A DNA stretch of 64,000 bases from Ruditapes philippinarum (Eukaryota): NCBI RefSeq assembly GCF_026571515.1, contig NW_026862270.1, positions 1-64,000 on the forward strand. Reading direction: 5' to 3'. Positions within the stretch are counted from its first letter, which is position 1; every line of letters begins with the position of its first letter. This document shows positions 1-64,000 of the stretch, piece by piece. A program made the position numbers and the translations under genes. The notes under the pieces were generated by a model that worked only from the letters and a program-made list of their open reading frames with translations, was not told where the DNA came from and did no database searches.

Positions 1-698
1 ATTGTAAACTGGTGGGACAACTTACATAATCATTGTAAACTGTTGTACATTGGCATAATCATTGTAAACTTGTGGGACACTGGTATAATCATTGTAAACT
101 GGTGGTAAACTGACATAATCATTGTAAACTGGTGGTACACTGACATAATCATTGTAAACTGGTGGTACACTGACATTATCATTGTAAACTTGTGGTACAC
201 TGGCATAATCATCGTAAACTGGTGGTACACTGACAAAGTCATTGTGAACTGGTGGGACACTGACATAATCATTGTAAAATTGTGGTACACTGACATAATC
301 ATTGTAAACTGGTGGGACACTTACATAATCATTGTAAACTGGTGGTACATTGGCATAATCATTGTAAACTGGTGGTACACTGACATAATCATTGTAAACT
401 GGTGGCACACTGACATAGTCATTGTAAACTTGTGGCACACTGACCTAATTATTGTAAACTGGTGGAACACACACTGACATAATCATTGTAAACTGGTGGT
501 ACACTGACATAAACATTGTAAACATGTGGTGCACTGACATAATCATTGTAAACTTGCCGTACACTGACATAATCATTGTAAACTTGTGGTAGACTGACAT
601 AATCATTGTGAATTGGTGGTACACTGACATAATCATTGTAAACTTGTGGTAGACTGACATAATCATTGTAAACTGGTGGTACATTGACATTATCTTTG
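1..698. repeat. 30-bp minisatellite, left part (consensus ATTGTAAACTGGTGGTACACTGACATAATC)
   Basis: About 23 tandem 30-bp units, continuing past the window edge. The repetitive ORFs here (PPVYNDYVSV, MIMSVYHQFT) arise from the 30-bp period. Confidence 0.97.
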
Positions 699-1787
699 AC
701 TAGAACTCCGCGAGTCGGATGTGTCGCCTTGTGAACAATGTAGTTTAGGAGAAATGGCCCGGACAAAAATGAAGTATGAAAAATAACAAAGGGCAATAAC
801 TAAAAAAATAATAAGTGCAGAGCAGCAGTTTCTGTGCACTGCACTTCTTATCAATAAGATCTATCATTCTATGATGTTTCAAGTCCATAGCTTTCATACT
901 TGAGGAGAAATGACCTGGACAAAAATAAAGTAAGAAAATCAACAAAGGGCAATAACTCAAAAAATAAGAAATGCAGAGTATCAATTCTTATGCACTGCAC
1001 TTTTTCTTAATGAGATCTATCATCCTATGAAGTTTCAAGTCCATAACTTTTATACTTTCGGAGAAATGGCCTGGACAAAAATTAAGTATGAAAATTACTA
1101 AAGGACCATAACTCAAAAAATAAGAAATGCAGAGTACCGGTTCTTGTGCACTGCACTTCTTCTTAATGAGATCTATCATCCTATGAAGTTTCAAGTCCAT
1201 AGCTGTTATACTTAAGGAGAAATGGCCCGGACAAAATTAAAGTATGAAAATAAACAAAGGGCAATAACTCAAAAAATAAGAAATGCAGGGTACCTGTTCT
1301 TGTTCACTGCACTTCTTCTTAATGAGACCTATCATCCTATGAAGTTTCAAGTCCATGGCTTTTATAAATTAGGAGAAATGGCCTGGACAAAAATAAAGTA
1401 TGAAAATTAACAAAGGGCAATAACTCAAAAATTAGGAAGTGCAGAGTACCGGTTCTTATGCACTGCACTTCTTCTTAATGAGATCTATCATCCTATGAAG
1501 TTTCAAGTCCATAGCTTTTTTAGTTGAAGAGAAATGGCCCGGACAAAATTAAAGTGTGAAAATTAACAAAGGGCAATAACTCAAAAAATAAAAACTGCAG
1601 AGTACCGGTTCTTGTGCACTGCACTTCGGGTTATTGAAAGAAGCATGCATACCAAGTTTGAAGTCAATGAGACTTATAGTGACTGAGTTATGCTCCGGAC
1701 AAGCTTTAGGGGACGCCGACGACGACGCCAACAACGCCGCCGACAAAAGTAACCCCTATATGTCACCTTTTCAAGGCGACACAAAAA
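699..1787 (-). mobile_element. Helentron-associated non-autonomous element (HINE, pearl/DTC84-like) with 156-bp tandem core
   Basis: Sub-terminal inverted repeats TGTGTCGCCTTG (720-731) and CAAGGCGACACA (1772-1783); short palindrome TCCG..CGGA beside the ACTAG end; core repeat recurring at 748, 904, 1060, 1216, 1372 and 1528; (GAC/GCC)n microsatellite near 1712-1745; no target-site duplication (TSD). Confidence 0.85.
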
Positions 1788-2680
1788 CTAGTGATACACT
1801 GACATAATCATTGTAAACTTGTGGGACACTGGTATAATCATTGTAAACTGGTGGTAAACTGACATAATCATTGTAAACTGGTGGTACACTGACATAATCA
1901 TTGTAAACATATGGTACACTGACATTATCATTGTAAACTTGTGGTACACTGGCATAATCATCGTAAACTGGTGGCACACTGACATAGTCATTGTGAACTG
2001 GTGGGACACTGACATAAACATTGTCAACTGGTGGTACATTGGCATAATCATTGTAAACTGGTGGTACACTGACATTATCATTGTAGACTTTCCATACACT
2101 AACATAATCATTGTAAACTGGTGGTACACTGACATAATCATTGTAAACTGGTGGCACACTGACATTATCATTGTAAACTTGTGGCACACTGACCTAATTA
2201 TTGTAAACTGGTGGAACACACACTGACATAATCATTGTAAACTGGTGGTACACTGACATAAACATTGTAAACATGTGGTGCACTGACAGACATAATCATG
2301 GTAAACTTGCCGTACACTGACATAATCATTGTAAACTTGTGGTAGACTGACATAATCATTGTAAACTGGTGGTACATTGACATAATCTTTGAAAACTAGT
2401 CATACATTGACATAATCATTGTAAACTTGTGGTACACTGACATAATCATTGTAAACTTGTGGTACACTGACATAATCATTGTAAACTTGTGGTAGACTGA
2501 CATTATCATTATAAACTTGTTGGACACTGGCATAATCACTGTTAAATGATTGCACACTGACATAATCATTGTAAACTGGTGGGACACTGGCATAATCATT
2601 ATTAACTGGTGGGACACTAAAATAATCATAAATGTAAACTGGTTGAACACTGACATTATCATTGTAAAGTGGTGGTACAC
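1788..2680. repeat. 30-bp minisatellite, right part
   Basis: The same 30-bp unit resumes after the element and decays toward 2680. Confidence 0.97.
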
Positions 2681-3025
2681 CGTAATTTTTATTGCAAATT
2701 CTGGTTGCCCTTTAGAATAATCATTGCAAGCATATTAAAAAGCCCAAACACTACTGTAATAACCATTTCAAAAACGTCAAGTAGTTGTATATATTAACTC
2801 AATTGAGGACTTTGATGTTCTTATCTATGCAATAAAACATAAGCTATATTACCTCACCATATATCAGAAGAATTTGATTTTCTTGTCACATTAGCTGTTT
2901 TTATTTTAACCATTAAAGTTAAATCTTATGATAAGATTGAAGTGTTTAAATTGAAATGCTAAAGCTCTCATACATTATGAATACAAAATTTTCATTTGTA
3001 TCTATAGATTTCGTTTTTTTTCTAG

Positions 3026-3103
3026 ACACAATTCAAGTAACCAGGAGGATTCAGAGATACCGTGAGTAATTGTGGAAAGAAATTACTTTAACAAGCTAAA
3101 CAG
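3026..3103 (+). other. Candidate exon (probably non-coding or UTR)
   Basis: TTTTTTTTCTAG acceptor ending at 3025; CAG|GTGAGT donor at 3104; alternative donor CC|GTGAGT at 3062. The full 78-nt exon has stops in all three frames. Confidence 0.4.
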
Positions 3104-3519
3104 GTGAGTTTTTTTAATTCATTTTATTTATCCAAATGTTTGTATTCAAGACTGAAGCCAGTGCGGGGAACCTTCTTTAGGAAATTTCACAGGCCTGGCA
3201 AACAAAATGTTTGTAATAATGAATAAATTTATACCTTGCATAATAATACAAAAATGCAGATTTTTTTTTCAAATGTGACATAAAATGTTTAAAAAGCTGA
3301 CTTATTCAGACCTAAAGAAAGATAACCATTAGTAATGCATTCTGGCCTACAATTTCAATTTTATGCAGATCTAATATAAACAAATTGTTTGACAACTCTA
3401 GGTATATAAGTTCAGAAATGCTAGATAAGCCAAAACATTTACTGGAATGTTCAAAATTTCAGGAACTAGTATCCTGTATTATATATATAATATTGATATA
3501 TACATGTATATACCATGTT

Positions 3520-3760
3520 TGTATTAGAAATACCAAGACTGGGTAGAAATACCAAGCCTTGGTAGAGGTCAAAGGACTTTCGAGACAACTGTCTGAATTA
3601 GAAATACCAAGACTGGGTAGAAATACCAGGACTGGGTAGAAATACCAGGACACAGTAGAAATACCAAGGCTTGGTAGAGGATATAAAACTTTTGAGACAA
3701 CTATGTCTGAAGTAGAAATACCAGGACTGGGTAGAGATTAACGGACTTTTGAGACAGAGA
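3520..3760. repeat. Degenerate tandem repeat (AGAAATACCAAGACTGGGT motif)
   Basis: Motif recurs about six times. Confidence 0.75.
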
Positions 3761-3807
3761 TTTAAACAAAAAGCGCAATTAACTGTAAGAGAGGATTTTC
3801 TTTTCAG

Positions 3808-3979
3808 AGAATGTTCATATCACATCAATGTATGAAGAGCTCTTGAACTTATTAACAATAAATTCAAAAGCTTTCATTTACTCGGTAATTTTACATAAGT
3901 TTCTTCATGATAAAGTTTTTCCACATAATTACAAAAGAGTCGGAGTTTTTCAACATCAAAGAATACAGACGGCAATGAG
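3808..3979 (+). other. Candidate exon
   Basis: TTTTCTTTTCAG acceptor and GAG|GTAAGT donor; one open frame (NVHITSMYEELLNLLT...QRIQTAM), product not recognised. Confidence 0.4.
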
Positions 3980-4914
3980 GTAAGTAATTTTCTGATAAAT
4001 CAATCAAGGGGAGGAACTCTTCTCTCAACATTGGGATCAAATGTTAGGGTCAGTTCCCTTTTCCTTATTTAGCTGGTACATCATTAAATATATACTGTAA
4101 TCATGAACATTATTAAAGAATATTAAGAGTTTAATCTATTTAATTTAATCTAACCTGTTTGATCTACATTGTTTACTATTTTGTCAGTACTTGTTTAGAA
4201 AATTTGCCTGAATGTTAAAAATGTATGTGTCTTTATTGAAAATCAAGATATTTAGCAATATGGCAAGGACAAACAATGATTAAATAACGCATCCACAAGT
4301 TTCCCAATCTTATGATTGAGTTACTTCCCATGGTTTACCATTATGTTATATATATTAAATAGACCTGTCCATTTTTCAATCTGGACAAAGACATTCATCA
4401 TTTTTAGGGAGAATTTCAAGAATATGAACTGGCTGAACAGCAAACAGTGCAGACCATGATCTTGGTCTGCACTGGTAGCATGGGTAATAGGGTAAAAATA
4501 TACAAAAAAATGATTAAGAAAAAAAAGTTGAGTCATACATAATATCGGTCACATAAATATCTTTAAATATGCAAAAAAAGTCCATTTTCTATGGAGACAT
4601 TGTACACCTAATTTGCAAGTTAATTGAAAACACCTATCTTGTAGGAGAGGCTATCATATAACAAACTGATTACACCACATACAAGACCACTGATAACTAT
4701 CCATATATTCTTATTTTTCTGGTAGGTTTTATATAACAAAAGCATCATTTAGGTCACATGGCAGTTTGCTATAACCTTAATTATGACTGTGTAGGAAGAT
4801 CAAAAGTGTCCCCTTTCATTGCCATCAAGTCAAGGGAAATAACCCATACTTTTTTTAAGCAATTAAAGCTACCTTCTCATAGCTAAGCATAAATTACCTC
4901 ACTAAACATTACAT

Positions 4915-5210
4915 GTTATTTTTTAAGGAATTTAAGTACTTTCTCATTGAAATTGGGAAAGTTAGTATTAGAATGACTGACTGACTGACAGACTGACGTG
5001 CGACCGAATTGAGAAAAAGGGCCATTTCTATTGATATTTTATTTGTTTGTTTAATAATGGGCTATAATGGTCCATTCCTCTATTGTTATGGAATGAACTC
5101 TGTTGTTCTCTTTTTTTCTGTTAACAGTCAGACAGCCCCCTAATTCCCTATTCCGTATTTTGGACTGACTGATTGACTGACCCAAATTAAGACTGACTGA
5201 CCGACACAAG
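4915..5210. mobile_element. Degenerate HINE-like fragment with (GACT)n microsatellites
   Basis: GACT/GACA microsatellites; shares GGAATGAAC..TGTTCTC..AGCCCC motifs with 45150-45330. Confidence 0.45.
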
Positions 5211-7725
5211 TGTACAAACTGCACAGCAGTGGAGACTAGCCTGGCTCTAATCTGACATTATAGATTAGTGGAGTTAGTCAATCAAATGGTATAAAAAAAA
5301 TTTGGAAAAAAAAATTAAATTCTTTCATATCAAAATCCACATCTGAGTCCCTTTAAACACTGTTTGCCTTTTACTGATTGCCTGAGCTCTTTAAAGGCCT
5401 CAACAGATGGTAGGATTTTGAAGTACAACACCAATTAAAACTAAGATGCAGACAGATCTTAATGTGTGAAGGCTACTATTTCTTGATTTTGGAAACCTTA
5501 TGTCGAGATGTAAATAACCATGCTGAATATTGTAAGTTAACATCTTAAATAAAAACAAACACTAACTATTAAATCATATTCATTCAGAAGCAAAGTATGT
5601 AGTTTCCATATTTAACTGTATCGGATCTGTCAATGCATCTATTCAAATTTCCCAAAAGGGAAAATTATGGAAAGTTCAAACATGTGACAGGGAGCAATTT
5701 TTTCCATTTTTTCATCAAACATGTCAATTGCTTTACATTGATGCTATCTGAATGTTTTGTACATGTTATATAAAGGCCAAAACAAACAAAAAACAAGTTA
5801 TGTTTTCTGGTCTTTAACCAAGAAAAAGAAATAGGTTGGTAGGTTAGGTGGGTGGGAAGCAACAAATTTCTTTTATAATTTATTTCTTATTAAACAATTC
5901 TATAATTATATTATAAAAAATATTATTTAATAAGTGGAGGGTTAGCAGCTAAAAAAAGAAGGTAACTAACTAAACTATTTCTTTGGCCTAACCTGTGTAT
6001 GTAACTAGGAAAATTCATTGCATTAAAAGCATTTGATTGCAAAATTAGATATCAGTAATTATTCATAAAAAATCAACTTTGCAATTACTGAATGTACTGA
6101 GTCAACATACAATAAAATAGAAGGCTTCTATAGTTCTATATCCCTTATGAAAAAAATCCCCAACACACTATGATTGTGTTTTCAGATTATTGTCTGTGTA
6201 TTTCCAGAGTGTTGACTGCATACCATAAGCCCTTAGAAGTCTATTTCCCTATTAGTACCAGTGTATTCCAGTATTGTCAGTGTGCTGGCAAAATACCATC
6301 AGCCATTTGGAAGACAATTTCCCTTTTAGTTCCAGTGTATTTCCAGTATTGTCAGTGTTGCCAAAATTGCATTAGCCCTTGGACATCTATAATCCCCTAT
6401 TAATTCCAATGTATTTCCAGTTTTGTCAGTGTGTTGCCAAAACTAATGCATAGATCCCTACATGACACTGATCATTATAATTATGATGATTTGATTACAA
6501 TAGAAATTTCACCATAACGGACTTGTTAACAAAAGAACACATGTCAATGCTTTGTGGTTAAATCTTTTGTTATTCAGATTAAAGGTCAGAGTAAGGATCT
6601 TAAAATGTAGGGGTTGTTTCTGGAGGGTGCAGGGGTGCTTTGGCTGAAGTAACACAGAAAAGAGTAATCTACATGTTTTCTGCTATCTTATGATAGTGTG
6701 GGAAAAGTGATTGTTGCATTATTAAACCGCAATATAGCGACAATTATTATGATATCAAATATTTTTTCAAATCCCTTGATTTTGCAAATTCTCAAGCAAC
6801 ATTATAATTGTCAACCAAAGTGGTGCAGACTGCAGAAAGTTATATTTACTTGCATGTCCACAGACCTTGAGATTTTTATGGCAGATTAACAGTATTTCGC
6901 TTCACTAATTCAGTCAAAATTCTGTTTTGCACCATCAAACTTTGCCAATGAAAATATCTTTCTATTTAGTTGTGATGAATATTATTCAACAAGTAATGGG
7001 ATTATATGGTTATATCGTTTCAATAAAACGTTTGAAAAATAAGATGCATTGGCAGGTAGAGATGCATTACATAACTTATGATGCAAATTATCAAAATTAT
7101 GCAAACTTTTGTATAATGATGGATAGCAGTTATATTAATGCATTCCCGAAACTTTCACATATTTTTGTTTTATGTTTTCTTATATAGCTTGTATCCTTGT
7201 GGCAGCCACTGAGAAATCTACCCATGCTAGGTCTGTCTGCGCATTAGTTATTACCTCAGTGCAGTAAAAGGTTAAGACCTTCTAAATTTAATAGGACTTA
7301 ACCAGTTATTGCACTATGGTGACAATCTGTTCTATCTGATCATGGTCTGCACTGTTTAATTGCTATTCAGTCAGTTGACTGATTCTATTTTAAATTTTTA
7401 TTAATGATTTTGTCCGAATTGAAATATGAACAAGTCCATTTACGCTTTTGGTGAAGCATTAGGTTTTAGTGTAAACAAAAAATACAACAACATAAGTTCA
7501 CAATTAAAGGGATATAATTCAGTCAAAATCTATGTTCTATAATAATTGTTCTCAACGAAACTCCACTCACGGTCCAATAGACTAAAAACATAAGATATAA
7601 AATCTTTAAACAAAATTAATACATGAAACAGATAATAGAGGAATTTACTCAGAATTGAATTGAAAATAGATATTTATTATGACGGAACATTTTTGTTTCT
7701 AGCTGGTCATTAAATTGCACAATTA

Positions 7726-8934
7726 CAGTAAAGACTGTCTTAGCGACCCCCTGTATATAGCGACGTTCTGTCTTTAGTGACCATAGTTAGGTGCGCCGAA
7801 CAGTATTTACTATATAAATGGTCTGTATGTAGCGACTCCCTGTCTAGTCCGTACAACGACCATGATTTAGTCACCCGTTACGGTATTTGAGCCGTGAACA
7901 GCGACTTTTGCAAGGGGAGCAAGGCTTGAACTAGGTGATGACATTGGCGAAGAAGTCACCTTCGGATCAGCGACTTTGCCTAAAACAAACTTCAAATAGA
8001 TTTTGAAGTCGCCCGATTTTTATAATTTTCCGTCATACTTATTTACGCCGCTAGGTCTGTTAATAATTTGTTTACCTCTCAATTACAACCAATTACCGTT
8101 AATCCGCTAATTAAGAACGCGTGTCAACATCAACAAAGTTAAATACACGCCGCAAGGCAAGAGTTCACTATGTTTATCTTTCTTATTACGTATTCATGCG
8201 ATTGACGAATCAGAACGCGCGTTGTATCTACGGCAGTTTGCATTGACCAATCGGCGACACGCTAATACACTGTGGCTGTTTGTTGACAATTATACAAAAT
8301 GGCGACAGATTCAATCAATTTTCGCCGATAGAATGATTAAAGACACCTGCATATACATAATTGCTGCGGTGTTTTGGCGAGTAAATATAAACAATGCCAA
8401 ACGTCTTAAAGGTGTGGTTATGTTTGAAACCTCGATTGTTAATTTTTTTTGGAGCACTTATCTGTAGAAATTATGTGAAGATTTGTAATTTTTTTTTATT
8501 ATTTTTGTTTTATTAATACATTGAACTCCGTAAAGTAAACAGGCTGATTATACAAAATTAAATGTCTCTACAGTAACATCTCATTAGTAAAATTGAAATT
8601 AAACATTTTTTTACAAACAGATTTATCAATATGAATTACATTTTAATGAATATGTAACTTTTAAATACTAATGTTATGGTGTAGATTATAATCTTAACCA
8701 ATAATACATGCACTTTTAATATTCTCTTGTTTTTTATAAATGATATTTGATATGTTTAATATCAATAAAAATATAATTAAACCCTTAGTATGGTACTATC
8801 CTGCTTTTCAACAAAATATTGGTATGATATGTTCATATATCCGAATTATGTAGAGACTGTCCACAGTGACTCCCTGTCTATAATGACCTTTTTTCTTTTC
8901 TCCCATCGAAGGTCACTGTAAACAGTCTTTACTG
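7726..8934. mobile_element. Tc1/mariner (pogo/Tigger-type) non-autonomous DNA transposon
   Basis: Terminal inverted repeats (TIRs) CAGTAAAGACTGT and ACAGTCTTTACTG flanked by TA (7724-7725, 8935-8936); subterminal AGCGAC/AGTGAC repeats; no transposase ORF. Confidence 0.88.
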
Positions 8935-10019
8935 TAAATGAAAATGATTAATTAAGCGAATAATCTGAAATTTTGCACCTAAGTTATTGGTATAGACCTA
9001 CAAAATCTTGAAAAAACCGGTCATATCCAGTCCCACACATGTCTCAAAAATTGTTAGTTATTTTTGAAACCTTTTAAACTTTACTATAGAGATGAAAATA
9101 AAAAGAATTTAAGCTCTGAGCAAAGAAAAAGTTTGTCATACATCTTAGCTCTAATGTATATACACATATCCTAGAGACGATTTTTCTTTTGATAAACAAT
9201 CAAAGTTAAGACCTTATTTCAAAGGACACTATAGTATGTCATTGACTATAAAAAACAATAAAATGCCCATTTATCTACCTGTACTAAAGGTTAGATGACA
9301 GATTATTTTAAGGACATCACTTGGGTAACTTTTTAATTGAATTTTGCGGTTTACCCAGTTCAAAACATTCTTTCTTTTCATATCTTTACAAATGACCTTT
9401 ATCTGGAGTTGAATCAATATGACACATTATTTGAACAAAGAGTCAAGTTTCCCATGAAAACAAAATATTTTCAAAATTGTTCAGTTTTATTTAATTGGGT
9501 CTAAAGTGACCAAAAGGTTGAAATAACTGACTTTGAATTTTTTTGCATGTTATCAATATGGCACTAGAACCTTATCAAGGAGAGTTTGAATCCCACTCCC
9601 TGGGCCGAATAATTCCTAAATAAGTAGAGAGCCAAACCAGTCAATAAACACTTACAGTTATTGGAGTCCCACCCCTTCCTTTCTTGTAGTGGTTAAGGTG
9701 TCTGCCTCTCAACCAATGGAACATGAAAAAAGTATTTGACCTAGAGTCATGAAACTTTACAGGAATGTTGATCAGCATGAGTGGTTGTGCACCTGGGTAT
9801 TTTCGTCTGGATTTATTTAATATTTTTAGAGTTATTGCCCTTGACTTAGTAAAAATTTGCAATTTTCAACTTGTGTCGCACGGGTTAACACCACTGTTTC
9901 TGCATATGACAACAGAACTGGTTGGTTCCAGGAAGCAGACTCAAAATTGATTAATTAAAGCTGCAAGAACTTGTTTCACACCAATGCATTTTGTTCTGAT
10001 GCTGTACGTAACCCATTAA

Positions 10020-10391
10020 AGACACATTATGCCTCAGAAAAATATTTATCAAATTCTTTAGAAATGTCAAATTATTCTTTAATAATGTATTAATATTGGA
10101 TTTAAAGCATTTCAGCAGTAATGCGATGTTTATCAGCTGAAGGAAGTAGCGCTGTATGTCCAGTAATGTGTTGAAATAAGTGGCAAATTGTTAACACTAA
10201 ATTAGTATTTTGACTTTCAATTACAAAATAATAATTCACAACAGTTACCAATTGCCAACAAAGCAAAGGAAACAAAAACAAAGTGCATCTATATGGTACA
10301 TGAGTATTTTTTTTGAAACTGTAACAAGATACCAAACATTTAAAATGTTTGTGAAATAAAAATGACAGCATTCTTGAGGCATAATGGGCCT
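10020..10391. mobile_element. TTAA-flanked MITE (Kolobok-like)
   Basis: TTAA|AGACACATTATGCCTCA ... TGAGGCATAATGGGCCT|TTAA; related ends at 39200/39441 and 51461-51480. Confidence 0.7.
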
Positions 10392-10941
10392 TTAAAACAA
10401 CATGAGTCACTTCCAAATTCAAAGCAGGCCAAGTCATTTATGAAAATTTAAAGGTAAACTTCAATAACTTTTAGCTGTATCACATAAAACATCAAGACTG
10501 AAAATACAAGTAGTGAAATATTTTATCAATTTACTTAATCTTGGTACATCAAGGCTATTTCAGATGTTGTGTAAGTGCTCTATAATATATTATGCAGGGC
10601 ACGTAAACTTGTCAATAATTGGAAAAGAAAGTGAAAATTACCTAAATTTGTACAGAAGTTAACTGCGTAATTTCATATCATCATCTATAAATATATGACT
10701 TGATCATATAAACATCTTTTTTTTTTCTTCAAGGTTCAGTAATCTATATGTTTGCCAATCACTTAAGTATGTTTTAAATGTGAACAGTGCATTTTTATGA
10801 GATGAGAAAGGGGATATTTTACTGAGTATGTTTTATTTTCATTACCTTTTTTTTTTTAACTTAAATTTTGATTTTCCAAAAAAAAACCAAAAAAACAACA
10901 ATTTTCACTTACTTACTATCAAAGAAATTAAATGACCAGCA

Positions 10942-12900
10942 TTTTAGACCAAATCAATGTTATACCAGTGTTTAAGACCAAATCAATGTTATACCGGTGT
11001 TTAAGACCAAATCAATGTTATACCAGTGTTTAAGACCAAATCAATGTTATACCAGTGTTTAGGGCCAAATCAATGTTATACCAGTGTGTTAGACCAGTGT
11101 TTAGGACCAATTTAATGTTATACCAGTGTTAAAGACCAAATCAATGTAATACCAGTGTTTAGGGCCAAATCAATGTTATACTGGTATTTTTGACCAAATC
11201 AATGTTATACCACTGTTTAGGGCCAAATCAATGTTGTACCAGTGTGTTAGACCAGTGTTTAGGACCAATTTAATGTTATACCAGTGTTAAAGACCAAATC
11301 AATGTTATACCAGTGTTTAGGACCAAATCAATGTTATACTGGTATTTTTGACCAAATCAATGTTATACCAGTGTTTAAGACCAAATCAATATTATACCAG
11401 TGTTTAAGACCAAATCAATGTTATACCGGTGTTTTAGACCAAATCAACATTATACCAGTGTTTAGGACCAAATCAATGTTATACAAGTGTTTAAGACCAA
11501 ATTAATGTAATACCAGTGTTTAAGACCATATCAATGTTATACCAGAGTTTAAGACCAAATCAATGTTATACCAGTGTTTAGGACCAAATCAATGTTATAC
11601 TGGTATTTTAGACCAAATCAATGTTATATCAGTGTTTAAGACCAAATCAATGTTATACCAGTGTTTAGAACCAAATCAATGTTATACTGGTATTTTAGAC
11701 CAAATCAATGTTATACTGGTATTTTAGACCAAATCAATGTTATACCAGTGTTTAGGACCAAATCAATGTTATACCGGTGTTTTAGACCAAATCAATGTTA
11801 TACCAGTGTTTAAGAGCAAATCAATGTTATACTGGTATTTTAGACCAAATCAATGTTATACTGGTATTTTAGACCAAATCAATGTTATACCAGTGTTTAA
11901 GACCCAAATTAATGTTATACCAGTGTTTAGGACCAAATCAATATTATACCAGTGTTTAGGACCAAATTAATGTTATACCAGTGTTTAGGACCAAATCAAT
12001 GTTTATACTGGTATTTTAGACCAAATCAATGTTATACCAGTGTTTAGGACCAAATCAATGTTATACTGGTATTTTAGACCAAATCAATGTTATACCAGAG
12101 TTTAAGACCAAATCAATGTTATACCAGTGTTTAAGACCAAATGAATGTTATACCCGTGTTTAGGACCAAATCAATGTTATACCAATGTTAAGGACCAAAT
12201 CAATGTTATACTGGTATTTTAGACCAAATCTATGTTATATCAGTGTTTAAGACCAAATCAATATTATACCAGTGTTTAAGACCAAATCAATATTATACCA
12301 GTGTTAAAGACCAAATCAATGTTATACTGGTGTTTTAGACCAAATCAATGTTATACCAGTGTTTAAGGCCAAATCAATGTTATACCAGTATTTAAGACCC
12401 AAATCAATGTTCAACCAGTGTTAAGGACCAAATCAATGTTATACCAGTGTGTTAGACCAGTGTTTAGGACCAATTTAATGTTATACCAGTGTTTTAGACC
12501 AAATTAATGTTATACCAGTGTTTAGGGCCAAATCAATTTTATACCAGTGTTTAGGACAGAATCAATGTTATACCAGTGTTTAAGACCAAATCAATGTTAT
12601 ACCAGTGTTTAGGACCAAATCAATGTTATACTGGTATTTTAGACCAAATCAATGTTATACTGGTATTTTAGACCAAATCAATGTTATACTGGTATTTAAG
12701 ACCAAATCAATGTTATACTGGTGTTTTAGACCAAATCAATGTTATACTGGTGTTTTAGACCAAATCAATGAAATACCAGTGTCTAAGGCCAAATAAACAA
12801 TACCAGTGTTTTAGACCAAATCGTAGAAATACTAGTCTTTTAGACCAAAACAATGTCATAATAGTGTTTTAGACCAAATCAATGTTGTACAAATCAATGT
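10942..12900. repeat. 29-bp minisatellite (GACCAAATCAATGTTATACCAGTGTTTAA), about 65 units
   Basis: GACC recurs at 10947, 10976, 11005 and onward; two main unit variants are interleaved. Confidence 0.97.
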
Positions 12901-12993
12901 AATATCAGTATTTTAAATTAAATCAATGTTTTATAAACTGAATCAGGCTAATCATTGTAATACATGTGTAATAATCGACCAAATCAAAGTTAA

Positions 12994-14430
12994 ACTAGAA
13001 ATGTGTCATCATGCCACGGATGCCCCCGCATGCAGCCAAAATTTCAGATGTTATAATATTTAGTTCCAAATTTGTTTGCACAAATTATTTTTTTAATTTT
13101 AAGTTCAAAGCCCTTAAAACTGTTCAATGTTAACACAAACCATTTTCATACAATGTTCAAGGCACTGAAATTATTCAGTCTTAACCTTTTGAAAAAAGCA
13201 TATTTCATATTTGTAGCCAAAATAATGGCTACATACATTTCCACAAAAGTATGAGTGCTGAAACTGAAAGTTCAAAATTTTTCCAACATTCAAGAAAGAT
13301 AAGTTTGTCCAAAATCATTGAACCATGACCAAATTCAAACTTAAACTGCTTATTCCTAAGATGTATCTATATTATTTTCAAAGTGAAAGGGACATAACTC
13401 TGCCTAAAATCATCGAACCATGACCAAATTTAAACTTGACCTGCGCCTTCCTTTGACATATTCATATGTCAAATTTGAGTTTAATATGTAACACTGTTGG
13501 GTAGATAATGAACAGAAACTGTAAATTTCATATTATTTTCAAAGTGAAGGGGCATAACTCTGCCAAAAATCATTGAACCATGACCAAATTTGAACTTGAC
13601 CTGGGCATTCCAAAAACATATCCATATGTCAAATTTGAGTTGAATGTGTTGTACCGTTGGGGAGATAATAAACAGAAACTGAAAATTTCATATTATTTTC
13701 AAAGTGAAAGGGGCATAACTCTGCCAAAAATCATCGAACCATGACCAAATTCGAACTTGACCTGTATTTTTTCATGACATATCCATATGGCAAGTTTGAG
13801 TTGAATGTGTTGTACCGTTGGGGAGATAATGAACGGAAACTGAAAATTTCATTTTATTTTAAAGTAAAAGGGGCATAACTCTGCCAAAAATCATCGAACC
13901 ATGACCAAATTCGAACTTGACCTGTATTTTTTCATGATATATCTATATGTCAAATTTGAGTTGAATTAGTTGTACCGTTGGGGAGATAATGAACGGAAAC
14001 TGAAAATTTCATATTATTTCAAAGTGAAAGGGGCATAACTCTGCCAAAAATCATCGAACTATGACCAAATTCGAACTTGACCTCTATTTTTTCATGACAT
14101 ATCTATATGTCAAGTTTGAGTTGAATATGTTGTACCGTTGGGGAGATAATGAACGGAAACTGAAAATTTCATTTTATTTTAAAGTAAAAGGGGCATAACC
14201 ATGCCAAAAATCATCGAACCATGACCAAATTCGAACTTGACCTGTATTTTCTCATGACATATCCATATGTCAAATTTGAGTTGAATGTGTGCAACCGTTA
14301 CTAAGATAATGAACGGAAACTGATGATGACGGAATGACAGAATGACGGAAGGACGGAATGACGGAAGGACGGAAGGACGGAACAGGGTAACACTATATGC
14401 CCCGGCCATTACATGGCGGGGGCATAAAAA
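12994..14430 (-). mobile_element. HINE with 160-bp tandem core
   Basis: ACTAG end; subTIRs ATGCCCCCGC (13020-13029) and GCGGGGGCAT (14416-14425); GGGCATAAC core motif at about 13550, 13711, 13871, 14031 and 14191; (GACGGAAG/T)n microsatellite. Confidence 0.85.
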
Positions 14431-14492
14431 GTTATACTAGTGTTTTATACCAATCATTGTATTACAAATGTGTTAGACAAATACATATAATA

Positions 14493-15302
14493 ACAAGCAA
14501 TTATCATAGTATTGCAAGCAATCCATAAGTCCCCTACCGGTTAGAACCCCCATCAACATTCTGTTTTAAGCCTATTTGTTGCCAAGGCAACCAATATTTT
14601 TTCAGAATAGGAAGAAAAGATAAGATATGCATAATCTCCAGACTGCCATCTACCCTTATGTCAAGTTTCATAAAAATATTTCCATTACTTTTTGAGTTAT
14701 CACTGGATTCAGTTTATGTGTAAAATTTGCCATATTTTCAGTCTATTTGTTGTCATAGCAACCAGAATTTTCAACATAGGGAGAAAAGAAAAAGACTTGC
14801 ATAATCTCCATACTGCCATCTACCCATATTACAAGTTTCATAAAAATATTTCTATTACTTTTTGCGTTAACACTGGAACCAGTTTATGTGTAAAATTTGC
14901 CATATTTTCAGCCTATTTGTTGCCATAGCAACCAGAATTTTCAACATAGGAAGAAAAGAAAAAAACGTGCATAATCTCCAGACTGCCATCTACCCATATT
15001 TCAAGTTTCATAAAAATATTTCCAGTACTTTTTGCGTTATCACTGGATCCAGTTTATGTGTAAAATTTGCCATATTTTCAGCCTATTTGTTGCCGTGGCA
15101 ACCAGAATTTTCAACATAGGAAGAAAAGAAAAAGACGTCCATAATCTCCATACTGCCATCTATCCATATATCAAGTTTCATGAAAATATTTTCAGTACTT
15201 TTCAAGTTATCGCCGGATCCAGTTTTGTGGACGGTCTGACTGACAGACAGACGGACAGAGGGTAAACCTAAAGTCCCTTCCGGTAAACGGGTAGGGGACT
15301 AA
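14493..15302 (-). mobile_element. HINE with 170-bp tandem core
   Basis: ACAAG end; palindrome ATTGC-AA-GCAAT; subTIRs AGTCCCCTACC (14528-14538) and GGTAGGGGACT (15290-15300); cores spaced 170 bp; (GACA/GACG)n microsatellite. Confidence 0.85.
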
Positions 15303-15983
15303 TAAGACCTAAGATAGAATATATCATTTTAGACATTGAAACTTAATGACCTTAACTTTAATGATATATATTTATATAAATTACACACTTTAACAACAGG
15401 TATCAATCCCTTTATAGCTTTAAAATATAGCTTTCCATAAAAATGTAAATTTTAAGTAAAATTTAATAAATGGGTTCTGAAGACATCTGCAAAGTATTTG
15501 TGGCAATTAAAAACTAAAATTTCAAGGAGGACAAGCAGATTCTAATCTCAAAATGTATTATTGTAAGCCTGTTTACTTATAGCAAATATTGAAGAAAAAA
15601 GAAAATGAAAGACATTGCATTGTAAAGGAAATGCTTCAAGTTACACTGTGAGGTAGACATAAAAGAAACTATTGAACTGGTGATAATTAAATATATATCT
15701 TAAAGTGTTTGGACAAATTTTTACACCTTGATTTCCATGCGACTTCTAGGACAAAAGTATATTTGCATAGTATATACTTAAAAAAAATAAAAATGAAAGA
15801 AAAAGGGCTAACATTATTGACATGTCATCAAACTTTCGAAATGATTTTTCAGTATGAAAGTAAAGGACTATGGGATGGCATAATTATATAATATATTATG
15901 CAATAAGAATTAAGTCATTGGATGCAAGGGCATTCATGACATTGATTTTTAAAAAAAAATATAACCATGCCAGGGGGTTTAAA

Positions 15984-16955
15984 ACAAGAGCTGTCCGTAA
16001 GACAGCGCGCTCGACTTTTTTATTGCTTGCCAATAAAAAAAGTTTTTGCAGTAAAAGGCAATACAAGAATCTCTGTATTTTTAAAGTGAACTAGTTGTTT
16101 GATACCCTTGAATATTACAGCAATGTTTATATGACATAATTTATGGTAAAGTGAACAAGTGGATAGGAATGAATTTTTTTAGATTTTTTAAGTTTTTTAG
16201 TGCTTGCCTATAATACAAAACATTGACAGTTAAGGGCCATAATTCAAATAAAATCTTTGACAGAATTACCTTCTCCTGGACATGTTTGGGAATCATGATT
16301 GTAAACAAGTATTCCAACTTTCAAATTAATATCTCAAACAGTTCAGTCAAAAAGTGGACTGGTACTAAAAACTTAACCAAGATTCTAAGTCGATAAAAGG
16401 CCTTAATTTTTAAAACAAATCCTTGACAGAGTTACCTTCTCTTGCGTACAGATGGGGTAATGATGTGAAATAGCATTAAAAGTTTCAAAGCAATATCTCA
16501 AAGGGTTAAGGCAATAAGTGGATTTTACCCATATTCAATGTATTTTCTAAGTCAAAAAGGGGCATAATTCTGTCAAAAACCTTGACAGAGTTATGTCCTC
16601 TTGTCTGTTGATGAAGGTCGTGATGGTAAACAAGTATGGTCAGTTTCAAAGCAATACCTCCAATGGTTTTGAAATAAAGTGAGGTGGTACAAAAAACTTA
16701 ACCAAGCTCAATACACTTTCTAAGTCAAAAAAGGGCCATAATTCTGTCAAAAACCTTGACAGAGTTATGTACTCTTGTCTGTAGATGGAGGTTATGATGG
16801 TGAACAAGTATGGTAAGTTTCAAAGCCATACTTGTAATACTTCTGAAATAAAGTGGGGTGGTACGAAAAACTTAACCAAGGTGTGACGCCAACGCCGACG
16901 CCGACGCCGGGGCGAGTAGGATAGCTCCCCTTTTCATAGAAAAGTCGAGCTAAAA
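15984..16955 (-). mobile_element. HINE with degenerate ~170-bp core
   Basis: ACAAG end; palindrome GCTGTC..GACAGC; subTIRs GCTCGACTTTT (16009-16019) and AAAAGTCGAGC (16940-16950); (GACGCC)n microsatellite. Confidence 0.85.
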
Positions 16956-17078
16956 ATCATACATTTTATTATCTACAATGTAGCAATAAAGAATAACATA
17001 GAAATTAGTAATATTATGTTTACACAATATACAATGCTTTGGATTCTGTTATTTTTCCTTCCATAAAAGATTCATAGA

Positions 17079-17713
17079 CTAATGATTATTTTTGAATATT
17101 TGGCTTAATTCTGTGTTTAACAACACATTCAAATTTCCACCATTTGTACAAGTGTTTTGTAACAAGCAGTATTCCAAATACCAGGTGCTGTCTTGTTTTT
17201 GCACTGAGTAGGGTAGGATTTTGATTCTTTTGTTAAAATCTCCATAAGGCTTTTCAAATAGTTCCATTTTCAATGGGACAAATTGAGGTGTAATCTACAA
17301 AATAAGTTTCAAATGGATTAAAATTTAATGCATATTTCTTTAAATACATGACAGAACATGCATTCATACAATATTTCAACTTTTATTTATTCATTAACAT
17401 TATTAATGCAAAAATTAAAACAAAATGTGCTTTCCTAAAATTGATGAAGTACTTAAATTAAATAGTGTCTTTTATAATATATAAATTTTCATTTCTTTAT
17501 ACTTTGATAGTGTCTTTTAAAGATACACATTTCACTTCCCCTAAATTGGTCCGATCCCTTAATTGGTATTAATTTCAATACCAGAAACATAAAATTGCAG
17601 CCCCTGATGTGATATAATTTTCTATTCCCTCCTGACTGAGTTGAGTACCAAATGAAACCAATGATTTTCCTAATAAGTTCCAAGCAAAATCGTTCACAAT
17701 TCTTGTACACAGT
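17079..17713 (-). CDS. Candidate last two exons of an unidentified minus-strand gene (17713-17582 and 17294-17079)
   Basis: TATAG acceptor, 132-nt open exon, GTATTG donor, AT-rich 287-nt intron, TTTTGTAG acceptor, then a 216-nt open exon ending in TAG; phases are compatible (0/0). Peptide not recognised. Confidence 0.3.
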
Positions 17714-17723
17714 CTATATAACT

Positions 17724-20652
17724 ACAAGAAAAGCATTGATGCAAAGCATCAAAGGGCGTCCAAGCAAGAAATGCAGCAAGTGAAGATGAACTAGTACACA
17801 TATGATGACAAGATATTTTTATAAACTACCAGAAATGTATACCACTTATGAATAAGCGGACGAAAGACATTGTTCATTATGAACTTTGATTGGCATGCTA
17901 GAGATTAGAATATTACTTGTTATTTCTTTATGATCGTGGTTATTAATAGCAACGGATATACATGTATGCAATCATTTATAATCCATATGTGTAACGCATG
18001 ATCAACACGTACCACACATTTGTCCCTTATTATGTACATGTTATCGCTATTAGCGAAGACCCCCTTAAGGTATCTGTTCACACTTTAAGTTAGTAAAAAT
18101 ATGACACTGGTTATATTACCATATTGATCATGTTGAGCATAATTGTTTATTATACAATAATTGTAATATCTATTAATTTTAATTTAAAAAAATACAAATT
18201 TTATGAATATTGTTTTCTTTTATTCTTTTTTGTGTTTATGTGCTATTTTAATACTGAGTTTTTACTACTCTTTTTTATTAAAATTGTAAAATAAATTTTA
18301 AGAATTCAATTGTCATATTGACCGACGATTATAAGTCAAAGCTTAACTGGAAAAAGTCAGTAAATTATGGTTTATCTTTCAATACATAATATTGTTTATT
18401 CTTAAACCATGTACATGTACATTGTATTTTTCTTTATCATTTTTTAAATTATCGATCAATTGAATAATTCATAAAATCTAATTTGTAACTTTGAATAATT
18501 CCTCGGCATCTTTACTAAACACGGATAACAAATTGAATAATTAAATAAAATGTTTCAAAGTTGATAATGTCATTTTAATACCATAAAAAATGTACCTTTT
18601 TCTCAATTTATGTACATATTTATTGTTTTTAAGTCATATAGATAAAATGAAACATGCTATTGTTGTTTTTTTCTAATTGTAACGATATCAAACATCTACT
18701 CCAAAACCGGGAGAGACCGGACAATATAACGTGTGGTACTATTCGCCGGTCACTAGTAAATCCTGGTCAAAATAGACCGGGAGAGACCGGCATTTACCGA
18801 TAGGACTGATAAAAAGATATATCTATAAATAGGTTTTTGGAATATTTAGGTCATCAACTGATCATTCTAGGATACATGTACAACAATAACATACCATGAC
18901 ATGATAACCGACTGTGTACTACAAAATGATAAATAAACAAGAAACATGGCAATGCCATGAAACCAGGTTTTCAATTATCACCATTGTAGATAAATATGTT
19001 GTATTTGAAATACAAATACAAGCAACAAACAATGTAACTATGTGCAATGTAAAACATGAATAATGTAGGAGGAATTGCCACTGAAGAAGTGTTCACTATA
19101 ATATTATGTATAAGGAAAAAAACAAAGGGCCATAATTAGGTCAAAAACTATCCAATCACAAAACCCCGACAATATGTGCCAGGGTGCTTGATGACAAAGC
19201 TTCTGTGAAAGTTTGAACAAAATCCGTTGAGAAATGTAGGACGAGTTCAGCACAGAAGAATTTGTTCACTATAATTATATTGATAATTCTGTATAATGAA
19301 AAACAAGTTACAAAGTAGACATGAAATAATATATCATATCTTTTTAAATTACCTCCAAAAGATGATATGACCTTTGACTGCCAAATCAAGTTAAAATCAT
19401 GTAAACAGGATTTTCAATGTTAATGTCACTGTGACCTTGACCTTGGAGCCAGCCATGCGGAACATGCGTTCTGCACGTCATCTTGATGTGGTAAACATTT
19501 GTCTGAAGTTTCATCAAAATTCTTCAAAGGGTTGAAGAGTTACAGAGCGGACAGGATTTTCAATGTTAATGTCACTGTGACCTTGACCTTGGAGCCAGCC
19601 ATGCGGAACATGCGTTCTGCACGTCATCTTGATGTGGTAAACATTTGTCTGAAGTTTCATCAAAATTCTTCAAAGGGTTTGAAGAGTTACAGAGCGGACA
19701 GGATTTTCAATGTTAATGTCACTGTGACCTTGACCTTGGAGCCAGCCATGCGGAACATGCGTTCTGCACGTCATCTTGATGTGGTAAACATTTGTCTGAA
19801 GTTTCATCAAAAATTCTTCAAAGGGTTGAAGAGTTACAGAGCGGACAGGATTTCAATGTTAATGTCACTGTGACCTTGACCTTGGAGCCAGCCATGCGGA
19901 ACATGCGTTCTGCACGTCATCTTGATGTGGTAAACATTTGTCTGAAGTTTCATCAAAATTCTTCAAAGGGTTGAAGAGTTACAGAGCGGACACAATTTCG
20001 TTTGACGCCCGCCCGCCCATCCGCCAATGTCACTGTGACCTTGACCTTGGAGCCAGCCATGCGGAACATGCGTTCTGCACGTCATCTTGATGTGGTAAAC
20101 ATTTGTCTGAAGTTTCATCAAAATTCTTCAAAGGGTTGAAGAGTTACAGAGCGGACAGGATTTTCAAATGTTAATGTCACTGTGACCTTGACCTTGGAGC
20201 CAGCCATGCGGAACATGCGTTCTGCACGTCATCTTGATGTGGTAAACATTTGTCTGAAGTTTCATCAAAATTCTTCAAAGGGTTGAAGAGTTACAGAGCG
20301 GACACAATTTCGTTTGACGCCCGCCCATCCGCCCATCCCCCCATCCGCCCATCCGCCCGCCATACCCCAATCTAATAACCAGGATTTTCAAAATTGAAAA
20401 CCTGGTTAAAAACCCCGAAGAGCGCGATTTATTGACGGAAAAGGTTATTTCATTTGTAAATGTTTGCATTGCGAAAATTCATTGTAACATATCGCGACAT
20501 TTCATTCTTATTTAATAATCAAGCACCCTCATACCGATCGGAATTTTCGGCTTTTATTATGACCGACTAAAAGGCTCGAGAAGTTGCTGTCGCCCTTTCA
20601 CAAAATCTGATCTCATTCCATAAGAGCGCCGCGCTTCGGCGCGGACGCCAAT
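17724..20652 (-). mobile_element. Non-autonomous Helentron-like element, copy 1 (interrupted by a nested element)
   Basis: ACAAG end; palindrome TTGATGC-AAA-GCATCAA; subTIRs GGCGTCC and GGACGCC; GC-rich hairpin CCGCGCTTCGGCGCGG; colinear inverted copy at 47781-49325. Confidence 0.85.
18937..20410 (-). mobile_element. Nested HINE with near-identical 146-bp tandem core
   Basis: Palindrome CATGGC-AAT-GCCATG; subTIRs AACCAGGTTTTCAATT (18961-18976) and AATTGAAAACCTGGTT (20392-20407); six almost identical cores; (GCCC/ATCC)n microsatellite; absent from the copy at 47781-49325. Confidence 0.9.
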
Positions 20653-21480
20653 GAAGAAACTTGTACACAGACTATATAACTATTTATACACAATCTATAT
20701 AACTTTTTGTACCACAGTCTAGAATAACTATTTGTACACAGTCTATAACTGTAAATCTGCATGTAATAAAATTTAAAAATTGTAAAAATTATACTGAAAA
20801 TGACAAATACTCAAGTCAAAATGATGATTTAATATTGCCTCAGTTAAACTAAACCTGACCTGGCTTTTATGTTTCAAGTAATGCATTCAAACAACAGTAA
20901 TGATTTTAGATGGGAAAATATTTATACAAAAATGTAAAAGCATTCTTGTTTACTATCTAGTGAGCGGGGATAGCCCAGGGGTCAAGCTTCAATGAATGGT
21001 CAATAGCATTTATAGTAAACTATTTGTCAACAACTGTCCAAATATAGTAATGGAATAAAGTAACATGTAATCATTTCTTTTCAGGAGTTATTGAATTTTT
21101 AGTGAATCATTCGGAAATAATCAGTAATTTGAATAATTTTAATTATATAGAAGAAAAAGTGTTTTACAAATTCTTTGACACACCTAGACTAGTTTAACAG
21201 TAACTAATATCATTCCATATTAAACAGATTTAAAATAACTTTAATATGCAAAGAAAAATAGACTGCCCAATATCATAAATAAGAATGTTCTAAAAATCAT
21301 TCTAATTTGAGTAGAATTTTTCATAATGATCAAATTTTTTTTGCATAAATTGATGTATATCTATTTTAAATATTTCAACATTTAAAATTTGAAAACTTTA
21401 AAGAAAAAAAAAGATTGTCACTTATTTGTGACAGTAAAAGTTCATTCAGAAATCAATTAGATATAATCAATGGTCATGAA

Positions 21481-21549
21481 TAATGATGATGATAGTAGTA
21501 GTAGTTAGTAGTGGTATTGGTAGTAGTGGTAGTAGTAGTAGTAGTAGTA

Positions 21550-21594
<45 letters not shown>
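21481..21594. repeat. Compound trinucleotide microsatellite (TGA)n(TAG)n(TAA)n
   Basis: Seen directly. Confidence 0.95.
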
Positions 21595-21597
<3 letters not shown>

Positions 21598-21729
21598 CCA
21601 AAACAAATTTAACAAACTGGGAGCTAGTGGCCAATGTGACTTGTGGATTACGACTGCAACATACTTAAACCAAACCTTAAGATTAACAAATCAAATCAAC
21701 TGGAAGGAATTTTTTTCAGACTGCTCCAC

Positions 21730-21945
21730 AAAAATCTGTTTCAGGTCTTGCTACCTACCGGCCCCACACACACCATTTTTGTTTATTATTAACTGCAATT
21801 AGTTAACTTTTTTTGCCTTTTCAATATCTCAAATACAAAAAATCTGTTTCGGGTCTAGCTACCTGCTAAACCCCCCATACCATTTTTGTTTATTATTAAC
21901 TGCAATTAGTAAACTTTTTTTGCCTTTCCTATGTCTCAAATACTA
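21730..21945. repeat. Tandem duplication of about 108 bp
   Basis: AAAAATCTGTTTC...CTCAAATAC occurs twice. Confidence 0.8.
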
Positions 21946-22969
21946 CTATGTACAATATAATAATATCCATGTTTATGTACCCCAAAAATATACATAATAT
22001 ATTTATAAAAAGAAATCCAATCAATCAACTTTTTTTCTTTCAAATTCTTTTGCTCAGGAAACAAGATACTAATTTTTTCATGGAGCCCCTAGTACAGACA
22101 ATACAAAAAGCTAATTTTATTCATATTGGGTTTTTATTTTCTTTTGTGTCCTGTTTAAAAATTTAAATCTTACGTATAACTTTCTGACCTTTCCCATTGC
22201 CTCAAAGTTTTAACAATAATTACATTCAAACACACATTTCAGAAAAAAAAAAAACTATTTCTAATCCTTGAAGCTTAATTCTTTCTTAAGTAAAATAATA
22301 ATGAGTTTTGGAGCAGGTCCAAGACAGGATTTAATTTCTCCTTTAAAAGGACTTATGCATTGTAATTGACTAAAAGTTAAAGATATGTCGTGATCTTTAT
22401 GTTTAAATGAATATTAAGAGAGAACCTGTTCTTTTCATGGGTGGAATTTTTGTTTCTGGATTTTCGTTCAGCTGTGATTTGACATTGTTGCACTTTTTAC
22501 CATTTGGAATTTAAAACTATGTGGAATTTTTAAACAAAAAACTTCTTGTGAATGCCAGGATTTGCTAATCCAATAAAAGGTAAAAAGATAGGGAGTAGAA
22601 AGGAAAACTAAACTGATTTAACAAGTTCTTACAACTTAATTCATCATTTTCGAGTTCACTTCCTGGGACTTACCAGCACAGGGTCCATGAAGAAACTTGG
22701 TTGTGACCCGAGTAAAGGGTTCGGCTCAAACCCATGATCTCTGGGTTTACACCAGTTAACCACTATGCTACCACTTCCCTTACTCAATTCTTATTTAAGC
22801 TTCTCAGGAAGAATATTAAAGTATAGTTGGTAATCTCGGGAATAATGAGTATAAAATTCTCAAAATTAGTAACCTGTTTGAAAAATCATAATATATTTAC
22901 CAATGATATAATTATAAACACCCAAAGAATAAGTTCTAAAATCTTTCTTTAATTTAACCTTAAGTCTGA

Positions 22970-23118
22970 TGTCAGGGTCAAGCCGTTGTTTCCGTGAGCA
23001 AGAAACTTTACACTCATTGCTTTAAGTACTGGTTGGTTCCAAGGAACAGATTTGAGAGTATTTCAATAAACTTATAGTTTTCAACACAATCAAACTAAAA
23101 TAAATTTGTATAAACTAT
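22970..23118 (+). mobile_element. SINE fragment (CORE-SINE-like)
   Basis: TGAGCAAGAAACTTTACACTCATTGC...GTACTGGTTGGTTCCA motif; related copies at about 9890-9980 and 34845-34998. Confidence 0.55.
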
Positions 23119-26100
23119 AAACAGCAGATTCTAACCCTGTGGACCGTGCAGACCAAGATCGCCTGCCAGGTCTGTACGCACAATGTTGGCTATGTCGCAG
23201 TTAGTAAATATTTTGAAATTTTCCCTAAAAAATTATAAATGGTTTAATCTACATTTTTGTATATTGAAAAAGTCCATTTAATAAATTTAAAGTAGCCAGG
23301 ATTGAAATTCTTGAGAAAGGGTTAAAATTCTTGAGAATAGACTAAACTTGAAAAGCTATCCTCAGTTTATATATTTGTTTGTTCAAATTTCCTGATATTC
23401 ATGTATAAATGATGTGATGATGAACTTGTACAAAAAGTTTTAAAAAATCTTAACAATGAATGGTGTATTATATCTTTTTGAGAAAAAAAAATATCAAATG
23501 TATGGCTTTTCAACCAAATTTATGCAAATTTGGTATAATATTACTCAAAATATATGATGAGAAAATAAATCTAAGATATCTTTTCACTTTTAACAATTGA
23601 TGAGAGTATTTGATATTCAAGTAAGATAAATTGCATGATTATAAATTATATTCTCCTTAAAAAATGACATATAGATCATTCTAAAAACTTTGCAAAAACT
23701 TCAATTCAACAAAAAATCCATTTAAAATGTGACATAAAATGTAACATAAATAAATGGATTAATATTCGAGTTTCTGTATTTTTGCATTCATTACGTCAAA
23801 ACATCAATATATCATTTAAAATATCATCGTATTTAAACTATTTTGTAAATTTAATTTTTTTTCCTTTTCAATTCTGTTGCTAAGGCTGACTATTTGGAAA
23901 TCACCTAAATTTTAACGCATCATTACTCTCAAGCATCTTACCACCAAAACATCAAACAAAATGTAATATCTAATACACCATCATAATTTAAATTGCATAA
24001 ATGGGGAAAATCCTCATATAAAATTATGCAAGCATTCTATATGAGCTGTCTTTCAAACAGATAAAAAAAAGTTTAAAAAAAAGTAAAAAAAAAGAGTAAA
24101 AAACCCCCCAAAAAACCAGCAAGATCTGAGCTGATTTTATATGAAACATTTTGGTTAATCTTTTATCATCTAATCTCAAGATTAATGTCAAATATATTGT
24201 ATCTTGTTCTTTACAGATCAATGAGTTACATCAGTAAAGTATTAAAAATTCACTCCATTAAAAAAATGCATTTAAAAATGGCAAAACTATTCGCTGAACT
24301 ATTAATGAAATATGAAAAGTAGAGGAAATAAAAAACTGAAGTCATCAGTTTTATGTAAAAAATGAAAAATAAAGGTCTCATACTGTAACATTATTATTAT
24401 CTTTATTAGCTCCCAAATCTAATTTAATATCTCACTTTATATTCTTTTCATTGCAGATAAAAAAACACACACTTGTATGCTTACATTGACAGTGACCCAT
24501 AGCAGCTGGAAGGGATAAAAAGTGAAAAAAAAATTGTGGATTTTTTTTGGTATGACAAAACTATTGTAAAGGCGCAGATATACAGAAAATAAAAGATATG
24601 GATATTACATTGAGGGGGAGAGAAACATAATGGAGAAAGTGAACTTTATTCTCTGTTAAAACTGTTTGTTATGTTTCATTCAATGAACCATAAAAAGGTG
24701 TTAAATTTTTATTTTGTTTCCTTTATACACATGAACTATTCTGCTTAAGACATCAAGTTCGAATGGCTTAAAAATCCACTGAAAGAAACAGGAACTAACT
24801 TTGATCATGACTTTGGAGTTCTAACGTTTGCAGATCAAAACCTGCATATCAGCTTGACTGGGTGAACAAAATATATTTAAAAAAAAAAAAAAAAAAAAAA
24901 AAAACTAACAAAGTTTGAAAAAGATCAAAAAGTCAACATTATGTAAAAAAACCCAAAAAGTCAAGAAATTGAATAAGCGGGTAATATCAATCATTGTAAT
25001 GAATTACATACAAACACAATGGACATAAAAGAGATCAAACAATGAATATAAACTTGTAGATAAATAAGTACAGCTGTAGTAGGATCATTTACTGTGTGAC
25101 ATTATCCACTAATATCCGTGACCTGGCTGCGGATAATTGATCAGAAATCCAGCCGAGCAGAACATTTAATTTAGATATTAACTTATCGGGGAATGATAAC
25201 AGGCTTCAGATTTCTATCGTAAAAATATTACTGTGACTGTACATGGAATAAAATATGTAATTCTTTTGAAATTTTTAATAGTTAAATGTTACAAAAAACA
25301 TTTTGGATTTTTTGCACAAAATCACATAAAATTGAGTTTTATGAAAAACTGAAGGCTACGTTGATTTCTTTTGAGTGAGTCAGACGGTATAAGATAAAAC
25401 TTAAATTTGAACAAGTTTTAGAGATATTTTAAGTTTCGAGTGACAATAAACAAAGTTATGTAGTAGTAGCATTGATAAGCCGGTCTTATTCAATGAAATA
25501 AAAATGTGACCTTTGAAATCGGCGGAAAAAAATGGGAAACTATATTGAAAAGGAACACATTAATGGATTAAGATAACTTTCAAAAGTAAAATTTTGAAAA
25601 ACACAGCAGTCTGAAGTGACTTGTAGCATTTGACTGTGATAAACAGGTTGTGTTCATACGAGATTTGAAGTGCGCTTAAGACAACTGTACAAATGTATGA
25701 TGTCAAAAGTTAATTTAGAATATGAAACAACAAATCAAAAGTTAAACATAACAATATCATTACATTAAATTAAGCTATTCAAGGAATGACTGGATACTAA
25801 GACTTTTGATCTATTCACATATGAAAGTAAGATTTCAAAAGGATATATTTGCTAATATAGTGGAAATCTTACGTTTCAATGGCTTTTAAATTAGCAATTT
25901 ATGCTGCACATGTAGCGAATGAACAGACTATTATGAAAGTTACATCTGATATAGATCATCAGTTCAAAGAATTCATCATACGACGAATAATTTAAAATAT
26001 CGAAATTCAAAGCTAAGCTGAAGGATATTATAAGGATATTAGAAATTTCGGAAAATCAGCAAAAATTATTGCATTAAAAAGTCAATTATCTGTATCACAA

Positions 26101-27331
26101 GCAAAGATATCATTATCAAAACGGAGAATTATGGAAATATTTTGTTCATTACGAGACGCATTTACTTATTTCAATCCATATTTTACACAATAAAGATCAA
26201 TTCAGACTCTCCATTGCGATTTTCAGTAACCAATTAGCCTAGATGGAAATTTTATATTACTATGGACTTCGTTGACCCATGAGGAATCGTGGACAATAGG
26301 TATCTAGAGTATTTACGTGAAATTTATCAAATACTCTATTGACCAGTTACCGTTGCTGGCGGAGGGGGAGACTATAGCTCACGGCACACTAGTTGAATGA
26401 TGTTCGCTCAACATTTTTTTTCTTCAGGAATTAATAACAAGTGTAATTGATTACGGGGGTTAAAAAAGTATAGCTTCGTCACAAACTTGAATGAAAGGTG
26501 ACATGAAATTTTTATTACATGTACGCAATAGGTAAAACAGATATCGGTAAATTGAGAGTAATGAATAAACCTTTTATACTTGAATATACAATATATTGTT
26601 AAAGCCGTCATTCTAAAGTGATAGTAATTATATAGCTGAAGAGATCGAGTGGATAAAAAAACAAATATTGGAAATAATTTTGACGGTCGCTTCCAATTTA
26701 TATTCACGACTTTTGTAAAGGAAGGTATATTGTATAATCAAATACTGTGCTTGAAAGTAACATAATAAGGACGGATAAGTAAATTCTAATTTAAATAAAT
26801 TTCATTTCAACACAAAGTTTGTTTGTAAATGAACACTAAAAAGTGGTAATTATAAGCAGACACCAAAGGAGTATACAGTTAAATGAGATGCCACATTCGA
26901 TAAAATCCAGTTTAGTATACATATAAAATCATCGAAGGTTGAAAAAGGCAAGTTAGTTTCTAACCAAGAGTTTATTTATGATTATAGAAAATAAGACAGA
27001 AAAGTAACACAAACAGGAAATCAGGGGTAATAAACAATGTTATGAATACAAATACCGGAGATGTGTATCTGGGAATTTAACACCCTGAACTAGTAAAGTA
27101 GGTTAATTTGACTCCATCAACTATAGCAAATTTGTGACAAGCGTTAGTAAATAAGTTCACTGAAAATGTCAATTTAAAAAGCTGCAATTTTTATCAGCAA
27201 GGAATAATAAAACTATGAAGGATTGGATTTTAAACAATGATAAAACTTGTTTAACACTAACACTATATTAAAACTGGATTAATTGGAATTTAATAGTAAT
27301 TTGCTTGCAATTTTAAAGGAAACAAATCACA

Positions 27332-28150
27332 ATGTTTGGAAATAATATGTACGGACACTACATGCATATGGGTGGTCAATCCAACTCTGGTTTCGGGACA
27401 ACAGGGTTTGGCAGTCAACACCAACCTCAAAGTGCTTTTGGGATGACCAAAAAGGGACAAACTGGAGCATTTGGTCAGGCAAATCCATTCCTAGACCCCA
27501 ATGGTATGATGCATCATGGGTATGATGGTATTCATCATCATGGTCACCATGGAATTTTGCGCCAGAATTCCCTTCTCGGAGAAATGACCCAGTCAAAAGC
27601 CGAACGTGCAAAAGGAGTTAAGCCATGGGCATTTTCAAGTATAAGCTTCCCAGTTGGACATGATGACAATGTACTATCAACTATGTATGACAAACCACTT
27701 GAAAAGCCTAAGCCAAAGCCTACTTTGGGAAGACAGCAGTCTTTCTCTGTTGCAGACAGTCTCGAACGTAAAAGAGCACCAAGTTTCAGTTCTGATCCTG
27801 ATAAGATGAGAAGTCGAACAATAAGTTCATCATCTTTACCTACAGGACGTCCTAAGTTTAGCAGATCATTGTCAATTGCAGATGATATCACTGAGCCTGT
27901 TAACATGGACATGGCAATTCCTTTCCTCCGTAGACAGCAGTCTTTGGATGTTGAAAAAATGCGCAGGAAATCACTTTCCCCAAAAAACCATTGCTTCCAC
28001 TCAACATGTTCAAACACAGACGGTCATCTAAAGTCAAAGAGAATATGGATAAATCTGAAACTTCCAGCTTGCAATTATCTACAAGGTCAAGAAGCAACAC
28101 TGGTGAAAGTCATGTTTCTTCTAGGTCATCCACAGGATCACAAAAACTAA
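27332..28150 (+). CDS. ORF A: low-complexity G/H/M-rich then RxxS-rich protein; probable N-terminus of the giant tetraspanin
   Basis: 272-aa ATG ORF in good context (ACAATGT); repeated basophilic kinase motifs RQNSL, RQQSF, RAPSF, RSLSI, RQQSL; overlaps ORF B in the -1 frame. Confidence 0.75.
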   Translation: MFGNNMYGHYMHMGGQSNSGFGTTGFGSQHQPQSAFGMTKKGQTGAFGQANPFLDPNGMMHHGYDGIHHHGHHGILRQNSLLGEMTQSKAERAKGVKPWAFSSISFPVGHDDNVLSTMYDKPLEKPKPKPTLGRQQSFSVADSLERKRAPSFSSDPDKMRSRTISSSSLPTGRPKFSRSLSIADDITEPVNMDMAIPFLRRQQSLDVEKMRRKSLSPKNHCFHSTCSNTDGHLKSKRIWINLKLPACNYLQGQEATLVKVMFLLGHPQDHKN

Positions 28151-31137
28151 GTCCAACAAGTCAACAAAAATTATCACTAAACAACAGCCCAAGTAAGCCC
28201 AACAGCACAAATGATGAGGACAAATTAATTCTTAGCCTTTTGAATCCTGAGGTCCCAGATGATGATGTATTTCGGTCTAATAATTCACGTGAAGATAAAA
28301 ATATTCAAATGGAAAATGAAATAGCAAAAGTTCAGGCAAAGCCAGTTGAAGTTTCACCAATACAGCAGCCAAATCATTTGGATGTTTCTTCGCTACAATC
28401 CCCTACCTTAGTTACCAAACGAGTGCAACACCTTATCAGCAATGAACCCGACACTGAATCTGTTAAATCAAATGATTCAGAGCAGTTAACCCCACAACCA
28501 GCGAGATCTAGAGCAAGTAGCAAATCATCTAGAAAATCAAAATCACCAGCAAGAAGCACTGCTCTACTTGTTCCAGGACCATCTTTGACAGCTCCAAGAA
28601 AACCAGAAAACAAAATAGATAGTAAGCTGGTTCCTTATACTGACCAAACAGATTCTGAAAACTCTGATGTGTATTATGAATGCAATAACCAAAGTCAGAA
28701 AAATTCTCCAATACTTGCTAAAAATGAAAGCAATCAAGCTGGAAAGGGTAAGAAAAGATCAGTAAAGAAACCAAGAAACACTTGCAGCTCAAGTACATGT
28801 ACTGATGGCGAAGATACCACTTCAACTTGTGAGACTCCACCTAGATCAGTATTTCGCGACATTCAACAAAAGCATTACCCTGAAGCACCAACAAACAAAT
28901 ATCCTCATGATACGGATTTTATACCAAAAGACATTCATGAAGCAAAAACTTTACCTATTAGAGAAAAAGGACTACAAAGCAAACAAGGAGAAAAGGCAGG
29001 CGTAAGACGATTATCTAACAATAATCCTTATACTAGAAAAGTAAATGAAATAAGTGATGAAGATAATGCTAAAGTATCAAACCATGAACTACTTGTGCCT
29101 AGCTATGCACCAGTTTTAAAAGGTGAACCAGGTTCAAAAGAAACTTTGAATAATGATATAGGAACTGCTGACAGTTCTGAAAGTGGATATGCTACAAGTT
29201 ATATTCCAACTTCACCAAAGAACTATGACCATATAAAAGTATCTCAATTTGTTAACTCTCTTCCAAATTACCCAGACATGGATGAACATAGATCTGAAAG
29301 TAGTCATAATGATGGTGTTCTTAATGGTTCAGAAACCGAAAGTGATCTTGATGATGATAATAACAAGATACAGAACTACCCACGCGCTGACTTAGACATC
29401 ACAAGCATAAACTGTGCTAGTGGAAGTGACTCTGAAAATGAATCTGTCAGAACTAATAACTCAATATCAAAACTTGAGGTCATGAAAATTCTTGAAAGTC
29501 CAACAGATGTAAGAGAAAGAGTAACAAACGCAATGAATGGAAAATCAAATGAAAAGCTTACATCTAAGTATGATGATACTTTACCAAAATATTCAAGCAT
29601 CAGAAAAGGAAGCAATGCTTCAGAAACTGAGCTGCTTAAACTGATGAAACCAGAAAAGGATGAAATCGATAGTGCTCCAGAGAAAATTGAAAAGAAGAAA
29701 CACGTTGAGGTTAATTGTGTAGTTGTAAGTACAGACTCACCTTTAGGGGAAGGAGCTGAAACGAAACTATTGAGGCATCCAGAGAAACCATCATTTGCTT
29801 CATCTGTGATTGATAAGTTGAGTTTTAGGAGAGAATATTCATCTGTATATCAAAGTAAATCAACAAACTGTGTAGATGGACTACTGCATTTTCTAAATCT
29901 GTTGCTATTTCTCTCAAGTGCTGGGGTTGTTGGCTTTGGCATATGGCTTCAGCTGAAAGACTTCAATGTGAATGATATAACTATTATTCTAGGTAACAAT
30001 TTATTGCAAATTATAACATACGTTGCAATAGCAGGAGCAGGGGTGGCATTATTAGCAGCATGTTGTTTATGTTGTGGTATAAGACAGGATAAATCTGGTC
30101 TTGGATTCTATGCATTTGTTCTTATTGGCGTTGTCATAGCATTTACTTGTGCTGCAGTGTTAAGTTACATATTTTCCAACAAACTGGGAGGAACAGATTT
30201 CAGATTCGATTTTAAAGATAGACTTGTGACAATGTATGGTGTAGATGATGGAGAAGTACAGCATCAGTTTTTAACAAGTGCTTGGGACAATATGCAATCT
30301 GAATTTCAATGTTGTGGGGGTGATGGGAATGGAAATGACACAGAGTCATGGCTTTTGTATAGAAAAAGTGCCTGGTATCTAAAATTTGCTGATAAAGGTA
30401 AAATGTTTGTGCCAGAGAGCTGCTGCAAAAAGAACTCAAACATACAAATTTGCCAAGGTGGTGATCCAGATTTACTAGGACCACCAAGGTATGCACCACC
30501 AAAAAAACTACAGAAATATTACAAGGAATTAAATACAAATCTTAATCACCATGGTTGTTATGATAATTTTTCAGCTTACTTGTCAACATTATGTAAGTAC
30601 ATAGCTATAGTGTGTGGAAGCTTAGCTGGACTTTATTTCCTCACTGTGATGCTTACCTGGGTTTTCTGTTTTAAGAAAAGTCAGGACTCCAATGAAAGTT
30701 TCATGGAGGACTCTTATTATGACATCGAAGATGATGTGTTTAATAGTGAAGATGGAAACGTTAGAAACAAAGAGATAGATGATAATCATTTAATGGAAGA
30801 GACAAAGTTCATTAATATGCCAATTAAATCTGCTCTCAAAGCACCTGAGGTCATGGTGAATGGTAATATTAGAAATTCAGACAATGACAATAGGAGAATG
30901 TATGCAAGTGAAAGAATTAACTATCATGATAATGATAATGAAAGTTCTGAGGACGAGAGTGATGAAGATGATGATGTGGAATCTGGTAGGAGTACGCCAA
31001 GTGAGGTTATAGACCGGAGAAACATGTGGCTAGCAGGCTCAACTGCTGGTCATCTTCTGTCTATAGCTATTGAGGAAGAAGACAGTAACTTTGAAGACTC
31101 TGATATTGAGAGTCCACGTAACTCAGCAAATGTTTAA
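27991..31137 (+). CDS. ORF B: intronless tetraspanin-family protein with very long disordered N-terminus and acidic C-tail
   Basis: Four hydrophobic segments within about 29870-30672; large extracellular loop with AWDxMQSEFQCCG, VPESCC and HHGC (6 Cys); juxtamembrane CCLCC. First in-frame ATG is at 28006; fusion with ORF A gives 1268 aa. Confidence 0.92.
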   Translation: MLPLNMFKHRRSSKVKENMDKSETSSLQLSTRSRSNTGESHVSSRSSTGSQKLSPTSQQKLSLNNSPSKPNSTNDEDKLILSLLNPEVPDDDVFRSNNSREDKNIQMENEIAKVQAKPVEVSPIQQPNHLDVSSLQSPTLVTKRVQHLISNEPDTESVKSNDSEQLTPQPARSRASSKSSRKSKSPARSTALLVPGPSLTAPRKPENKIDSKLVPYTDQTDSENSDVYYECNNQSQKNSPILAKNESNQAGKGKKRSVKKPRNTCSSSTCTDGEDTTSTCETPPRSVFRDIQQKHYPEAPTNKYPHDTDFIPKDIHEAKTLPIREKGLQSKQGEKAGVRRLSNNNPYTRKVNEISDEDNAKVSNHELLVPSYAPVLKGEPGSKETLNNDIGTADSSESGYATSYIPTSPKNYDHIKVSQFVNSLPNYPDMDEHRSESSHNDGVLNGSETESDLDDDNNKIQNYPRADLDITSINCASGSDSENESVRTNNSISKLEVMKILESPTDVRERVTNAMNGKSNEKLTSKYDDTLPKYSSIRKGSNASETELLKLMKPEKDEIDSAPEKIEKKKHVEVNCVVVSTDSPLGEGAETKLLRHPEKPSFASSVIDKLSFRREYSSVYQSKSTNCVDGLLHFLNLLLFLSSAGVVGFGIWLQLKDFNVNDITIILGNNLLQIITYVAIAGAGVALLAACCLCCGIRQDKSGLGFYAFVLIGVVIAFTCAAVLSYIFSNKLGGTDFRFDFKDRLVTMYGVDDGEVQHQFLTSAWDNMQSEFQCCGGDGNGNDTESWLLYRKSAWYLKFADKGKMFVPESCCKKNSNIQICQGGDPDLLGPPRYAPPKKLQKYYKELNTNLNHHGCYDNFSAYLSTLCKYIAIVCGSLAGLYFLTVMLTWVFCFKKSQDSNESFMEDSYYDIEDDVFNSEDGNVRNKEIDDNHLMEETKFINMPIKSALKAPEVMVNGNIRNSDNDNRRMYASERINYHDNDNESSEDESDEDDDVESGRSTPSEVIDRRNMWLAGSTAGHLLSIAIEEEDSNFEDSDIESPRNSANV

Positions 31138-33000
31138 AATCATATTTTGCTTACTGGTGATCTTAACCTGGGTTGGGCTCTGGACCTTACTGTAATGAAA
31201 TTATGTTGGATTTATTTAAATCTGTTTATTTAAATCTCCGGCTTCAAGTGAAATTATTCCAGATCTTTAGTGACCTTATAGCACATTCAGGTGCTATAAA
31301 TAATGTTACTTCGCAATTTGGAATTTTGCAGGGTTACAAACAAGCTTGAACAGTTACATCTTTGATATGTTGCACTATCAATTAGAGATGAAGTTATCTA
31401 AAATGAGCACAATAATGCTGATAACTATATTTTGAACATGACTTACAGATAAGGTGGAAAAAATACCCATCTTTGCTGATATTCGAGATAACATCTTTCA
31501 CAGATATTCATTTGTTATATTATATTTGCTTTTATATATAAATATGTTTAAAAAAAGATAGTGCTAAATGTATCTTCTTGCTCATGTATTCATTATATTC
31601 TGTTGTTTCGAGTTGATTTTTGAAAACATTAGGTTGTTCTTCACTATAAATTTTGTAAATGTAAAAAACAAAGTTTTATTTTGTTGCTTAAACGTATACT
31701 TACTACTTATTGTTAAGCTAATTTCTATAAAACATATCTGTGCTTTTCATTGCACATTGGTCATATACAATTACTTCAATTACATCAAATTTTTCATCTG
31801 ATATCATGCAGCAGCATAGATCAAAAATCAACCCAAAACTTCTTTTAATTTTTTTTTCCTGTAAATAATGCACTTGAATCAGATTTTAGATGCTTAAAGC
31901 ATATTTATGTATCAGCTGGACCAGTTTATCTTTATATATGATAGCATGTTGAAAATATAACGTTACATGCCAATAGGACTTTAATTGTTATCTTGATGAA
32001 AATGACACTATGTACATAAAGCTTCTATTTCATGATGGTTTCTAGGGATAAAAGTAAAGTAAAATTTTGGACAAAGAATTCTCTGTTAAAAGATTTTGAA
32101 ATACTATTTACATATTAGATGCTGTATATTTTTGAAATTCATTTTAAACACACTTATCTTTAGATCATTGTAGGCTCCATGTCTTCTGTAAGATTATCTT
32201 AATTAAAGAAAGAGGCATACAAAATGCTAAAAGAAATATATAATTTTAACTTAGAATTTACGAAGGGTTGTGGAATTTTCATACTGTTTTTTAATTACTT
32301 TAGAAAAAAAAAAAGAACAAAGGTTGCAAAATTTTGACACTGCTTTTTTTACACTCAGAAAAAAAAACAAGAGACATAAAAGATCTTATAAAAGTTCAAA
32401 CTTATGTTTTATCTTTTATCTCACTGTGAGTATAAAGAATAACTATGTGATATTTTTAAATCATTTATATGAAGTGACAGAAAAACAATTTTTGATTTGG
32501 ATTTATAAGAATTTGATTGAAAATGGACACAGAATGGCTCTCCTTATCAATTAATTTGATCATCCAAAACAAGTGTACATAATTGTATATGCATTGCATT
32601 ATCAATTTTACCAGTTGTTTCAACATTTTTTTCGCTTTAATGCATTTCTAGGGTCTCAAAATAGTGCTTGAACTACCTTTGTTTGATTCTTTTGGTGGTG
32701 GGGGAGGGGGAATTAAATAAATAGGGCAACTTTTTAACTTTATCAATCTGTTTTTACAAATAGGGCTAAATTTCTAATTATTTTACTTCTTGTTCATGAA
32801 CAAATAATTTGAATCTGAAGTGCTGCATAGGAAATATTACCTGTGATAATTAGACTAGATGACTATAGAGTCTTTTGTTTTGTTTTTTGTTTTGATAAAC
32901 TTTTGGAAATGGTTTCTTAATCTAAGTGCTTGTAATATTATTTGCATATAATTATATAACTTTATTATTATCATTACTATATTTTATTTGTTCATTTTGA

Positions 33001-33006
33001 AATAAA
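33001..33006 (+). promoter_or_regulatory. Candidate polyadenylation signal of the tetraspanin gene
   Basis: AATAAA at the end of a T-rich 1.9-kb 3'UTR-like tract, followed by GT/T-rich sequence. Confidence 0.45.
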
Positions 33007-35234
33007 CACTTTTTAAATACTGGTAAATTGTTCTGTTCTTACATATAAATTTACCTTTGATTTATAGACTTTGAGCTGACTATATTAGTTTTTTTCTGTT
33101 TTGCCTTCATTGTTATCTTAAAAAAAAAGCAAAACTTGTTTTTAATGGAAATTTAATATCATTAAAATATTTATTCATTTACTATTAGCATTATGGTTCA
33201 TTTGTCTAATGGTTTGATTTTAAAAAAATAATAATACATATGGCCCATGTAATCATTATGAAGGCTGTGGCAATGGCAGCCAGTCCCATGTGTGCAATCT
33301 GGCCAGACTCTACATGGCTGCATGGTAATTCTTTTATCATTTGAGACATCAACACCCCATATTAACAATGTACAACATCCAAACTCAAAGCAGGACATAT
33401 CCATTGATGAAATTAAGGGTAGTCAGGTTTATAAGCATTGTTCATGGCATGATTTATGAAAATAATAAACACGGGGGATTGAAATGAAGAATTTAGTTAC
33501 TTTTAATTCTCTTTTAGACAAATAATTAAACACAATCTTCATTGCCCAAATGATGAGGTTATTTTAATTACAACCAATACATAAACCATATGAAATTTTA
33601 AAGATAACAGGTATTTCAATCATTTATAACTTTATGACACCAATGCTGAATATAAATAACCAATCTGATTGGCTAAATTTAGCAGCTGAAATAACAGCAG
33701 ATGACATTTGTTACTTTAAATTTGTTAAGAAACAAATTTTTACTAGACCATGAAGCAGCATCAAGGCTGAATACTTCATAAAACTTGTTTATAAAATTAC
33801 ATAAACTCCATAAAATAACATCCAAATTTTCGCAGGCTGGCCTAAATATTCATGCAAACTTGCCTAAACATTCTTGCAGACTAGCCTAAACGTCCATGAA
33901 GGCTGCCTAAACATCCATGCAGACTTGCTTAAACATCCATGTAGGCTGTTAAACTAGTGAAATGTGTTGGCTACCCAACATCAAATTTAAAAAATAATAT
34001 AATTTTTGCATACTACTCAATGCAATGCCAAGAAATGTATTTTAAGGAATAATATTATACCTCATTTTTTAGATTTTTTTATTTCACAAATATTTCCATG
34101 TACAATGCTTAAAACTCTGACTACCCTTGATTCCCATAATGGATTTGTCCTGTTTTGAATTGGTGTTTTGATATGAATGCAATATAATTTTCATCTTTCT
34201 TTTGAAATGCAATTTACAGCTTCTCATGCATCTTTCACTTCAATAAATTTGTCATAATTACCAAATTTTACATTCTTGAACTGCATTAAATATACACAAT
34301 TCTACTTTGTGTAAGTAATAAACCACGATCTTGCATAATGTTATGGCTATGAAAAACATAAACTTCAAATTAAACCTTGTTTATTGTTGTGAAATATGGT
34401 TTGATTCTAAATAAATTTGATTGCTAAAGAATCATAAAACTGCTATTTCAAGTAAAGCCTGTGAAATGCAAATATTTGCAACAAATTATAAGTAGTTTAG
34501 ATTAACTGCATGCACAAGGCAAAAATAATTTTACCATTTTATTCTGTCCACACTTAATCCTCTAAAAAAATTACTAAATTTTTTTTTCAGTATTTTTTCT
34601 TTTTGGAAGAGCAATACTTTATTCAGAGAAAAGAAATGTTATTGAGATATTGCAGGCCACATAGTATTATAAAATGATTCAATTCAAACAGTCCAGTAAC
34701 AATTTGTTAAGAATAATACACTATATATGCTTAAACCATTTTTCAGATTAAAATTTAAAGAATTTATAAATTATTTATTTACAAGTGTTTCCAAACCAAA
34801 TATCTTTAAGCTACAAATGTAACTTGTTTATGTATCAATCTTGTTCAAACCCAGTCAGGGGCAAGCTGTTGTTACAAGTCCTAATTTTTGTGAGCACCCA
34901 TTGCTTAGTACTGGTTTGTTCCAGGAACAGATTTGAGATTGTTTCAACAAGCTTACAGCTTCCAAGTCACAATAAAACTAACTTAATAAATTTGTATCAA
35001 CAAATCTTGAAAGAATCATTTACCAACTTGAGGGAAAACTTCAGAATAAGTACTGAATGACAAGTAAACAAAGAACAATGCCGGCAATGATCTTGGTCGA
35101 AGGTACAGGTTACATTGGTAGAATCACTTACAGACTTAAAGGGATTTAAATTAATATCTCAAACATGCCAATTATTTCTTTTTATATACATACTTAGATA
35201 ATTAAATAATTTGGATTTTTTTTTAAATTTTAGT

Positions 35235-35370
35235 NNNNNNNNNNNNNNNNNNNNNNNNNNNNNNNNNNNNNNNNNNNNNNNNNNNNNNNNNNNNNNNNNN
35301 NNNNNNNNNNNNNNNNNNNNNNNNNNNNNNNNNNNNNNNNNNNNNNNNNNNNNNNNNNNNNNNNNNNNNN
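35235..35370. other. Assembly gap (136 N)
   Basis: Run of N. Confidence 1.
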
Positions 35371-36409
35371 AAATAACTGAAGTTCCAATTTTTGATCCAC
35401 TAAGCAAATGACACAAATTGTGAAATTAATGTACAGAACCATGATTTATGTTTTTTTTTGTTGGATATCATATTATTGTATGTATTATTATTTTTTGCAC
35501 TCTACTACTGCTATACAGCAGATTAAAATATAAATAATTTGATCAATATCATTAGTCATATCAGTTCATAAATGTCTTAGATTTTTATTTACGATATGCC
35601 AATTTAATTCCTTTGTTATAATTTAATATGTTATAGGCAAATTGTTAAAGCTTTTGATTCATCTATTAAAATGCCTGTATAATACAGCTTTATTCAGTGT
35701 TTGACCTTTTTTGTTTATCCTATGCCCATAAACGTCTGCTTTTAAAACCTTATAAAAATAGTAGGAAAATCGATTTTTAAATCTAGTCCAGCAGGAGTTG
35801 TCTACCTTGTGAATGTTAATTAAAACTTTTAGGTCATGAAGAGTTACCTTTTCTTGAAATTCTAAAATATGTTGCGTGAGAAGAGGTTTGAGTTTTCAAG
35901 TAATCAAAGTTGCTAAGTGAAGAACACTTGATCATTACAGCTATGGGTTTGAGCCCTACTGCATCCGAGTGGGTCCAAATACTGCGTCTGTGAGGCTCCT
36001 TCTTTAGAAGTTAAGCTATTGAAACTACCAGTGTCAGCAACATAACATTCTATGCCCAGCTGTTTACTGTACCAATTATGTATGAACACACTGTTGGATA
36101 AACTTGGCAATTGTTTAATCAGTAATTAACATAATTATTGGATTGTTGTATTCATAATCAAGGGATAATGTGAATTAATTAATTTCTCATTAAAACTGAC
36201 ACTGTCTATAATATTATTATCAATTAATAACTAAGTACTATAAGTATTTTCATTTAAATGAACTATGCTTCAATCTTTGTTCACAGTTTTGCAAAGGATG
36301 GTTGTTTCTTTCTGATTAAAAGATAGTTTGCAAGAAAAGTAACCCAATATAGCAAAAGATTCTGTAAAGGCTGAACTTTGCTTAGCTGAGTATAGGCAGA
36401 TAAAACTTT

Positions 36410-36660
36410 TTGAGTTTTAAACCATATTGATATAGTAATGGTCATATGACAACATTCCAGCTTTACTGATGGAGGGATACCTCAGGTGCGCTGCCATGTT
36501 GTGTTTAGGCACCTGTGTGGAACCAAACGACCTTCTGTAAGCTAGCCAGAGATAAGTTTCTCACAATCGTGTAAGCTTTTAAAGCCCTCTGCAAGACTCG
36601 AACCTACAGTTGTTAGGGGCAGGTGATTTAAAGAAAGCGCGGCAGGGACCAATCAGCTCT
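36410..36660 (-). mobile_element. tRNA-derived SINE (degenerate)
   Basis: GGTCATATG..CCAGCTTTACTG..GGAGG..AGGTGC..GAACC..TAAGCTAGC body plus reverse B-box-like ACTCGAACC; related copies at about 4725-4880, 44200-44270 and 54830-55030. Confidence 0.6.
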
Positions 36661-37269
36661 ACAGTCATTTCTACAATACATTTCTAGCAAAAATCTTTCA
36701 AGAATGTAATGTAGAATAAATCTGACTGATTAGAAACAGTTCAGACCTTGATAAGACCATGATCAAACAATGTGGGATATGTCGGCTGACCATTGTCTGG
36801 ACTGCAGGCATTGGTATAACCTGTTGCATATTTTTTTAATTTAAAAAATCTTCTTCAATGATCTATTATCAAAAATGACCACTTTATTCACCGTTTCTCA
36901 AGGCTTGTGGTTATAAACAATGTTTTTACGCTACACAATTGTGGTAATTGAAGTTTGAATAGTAATTAGGAAAGATGCCTAGGGTAACAGAATTGTATTT
37001 CTAGATAAATTGATCAAATTGGTTTTCAAATGTTTTTTTAATGGAAATAGACAAGAAATATATGATATAAAAGTGATACAAAATGTGATTAAAATAATGT
37101 ATTTTATGCTACATCATTATCTAAACTTGCATGGTTGAAAGCACATTGATGTGTATTTCAAACACTTTTACATTTTCAAAATTATGACATTAAGTTAAAA
37201 CACAAAACAAAGCTCAACAGCTTCTAAACCAACTTTAAAGGCACAGCCAATGTGCTATCTATAAAAATC

Positions 37270-38175
37270 TAGGCAGTTAAAGCAACATGCTTCCAGATTC
37301 ATACAAACCACTATGCAAATCTGACCAGTTAACAGCAGCACACCTCCAGATTAATACAAACATCAATGACAATTTAACAAGTTAAAGCAGCACACCTCCA
37401 AATTAATACAAACATTAATGACTATTTGGCCAGTTAAATGAAATGCAGCACACCTCTAGATTAATACAATCAGGCCAGTTAAAGCAGCACACCTCCATAT
37501 TCATACAAACATATTTGACAATTTAGCCAGTTAAGTGCAGCACACCTCCAGATTCATACAAACATTAATGACAATAAGGCCAATTAAATGCAGCACACCT
37601 CCAGATTTATACAAACATTAATGACAATTTAGCCAGTTAAAGCAGCAAAACTTCAGATTCATATAAACATTAATCCCAATTTAGCCAGTTAAGCAGCACA
37701 CCTCAAGATTCATATAAACAGCTATAGCAATTTAGCCAGTTAAAGCAGCACACCTCCAGATTCATACAAACATCAATGACAATTTGGCCAGTTAAAGCAG
37801 CACACCTCCAGATTCATACAAACATCAATGACAATTTGGCCAGTTAAAGCAGCACACCTCCAGATTCATACAAACATCAATGACAATTTGTCCAGTTAAA
37901 GCAGCACACCTCCAGATTCATACAAACAGCTATAGCAATTTAGCCAGTTAAAGCAGCACACCTCCAGAATTACAATTAAGCCAGTTAAAGCAGCACACCA
38001 CCAGATTCATACAAACAGCTATAATAATTTAGCCAGTAAAAGCATCACACCTCCAGATTCAATATAACATTATATGGTAATTCAGCCAGTTAAAGCAGCA
38101 CACCTCCAGATTCATTCACAAACATCAATGGCAATTTAGCCAGTTAAAGCAGCACATACCTAGATTCATGCAAAT
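37270..38175. repeat. 52-bp minisatellite (GCCAGTTAAAGCAGCACACCTCCAGATTCATACAAACATCAATGACAATTTG), about 17 units
   Basis: Period of 52, e.g. 37787 to 37839. Confidence 0.95.
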
Positions 38176-39199
38176 ATTTATGGATATTAAGAAGAGTTCA
38201 AATTATCATTAATATCTTCTATTGAACAAATTAAGTGATTACAGCAGAATTTCAGCACTTGTTATTCTAAAAAAACTGATATCATCTGTTGGGATAAGCA
38301 AAAATTGCCCTAAAACTGTTTGTTATGAGGCAGATATAATTTTATGCTGATAAAAACAGTAAATCCATTCACATAGTCCATAAAGCAATAGCACAAATAT
38401 CACATTTAGTGGGAATATTTATATAATATATATGATTTCATTTATGCATATTTTGCAGCTGTAAAGACATTTAAGCCCTCATTTATCTTTAACAAATCTG
38501 TTTTAAACATTCATTACATTCATATCCCTCCTAGTATTGCAGGGCTACCTATTGCAGGCCTTTTTTTCCATAAAGGAAGGGGCTGTATAAGAGAAACATT
38601 ACTGTCAGCAAATTCTTTAAAATGATTTAATTTTCCCATAAAATTCAATTAACATCAAGTTTGTTCAAGTTTATACTGTTGCAATAATACTGCATTATTT
38701 TCCCCCTAAAATTAGAGGGAATTTATCAAAATATTTGTACATTTTATAAAAAATATTTCATTAGATAGTTATTACAGCTTTATACCATTTAATAGTAAAA
38801 TATTAGGATTTATTATATACCTTGTTAATTTTATACTATATTACATCATACAACAGTCTGTCACAAACAATGCATCCATGGCATGTCATACTTAAACAAG
38901 TACACATAAGTGATAATTAGTCATTAAATTACATCTTTCTTTATTTGCTCTCTTATTACTGTGAGTTCTTTTTGCATGCAACTACATACAAATAATTTAT
39001 GAACTTTAAGTACCAAATCTGGTACCTTATCTAAATCATTTGCACTAATTGGGAAACAAAATTAATGTCCTCATTATGAAGATTGTTAGAGCTGAAGGTA
39101 GGACAGTGGTTCTATTTATGGATAATTATATGTAATTGTCTTATGACAGATGCTGATAATAAATAACAATTGACACACATTACATGGTATATTTCTTAA

Positions 39200-39441
39200 A
39201 GCAGCATTAGCCTCGGAAATGCTTTTTTTCTTTATTTCTTAGAAGCTTTTTAATTTTGTTGTACTTCATCAAAATACTACTTTATTTACATTTCCGTACT
39301 TTTATGACACATTATTTCGTTACTTTCTCCAGGTAACAAGCATCTACCATTCTTTAAAACCATTATTTAAACATTATAAAATTCATGTTTGCCCTTTCTA
39401 ATGAAATAGAAATTTCTTTGTTTCTGAGGCATAATGTGCCT
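39200..39441. mobile_element. TTAA-flanked MITE (same family as 10020-10391)
   Basis: TTAA|AGCAGCATTAGCCTCGG ... CTGAGGCATAATGTGCCT|TTAA. Confidence 0.55.
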
Positions 39442-39483
39442 TTAACTATAGGATATGTTGATCTTAATATGTGTAACAAACAT

Positions 39484-39758
39484 CAGGGAGGCAAACCCAA
39501 TCAACACTCCAAATAAGTGCACATTGGAAAAATTTTGAAAGTAATTCCAGTAGTTGGTTTAAAATAAATATTTCTAGTATTGAAATAAAGTGCATAAAAA
39601 GTAAAGGAAGTGTTTTCTGTTTAGGGGCACTTAGTTTGAAGAAAATCCATTACGTATTTAGAAAGATACTCACAAAAACCTACATGAATCAAACCTAGTT
39701 TCAGAACTTTAAGCTGTGTATGAACTTTGTCCAAAAGTCAAATGGGTTTGCCACCCTG
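39484..39758. mobile_element. hAT-like MITE
   Basis: 15-bp TIRs CAGGGAGGCAAACCC and GGGTTTGCCACCCTG (one mismatch); no 8-bp TSD evident. Confidence 0.6.
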
Positions 39759-40831
39759 AAAAAAAGTTTGTCCAAATCAGGACGGTTAACCATTTTGATT
39801 GAATATGGTAACTTCAGGTGCATGAATTGATTAGTCTATAAATGTCTCCATTTTTCTCTTTCTAGAAAATTCTCCATTATTTCTATACTTCTATATAAAG
39901 GTTCATTTGGGTTAGATCAAATTAAGCTATTAATAGTGGTCTCAGGGGAATGTATAAAACTGCCAATTTATTCTGTAATTGCGCCAAATGTGAAATCTAT
40001 ACATACATACATACAATGTGCAATCATAATGTATGTAATTGCACTGGAGAATCAAGATAACTATTTACATGTATAATGTTAGTAATGACATTTTGCCTTG
40101 AATATAGACTATTAAAGGTCACTTTTCTATGTCAATAATGTAATGAAGGTCAAGATCATTTTATTTCATGTGGTCATGGTAAGTGGGGAAATATAATTAC
40201 TTTAACCTTGCCCATGTTATCATGGAGTTAAAGGATAACAAAATAAAAACATTTTCTACACATCTCTACCTTTATCGGTTTCATTATATGATGTCACACT
40301 GTTTTACTATAAAAGGGAAACTACTCAAAGTAAACTTTAGATTTACACATGATGATTAACCTCCCTTAATTTTTTATGATCTTTTTTAACTGCTAATTTT
40401 ATTAAAACAACATTTATTACATTGTGTAAGAATCACCGAGAAATAAGGAAATATAAAGATGCTTTTGCTTTATATTTTCAGTTACAATGATATTTTCAGA
40501 TATTAGAGGCTTTTGCAAATACATTTTCAGTTATTAAGTTTCTTTTGCTTTACATATTTCAGTAACTAAGTCACTTCTGCTTTATATTTTCCATTACAAA
40601 GATACATTTGATTTATAATTTCAGTTACAAAGATGCTTTTGCTTTATATTTTTCAGTTACAAATGGCAACTCACTATCTCTCAACAAGATTCTACTGAGA
40701 CTCTAAAAGGCTGAACTTTTCCAAACCAGGTATCCCAACAAGAAGTATAAAACAGTTCCTTCTTCTAACCATTCAAAACATTGTGATATGTACCAAAATT
40801 CAGAAATTTGAACAGGAATTCCTGAAACACA

Positions 40832-41995
40832 ATGGAAGAAGAGGATGAAGCCAATCTTATGGCTGAGTTAGAAGAGGAAACTGATGAAGCTGTGAAGCAT
40901 CAACAAAATGGAGAGTCAGCAGAGCCAATTGATGATGACATTCAACACACAGTTGGGCAACTACTGCATTCCAAGTCCAAACAGAGACATAACTTGGTAC
41001 GTAAAGATTCAAAAAGGGACTTAAGTATAGAGGATATAGTGAGTAAAGCTCTGCAAGCAGAGAGAAACCATTGGAAGGAAAGGTTACAAATGTCAATGCA
41101 TGAGATTGACAGACAACATAAAGTCATACTAACTACACAAGGTGGATTACAGGAATTAGTAAAGTCACTGAAACATTCAACAATGAAACATGTGGTGTTT
41201 AACGAGGAAGAAGAAGACGACGATAGCAATGATGATCTTGATCATGAAGTGGTTACAGCAAGACTGATGGAAAACTTGAAGTTTCAGGTCAGACAGTTAA
41301 GAGTCAAAGCTGGTGTGTCTGAGGTCTCCAAAACAGAAATTGAAGAAAGTAAACAGAAGCATAGAATGTTGGTGAAAGAGTTAAAAGCAAAGGCTGAGAG
41401 TCTTCAAGATGAAAAGGAAACACTGGAATTAGATCTACGTGATAAGAATGAAAAAATTGCATTCCTGACAAAAGAAAATGCTGCACTTTACAGGCAGTGT
41501 CAGAAACTACAGAAGATTATAGCCAAATATAATGAGACTCACTGTGGAGCTAATTTCCATCTCAATGCTATGGACAAACCAAAAGAGACCTTGTATGATA
41601 AGAAACGTGAAAAGAGGTATTCCACCACTTCTTATGACTCATCTGAAAGTACATTAAGTACAGTACGTGAAAGAACGTATGTTGAAGGCGATCAGCTTGC
41701 AACATATCCCTCCTCTCTTGAAGAATCAGCCATCATAAAAGACAGACTTAAGAGAAGTATCTACTCAGCAAGAAATGGTGATTACAGATCTAGCAATGTG
41801 GCACAGTGCATTAGGTGTCAGAAACTGTTCAAGCCAGTTGAAAATACACACAAGTCATGTCAGTTTCATCATAAAGGAAGAGAGATAAAGGAAAAATTTC
41901 AAGAGAATGGAAAGCTTGAAAAAGTATTGTATAAATGGTCTTGTTGCAAAAAGCCATTGGATTCTCCTGGATGCTGTTATGGTTTCCACATTTAG
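40832..41995 (+). CDS. Single-exon coiled-coil protein with C-terminal CHORD-like Cys/His zinc-binding module
   Basis: 387-aa ATG ORF; acidic N-terminus; heptad-rich region LMENLKFQ...LQKIIAKY; C-terminal CxxC-x13-CxxH-x24-CC-x8-Cx4H containing WSCC and PGC. Confidence 0.88.
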   Translation: MEEEDEANLMAELEEETDEAVKHQQNGESAEPIDDDIQHTVGQLLHSKSKQRHNLVRKDSKRDLSIEDIVSKALQAERNHWKERLQMSMHEIDRQHKVILTTQGGLQELVKSLKHSTMKHVVFNEEEEDDDSNDDLDHEVVTARLMENLKFQVRQLRVKAGVSEVSKTEIEESKQKHRMLVKELKAKAESLQDEKETLELDLRDKNEKIAFLTKENAALYRQCQKLQKIIAKYNETHCGANFHLNAMDKPKETLYDKKREKRYSTTSYDSSESTLSTVRERTYVEGDQLATYPSSLEESAIIKDRLKRSIYSARNGDYRSSNVAQCIRCQKLFKPVENTHKSCQFHHKGREIKEKFQENGKLEKVLYKWSCCKKPLDSPGCCYGFHI

Positions 41996-42473
41996 TTTGA
42001 AATTTATTTGGAAAAAAAGCCTTTATACTTTATATAAGTTTGTAGATAATGGTATAGCACCATACCTAAGTCTATGAAAATTGGTTCAAAGTCATCATTA
42101 TAGATTTGACTATATTTATAAAACAGTAGAATATTAAAATGTATGAGCAATTTATGTAACTTAGTTGAGATAACAAGAAATATGTTTTGGTAAAAACCAA
42201 CATACTGAACTTGATATGAAACTTTTGCTGAATATAATAATATTCTGTTATGAGACTTAAATTGATCTACTGAATATAAGAATATTGGTAAAAGCCATGG
42301 TATGAAACTTTGCTAACTATAAGAATACTGGTAAAAAGCAATACATTTGTATCATGAAACTTTGCTGAATATACATGATGATTGTGGTTATTATGAAACT
42401 TTGCTGAAAATAAGAATCTTGGGAAAATATTGGGGAAAAATCCATAGTATGAAACTTTACTGAATATAATAAC

Positions 42474-42833
42474 TTGTATCATAGTTTGGGGACCTTTCTG
42501 TTGAAAATGTGTCGGAGTTAAATTGTTTACATATACATGCACAGTACTGGAGTTAACTGGAGTGCAGGTATTAGTTACCCGCACTCCAGAGCATGTCCAT
42601 TGATTGGCTCGTTTTTGCTGGGGTTTAATTATTGTGACGGCAGAGAAAAGGAAAGCGACAGAAATATCACATTCAGATACTCCTTCATTGGTTACTTTTT
42701 TCTGGGACAACAGGGAACGTGTTTTTATTTTTGATTATGATACAAAAGATAAAGAACATCAAAATACTCGGCAATCTGATTTATACTCACGGGGACAAAT
42801 CAGTTAGCCTCGTGTTTTGATGCTCTTTCTATT
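42474..42833 (+). mobile_element. Hairpin-rich non-autonomous element, copy 1
   Basis: Inverted TTGTATCATA/TATGATACAA motifs; internal stem CTGGAGTGCAGGTA..TACCCGCACTCCAG; ~32-bp terminal stem at 42751-42828; inverted copy at 55157-55525. Confidence 0.8.
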
Positions 42834-44678
42834 ACATAGATTTGTTAAAGCTGTGGTATCAAACTTTGTGTGAACATTAGAAAATAATTTTGTTAAAGCC
42901 ATATGATATGAAACTTTGCTGAATATTTGCAAATTTATTATAGTTGTTGTATATGGTATTTCGGATACTTTGCTGAATATATGAAAATTTGTTAAAACCA
43001 TAGCATGAAACTTTGCTTTAATGTATGAACATCTGTAAATACCATAAAATTCTCTTATCCCCCATTTAAGCTTTCTTGTTGGTCACAATTTAAATAGACT
43101 GTTTGTTAATATTTGCACAAATTCACATGTTGGTCAGGGTAGAGTGTTTGATTAATTTTTCCCATCATATATTTTTGCTTCAATTAGTGTGAATGTGATA
43201 TTGTAAACTGATTTAATAAATTTTACAGACTGTTTAAATCTTAAAAGTTTATATCATTGCAAAAGCTTCAATTTCTTAACATTCTTAGCTTCACTTTTCA
43301 AAGAAGGAAGTGGAGTTAATATAGTCTCATCAGGGTTGGTTTAATCTGTTCATTAATATTCATTTTTCTCAGAAACTAGAAACTTCACTTCAAACTTGCT
43401 ATGCATGTTCATTAACATAAAAGAATGCCATTTAAAAGAGCAAAATATACCAGATTTTTTTTCCAAAGTTATGCCCCCTTTTCAACAAGGACTTTGAGCC
43501 CTGGTAAGCCTTTTTGTTTTATGTTCAGGTCCATTTTCTCCAAAGCTATCAAAGTTATTCCCTTCAAACATGATCATTATGAAAACAAACACCAAAATTT
43601 CTAAAATAAATTTTGGCAAGGTGTAGCCCTTTTCTTCTTTAATTTGATTTAATTTTTTTTTTTGCTAAGGGTAATTGCTACAAAATGTAATAGATTTCAA
43701 ACTTTGAACACCCTTGTCCCTTGGCTACTTCTTTTTATTTTACTACCCAGCCCCAAGAAAAGTGGAAGGTGCTGTCAGGGAACAGGTGTTGTTTATAATT
43801 GCAATTCTACATTTTATAATCATTTTATAATAGAAATTTTTTATGTGTTTCTGTGATCCATAATGTATATTGAATATACTTTTGTCTGTACCATAGTTGT
43901 TAAAAAAAATCTGTAATGTGAAATTGACTGTGATTGTTTTTCTTCGAGAATTAAATTTATCTTTTTGAAAAATTGGATTGTTTTGATTTAAGTAAAATGA
44001 ATAAATACCACATTTATTCCTAAAATAATCTGCTGAATCTGTGTCACTGATCAAGCTTTGAATTTTTGACCATTCATTCCAAGGGATTTTAATATCACAA
44101 TACAGAAACTGAGATGTAACAGTATAATGTAACAATACAGAGCATGGTCAGACTTTTTTCCTGTGCAATCACAACTTCCACAACATTTTGTTTTTTTTCA
44201 TTTGGTCGCACCAACACATTATAGGTTATCTGGCTTACTGGTGGATGAAGACTTCATGTGACCTTATGTGAATTCATTAGTGCACAATCTAGAGAGTTGT
44301 GTGTCTTTTGAAGCCAAGAAATTTGATTGTCACATACCAGTTTGTCGTCCCAGTGGAATTACATTTCCTTAATGTCCATATCAGGTTCCTTCATTCTAAT
44401 GGTGATAATAAGATCAAGGGGATAACTTTGTATGAAAAAACAAAACTATAATACTCACTGCTTCTAGACCCTTGTCGATTACAAATCATAAATAACATTG
44501 TCGAAAATTTTGATATATTAACTTCTAATAAGTTTTTCCTTACTTCAATGTTTCAAGCTTAATATTTTTCTTACAATATAGATTTATTACATTAGGCACC
44601 GTATGTTGAAGTAGAAGCCTGAAAATGGCTTAATGGATGTTAACATTTCTGCAAGTACAAATTAACTTTAAGCAAAAT

Positions 44679-45358
44679 ACAAGCGCCTCATGATGGCCAA
44701 TTTCATGTTGGGACAAGTTTTGTGACAGACGGACAGACAGACAGACAGTGCACGACTAGACTTGGTACTGATCATTCCTGTAAAGTTTGGATAAAATTGC
44801 ACCAGTAGTTTATGAGGAGTAGTCTGGCAACACACAGAAAAAACACCTTTTTATCAAAGGGCCATAACTCGACCAAAAATCATTCAACCAGAAAACCCGT
44901 GCAATATGCACAAGGACTTGAGCTACAGATCAATCCTGTAAAGTTTCATTGAAATTGCATTAGTGGTATAAAAGAAGTAGTCCGGACAAACTTTAAAAGT
45001 AAAAATTATTTAAGGGCCATAACTCATTGAACCGGAAAATGCTGACCATATGCACAACTAGACTTGGTACTGATCATTCCTGTAAAGTTTGGATGAAATT
45101 GCCCCAGTAGTTTATGAGGAGTAATCCGGACAAGTTTTGTGAGGGACGGACGTTCCAACATTTTGGCTTTAGGTGCTATTTTCTTTGTTATTTTCTTTGT
45201 TTTCTTAAGGGCTACTAGCCCCTAAACCCTTTGATTACGGAATGAACCTTTTGTTCTCTTTTGTTCTCTTTACTGTTATATAGCCCCTAAACCCAAAATG
45301 TTTGCTCGGACAGACAGACAGACGACGTGACCACTACTCCGTAGAGGTGACACAAAAA
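44679..45358 (-). mobile_element. Degenerate HINE
   Basis: ACAAG end, GGGCCATAACTC and CCTGTAAAGTTT core motifs, (GACA)n, GGTGACACAAAAA end. Confidence 0.65.
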
Positions 45359-47369
45359 CCATTCTGCATGTTTACTACCTTAAATACTTATCATTTAAAT
45401 ACCTTGATAATTATTGACAATGTTTCTTATAAAGGAAGCAAATATTGTCTTTCTTTTTAAAAGCACCTTATACATTAAAAACAATCAAATTTTTTTTTTG
45501 ACCAATTCCATTTTAAATATCTTATAATGAATATATCCATCTTTTTTCAATAGGAATCAAACCATTCATCATTTTTAGCAAAATTTCAGAAACTGTACTG
45601 ACTAAATAGCGAACAGTTCAAATCATGGACATGCCGGCTGAACCTGGCAAGTACTGGTGAAATTATAAAATATCTGGCCACAATTAAGCACTGGGTAATG
45701 TTTAAAGAATGTATACCTGACAAGATATTACAATGTGTTTTCTATGTATTGGAGGTAAGCATATACTGTTACAACAATACAATTTAACATTGATTTACAT
45801 AAACAAAACTATGGCAAACACCTTGAAACAATGTATCGTGTCATTTCCCACCAAAACGGCTGATTCACTTCAAACATTTTATGTCTGAATTAAACAGACT
45901 AGACCCAATGTTCTTTATAATACCGGCAATAGATGATATATCATTTGAACACTTAATGCAATAATGTCGTAAATAACAAATCTTAAATGAACGTATTTAC
46001 AACATTTTTGCAACAAGTCTTTGATGTTGTAGATATCATTATATGCCATACTCCAAGTTCAACGAGATACACAATAGCTGTTATGTACAGCTATACATCT
46101 GATCAGCTCCAAATCAATTGTTCCAATCAAACTTCAGTAAAACAATAGAGTTAACGTTTCAAAATATTGCAGTTCTACAGTTTACACCCCTGGTTGAATT
46201 GGGGAAAAAATTTGATTATATGTCAAGAGAAGATGTTTTAATATTTGACTGATCTGTATCTCTAGTGATCTACAATTGTAGACTGTGACACAAGATTTGT
46301 ATAGGTATAGACTGTGTCCCACTAAAACAAAAATTCACCAATGATAAATGTGTTTGCAGACAAAATCTTTGAAGTGACTCTACAATAATGATTTTTTTTT
46401 CATCATGGATTTGTGAAATATTTCATACATACAATTAACAAACTGATTAGTTTCTGAACGCAAATTTCAAACTTGTTTAAATAAATAAAAAGTGAAATCA
46501 ATGTTCAGGCTAAATCTGATTGAAAATATTCTAAAACAACGGAAAAAGTATTGATTAAAGCAAAAGTTTATCAACATTTGTTGAAATAAATGGAAAAGGA
46601 AAAGCTGAAAAAGACAAAAAGGAATGGTACAGACTTGGAGTTCATTCTTGCTATTGTTGATTATAAATGTTTTACTTTAATTTTAGAGACATTCTATATG
46701 TAAAATGCATCAGCAAGATCATAAGAGTTAATCGATAAAGGGTAAAGAATAAAGCAATTTAGCTGAAAAAAGGAAGTAAAGGGACAAAATTTCAAGTAAG
46801 CCCTAAAAAAAACAAGTTCAAATTGAAGGAAAATTTAAAGAAAACGAGGAGAAAACAAGTTTCAATTAAAGGATTATTTCATTGACATTAGGAAAACAAA
46901 TTAAAAAAAGATTAAAGGACAATTTCTAAAAGCAAGTTTTAGTTAAAATACAATTTCAAGAAAATCAGGAGAAAGCAAGTTTTGATTAAAGGACAAATAA
47001 ATGGAAATCTGGAGCAAGCAAGTTTTAATAAAAGATTTTTTTTAAGGAATTTCAATTACTTCTAAAGGATTGAGTCTAGATTCAAGAAAAAATGCAAAAA
47101 ATGAAAGAAAGTCTGGAGCAAAGGACAAAATGCAGAGAAAGCATTGTAAATAAAATTACACAATAAATCAAAGTTACGTCAAAATTATTTGAAAAAGGAA
47201 TGCTACAAGGCATCTTTAAAAGAAGATTTTAATCATTCTTGAAAATATTTCATATGATTAACCAGACATAAAGGTTTCTACTCACATAAAACAGCATTTT
47301 CAAACAAATTTATTTAAACAAAAGATTGAATTTAAGGAAAAGTAACTAACATATATAAGTTTGTTTAAA

Positions 47370-50300
47370 ATGAATGATATACAGAAGAAAGTGTTGAGAA
47401 ATCATCATGGTGACATACTAAAGAATCTGGTATTAGATCAGGATATGCTGGGATACCTGCTACACAAAGATATCCTTACAGAAGCTTCAGTCCAGACTAT
47501 TCAGGTAAAATACAACTTTAAAAAAAAAAAAAAAACTTTACTAAAAAAATTACAACAATTTTCTGTGTGTTTTATTTGGATATGAGGATAGAATAACAAA
47601 CTTACTTAAATCTATTTCAGACTCACAGTTTATTGCAAACATTCTAAGAAAACTTCATTGCATTAAAGGCATATGCTAGGGTAATATAGTCAGGGGCATG
47701 ACTTATGCAACTTAAATTGTAGTGGTCAATACAAGCAAAAGTCTAAGCTCTTGGCACTGTAGTTTCACAAAAGAAGACTTATTGGCGTCCGCGCCGAAGC
47801 GCGGCGCCTATTGGAATGAAATGAGATTTTGTGAAAGGGCGACAGCAACTTCTCGAGCCTTTTATAGTTGCCAATAATAAAAGCCGATCATTCCGATCGG
47901 TATGAGGGTGCTTGATTGTTAATTAGTCGCGATATGTACAATGAATGGCAAACTGGAGAATTTCGCAATGCAAACATTTTCAAATGAAATAACCTTTTCC
48001 GTCAATAAATCGCGCTCTTCGGGGTATTTTTGCTTATCATTTTGTAGTACACAGTGGGTTATTATGGTATGTTATTCCGAAAGCTGTTAATAGAATGATG
48101 AGTTGATGACCTTAATATTCCGAAAATCTATTTATAGAGGGATGTACTCCTAGGTAATTCCTGGTCTCTCCCGGGATTTACTAATGACCGGCGAATAGTA
48201 CCACAATTGTCCGGTCTCTCCCGGTTTTGGAGTAGATATCGTTACAGAACAGAACAAATATTTTACAGATAAATAAGCTTTTTTTCAAAATGAATGTTTG
48301 TCACTTAGTTTGGTTACAATAATTAATAAACACAGATCAACTCTCGAATTGATTGATTATTATTATACATAAACATACAATTCGAAAAAAAAAACCAACA
48401 ACACAAATCGCATGTTATATTTTATCTATATGAGATAAAAACAATAAATATGTACAATAATTGAGAAAAACTGTACATTTTTATGGCATTAATATGACAC
48501 TATCAACTTTAAAACATTTTATATAATTTGTTATTTGTGTTTAGTAAAGATTCCGAGGAATTATTCAAAGTTACAAATCAGATTTTATGAATTATTCAAT
48601 TGATTGATAATTTAAAAAATGATAAAGAAAAATACAAATGTACATGTATATGGTTTAAGAATAAACAATATTATAAATTGAAAGATTAACCATGATTTAC
48701 TGACTTTTTCCAGTTAAGTTTTGACTTATAATCGTCGATCATTATGACAATTGAATTCTTAAAATAGTAGTAAACGTAAAAACTCAGTATTAAAATAGCG
48801 CATAAAACACACACAAAAAAAGAAAAGAAAACAATATTCATAAAATCTGTATTTTTTTTTTATTAAAATAGAAATTACATTTATTGTATAATAAACAATT
48901 ATGCTCAACATGATCAACATGGTAATATAACAAGTGTCATATTGTTACTTAGTGTGAACAGATACCTTAAGAGGGGGTCCTCGTTAATAGCAATAACATA
49001 ATAAGGGACAATTACACAAGTATGGTGTTGATCATGCGTTACACATATGGATTATAAATGATTGTATACATGTATATCCGTTGCTATTAATAACCACGAT
49101 CATAAAGAAATAACAAGTAATATTCTAATTTCTAGCATGCCAATCAAAGTTATAAATAATGAACAATGTCTTTCGTCCGTTCATTCAAAAGTGATATACA
49201 ATTCTGGTAAAACCCAATGAACCATTGAAAAGTTTATAAGAATATCTTGTCATCATATATCTACTAGTTCATCTGCACGTGCTGTTTGGACGCCCTTTGA
49301 TGCTTTGCATCAATGCTTTTCTTGTATGTATTTACCTATACAAGTCTATTTAAACTAAGTTACCTTGGGGCAAAGCCAGTTTTGACAAAAAGGGCATGAT
49401 TTATAGAACTTTTGTAAAAGACCACTAGGTGATGCTACATGCCAAATATCTAAACTTTAGGCATTGTACTTTCTGAGGAGAAGTCTTTAGTATTTTTACT
49501 ATAGACGGCTATATAAACTAAGTGACCCAAGGGTGCAGCCAATTGTAACCCCATGGAAATAATTTCTGTAACTTTTGTACAGATCCATTTGACAAATCTA
49601 CAAGCCAAATATCAGAGCTCTGAGGCATTGCAGACTTAAATGTATTTTCCTATGTAAAGTATGTAAACTAAGTGACCCCCCAAGGTGCCATTTTTGACAT
49701 CATGGGCATAATCTATAAACATTTGCAGAAGACCATAAGGTGATGCTACATGCCAAATAACTAAGCTTTGGGTATAATTGTAGTTTCTGAGAAGAAGATT
49801 TTTAAACATCACATTTTTTGAAGTTTATTTTTAGCTCCTGTCACAGACTAGAACTATTTATATATTTTTGTAGAGGATCAGCATCTGTAATGTTTAGTCA
49901 AAATCCATCAAGTGGTTTAGGAAGAGATGTTGTTTAAAGAAATTGTGGACAATGAAGCTGGACACACTGCCATCACAAAAGCTCCCCTCTGAGCACTTTG
50001 TGCTCTGGTGAGCTCAAAAGTCTAACTACTTATAATTTTGTACAAACACCAGAATTTAGTCAGATATATGAAAAACAGAAAAAATAAGGAATTGCTAACT
50101 TTGTTTGTGAATAATCTGCACTTGAAATAAGCAAATTTTCAAACTCAAAGGCATGAAACTCAAAAACTAGGTTGGTGAACCTAAAGTGTTTTTTTTCACT
50201 TCAAATTAATATAAAACATTTCTGCCAGATCTCAGATCATGTAAAGTTTAAATAAAGTCTTTGATAGTTTTCATTTAGCTATATGTAACCATAGCATATG

Positions 50301-53300
50301 CCTTTATAATAATAATATTTAAACAATTTCTCATATATTTTGTTGCTTTGCTAATTTAAACACTTTTTTGGTAATATCTCAGCAGTCGGTCACGACCAAC
50401 TTTGGCCTGTAGACTAAAGGGTTCATTTGATACAACACACATCCTCTGTGACCTTTTGATCTCAAAATCATTAGGGGTTATTTTCTAGTTATGACAAACC
50501 TTCACACCACATCTTACGACTGTAAGCGAAAAGGTTCTCTGGTTATTAGTCGAACAATCTAGAGGTGTGACCTGATGATGTGACATATCTGTGCCATTCA
50601 AACATTATTGATGTACGTGCAATTCTTAAATTTCTTAATGAAATTTCATCATATATTATTACTGCTGCCTGCATACAACAGGATATTTTTTGTATCATTG
50701 AAAGCACTATTTTTTTTATTTTTTCCAGGCAAAATCCAGTCAACATGAGAAGATAACTGAGTTACTACTGTTGCTGCCTAAACGTGGGTCAAAAGCTTTC
50801 CCAATCTTCTTAGAGGGTGTCAAAAAATATTCTCCCTTCCTGGGCGACAAACTTGAAATGAACTATGAAAAAGGTAAGAAACAATAGTTTTAATCTAAAA
50901 ATGTTTGTAAATGTTTATATTATGTACATTGTATATTTGATAGAGACTCATAGGGAAGACTGGGCATGCCCAACTATGTTGCCTCTTTAAATAAAGTCAA
51001 TAAAGTCTTTATTATTATTATTATTACTTATTGAATCAATGTATACAATGGCATGAGTAGATAATAATAAATTGTTTTAAAGGGACTTGACACTTAGGTC
51101 TTTTGGCATGACGGGACTGGAAATAAAAAAATTTGAGATTTATGTCCAATTTGAAGTAAGTCTGGACCAATCACTTTAAATTTGTTCATTTACTCACTCC
51201 CTTTTTTCCAAAATAATAACCATATAAAATGACCACAAATTGAAAAACCTTCCACACTTTTCACATATTGAGCTACAAATACCACAAAAATATGATTTTC
51301 AGTTTTATCTGAGTAACATATTTCATAATTATCTTTTGCATATCTTTTTGTTTTAAAGTGGCCTACTTAATCTTTGTAAAAAAAAAATACAATCAAATGC
51401 TTTGTTTTTATGCTTTTGGACCTCAATGGAATTCCTTTAATTAATCCCTAAAATCTTTTATTAAAGGCACATTATGCCTCTTTCTATCTGAGAGGAAAGG
51501 GAGTGTAAATACACTAAACTTATATGTTGCTTTAACATTAAGTTTTCTTTTCAAATGCTTTTCAGAACAGAAACTGTTTACCTACGAGCACAAAGACACT
51601 CATGACACTTCAAAGGAGACCGTTGATAATGAGAACAACACTGCAAAGCCTTCTAAACATCAGGAGAAAGCTTTCGAAAAGACCTTCAAGAGCAAGGAAA
51701 TCTCTGAGCGGCGGCACTCCCTGTCGGTCTCAACCACAAACCACGCAGTGTCCTCAAACATGCCACAACAAACACTGAACAATATGTACACCAAATTAAA
51801 GTCCCACCTTCATAAGCATTCTCATGTAGATTCCGAAGCTATAACACCTGAACCTATTACCATTAAGATGGTGGACAAGCTTCTTGATGACATCTGCACT
51901 CACCTTGACGAGCACGAGATGACATTCTCTCAATGTCATGCGTTGCTAGGAGGGAGGGACAGGAACTATCCCCTAGTCTCACACATTATAAACTTGCAGA
52001 AATCAAAGAGACAACTAGAACAAGATGTGAAGGAAAAGGATGTACAGAAGAATAAATATGCTGATCATATCAGTAAACTGGAGAACAGATGTAGGAACCA
52101 GGTATCATTTTTATGTTTTCAGTTATATCAGGGTTCAAACAGAAATCTGTCAACTAAATTTAAGCACTTTTCAATGACTTCTTTAGGTCAATTTTGCATT
52201 TTCCAGTAGCTTCTTAGCAAACAATCAAAGTGTGAAGCAAAGATTTCTATCTAAAAGCAATTGTACCCTCCAGACACCTAATCTGCATTTTACTTGAGGG
52301 TGTTACCTCTCTCATTGCTTCTCTAATACTCTATGCTTTTTTACTTTCTCCCACACATGTATACCATCTACTTCAAATATCTTCATGCATACCCACATTA
52401 GCACTCGGGACTGTGCATTCCAAACATTGCTTTATTTGATAACCGATTAATAGTCCTTTTCAAGGACACACTCAATTCAAGCACTTTTCAAGACATAGAT
52501 AGTTTTCAAGCACTTTTCAAGACCAGTGCATACTATGGTTGAAGTAAAAACCATTAAAGCAGGCATAAAATAAATCTAAGAAATCAGGAATTACAGTTGT
52601 ATTCTTGTTAAACCATAATGACAAAATGAATGTTGAATGAATTTTGTTTTAGTTTGAAGTCATTCCACAACTTGTTTTATTGGATTGCCAGGTCCATTTT
52701 GTTAATGTACATTAATATTGGTTTTATAGGAGTTACTTTCCCTCGAAAAGTTTCATGCAAAAAACCAGTTAAGCATTGAAATTGGTTAAATGAGATCAAT
52801 TAGTAAATAAGATAATGATAAAGACAAAAAATAATCATTTAAAAGAAATTCCTTTGTAAAATTATGTTTATAACTTTTTTCTAAATGTTTTCCTGTCACC
52901 AATAGGCACCTCAGTAAAATCAATGACATTGTCTTAGATAACTACATATTTTCATCTCATACGAGAATTCAAAAGTCCCCATTTTGTTACATTTTCGCAT
53001 CCACACATCTTACTGTTAAAACTTTATTCTTTACAGGCAACAGAAATCAATCACTTGAACGAAGAGATTAAGAAGTTTAAAGAAGAAATTGAAAAGTTAC
53101 AAGCTATTAATTCTGAAAGAGAAGAAAAACAAAAGATCATAGATGAGCTAAGAAAAATGGTGATGGATGCAGATACCACCAAGAAAAGTAAACTAAGAAG
53201 TTCTTATTTAGCCTTACATTATGACACTAATAGCACAGAAATTAAACAGTTAAGAGCAGAGGTAAGAAGCTTGAAGCTTGACAATGAAAACTTAAAGACA

Positions 53301-53807
53301 GAAAATCTAATGCTGAAAAAGTCTGAAAATCTAAAGAAACTTGCAAAAATGAGGGAAGACCAGGTAAATCCTAAAATTGAAACAGTTAATGGACCACAAT
53401 CTATGTTTGAAGAACCAAAGGGAGGTAATCTTAAAGTAAAACAAAGACATGTTTATGGAGGAGTTACCTCCCAGAGTTCACAAATGAGGAGTTCATTTGG
53501 TAGACGACTTGAGTCAGATAGGGGCATGTTTGCCGCTCAGCCACATCCAGAAAGACCTGGAACAAGAGGTTCTGTTGATAATATACATAATATAGACCAA
53601 GATGAGAAAAGTAAAGCTTCCAGATCAAGAGAAAGAGAGAGGGATTACCAAGATTTAGATTTCAAGTTTTCTAATAGTCAAAATGGAGCTGTTGGTCAGA
53701 AAAGAAGTCCAAGTAAAATAGATCAAATAAAAAGTATTTTCTTGAGTGTACAGCTGCTAAATATAAAAAACACTATAATTTGTAAAAATTTCCCAACTGA
53801 AATTTGA
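47370..53807 (+). CDS. CARD plus coiled-coil protein, 4 coding exons: 47370-47504, 50729-50873, 51566-52101, 53037-53807 (~528 aa)
   Basis: All introns GT-AG with compatible phases (0, 1, 0). Exons 1-2 encode a CARD (MNDIQKKVLRNHHGDILKNL...LLLLLPKRGSKAFPIFLEGV); exons 3-4 encode a linker and long coiled coil. The extreme C-terminus is uncertain. Confidence 0.88.
47781..49325 (+). mobile_element. Non-autonomous Helentron-like element, copy 2 (uninterrupted), in intron 1 of the CARD gene
   Basis: Reverse complement of 17724-20652 without the nested insert; ends in TTGATGCTTTGCATCAA...CTTGT. Confidence 0.88.
49326..50019 (-). mobile_element. Older HINE relic (left remnant at about 47685-47780) split by the 47781-49325 element
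   Basis: Degenerate cores AAACTAAGTGACCC..GGTGATGCTACATGCCAAATA; terminal GAGCAC-TTT-GTGCTC..GGTGAGCT hairpin. Confidence 0.65.
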
Positions 53808-55156
53808 AAAAAAGGAAAGAGGCAACCACGGGACAAATGAGGCAACAGTAAAGGGGGACCCAAAAAATGGTAAGGGAGCATAAAAAAGGAGCGAAATATG
53901 GAAAAGAGGGGAAGGTCAAAAAAGCTTTAAGACTAAACCCCCAGCAAAATGGCATCTCAAAGTTTTCAACTTCAAAGAATATCATGAAAATGTCATCCCA
54001 TCTTATACAGAAAAGCAGAAATCTTAGGCAACCAACAGGAAATTGAAATTATCAACCTAGATAATAAACCTTGCAATTTCAAAACAAAAACAGTTTTCAC
54101 CCTTGTCCCACTGGAACAGAAAGTGATAGTATAGAGAGAGGCACATCCATGCTTTTTACTGTTGGCGAACAAATTTTAAATTTTCACCTTGATAAATCAT
54201 GTTAAGGAAGGATATTAAACAATAATTTCAGCAGGTTATAGGTAAAAGAAATTTGATGACAAAAATCATAAAACAGTTAACTAGACAAGTTAGCCTAATA
54301 ATAGAGTGATAGTTGAGGCAATAATTACTTCCTCTCTTGTCAATGATGAATATTCATGTTATAATTAAGGAGTGACATTTTATTACTTCTCTTTTTGCAA
54401 CATCCCATGCCAGATTATCAGGACATTCTGGTGATAATTATAATATAGACAGTGTTTTGCATAAAAAGTTTCATACAAGTCTTGGACTAGGTGACAGAAA
54501 TCTTGAAGTTCACAGTTATGGGAAATTTTCAAGAATCAATTGGGAACTTTAAACAGATTTCTTAATTTTAAAGAAGCCTTGAGTTATTCAGAAGGAAGTT
54601 AAGTTCACATTAGTACTATTCTATAGGAAGTTGAGTTCACACAAGCACTATTTTATATATTCTCTATTCTTTACTCAGATCTTTGCTCAATATATTTAAT
54701 ACCATTTCTACATTTATTATGTTGGAATTCAAATAAATAAATATTTATTGTTGTTCACCATTATATTTATCATGTTAACAGATCTGGATGTAAAGTAAGT
54801 TATACTTAAGTCATTTGTTAAACTTTTGGATGATTGGGTTGTGTTTTACGTCCCACCAACACTGTAAAGGTTACTGTCCAGCTTTTACTGATTGAGGAAG
54901 ACAGTAAGTGCCTCTCAGAGCGACACAAACAGGCAACTGAGCAGAACCATCAACATACCATAAGCTAGCTGGAAGATTTCTTTACATAACAGTTTCCAAA
55001 GTCTCCTTGTTGGATTCAAACCCACAGTGTAATCACTCAGTAATGCACACCCTCATTTTTGATTGAATATTATTTGTTAACAACAACCCTATTTGAATCA
55101 TAACATGACTTTCAAGTTTTATTTAATATTCAAGTATGACCACCAAATTTAAGTAA

Positions 55157-55525
55157 AAGAAAGAGCATCAAAACACGAGGCTATCTGATTTGTACGAGGG
55201 GGTGTAGCCCCGAGTATTAATCAGATTGCTGAGTGTTTTGATATTCTTTCTCTTTTGTATCATAGTCACACATTCCCTGTTGTCACAACATAAAACCCCA
55301 GAAAGAAAGGAACAATGAACGAGCATCTGAATATGATATTTCTATTGCTATCCCTTTCTCTGCATTTACATTAAGTAAACCCCAGAAGAAATGAGCCAAT
55401 CAATGGGCATGCTCTGGAGTGCGGGTAACTAATACCTGCACTCCAGTTAACTCACTGTGCATGTATATGTATATGATTTCACTCGGATACATTTTCAACA
55501 CAAAGGTCCCCAAACTATGATACAA
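55157..55525 (-). mobile_element. Hairpin-rich non-autonomous element, copy 2
   Basis: Reverse-complement homologue of 42474-42833. Confidence 0.8.
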
Positions 55526-56809
55526 TAATCATCATTGTTCATCTACTCTCATTAAATACATAGTGTAGCAAATATCAGTTATATGACTAGCAACCATTAT
55601 TATCCTTGGTCATTATGGTAATTAATGTATACCCTCATTATATAGCTTAGCAGCATTTTCCATTTTACACTTTCTGTAGGACAACAAAGGGGCACAAACA
55701 AACTTCTGCAGTTACAACATGATCATGTAGGCACTAATCAATGGCAATATATCATATTAAGCACACCAACCTTGAATGGGTACTAACTAATTTTATGCAA
55801 AGGTCTTTAATCCACACTGTCATTTTTAGTTAGGAGGACTTTGTTGTGGAGGGTTTATGATGATGTTTATTCTACTAATCCTGTATGTGACACTATTTGT
55901 GACTAGAGTGAACAAGTATTATGACTTTGCATGTTCATTGACTTTACTTTACACTTACCTGTTTTACCCTTGTTTATATTATCTGGCAATCTCTATAAAG
56001 ACAATCTCTACAATTCTGCCAAGGTCTTGAACCACTCTGTTTACATTTGGAAGAAGAAAGCCAAGAAGTGTGGGTCAAATTTCATTGTCAAGAAAATTAA
56101 GAGCAGTCTCCAATAGTATTCAACCAGTAATCTTATAATACAAGAGTGAATGTCCAACTATAACTATTTTATGTTTGAGCAAGTTTCTATCACTTATTCA
56201 ATCTCTATCTAATAGCAAAGAAAAAAGTAACAGCTTAAAAACCATAGCTAATATTGTTGTTGCAGGAACAAAATTAATTGAACTATAAACAAGAGAGTGC
56301 TATACGTTTCTCAGTATTTGAAAGCAAAGTAGAAAAAGGGGCATAATTCTGATAAAACTGTTTGGCAGAAATTCTTGCCTTGATATGTAACAAGTATTTC
56401 CAGTTTGAAGTGAATATCTCTGATGTTTTTTTTTCTTAAAAAGGGAGATAATTGAGGAAGAATGCCCTTTAAGGGTTATCTGTTTTTATAGTAATGCATT
56501 CTAATTTTATACTGAATATGTATCACAAGTGTTAAGTGATGATCTTCTTTTTTTTGAGATATTAATCTCCCTCTCTGTGTTCCTCAGAATGTAGTCTATG
56601 TTGTTTTATACTGTTTTGGTGACACTTTTGTGTCTCTTGTTGTTTTCTCGGCTACGGTAAGTATCTTCCCCTTTGCCCCAAGTTTTTATTTATTTTATTT
56701 ATTCCCCCCCTTCCCCGGGTCTCATGTCCCCTTACCTTGTGCCTTTTGACTTTAGTTGCCTAATATTCAATCATTTATTTGTTTTCTTTTAGTTCCTTAT
56801 CAGTTACTA

Positions 56810-57110
56810 ACTAGAGGATGCTTTTGTAAAAAAGCGCATGTCTCCCCCACTGCTGAGAATAACTGTGAATGGAAACAGGAATGGAAATGGAGATGACCAA
56901 CGGTCACTGTGACCTTGACCTTTGAACTACTGACCCCAAAAACAATAGGGATCATCTGCTCAATAAGACCGTTCATCCTATGAAGTTTGAGAGCTGTAGG
57001 TCAAAAGGAACTCTAGTTATCGTCCGGAAACGAAGAATGGACGGACGGACGGACTGACGGACGGACAGGGCAAAAACAATATGTCTCCCCCCGAGGTGGG
57101 GGAGACATAA
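56810..57110 (-). mobile_element. Short HINE with a single core
   Basis: ACTAG end; subTIRs ATGTCTCCCCCA (56838-56849) and TGGGGGAGACAT (57097-57108); (GGAC)n microsatellite. Confidence 0.85.
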
Positions 57111-58323
57111 TTATTTATTCTTATGTAGTGGATTGCCTGCCCATGCTCTGACTTGCGCCCTGTCCTGTTTTTGATTGGGGTCCTCCTGGGCTCCTTGCCA
57201 CTGGCTCTTGTTACTGGGTCGGGTGGGGGCTGCATTCATTGAACGCCGCCTTTCCTTGTTGATCTTGTTTATCATATTTTAACTAAGATATTAATCTTAA
57301 CAAAAAGATTATAATCAGGGAAAAAATATCTAAGTCGCATATTACTTCGCAAAAAATAAATTTAAGATTATCTGTCCTTTTCAAATTGCCTCAAGGAAAC
57401 CAAGTTTAAAGTCAATAGCTCTGGTAGTAGTTTCTGAGAACATTGACCATAACCTATTATCATTAAAGGACACAGTGACCTTGACCTTTGACCTCAAATC
57501 AGTGTGACAGGTAGAACTTGTCAAGATGTATCCTGATATGATGTTATGGCTTTATGAGTATTGAAGTTAATGATCATGAGTGAAAAACTTAACTGAAAGG
57601 TTAACCAACGCTGATGCCAAGGCCTAAGACTGTGTGGGTCATGACAATACTGCCATATTTAGAAGAAAAAAAGTTGAGCTTATAAAAAACATCATGCTAG
57701 ACAGTGACCATTATCATATTAGTAGCTTGTTTGTAGTAATTACATAACCATATCTTAAAATTCCACACAAGTAATTATAAAGCAATTTTTTAAGACTTCT
57801 TCCGTTTGTTCTAATAAATAGAACAAAGGACAAGAATCATTATCACCAATAATCTTAGAAAATTAGGCCACAATTATGAACAATTATGCCATAGAAATGA
57901 CAATAATATTTTACTTTCAGCGATGACGAATGGGAAAGCTTAATTTTTCCATTCACATATAGATAGATATCCACCAAAGTTTTGAATGAATTCAAAATAC
58001 TTAAATATTTCACTAAAATTTCTTTTTACAGGCATGTTGCTTTAGAAGTTGTGCAATTTTTTTCTTCTTGTGGATTTCCCCTTTTCTTCTGCAAATTTTG
58101 TACAAAAATAACATATGACGTGTTGCAAGAAAAAAAAAAATTATAAAAGAAAGTCACTTTTAAAATCGCTGCATACTGCTTTCCAAATACTTTGGGGGCT
58201 ACACAGCTCTGAGGCAGTTAAAGAGACATAAGAGAGGAATGGGGACTGTGGTCTGTTTTTTACAAGAATAACTATCAGAAATGCTTTTATATAATATATG
58301 AAATAACTATTTAGTGGTAAGGA

Positions 58324-58976
58324 ATGGATGAAACTGCTAAAACAGTGCTAGAGAATAACAAAGCTCATATTAAGATTAACATGAGAATAGATGAAGAGAT
58401 TTTAGATGCACTTGAAGCAACTAGAACTCTAAATCATGAGGAAATTGAAGATATACAGGTTTGTTATTTTTACTGTTTATCAAATAGAAAAAAAGGAATC
58501 TTTTATTAAAGAATGCCTAATTATATAAAACACCAGGCTTTGTTTGATTGAGCCTAAATACTAAAACAAAATTGAGAGTTTAAATAGATTAAAAGATATG
58601 TTCAAATTTGTTTAAATTTTCTCAATGCTAATCTAATTAATTAACACTCCAGCAATTGTATATACTACTAACACAATGATTGAAGTTTTTAGAAAAATTC
58701 AATGATTTGGTCTTAACTGTCAAGCCCCCAACCACTCACTGTGCCAGGGTACTATCATTGGAAAGCTCATTTGAAAAAAATCTAGCAAAAAATTGAACTG
58801 AACCTAAAATGCTTTTAATTCTTAGGCTGAAAGAACTGACACTAGAAAGATCTCAATGTTACTGCGTATACTACCAAGAAAAGGACCACATGCTTTTCAA
58901 AGTTTCGTGAATGCTATAATCACAGATTACCCATTTCTTGCTGAAGAACTTATTGAGGAATACCACGAAATAAAAA
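58324..58976 (+). CDS. Second CARD-domain gene, exons 58324-58458 and 58826-58976 (3' part not found in the window)
   Basis: 45-codon exon ending CAG|GT, then CTTAG|GCT exon encoding KISMLLRILPRKGPHAFQSFVNAI...YPFLAEEL and ending A|GTAAGT (phase 1); same structure as the upstream CARD gene. Confidence 0.88.
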
Positions 58977-60355
58977 GTAAGTACACTATAGATCAGAAAA
59001 TAAAACATAGTGGCATAAAACCTAATTTACCTATATTTACAACTTGCAAATTTTATGGTAACTCATCTAGACAATATGTCAAAAATAATTGGCAGTTTAA
59101 TTATCATTTTTAAAGCAGCATGCCTCCAGATTCATCTTTATTTCCATGAAAATTTTGAAAATGTATTTAAAAACAAAATATTGTTAAGAAAATCAAGAAA
59201 AAAGACAAAGAAAAAAAAGTTGGCAGGAAAAACGCAACAACAACAATATTGTTGTCTCATTTCCATAGTTAAAGTTCAGCATTTTACCATTTTAACAATA
59301 ATCATGAACAATAATAGCGAAATAAAAAAGAAGTCAATTTCGCCAGAAATGCTGAATCCCAAACAGACTTCTATCACTGATTCTGTTCCCGACCATTTTT
59401 TGGGATGTAGAATATCATCAGCCAATCAAAGTGTCCTTTCGCACACAAATCATTTGATCACCCAATAGTATTGAGGCATATAAATTTTTACCATCCAATG
59501 TGCTTGTGACACATTTTTTCATCCGTCAATAAGCAACAAAAACATTATGGATTTAAATTTCAACTATTTAAATTTTATAACAGTTGTTTAATGTCTATAG
59601 ATAGACTAAAAAAAATGACCCAAGTATTTTTTTTCTCTCAGGCTTGTCAGCATGCTACATTAATGATGTTGGCAGGCAAAGATAAAAGGTCTGTCCGATC
59701 TTTTGAACTGTGTCATATATATGTTGGTTACAAATAATGGTCAATTTGCCTGTATTTTAGAGAGTCTACATGTCGGATTTTTTATATGGAATAACACAGT
59801 AATGTTCACAGGTATAGAATAAAAGCTCTGTTATAACGCCTCCTAGGGCATAGAATAAATGCATTACAAAATCTCCAATTTATATTGAAACTTTTGTCAG
59901 ACAAAAAAACCCCAACGCCCTTGGATGTTTCACTGAAAATTATGACATAGTTTGGCATGTCTGATAATTTGATTATTTGCATAATTACTTGCATACAATT
60001 GAAGACAATTATTGAGGTATTATTTTCATAAAGCCTCCAGCTTTCGCATGTATCAATTAGCATGACATTAGCACTATTAGGCTTGTGAAGCGCGCTTTAA
60101 ATAAAACAAAAATACCTATATTTACACCTGTGTTACTCTTACGACACCGAAACCGTGCACCGGAAATAATCCCCAGCTGACTTCAGTTGATATTTTGCAC
60201 TGGCGGTGTGAAGACGTGCTATGACATTTAGTTTATATTTTTTAGTTTTTTGTTGTTTTTTTTTGGTAAGTTTATCGGTTCCCTACCCCCTTACTGTATA
60301 TTCAAGTCTTGGACGTAGTCCAGACAGTTATTTTGGGCTTTGTTTTGCCTTAATT

Positions 60356-62728
60356 ATGAGTGGAAGTGAGGACGATAGTTCCCACCGTGAACGGTCCGAG
60401 CACGTGGTGTTGGACTTTGCCGATTCTGATGAGGGTTTTTCTGGTTTTGGTCCGAGGATATACCTATTGAGAGAGAGGAAGTTATTGTTACATCAGATGT
60501 AATGCAAACAAATAAGAAAAAAAGATAAAAGCTCTACGAAACAAGTTAAATCTAAACCAAAACAGACTAAAAAGAAAAATTCTAAAAAGCCCACAAAGCC
60601 CGTTTTAATATAGACAGTTTGTCTCAAGCAGACTTGGAAACATTGAGAAGTAAGCTTATGATAGATAAGCCTGGAAAAAATTCAAGTTCAGTGAATATTT
60701 TAGAATCTGAGGACCTTTTTGAACCAGATTATATTGACTCTGAAGATTATGAAAATGTAGACCCGAGTTTCAGGGAAGATTTTAGAAGAGGGCGTAACAT
60801 GAGAGTCTCTTTTAATAGGGCTGATCTTTCAGACAGTGAAAGTGAATTTCGTGCTGATAAAAATGTAACCACGTAATAAAGATATGTCAAAAACCTTCTG
60901 AGTGCCATGATTTGGGTCTGATTCTGATGAGAATGTTAATTCCGTTTGTGATGAGTGGATTGATGCCTCAATTAAAAGTTACTCAAAAAGGTGAATTTAT
61001 AAATTCTTTCTTTGGCATCTTTGATAAATGTTGCTTGTACAACACCATGTGAAACAGAAAAACTGGTTTAAAGTATCCGGTTCCAAAAAAATTGTGAAAT
61101 GTTGCCAACCCCCTTTTATTAATCAAGAGGTTTTGGAAAGTACTAGACAAAAAGAAGCACGTAGTTATGATCATTTGTTTGTGGAAATTCAAAACTTACT
61201 TGCAACTGGTATGGTTCCAGTTTATCAAACTTGTGACCATTTTGGAAAGATGTTATAAAGTAAAAATGACAAGGCGAAAAAAAAGAACTCATTTCTTGAG
61301 TGTCTGACTCTTTTTTGGACAAGCTCAATACCAATTTGTCTTTAAGAAGAAGCATAAATTTGATTCGGCCCAGTATAAAAAAGAAAAAAGGAAAATTTGT
61401 TTTAATCAAAGCACTCCTGTTACGTCTCAACTTTTTGGTGACGATATTGCGAAAGAAATAAAAAATTGTGTGCGGGGCCCCAATTGCATTAAACTAGATT
61501 TTAAATTTTAAATAAACCTTTCAAAAAACCCGAGTTAGTTTTAAAAGGGAAAAGGTGTCGGTTTTATTTCCAATTCAGGTTCCCGAAACGTGCGTATCCC
61601 CGTATTTTTTCGGTTAAAACAGCTAAAATAGCAAAACCCTTTTCAAATTTGGTTTTCGTTTATTTAGCAGCCCTTTTCCCAAATTTAAATTTGCAAAGAA
61701 GAAATCGAAAACGTATTTGGGTGTACTTTCATTTTCGAAAAAAGGCCGAATTTTTTTTTCCCTTTTCCGTTTAACAGTTGACTGTGGGATCTTTTTTTCC
61801 CTTTAAAACCCGGGGCCAAAAACTTCCCAAATCCTTTTCAAATTTTGTAAACCCGTCAAATTTGTTTTTTTTTTGATAAACGCGTTTGGTTTAAAAAGTG
61901 TGGCTTGATTTTCCAAATTTAAAAATTGCCAAACGTTTTTTTAATAAAGGAAATCATGGCTGCCTTCCAAACAAAGCACATAAAAATTGACAATTTTTTT
62001 TAACGCAACTCAGTTACACACTAAAAACAATTGTGAATCCTATTGATGAAGACATTTTAGATCGTGTATTTAAAACGAAAAGGACGCACATAATTGTGAA
62101 TTGCAACACAACACTTGAAAATTGGCAAAAATGTTATCTGTGGCTTTCAAAATTTCAGAAACTGGTACTGAAGTACGAATGAAATATCTGACTTGTCATA
62201 AATTTAAAGCTGGCAATGTATGGGCTAATGATGGTGCAATAAACATGCAGAAATCGGCAATTGATTGATGGTTATTTGTAACGTAACTGTTTATGTATTG
62301 TCACCAATTTTTGTTGTAAACAATATAAATATAAAATAAGAATATGGTAAAGGCCTTTCAATTGACGTGAATTCACGCTGAATATCTGCTAAATTAATGC
62401 AAAATAATATTTTTTAATGTATTTTCATTAAAAAATATTCTATTTTCAAAGGACCATATTATTTTTGTACAAAAAAGTAAGTCATTTCATTGCACCCTTT
62501 AGATTTACGATATATCTAAATTTACCCCCACATTCTGAAAAGTGGGGGTAATTACCCCCAGTGTAAAAAAATTATCTGGAACTCTGCATATTATGGGAAT
62601 AATCGTACATATCAGTCAGATTATCAGACTCCCAGATGGAGTAACTTCAAAGAAAGAGGGAGCTTTAGAGGTCGTAGACGACCCTCTGCTACGGTGACAT
62701 CTTCTCAAAGGGATGTCCCAAACGAATA
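60356..62728 (+). pseudogene. DIRS gag-like ORF1, frameshifted and interrupted
   Basis: Fragments MSGSEDDSS.., PPFINQEV..RSYD..EIQNLLATGMVP and LFGDDIAKEIK; after a ~1.1-kb insertion, an R/G/Q-rich tail YGNNRTYQ...FRGRRRPS. Confidence 0.65.
61471..62586. mobile_element. Insertion in DIRS gag (hAT-like MITE; left half degraded or low quality)
   Basis: Separates two gag fragments; right end TTATCTGGAACTCTG with GGGGGTAATTACCCCC palindrome; left TIR and TSD not resolved. Confidence 0.45.
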
Positions 62729-62743
62729 GATACAGAGGAAGTT

Positions 62744-63928
62744 TTGCCTCAGGTAGGTAGGTTGAAATATTTTTCTCATATGTGGAAATTTTATACAAAG
62801 GATGATTGGATCCTTGAAACCATAAACGGTTATAAAATTGAGCTTGAAAGCATTCCTTCACAAGATTTCATTCCTTCTGAAATAAGTTTTTCTCCAAAAG
62901 AAAGAGAAGTTGTTGATAATGAAATCTTGGAATTAAGTAAAAAAGGAGCTATAGTTCATTCTTATTGGGAAGAAAATCAATTTTTATCAAATATTTTTGT
63001 TGTTCCTAAACCAAATGGGAAATATAGACCTATAATTAATTTGAAAAGACTCAATAAATTTGTTAAATATGAACATTTTAAACAGGAACATTTCAAAGTA
63101 GTTTTAGATTTAATACAACAAAATGATTTCTTTACATCAGTAGACCTTTGTGATGCATATTTTTCAGTACCTATTCATATAGATTACCAAAAATTTTTGA
63201 AATTTGAGTGGAATAATGTTCTTTGGAAATTTGTTTGTTTACCTTTTGGCTTAAGTTCAGCTCCAAAAGTGTTTACAAAAATTTTGAAACCAGTTTATGC
63301 CTGGCTTAGGCAGCAGGGTGTGCGATGTGCATATTATATTGACGATTCTCTCAATATGAATCAAACTGCCGAAGTAAATCATTTTTGTGTTTTTAAATTT
63401 CAAAATAACAGACCTTTGATTTGTAATTTTACAGTTCTTACATTTAGTTTTAAGAAGAAAAAAGAAAAAGTAAATAAATATAAGAAGAATGGTAAAAGAA
63501 TAAGGCCTGTTAAAGTTCAATTTCAATGTACCTCAGATGCCTCGTGTTTAGGCTGGGGATGTTGTGATATTGCATCAAACAAGATTGCTCAAGGTCAATG
63601 GTCAGTTATAGAAGCACAAATGCATATCAATTATTTAGAGCTTTTAGCTATTTTCCTAACTCTTAAATCATTATACAAGCATGTTTCTGATACACATATT
63701 CAGATTCAGTGTGATAATGTTTGTGCTATTTCCTATGTTAATGACATGGGTGGGATGGCATCCATGGGAATGAATGATTTAGCTTTTGACATATGGACTT
63801 GGTGTCTGAAAAGAAATATTTTCATATCTGCTGTGTATATACCAGGTTCAGACAATGTTGTTGCTGATTATTTCTCTAGGAATTTCTCTGACTCCACAGA
63901 ATGGATGTTAAAATCAGATATTTTTTAA
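62744..63928 (+). pseudogene. DIRS reverse transcriptase-RNase H (internally deleted)
   Basis: GRLKYF..W..WILETINGY, YRPIINLKRLN, DLCDAYF, LPFGLSSAP and YIDD (63335-63346); RNase H SDASCLGWG, HINYLELLA, CDN, NVVADYFSR. The RT C-terminal part is replaced by low-complexity sequence. Confidence 0.9.
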
Positions 63929-64000
63929 AGCGTTTGTGTAATCATTTCTTTCAGCCAGATTTTGATCTTTTTGCTTCAAAATTAAATAGACAACTAAAGA

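Follow-up and report, generated by a model that had tools for sequence, protein, structure and literature searches.

A single-coding-exon giant tetraspanin of heteroconch clams with a predicted VAP-binding site in its cytoplasmic N-terminus

Tetraspanins are regarded as small organisers that act through partners. On the forward strand of a 64,000-nucleotide stretch of a Ruditapes philippinarum contig (the window), a tetraspanin module follows a very long open N-terminus split between two reading frames, which raises the question of what protein is encoded here and what its cytoplasmic tails might do. A preliminary description of the locus had proposed a complete module with four transmembrane segments, CCG and PxSCC after about 850 aa of S/D/E/K-rich sequence (the two frames being fused), an acidic tail of about 150 aa and no introns, and had named Pfam, transmembrane and disorder predictions and a phylogeny as checks.

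Coding layout and the tetraspanin domain

The layout of the locus is as follows.

27296..27318, +, candidate splice acceptor just upstream of the ATG, a weak AAG acceptor (sequence only)
27332 (ATG) to 28148-28150 (stop), +, ORF A
27332..27985, +, part of ORF A, residues 1-218: basic disordered head with a G/F/H-rich start, matched by the N-termini of relatives
27955..31137, +, ORF B: remaining N-terminus, tetraspanin domain (PF00335 match), acidic tail and stop
27975..27989, +, homopolymer run TTT-CCCC-AAAAAA-CC that carries the frameshift, seen in the window alone (22/22 relatives continuous)
29878..30672, +, tetraspanin domain (PF00335): TM1-TM4, CCG, PxSCC, six large-loop Cys, N-glycosylation sequon and membrane-proximal Cys
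29878-29955, +, TM1 hydrophobic segment
30010-30078, +, TM2 hydrophobic segment
30097-30174, +, TM3 hydrophobic segment
30310-30318, +, CCG
30409-30426, +, VPESCC
about 30556, +, last large-loop Cys
30598-30672, +, TM4 hydrophobic segment

This is a giant tetraspanin architecture in a single coding exon, and the module, the acidic tail and the lack of coding introns are borne out. ORF B alone is 1060 aa (stop-to-stop, 27955-31137); the N-terminus before TM1 is 624 aa from the ATG at 28006 and about 850 aa with ORF A, 154 aa (27% D+E) follow TM4, and 22 relatives align by tblastn with no intron-sized gap. The acceptor upstream of the ATG may indicate a 5' UTR intron. By FoldIndex, a simple charge-hydropathy index, the fraction with values below 0 is 69% in ORF A, 89% in the N-terminal part of ORF B and 98% in the C-terminal tail, versus 29% in the tetraspanin domain. 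The N-terminus is disordered and coding as proposed, but ORF A is basic and S/G/P/K/R-rich rather than D/E-rich.

The Pfam and transmembrane checks both come out positive, with PF00335 matching ORF B at aa 643-906 (E 3.3e-29) and four hydrophobic segments that delimit a small and a large extracellular loop. CCG, PxSCC and the GC loop cysteines are present in invariant columns, as are the TM1 Asn and a Cys at the ends of TM2 and TM4; the six large-loop Cys are found in 24/24 proteins and the sequon in 23/24. No Glu or Gln is found in TM3 or TM4 of the window protein. The gene lacks two features that are typical of tetraspanins without defining them, short tails and the ancestral introns 1-6, the latter being the tetraspanin norm in PMC2650405. 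The best PDB sequence match is a 257-aa tetraspanin (8jj5_A, E 1e-6), with weak matches to other solved tetraspanins including CD53 and CD9. Pfam finds PF00335 in all 23 giants and no other folded or catalytic domain in their tails, and the proposal that the protein is able to signal directly is overstated for this reason.

The frame break, the clam relatives and their origin

Each of the 22 relatives (1172-1412 aa, with Mercenaria, Mactra, Mya and Dreissena among the genera) spans both ORFs of the window as a single uninterrupted protein, and ORF A matches the N-terminal 190-240 aa or so of every one of them. Their tblastn alignments to the window fall into two parts, each in its own frame, that join at about 27955-28085. 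Because all of them are continuous, we favour a homopolymer assembly error at about 27975-27989 as the most likely cause of the break, which among these sequences is private to the window, and a fused protein of about 1267 aa (~1270 aa) as the most likely product. Pseudogene decay is ruled out, as neither half is decayed: conserved columns are altered at 0/35 in ORF A and at 3/160, all conservatively, in ORF B. An intron across the frameshift was also rejected; twelve GT-AG pairs would bring the two halves back into frame, but with poor donors and, in every case, at the cost of residues found in the Mercenaria protein.

That the break is real, either as a programmed -1 frameshift or as a young null or truncating allele, is highly improbable. 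The tandem slippery run C CCA AAA AAC fits the X XXY YYZ pattern of slippery heptamers and the shift needed is indeed -1, but no stimulatory RNA structure lies downstream (z +0.46), two more such heptamers occur in frame within ORF B and none of the 22 relatives is split, so we reject programmed frameshifting; the absence of decay on either side also counts against a real break. A 1043-aa form starting at the ATG at 28006 does exist as a protein database entry, although this Met is replaced by Ile in the two closest relatives, and that model is probably truncated by the sequence error. We give almost no credence to the view that the N-terminal frame, though open, is left untranslated or skipped, with transcripts splicing into the tetraspanin module. 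Four pyrimidine-rich AG sites do lie within 28000-29900, but at the background density of the window (2.1 vs 2.2 per kb) and with none within 600 nt of TM1, whereas some 800 codons stay open in the 22 relatives down to about 33% identity, third codon positions have the lowest GC (0.23-0.33) throughout head, N-terminus and domain, as they do in coding sequence, and the NCBI gene models are full length in four genera.

Judged by these alignments, the giants are an old conserved subfamily of heteroconch clams and neither a one-off nor private to this genome; the preliminary description had allowed that the protein might belong to a conserved subfamily already described, and it is indeed conserved across clams, but no description was found in the literature searched. 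The giants and a Sinanodonta protein of 712 aa make up one clade, and this clade falls inside a mollusc 'tetraspanin-18-like' group of 55 rows (SH-aLRT 98) in a quick, midpoint-rooted LG+G4 tree of 77 of the 125 domain rows, run without bootstrap or AU test and with no peripherin or uroplakin among its tips. Profiles of the giant N-terminus give no significant match to the short paralogues of this group (best 6.2 bits) or to the Sinanodonta protein (1.0 bit), and a search with the latter returns only itself among 8000 candidates scored. Prokaryotic relatives were rejected as noise, 1/52 pattern matches passing weakly (E 3e-5, 37%, a Campylobacterales contig).

Isoforms and exon-skipping gene models in oyster, ark shell, mussel and Mya indicate that the short paralogues have splice junctions inside the domain, where the window gene is continuous. 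An intronless coding sequence within a spliced parent group fits a retrocopy or wholesale intron loss, and the best explanation would be that the giant gene arose from this mollusc group by retrocopy or by intron loss in place, after which both cytoplasmic tails grew. The retroposition proposed earlier is therefore compatible with the intronless gene, but the domain tree does not single out a donor paralogue and intron loss fits equally; no convincing flanking repeats are found at the locus. Likewise the large N-terminal scaffold is coding and constrained, but it was not gained from nothing, as the short paralogues already have N-termini of 20-209 aa (median 80 aa).

Conserved sites in the cytoplasmic tails

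Fifteen conserved islands lie outside the tetraspanin domain, which supports a long N-terminus that is coding and under constraint. The principal sites are these.

27554-27598, +, RQNS site (conserved RxxS)
27728-27745, +, RQQS site (conserved RxxS)
27773-27799, +, RAPSF site (conserved RxxS)
27806-27826, +, RSRTIS site (conserved RxxS)
27896-27946, +, PxNMD..RRQQS site (conserved RxxS)
28222..28248, +, LILSL[LM]NP island (conservation)
28651..28689, +, FFAT-like motif: acidic/Ser tract and core VYYECNN, predicted VAP-binding site (matrix score, conservation)
28804..29502, +, acidic middle region with islands DGEDTTST, SSESGYATS, KVxxFVNSLP, CxSGSDSE and LEVMKILESP (conservation)
30673..31134, +, acidic C-terminal tail (conservation, composition)
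30694-30732, +, YYDI near the membrane, YxxPhi or a second FFAT-like site (sequence)
31015-31104, +, RRNxWL..GHLLSxAIEEEDSNFEDSD (conservation)

The phospho-regulated scaffold that had been proposed from RQQS and RxxS motifs holds for the basic head and not beyond it: RxxS/T is enriched in aa 1-280 of 6/6 proteins tested (9-13 observed vs 3.2-4.4 expected, p<=0.014) but in none of the six in aa 281-800 (p 0.11-1.0), and the five RxxS sites are kept in 19-22 of the 22 full-length relatives. The LILSL[LM]NP island is probably a short binding helix, and in 12/23 proteins it carries a dileucine-type sorting pattern. An ESGY..TS pattern is present in 22/23 proteins. The window tail ends in SANV; a C-terminus of the form [STA]AxV is found in 11/23 giants, and the short paralogues have acidic-hydrophobic ends.

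The FFAT-like motif (an acidic tract followed by x[YF]Y[DE]C) does not figure in the preliminary description. We scored it as F/Y at position 2, D/E at 4, A/C at 5 and an acidic upstream tract, with a score below 3, using an adapted form of a published matrix (only D/E allowed at position 4, and only the tract upstream counted); checked by hand, it gives three of five published scores and errs on the strict side by 0.5-1 for the other two. C/A at 5 and Y/F at 2 carry no penalty in the published matrix, as given in PMC7705450 (Table EV4), and position 4 is published as invariably E or D. With the adapted matrix the same site is the best or joint best of the cytoplasmic N-terminus in 22/23 proteins, and 21/23 show the conventional FFAT sequence features with scores of 2 or less, although the giants are kin and these counts are not independent tests; one giant (P0016) lacks the motif and another (P0021) has a weaker one. 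Per-protein shuffling gives P of 0-0.11 in the 21 (0.027 for the window); acidic, Ser-rich sequence yields chance matches in a few percent of shuffles. The core has Y/F at position 2 and D/E at position 4 in 23/23, C/A at position 5 in 22/23 and Tyr at position 3 in 21/23, after a D/E/S-rich tract; the score is 1-2 and not 0 because positions 1 and 7 are mostly non-acidic. FFAT motifs require a disordered cytoplasmic segment (PMC8306308), and the site lies, conserved, in such a segment. Its spacing to TM1 is 400-463 aa, with a CV of 0.05 versus 0.10 for its distance from the start. A similar stretch in the Sinanodonta co-orthologue carries Gly at position 4, in an alignment that is itself not significant (1.0 bit).

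A possible tether to the ER and comparison with known systems

We propose, with a probability of about one half, that the giant tetraspanin tethers its own membrane to ER VAP through the predicted FFAT-like site, under control of a kinase switch. The intact, glycosylated four-TM core would go to the plasma membrane (or late endosomes) and cluster there with partner membrane proteins in tetraspanin fashion, while the motif, on a flexible leash of about 425 residues, would bind the MSP domain of ER-anchored VAP, so that the giant protein alone could tether the ER to a tetraspanin patch. Phosphorylated Ser in the acidic tract would add charge and strengthen VAP binding, the distal basic RxxS head would act as a switch of the CaMK/PKA/PKD and 14-3-3 type, and the remaining islands may dock additional partners. 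More tentatively, the tetraspanin itself may be the contact tether: a clam-specific retrocopy with a disordered arm of about 850 residues, its FFAT at a near-constant spacing from the membrane and its head kinase-gated, that would couple microdomains to VAP contact sites. The tether model leaves unexplained the conservation of SSESGYATS and LEVMKILESP, which equals or exceeds that of the FFAT-like motif.

The tails might instead form a general phospho-regulated adaptor without any ER tether, in which YY[DE]C would be a tyrosine-kinase/SH2 or acylation site and 14-3-3, trafficking adaptors (YxxPhi, dileucine, acidic cluster) and PDZ proteins would be recruited to tetraspanin patches. This is possible, if on the unlikely side, and it is close to what the preliminary description had in mind. 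The conserved RxxS cluster and the [STA]AxV ends fit it, as do the acidic-hydrophobic ends of the short paralogues; acidic residues preceding Tyr suit tyrosine kinases too, and the Tyr at position 3 could remain a phosphosite; however, core position 2 is Phe instead of Tyr in 5/23 giants and one has Ala in place of Cys, and because of these substitutions phospho-Tyr or acylation is less apt than FFAT. Rather improbable is a structural, membrane-shaping tetraspanin like peripherin-2/ROM1 or the uroplakins, whose huge charged tails would space or curve a specialised clam membrane, such as that of cilia, siphon, sperm or a sensory cell. The 257-aa PDB match and a potential interaction of basic head with acidic tail are consistent with it, and a 'photoreceptor outer segment membrane glycoprotein 2' cluster (0.86 and 0.89) is among the neighbours by Atlas features, a lead only, as Atlas scores below 0.9 are near chance and no Atlas lead reached 0.9; against it, conservation falls on discrete short motifs and not on composition alone.

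At about four times the usual size and kept across clams at 1170-1410 aa, the giants broaden the known design of tetraspanins, and they offer a clear example of how short linear motifs emerge once a duplicated gene has gained a new disordered region. Should the FFAT motif work, it would directly link tetraspanin patches to ER contact sites. The literature searched, with subscription journals and supplementary tables outside its coverage, holds no description of the clam subfamily, no FFAT-bearing tetraspanin by title and abstract start, and no papers under the five gene identifiers.

The nearest known proteins are the mollusc short paralogues of the same clade (SH-aLRT 98), which NCBI names automatically as 'tetraspanin-18-like', 'CD151-like' or 'CD82-like'. 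They share with the giants the large-loop pattern with GPP, a moderately long basic N-terminus and a short acidic tail, but they are spliced and about 300-450 aa long, and only 2/60 have an FFAT-like site. TSPAN10 (oculospanin) and RDS/ROM1 are about 350 aa, with tails longer than usual, and we know of no FFAT in them. They are animal tetraspanins that keep at most one of the ancient introns (PMC2650405); being vertebrate proteins, they are compared with the clam giants here by their features. Fungal Tsp2 and Tsp3 are also defined by long cytoplasmic tails and, in PMC2278132, Tsp3 likewise lacks Glu/Gln in TM3/TM4; however, their tails measure 83-200 aa (N) and 66-110 aa (C) as against about 850 and 155 aa in the clam, the 200 aa or so of Tsp2 being the longest we found in the literature searched, and their loop has four Cys instead of six. 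For the tether itself, PMC7705450 and PMC6792018 describe STARD3 (four-pass, endosome) and Kv2.1/2.2 (plasma membrane) as multi-pass proteins that build ER contacts through an FFAT-type motif in a cytoplasmic segment, although these use a phospho-FFAT with S/T at position 4, where the clam motif has D/E. SCRN1, a tested VAP binder, has a core (LFYDCVD) nearly identical to the clam x[YF]Y[DE]C, and mutation of its F402 abolishes VAP binding (PMC6792018). The folds of STARD3, Kv2 and SCRN1 are unrelated to the clam giants, which have no lipid-transfer or channel domain and in which VAP binding is predicted from the motif.

The tetraspanin and its two reading frames

The giant tetraspanin gene is represented by two overlapping reading frames separated by a frameshift:

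27332-28150, forward strand: ORF A, from its ATG to the end of its stop codon (ORF scan)
27955-31137, forward strand: ORF B, 1060 codons stop to stop, overlapping ORF A (ORF scan)
27975-27989, forward strand: frameshift in the run TTT-CCCC-AAAAAA-CC (two-piece alignment of relatives)

A Pfam search places PF00335 at residues 643-906 of ORF B (E 3.3e-29), which has four hydrophobic segments, the CCG and VPESCC motifs and six large-loop cysteines, with 624 residues from the ATG at 28006 to TM1 and 154 residues beyond TM4. By a charge-hydropathy index, 69-98% of the tails is called disordered, as against 29% of the tetraspanin domain. The preliminary description had proposed this architecture, a complete tetraspanin module between long disordered tails, and the Pfam, transmembrane and disorder analyses all agree with it; by all sequence tests run the window protein is a tetraspanin. 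The Pfam search found no domain other than PF00335 in any of 23 proteins.

A search with residues 580-1043, in which 7999 candidates were scored over lengths of 573-1826 only, recovered the 1043-aa form of the window itself together with 22 relatives, 1172-1412 aa long (these 23 are called the giants here). Five of the relatives carry names (Mercenaria LOC123540544, Mactra 'Tetraspanin-18', Mya LOC128205654 and two from Dreissena) and the remaining 17 are ENA or Logan records. All 22 match the window in two pieces, the N-terminal ~190-240 aa on ORF A and the remainder on ORF B, and therefore the true protein is about 1267 aa long. Identity to the Mercenaria protein is 74-88% depending on the region, which suggests that the DNA comes from a venerid-like clam. 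None of the 35 conserved columns in ORF A is altered in the window copy, and the 3 altered among 160 in ORF B are conservative changes. The simplest reading of the frameshift is an assembly error, with a very young allele as the alternative. That the frameshift is real or programmed is improbable: the run at 27975-27989 looks like a -1 slippery site, but it lacks a downstream fold (-6.9 against -8.0 +/- 2.4 kcal/mol for 300 shuffles) and none of the 22 relatives is split there.

The giants are catalogued in databases under automatic names, and we found no description of the subfamily in a literature search that covered listings and abstract openings, most subscription journals lying outside it.

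Introns, origin and neighbouring features

The window gene appears to be without coding introns, judging by the alignments of the 22 relatives, which contain no intron-sized gaps, and by a scan for acceptor-like sites. Transcripts that skip the N-terminus and enter at the tetraspanin module are very improbable, since such sites occur in the N-terminal coding region at background density, with none less than 600 nt from TM1. Five of the 17 ENA or Logan relatives lie on contigs that range in length from 97 kb to 3.7 Mb, which suggests that the genomic ORFs are continuous there too; an intron in the 5' UTR is possible.

When 1.84 billion representatives were scanned in full with HMMER, 438 matched. 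Of the best 150, seven are giants, one is a 712-aa protein of Sinanodonta woodiana, a freshwater mussel, and one, of 517 aa, has the look of a read-through gene model; none of the others exceeds 425 aa. Among the sequences found here the giant is seen only in heteroconch bivalves. In a quick, midpoint-rooted domain tree of 77 of the 125 domain rows (nine giants and many short rows omitted; SH-aLRT only), 14 giants group together (99), then with Sinanodonta (98), and all are nested in a 55-row mollusc group (98). This group also contains two sets of short paralogues, ordinary-sized 'tetraspanin-18-like' proteins, from Mactra, Mya, Dreissena, Mercenaria, Ruditapes and Sinanodonta as well as oysters, scallops, snails and octopus; as these occur alongside the giants, the giant is an extra copy, with either short set as its possible parent.

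Isoforms of the oyster short paralogue vary in whether a 10-residue insert is present where TM3 begins and in which of several segments precedes CCG, and ark-shell, mussel and Mya short models skip blocks at these and further points, so the short group has splice junctions at places where the window gene runs on without a break. The gene had been described as retroposed, and its intronless frame does fit a retrocopy, although in-place intron loss fits too.

Dreissena has two giants, P0015 and P0023; the latter lacks the conserved tail end and deviates at more conserved columns (38 of 170) than any other row, and for these reasons may be a relaxing duplicate. P0025, a 179-aa fragment akin to giant P0016, spans only TM1-TM3 and is perhaps a truncated copy. 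Four Crassostrea virginica short-paralogue isoforms (P0182, P0188, P0194 and P0205) carry two alternative CCG-bearing large-loop segments, suggesting mutually exclusive exons. An ESM Atlas cluster of mollusc tetraspanins (score 0.86; 52 members; 647-aa representative automatically named 'neurofilament heavy polypeptide-like') is possibly a second long-tailed family, as a lead only.

Elsewhere the window contains:

40826-41995, forward strand: 389-codon ORF with an acidic start, predicted coiled-coil middle and C-terminal Cys/His cluster, CxxC..C..H..WSCC..GC..H
51445-52209 and 52938-53807, forward strand: two ORFs with sub-threshold Pfam matches only
62678-63928, forward strand: reverse transcriptase ORF (PF00078, E 3.7e-15), its middle apparently out of frame, with an RNase H-like end
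1-698, 744-1627, 1785-2680, 10935-12890, 13369-15229, 16544-16880, 19405-20326 and 37274-38168: tandem arrays with units of 30, 29, 52 and 146-174 nt (repeat scan)

The 389-codon ORF may be another single-exon gene; it has weak, below-cut-off TPR/MLP1-like Pfam matches and no PDB match by sequence search, and its Cys/His cluster looks like a zinc-binding module. The next two ORFs resemble large exons of a single gene for a coiled-coil protein, and the reverse transcriptase ORF is similar to a retroelement of DIRS type. Minus-strand 'extensin-like' Pfam matches are spurious products of the 30-nt arrays.

The disordered arm and its predicted FFAT-like motif

Conservation is concentrated in short islands; a conservation-window threshold of 0.70 picks out 14 of them in the N-terminus, and the tail has one more. 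The head (residues 1-280) has a net charge of +11 to +20 and is enriched in RxxS/T in all six proteins tested (9-13 against 3.2-4.4 expected, p<=0.014); of the 22 full-length rows, 19-22 retain each of five such sites. From residue 281 to residue 800 the charge is net acidic, and none of the six has the enrichment. The earlier idea of a kinase-regulated N-terminus thus holds for the head only; the kinases assigned to these predicted sites are those that general consensus preferences would suggest. Three further segments of the arm are referred to below:

28651-28689, forward strand: predicted FFAT-like motif, an acidic, Ser-rich tract followed by the core VYYECNN (matrix score and conservation)
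29167-29199: near-invariant ESGY.TS island (conserved-column comparison)
29620-29643: SETELLKL stretch, common to the window and Sinanodonta proteins

The ESGY.TS island resembles a DSGxxS phosphodegron of the beta-TrCP type. The distance from the FFAT-like motif to TM1 is 400-463 aa (CV 0.05; start to motif, CV 0.10), which by a scaling law corresponds to about 15 nm end to end, within the range of contact-site gaps.

All N-termini were scored with the matrix of PMC7705450 (Table EV4), altered to D/E at position 4, as reported there for conventional FFAT motifs. The 28651-28689 site is top or tied top in 22 of 23 N-termini and scores <=2 in 21, counts that are not independent because the proteins are mutually related; PMC8306308 reports as the criterion a score <3 in a conserved, cytoplasmic, unstructured segment. 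The window score is matched by 2.7% of 300 shuffles. Position 2 is Y/F and position 4 D/E in 23/23, and position 5 is C/A in 22/23. An FFAT-like site occurs in 2 of 60 short paralogues. The motif is lost in giant P0016 and weaker in giant P0021, and in an alignment that is not significant the Sinanodonta residue at position 4 is Gly. A second site scoring 2, found 14-20 residues past TM4 in 8 of 23 proteins, could be FFAT-like or a tyrosine sorting signal instead.

Proposed role and comparison with known systems

The protein is an intact, conserved tetraspanin whose disordered arm is very large and motif-rich. We propose, at about even odds for the model as a whole, that the core would sit in plasma-membrane or endosomal tetraspanin patches, that the FFAT-like motif would bind VAP and so tether the ER to them, that phosphorylation of the acidic tract would tune VAP affinity, and that the RxxS head would switch the binding of partners. 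Several islands are as conserved as the motif and fall outside the FFAT explanation. A general adaptor acting without an ER tether is a less probable reading, and a membrane-shaping role is unlikely.

In print we found no tetraspanin tails longer than the ones of fungal Tsp2, reported as 83-200 aa (PMC2278132). Animal tetraspanins are reported usually to keep six ancient introns, TSPAN10 being an intronless exception (PMC2650405). The core VYYECNN may be compared with LFYDCVD of the VAP binder SCRN1, which scores 2 in the tables of PMC7705450 and whose F402A mutation is reported to abolish VAP binding (PMC6792018). Tuning of VAP affinity by tract phosphorylation is reported for CERT, and it is by analogy with CERT that we propose the same here.
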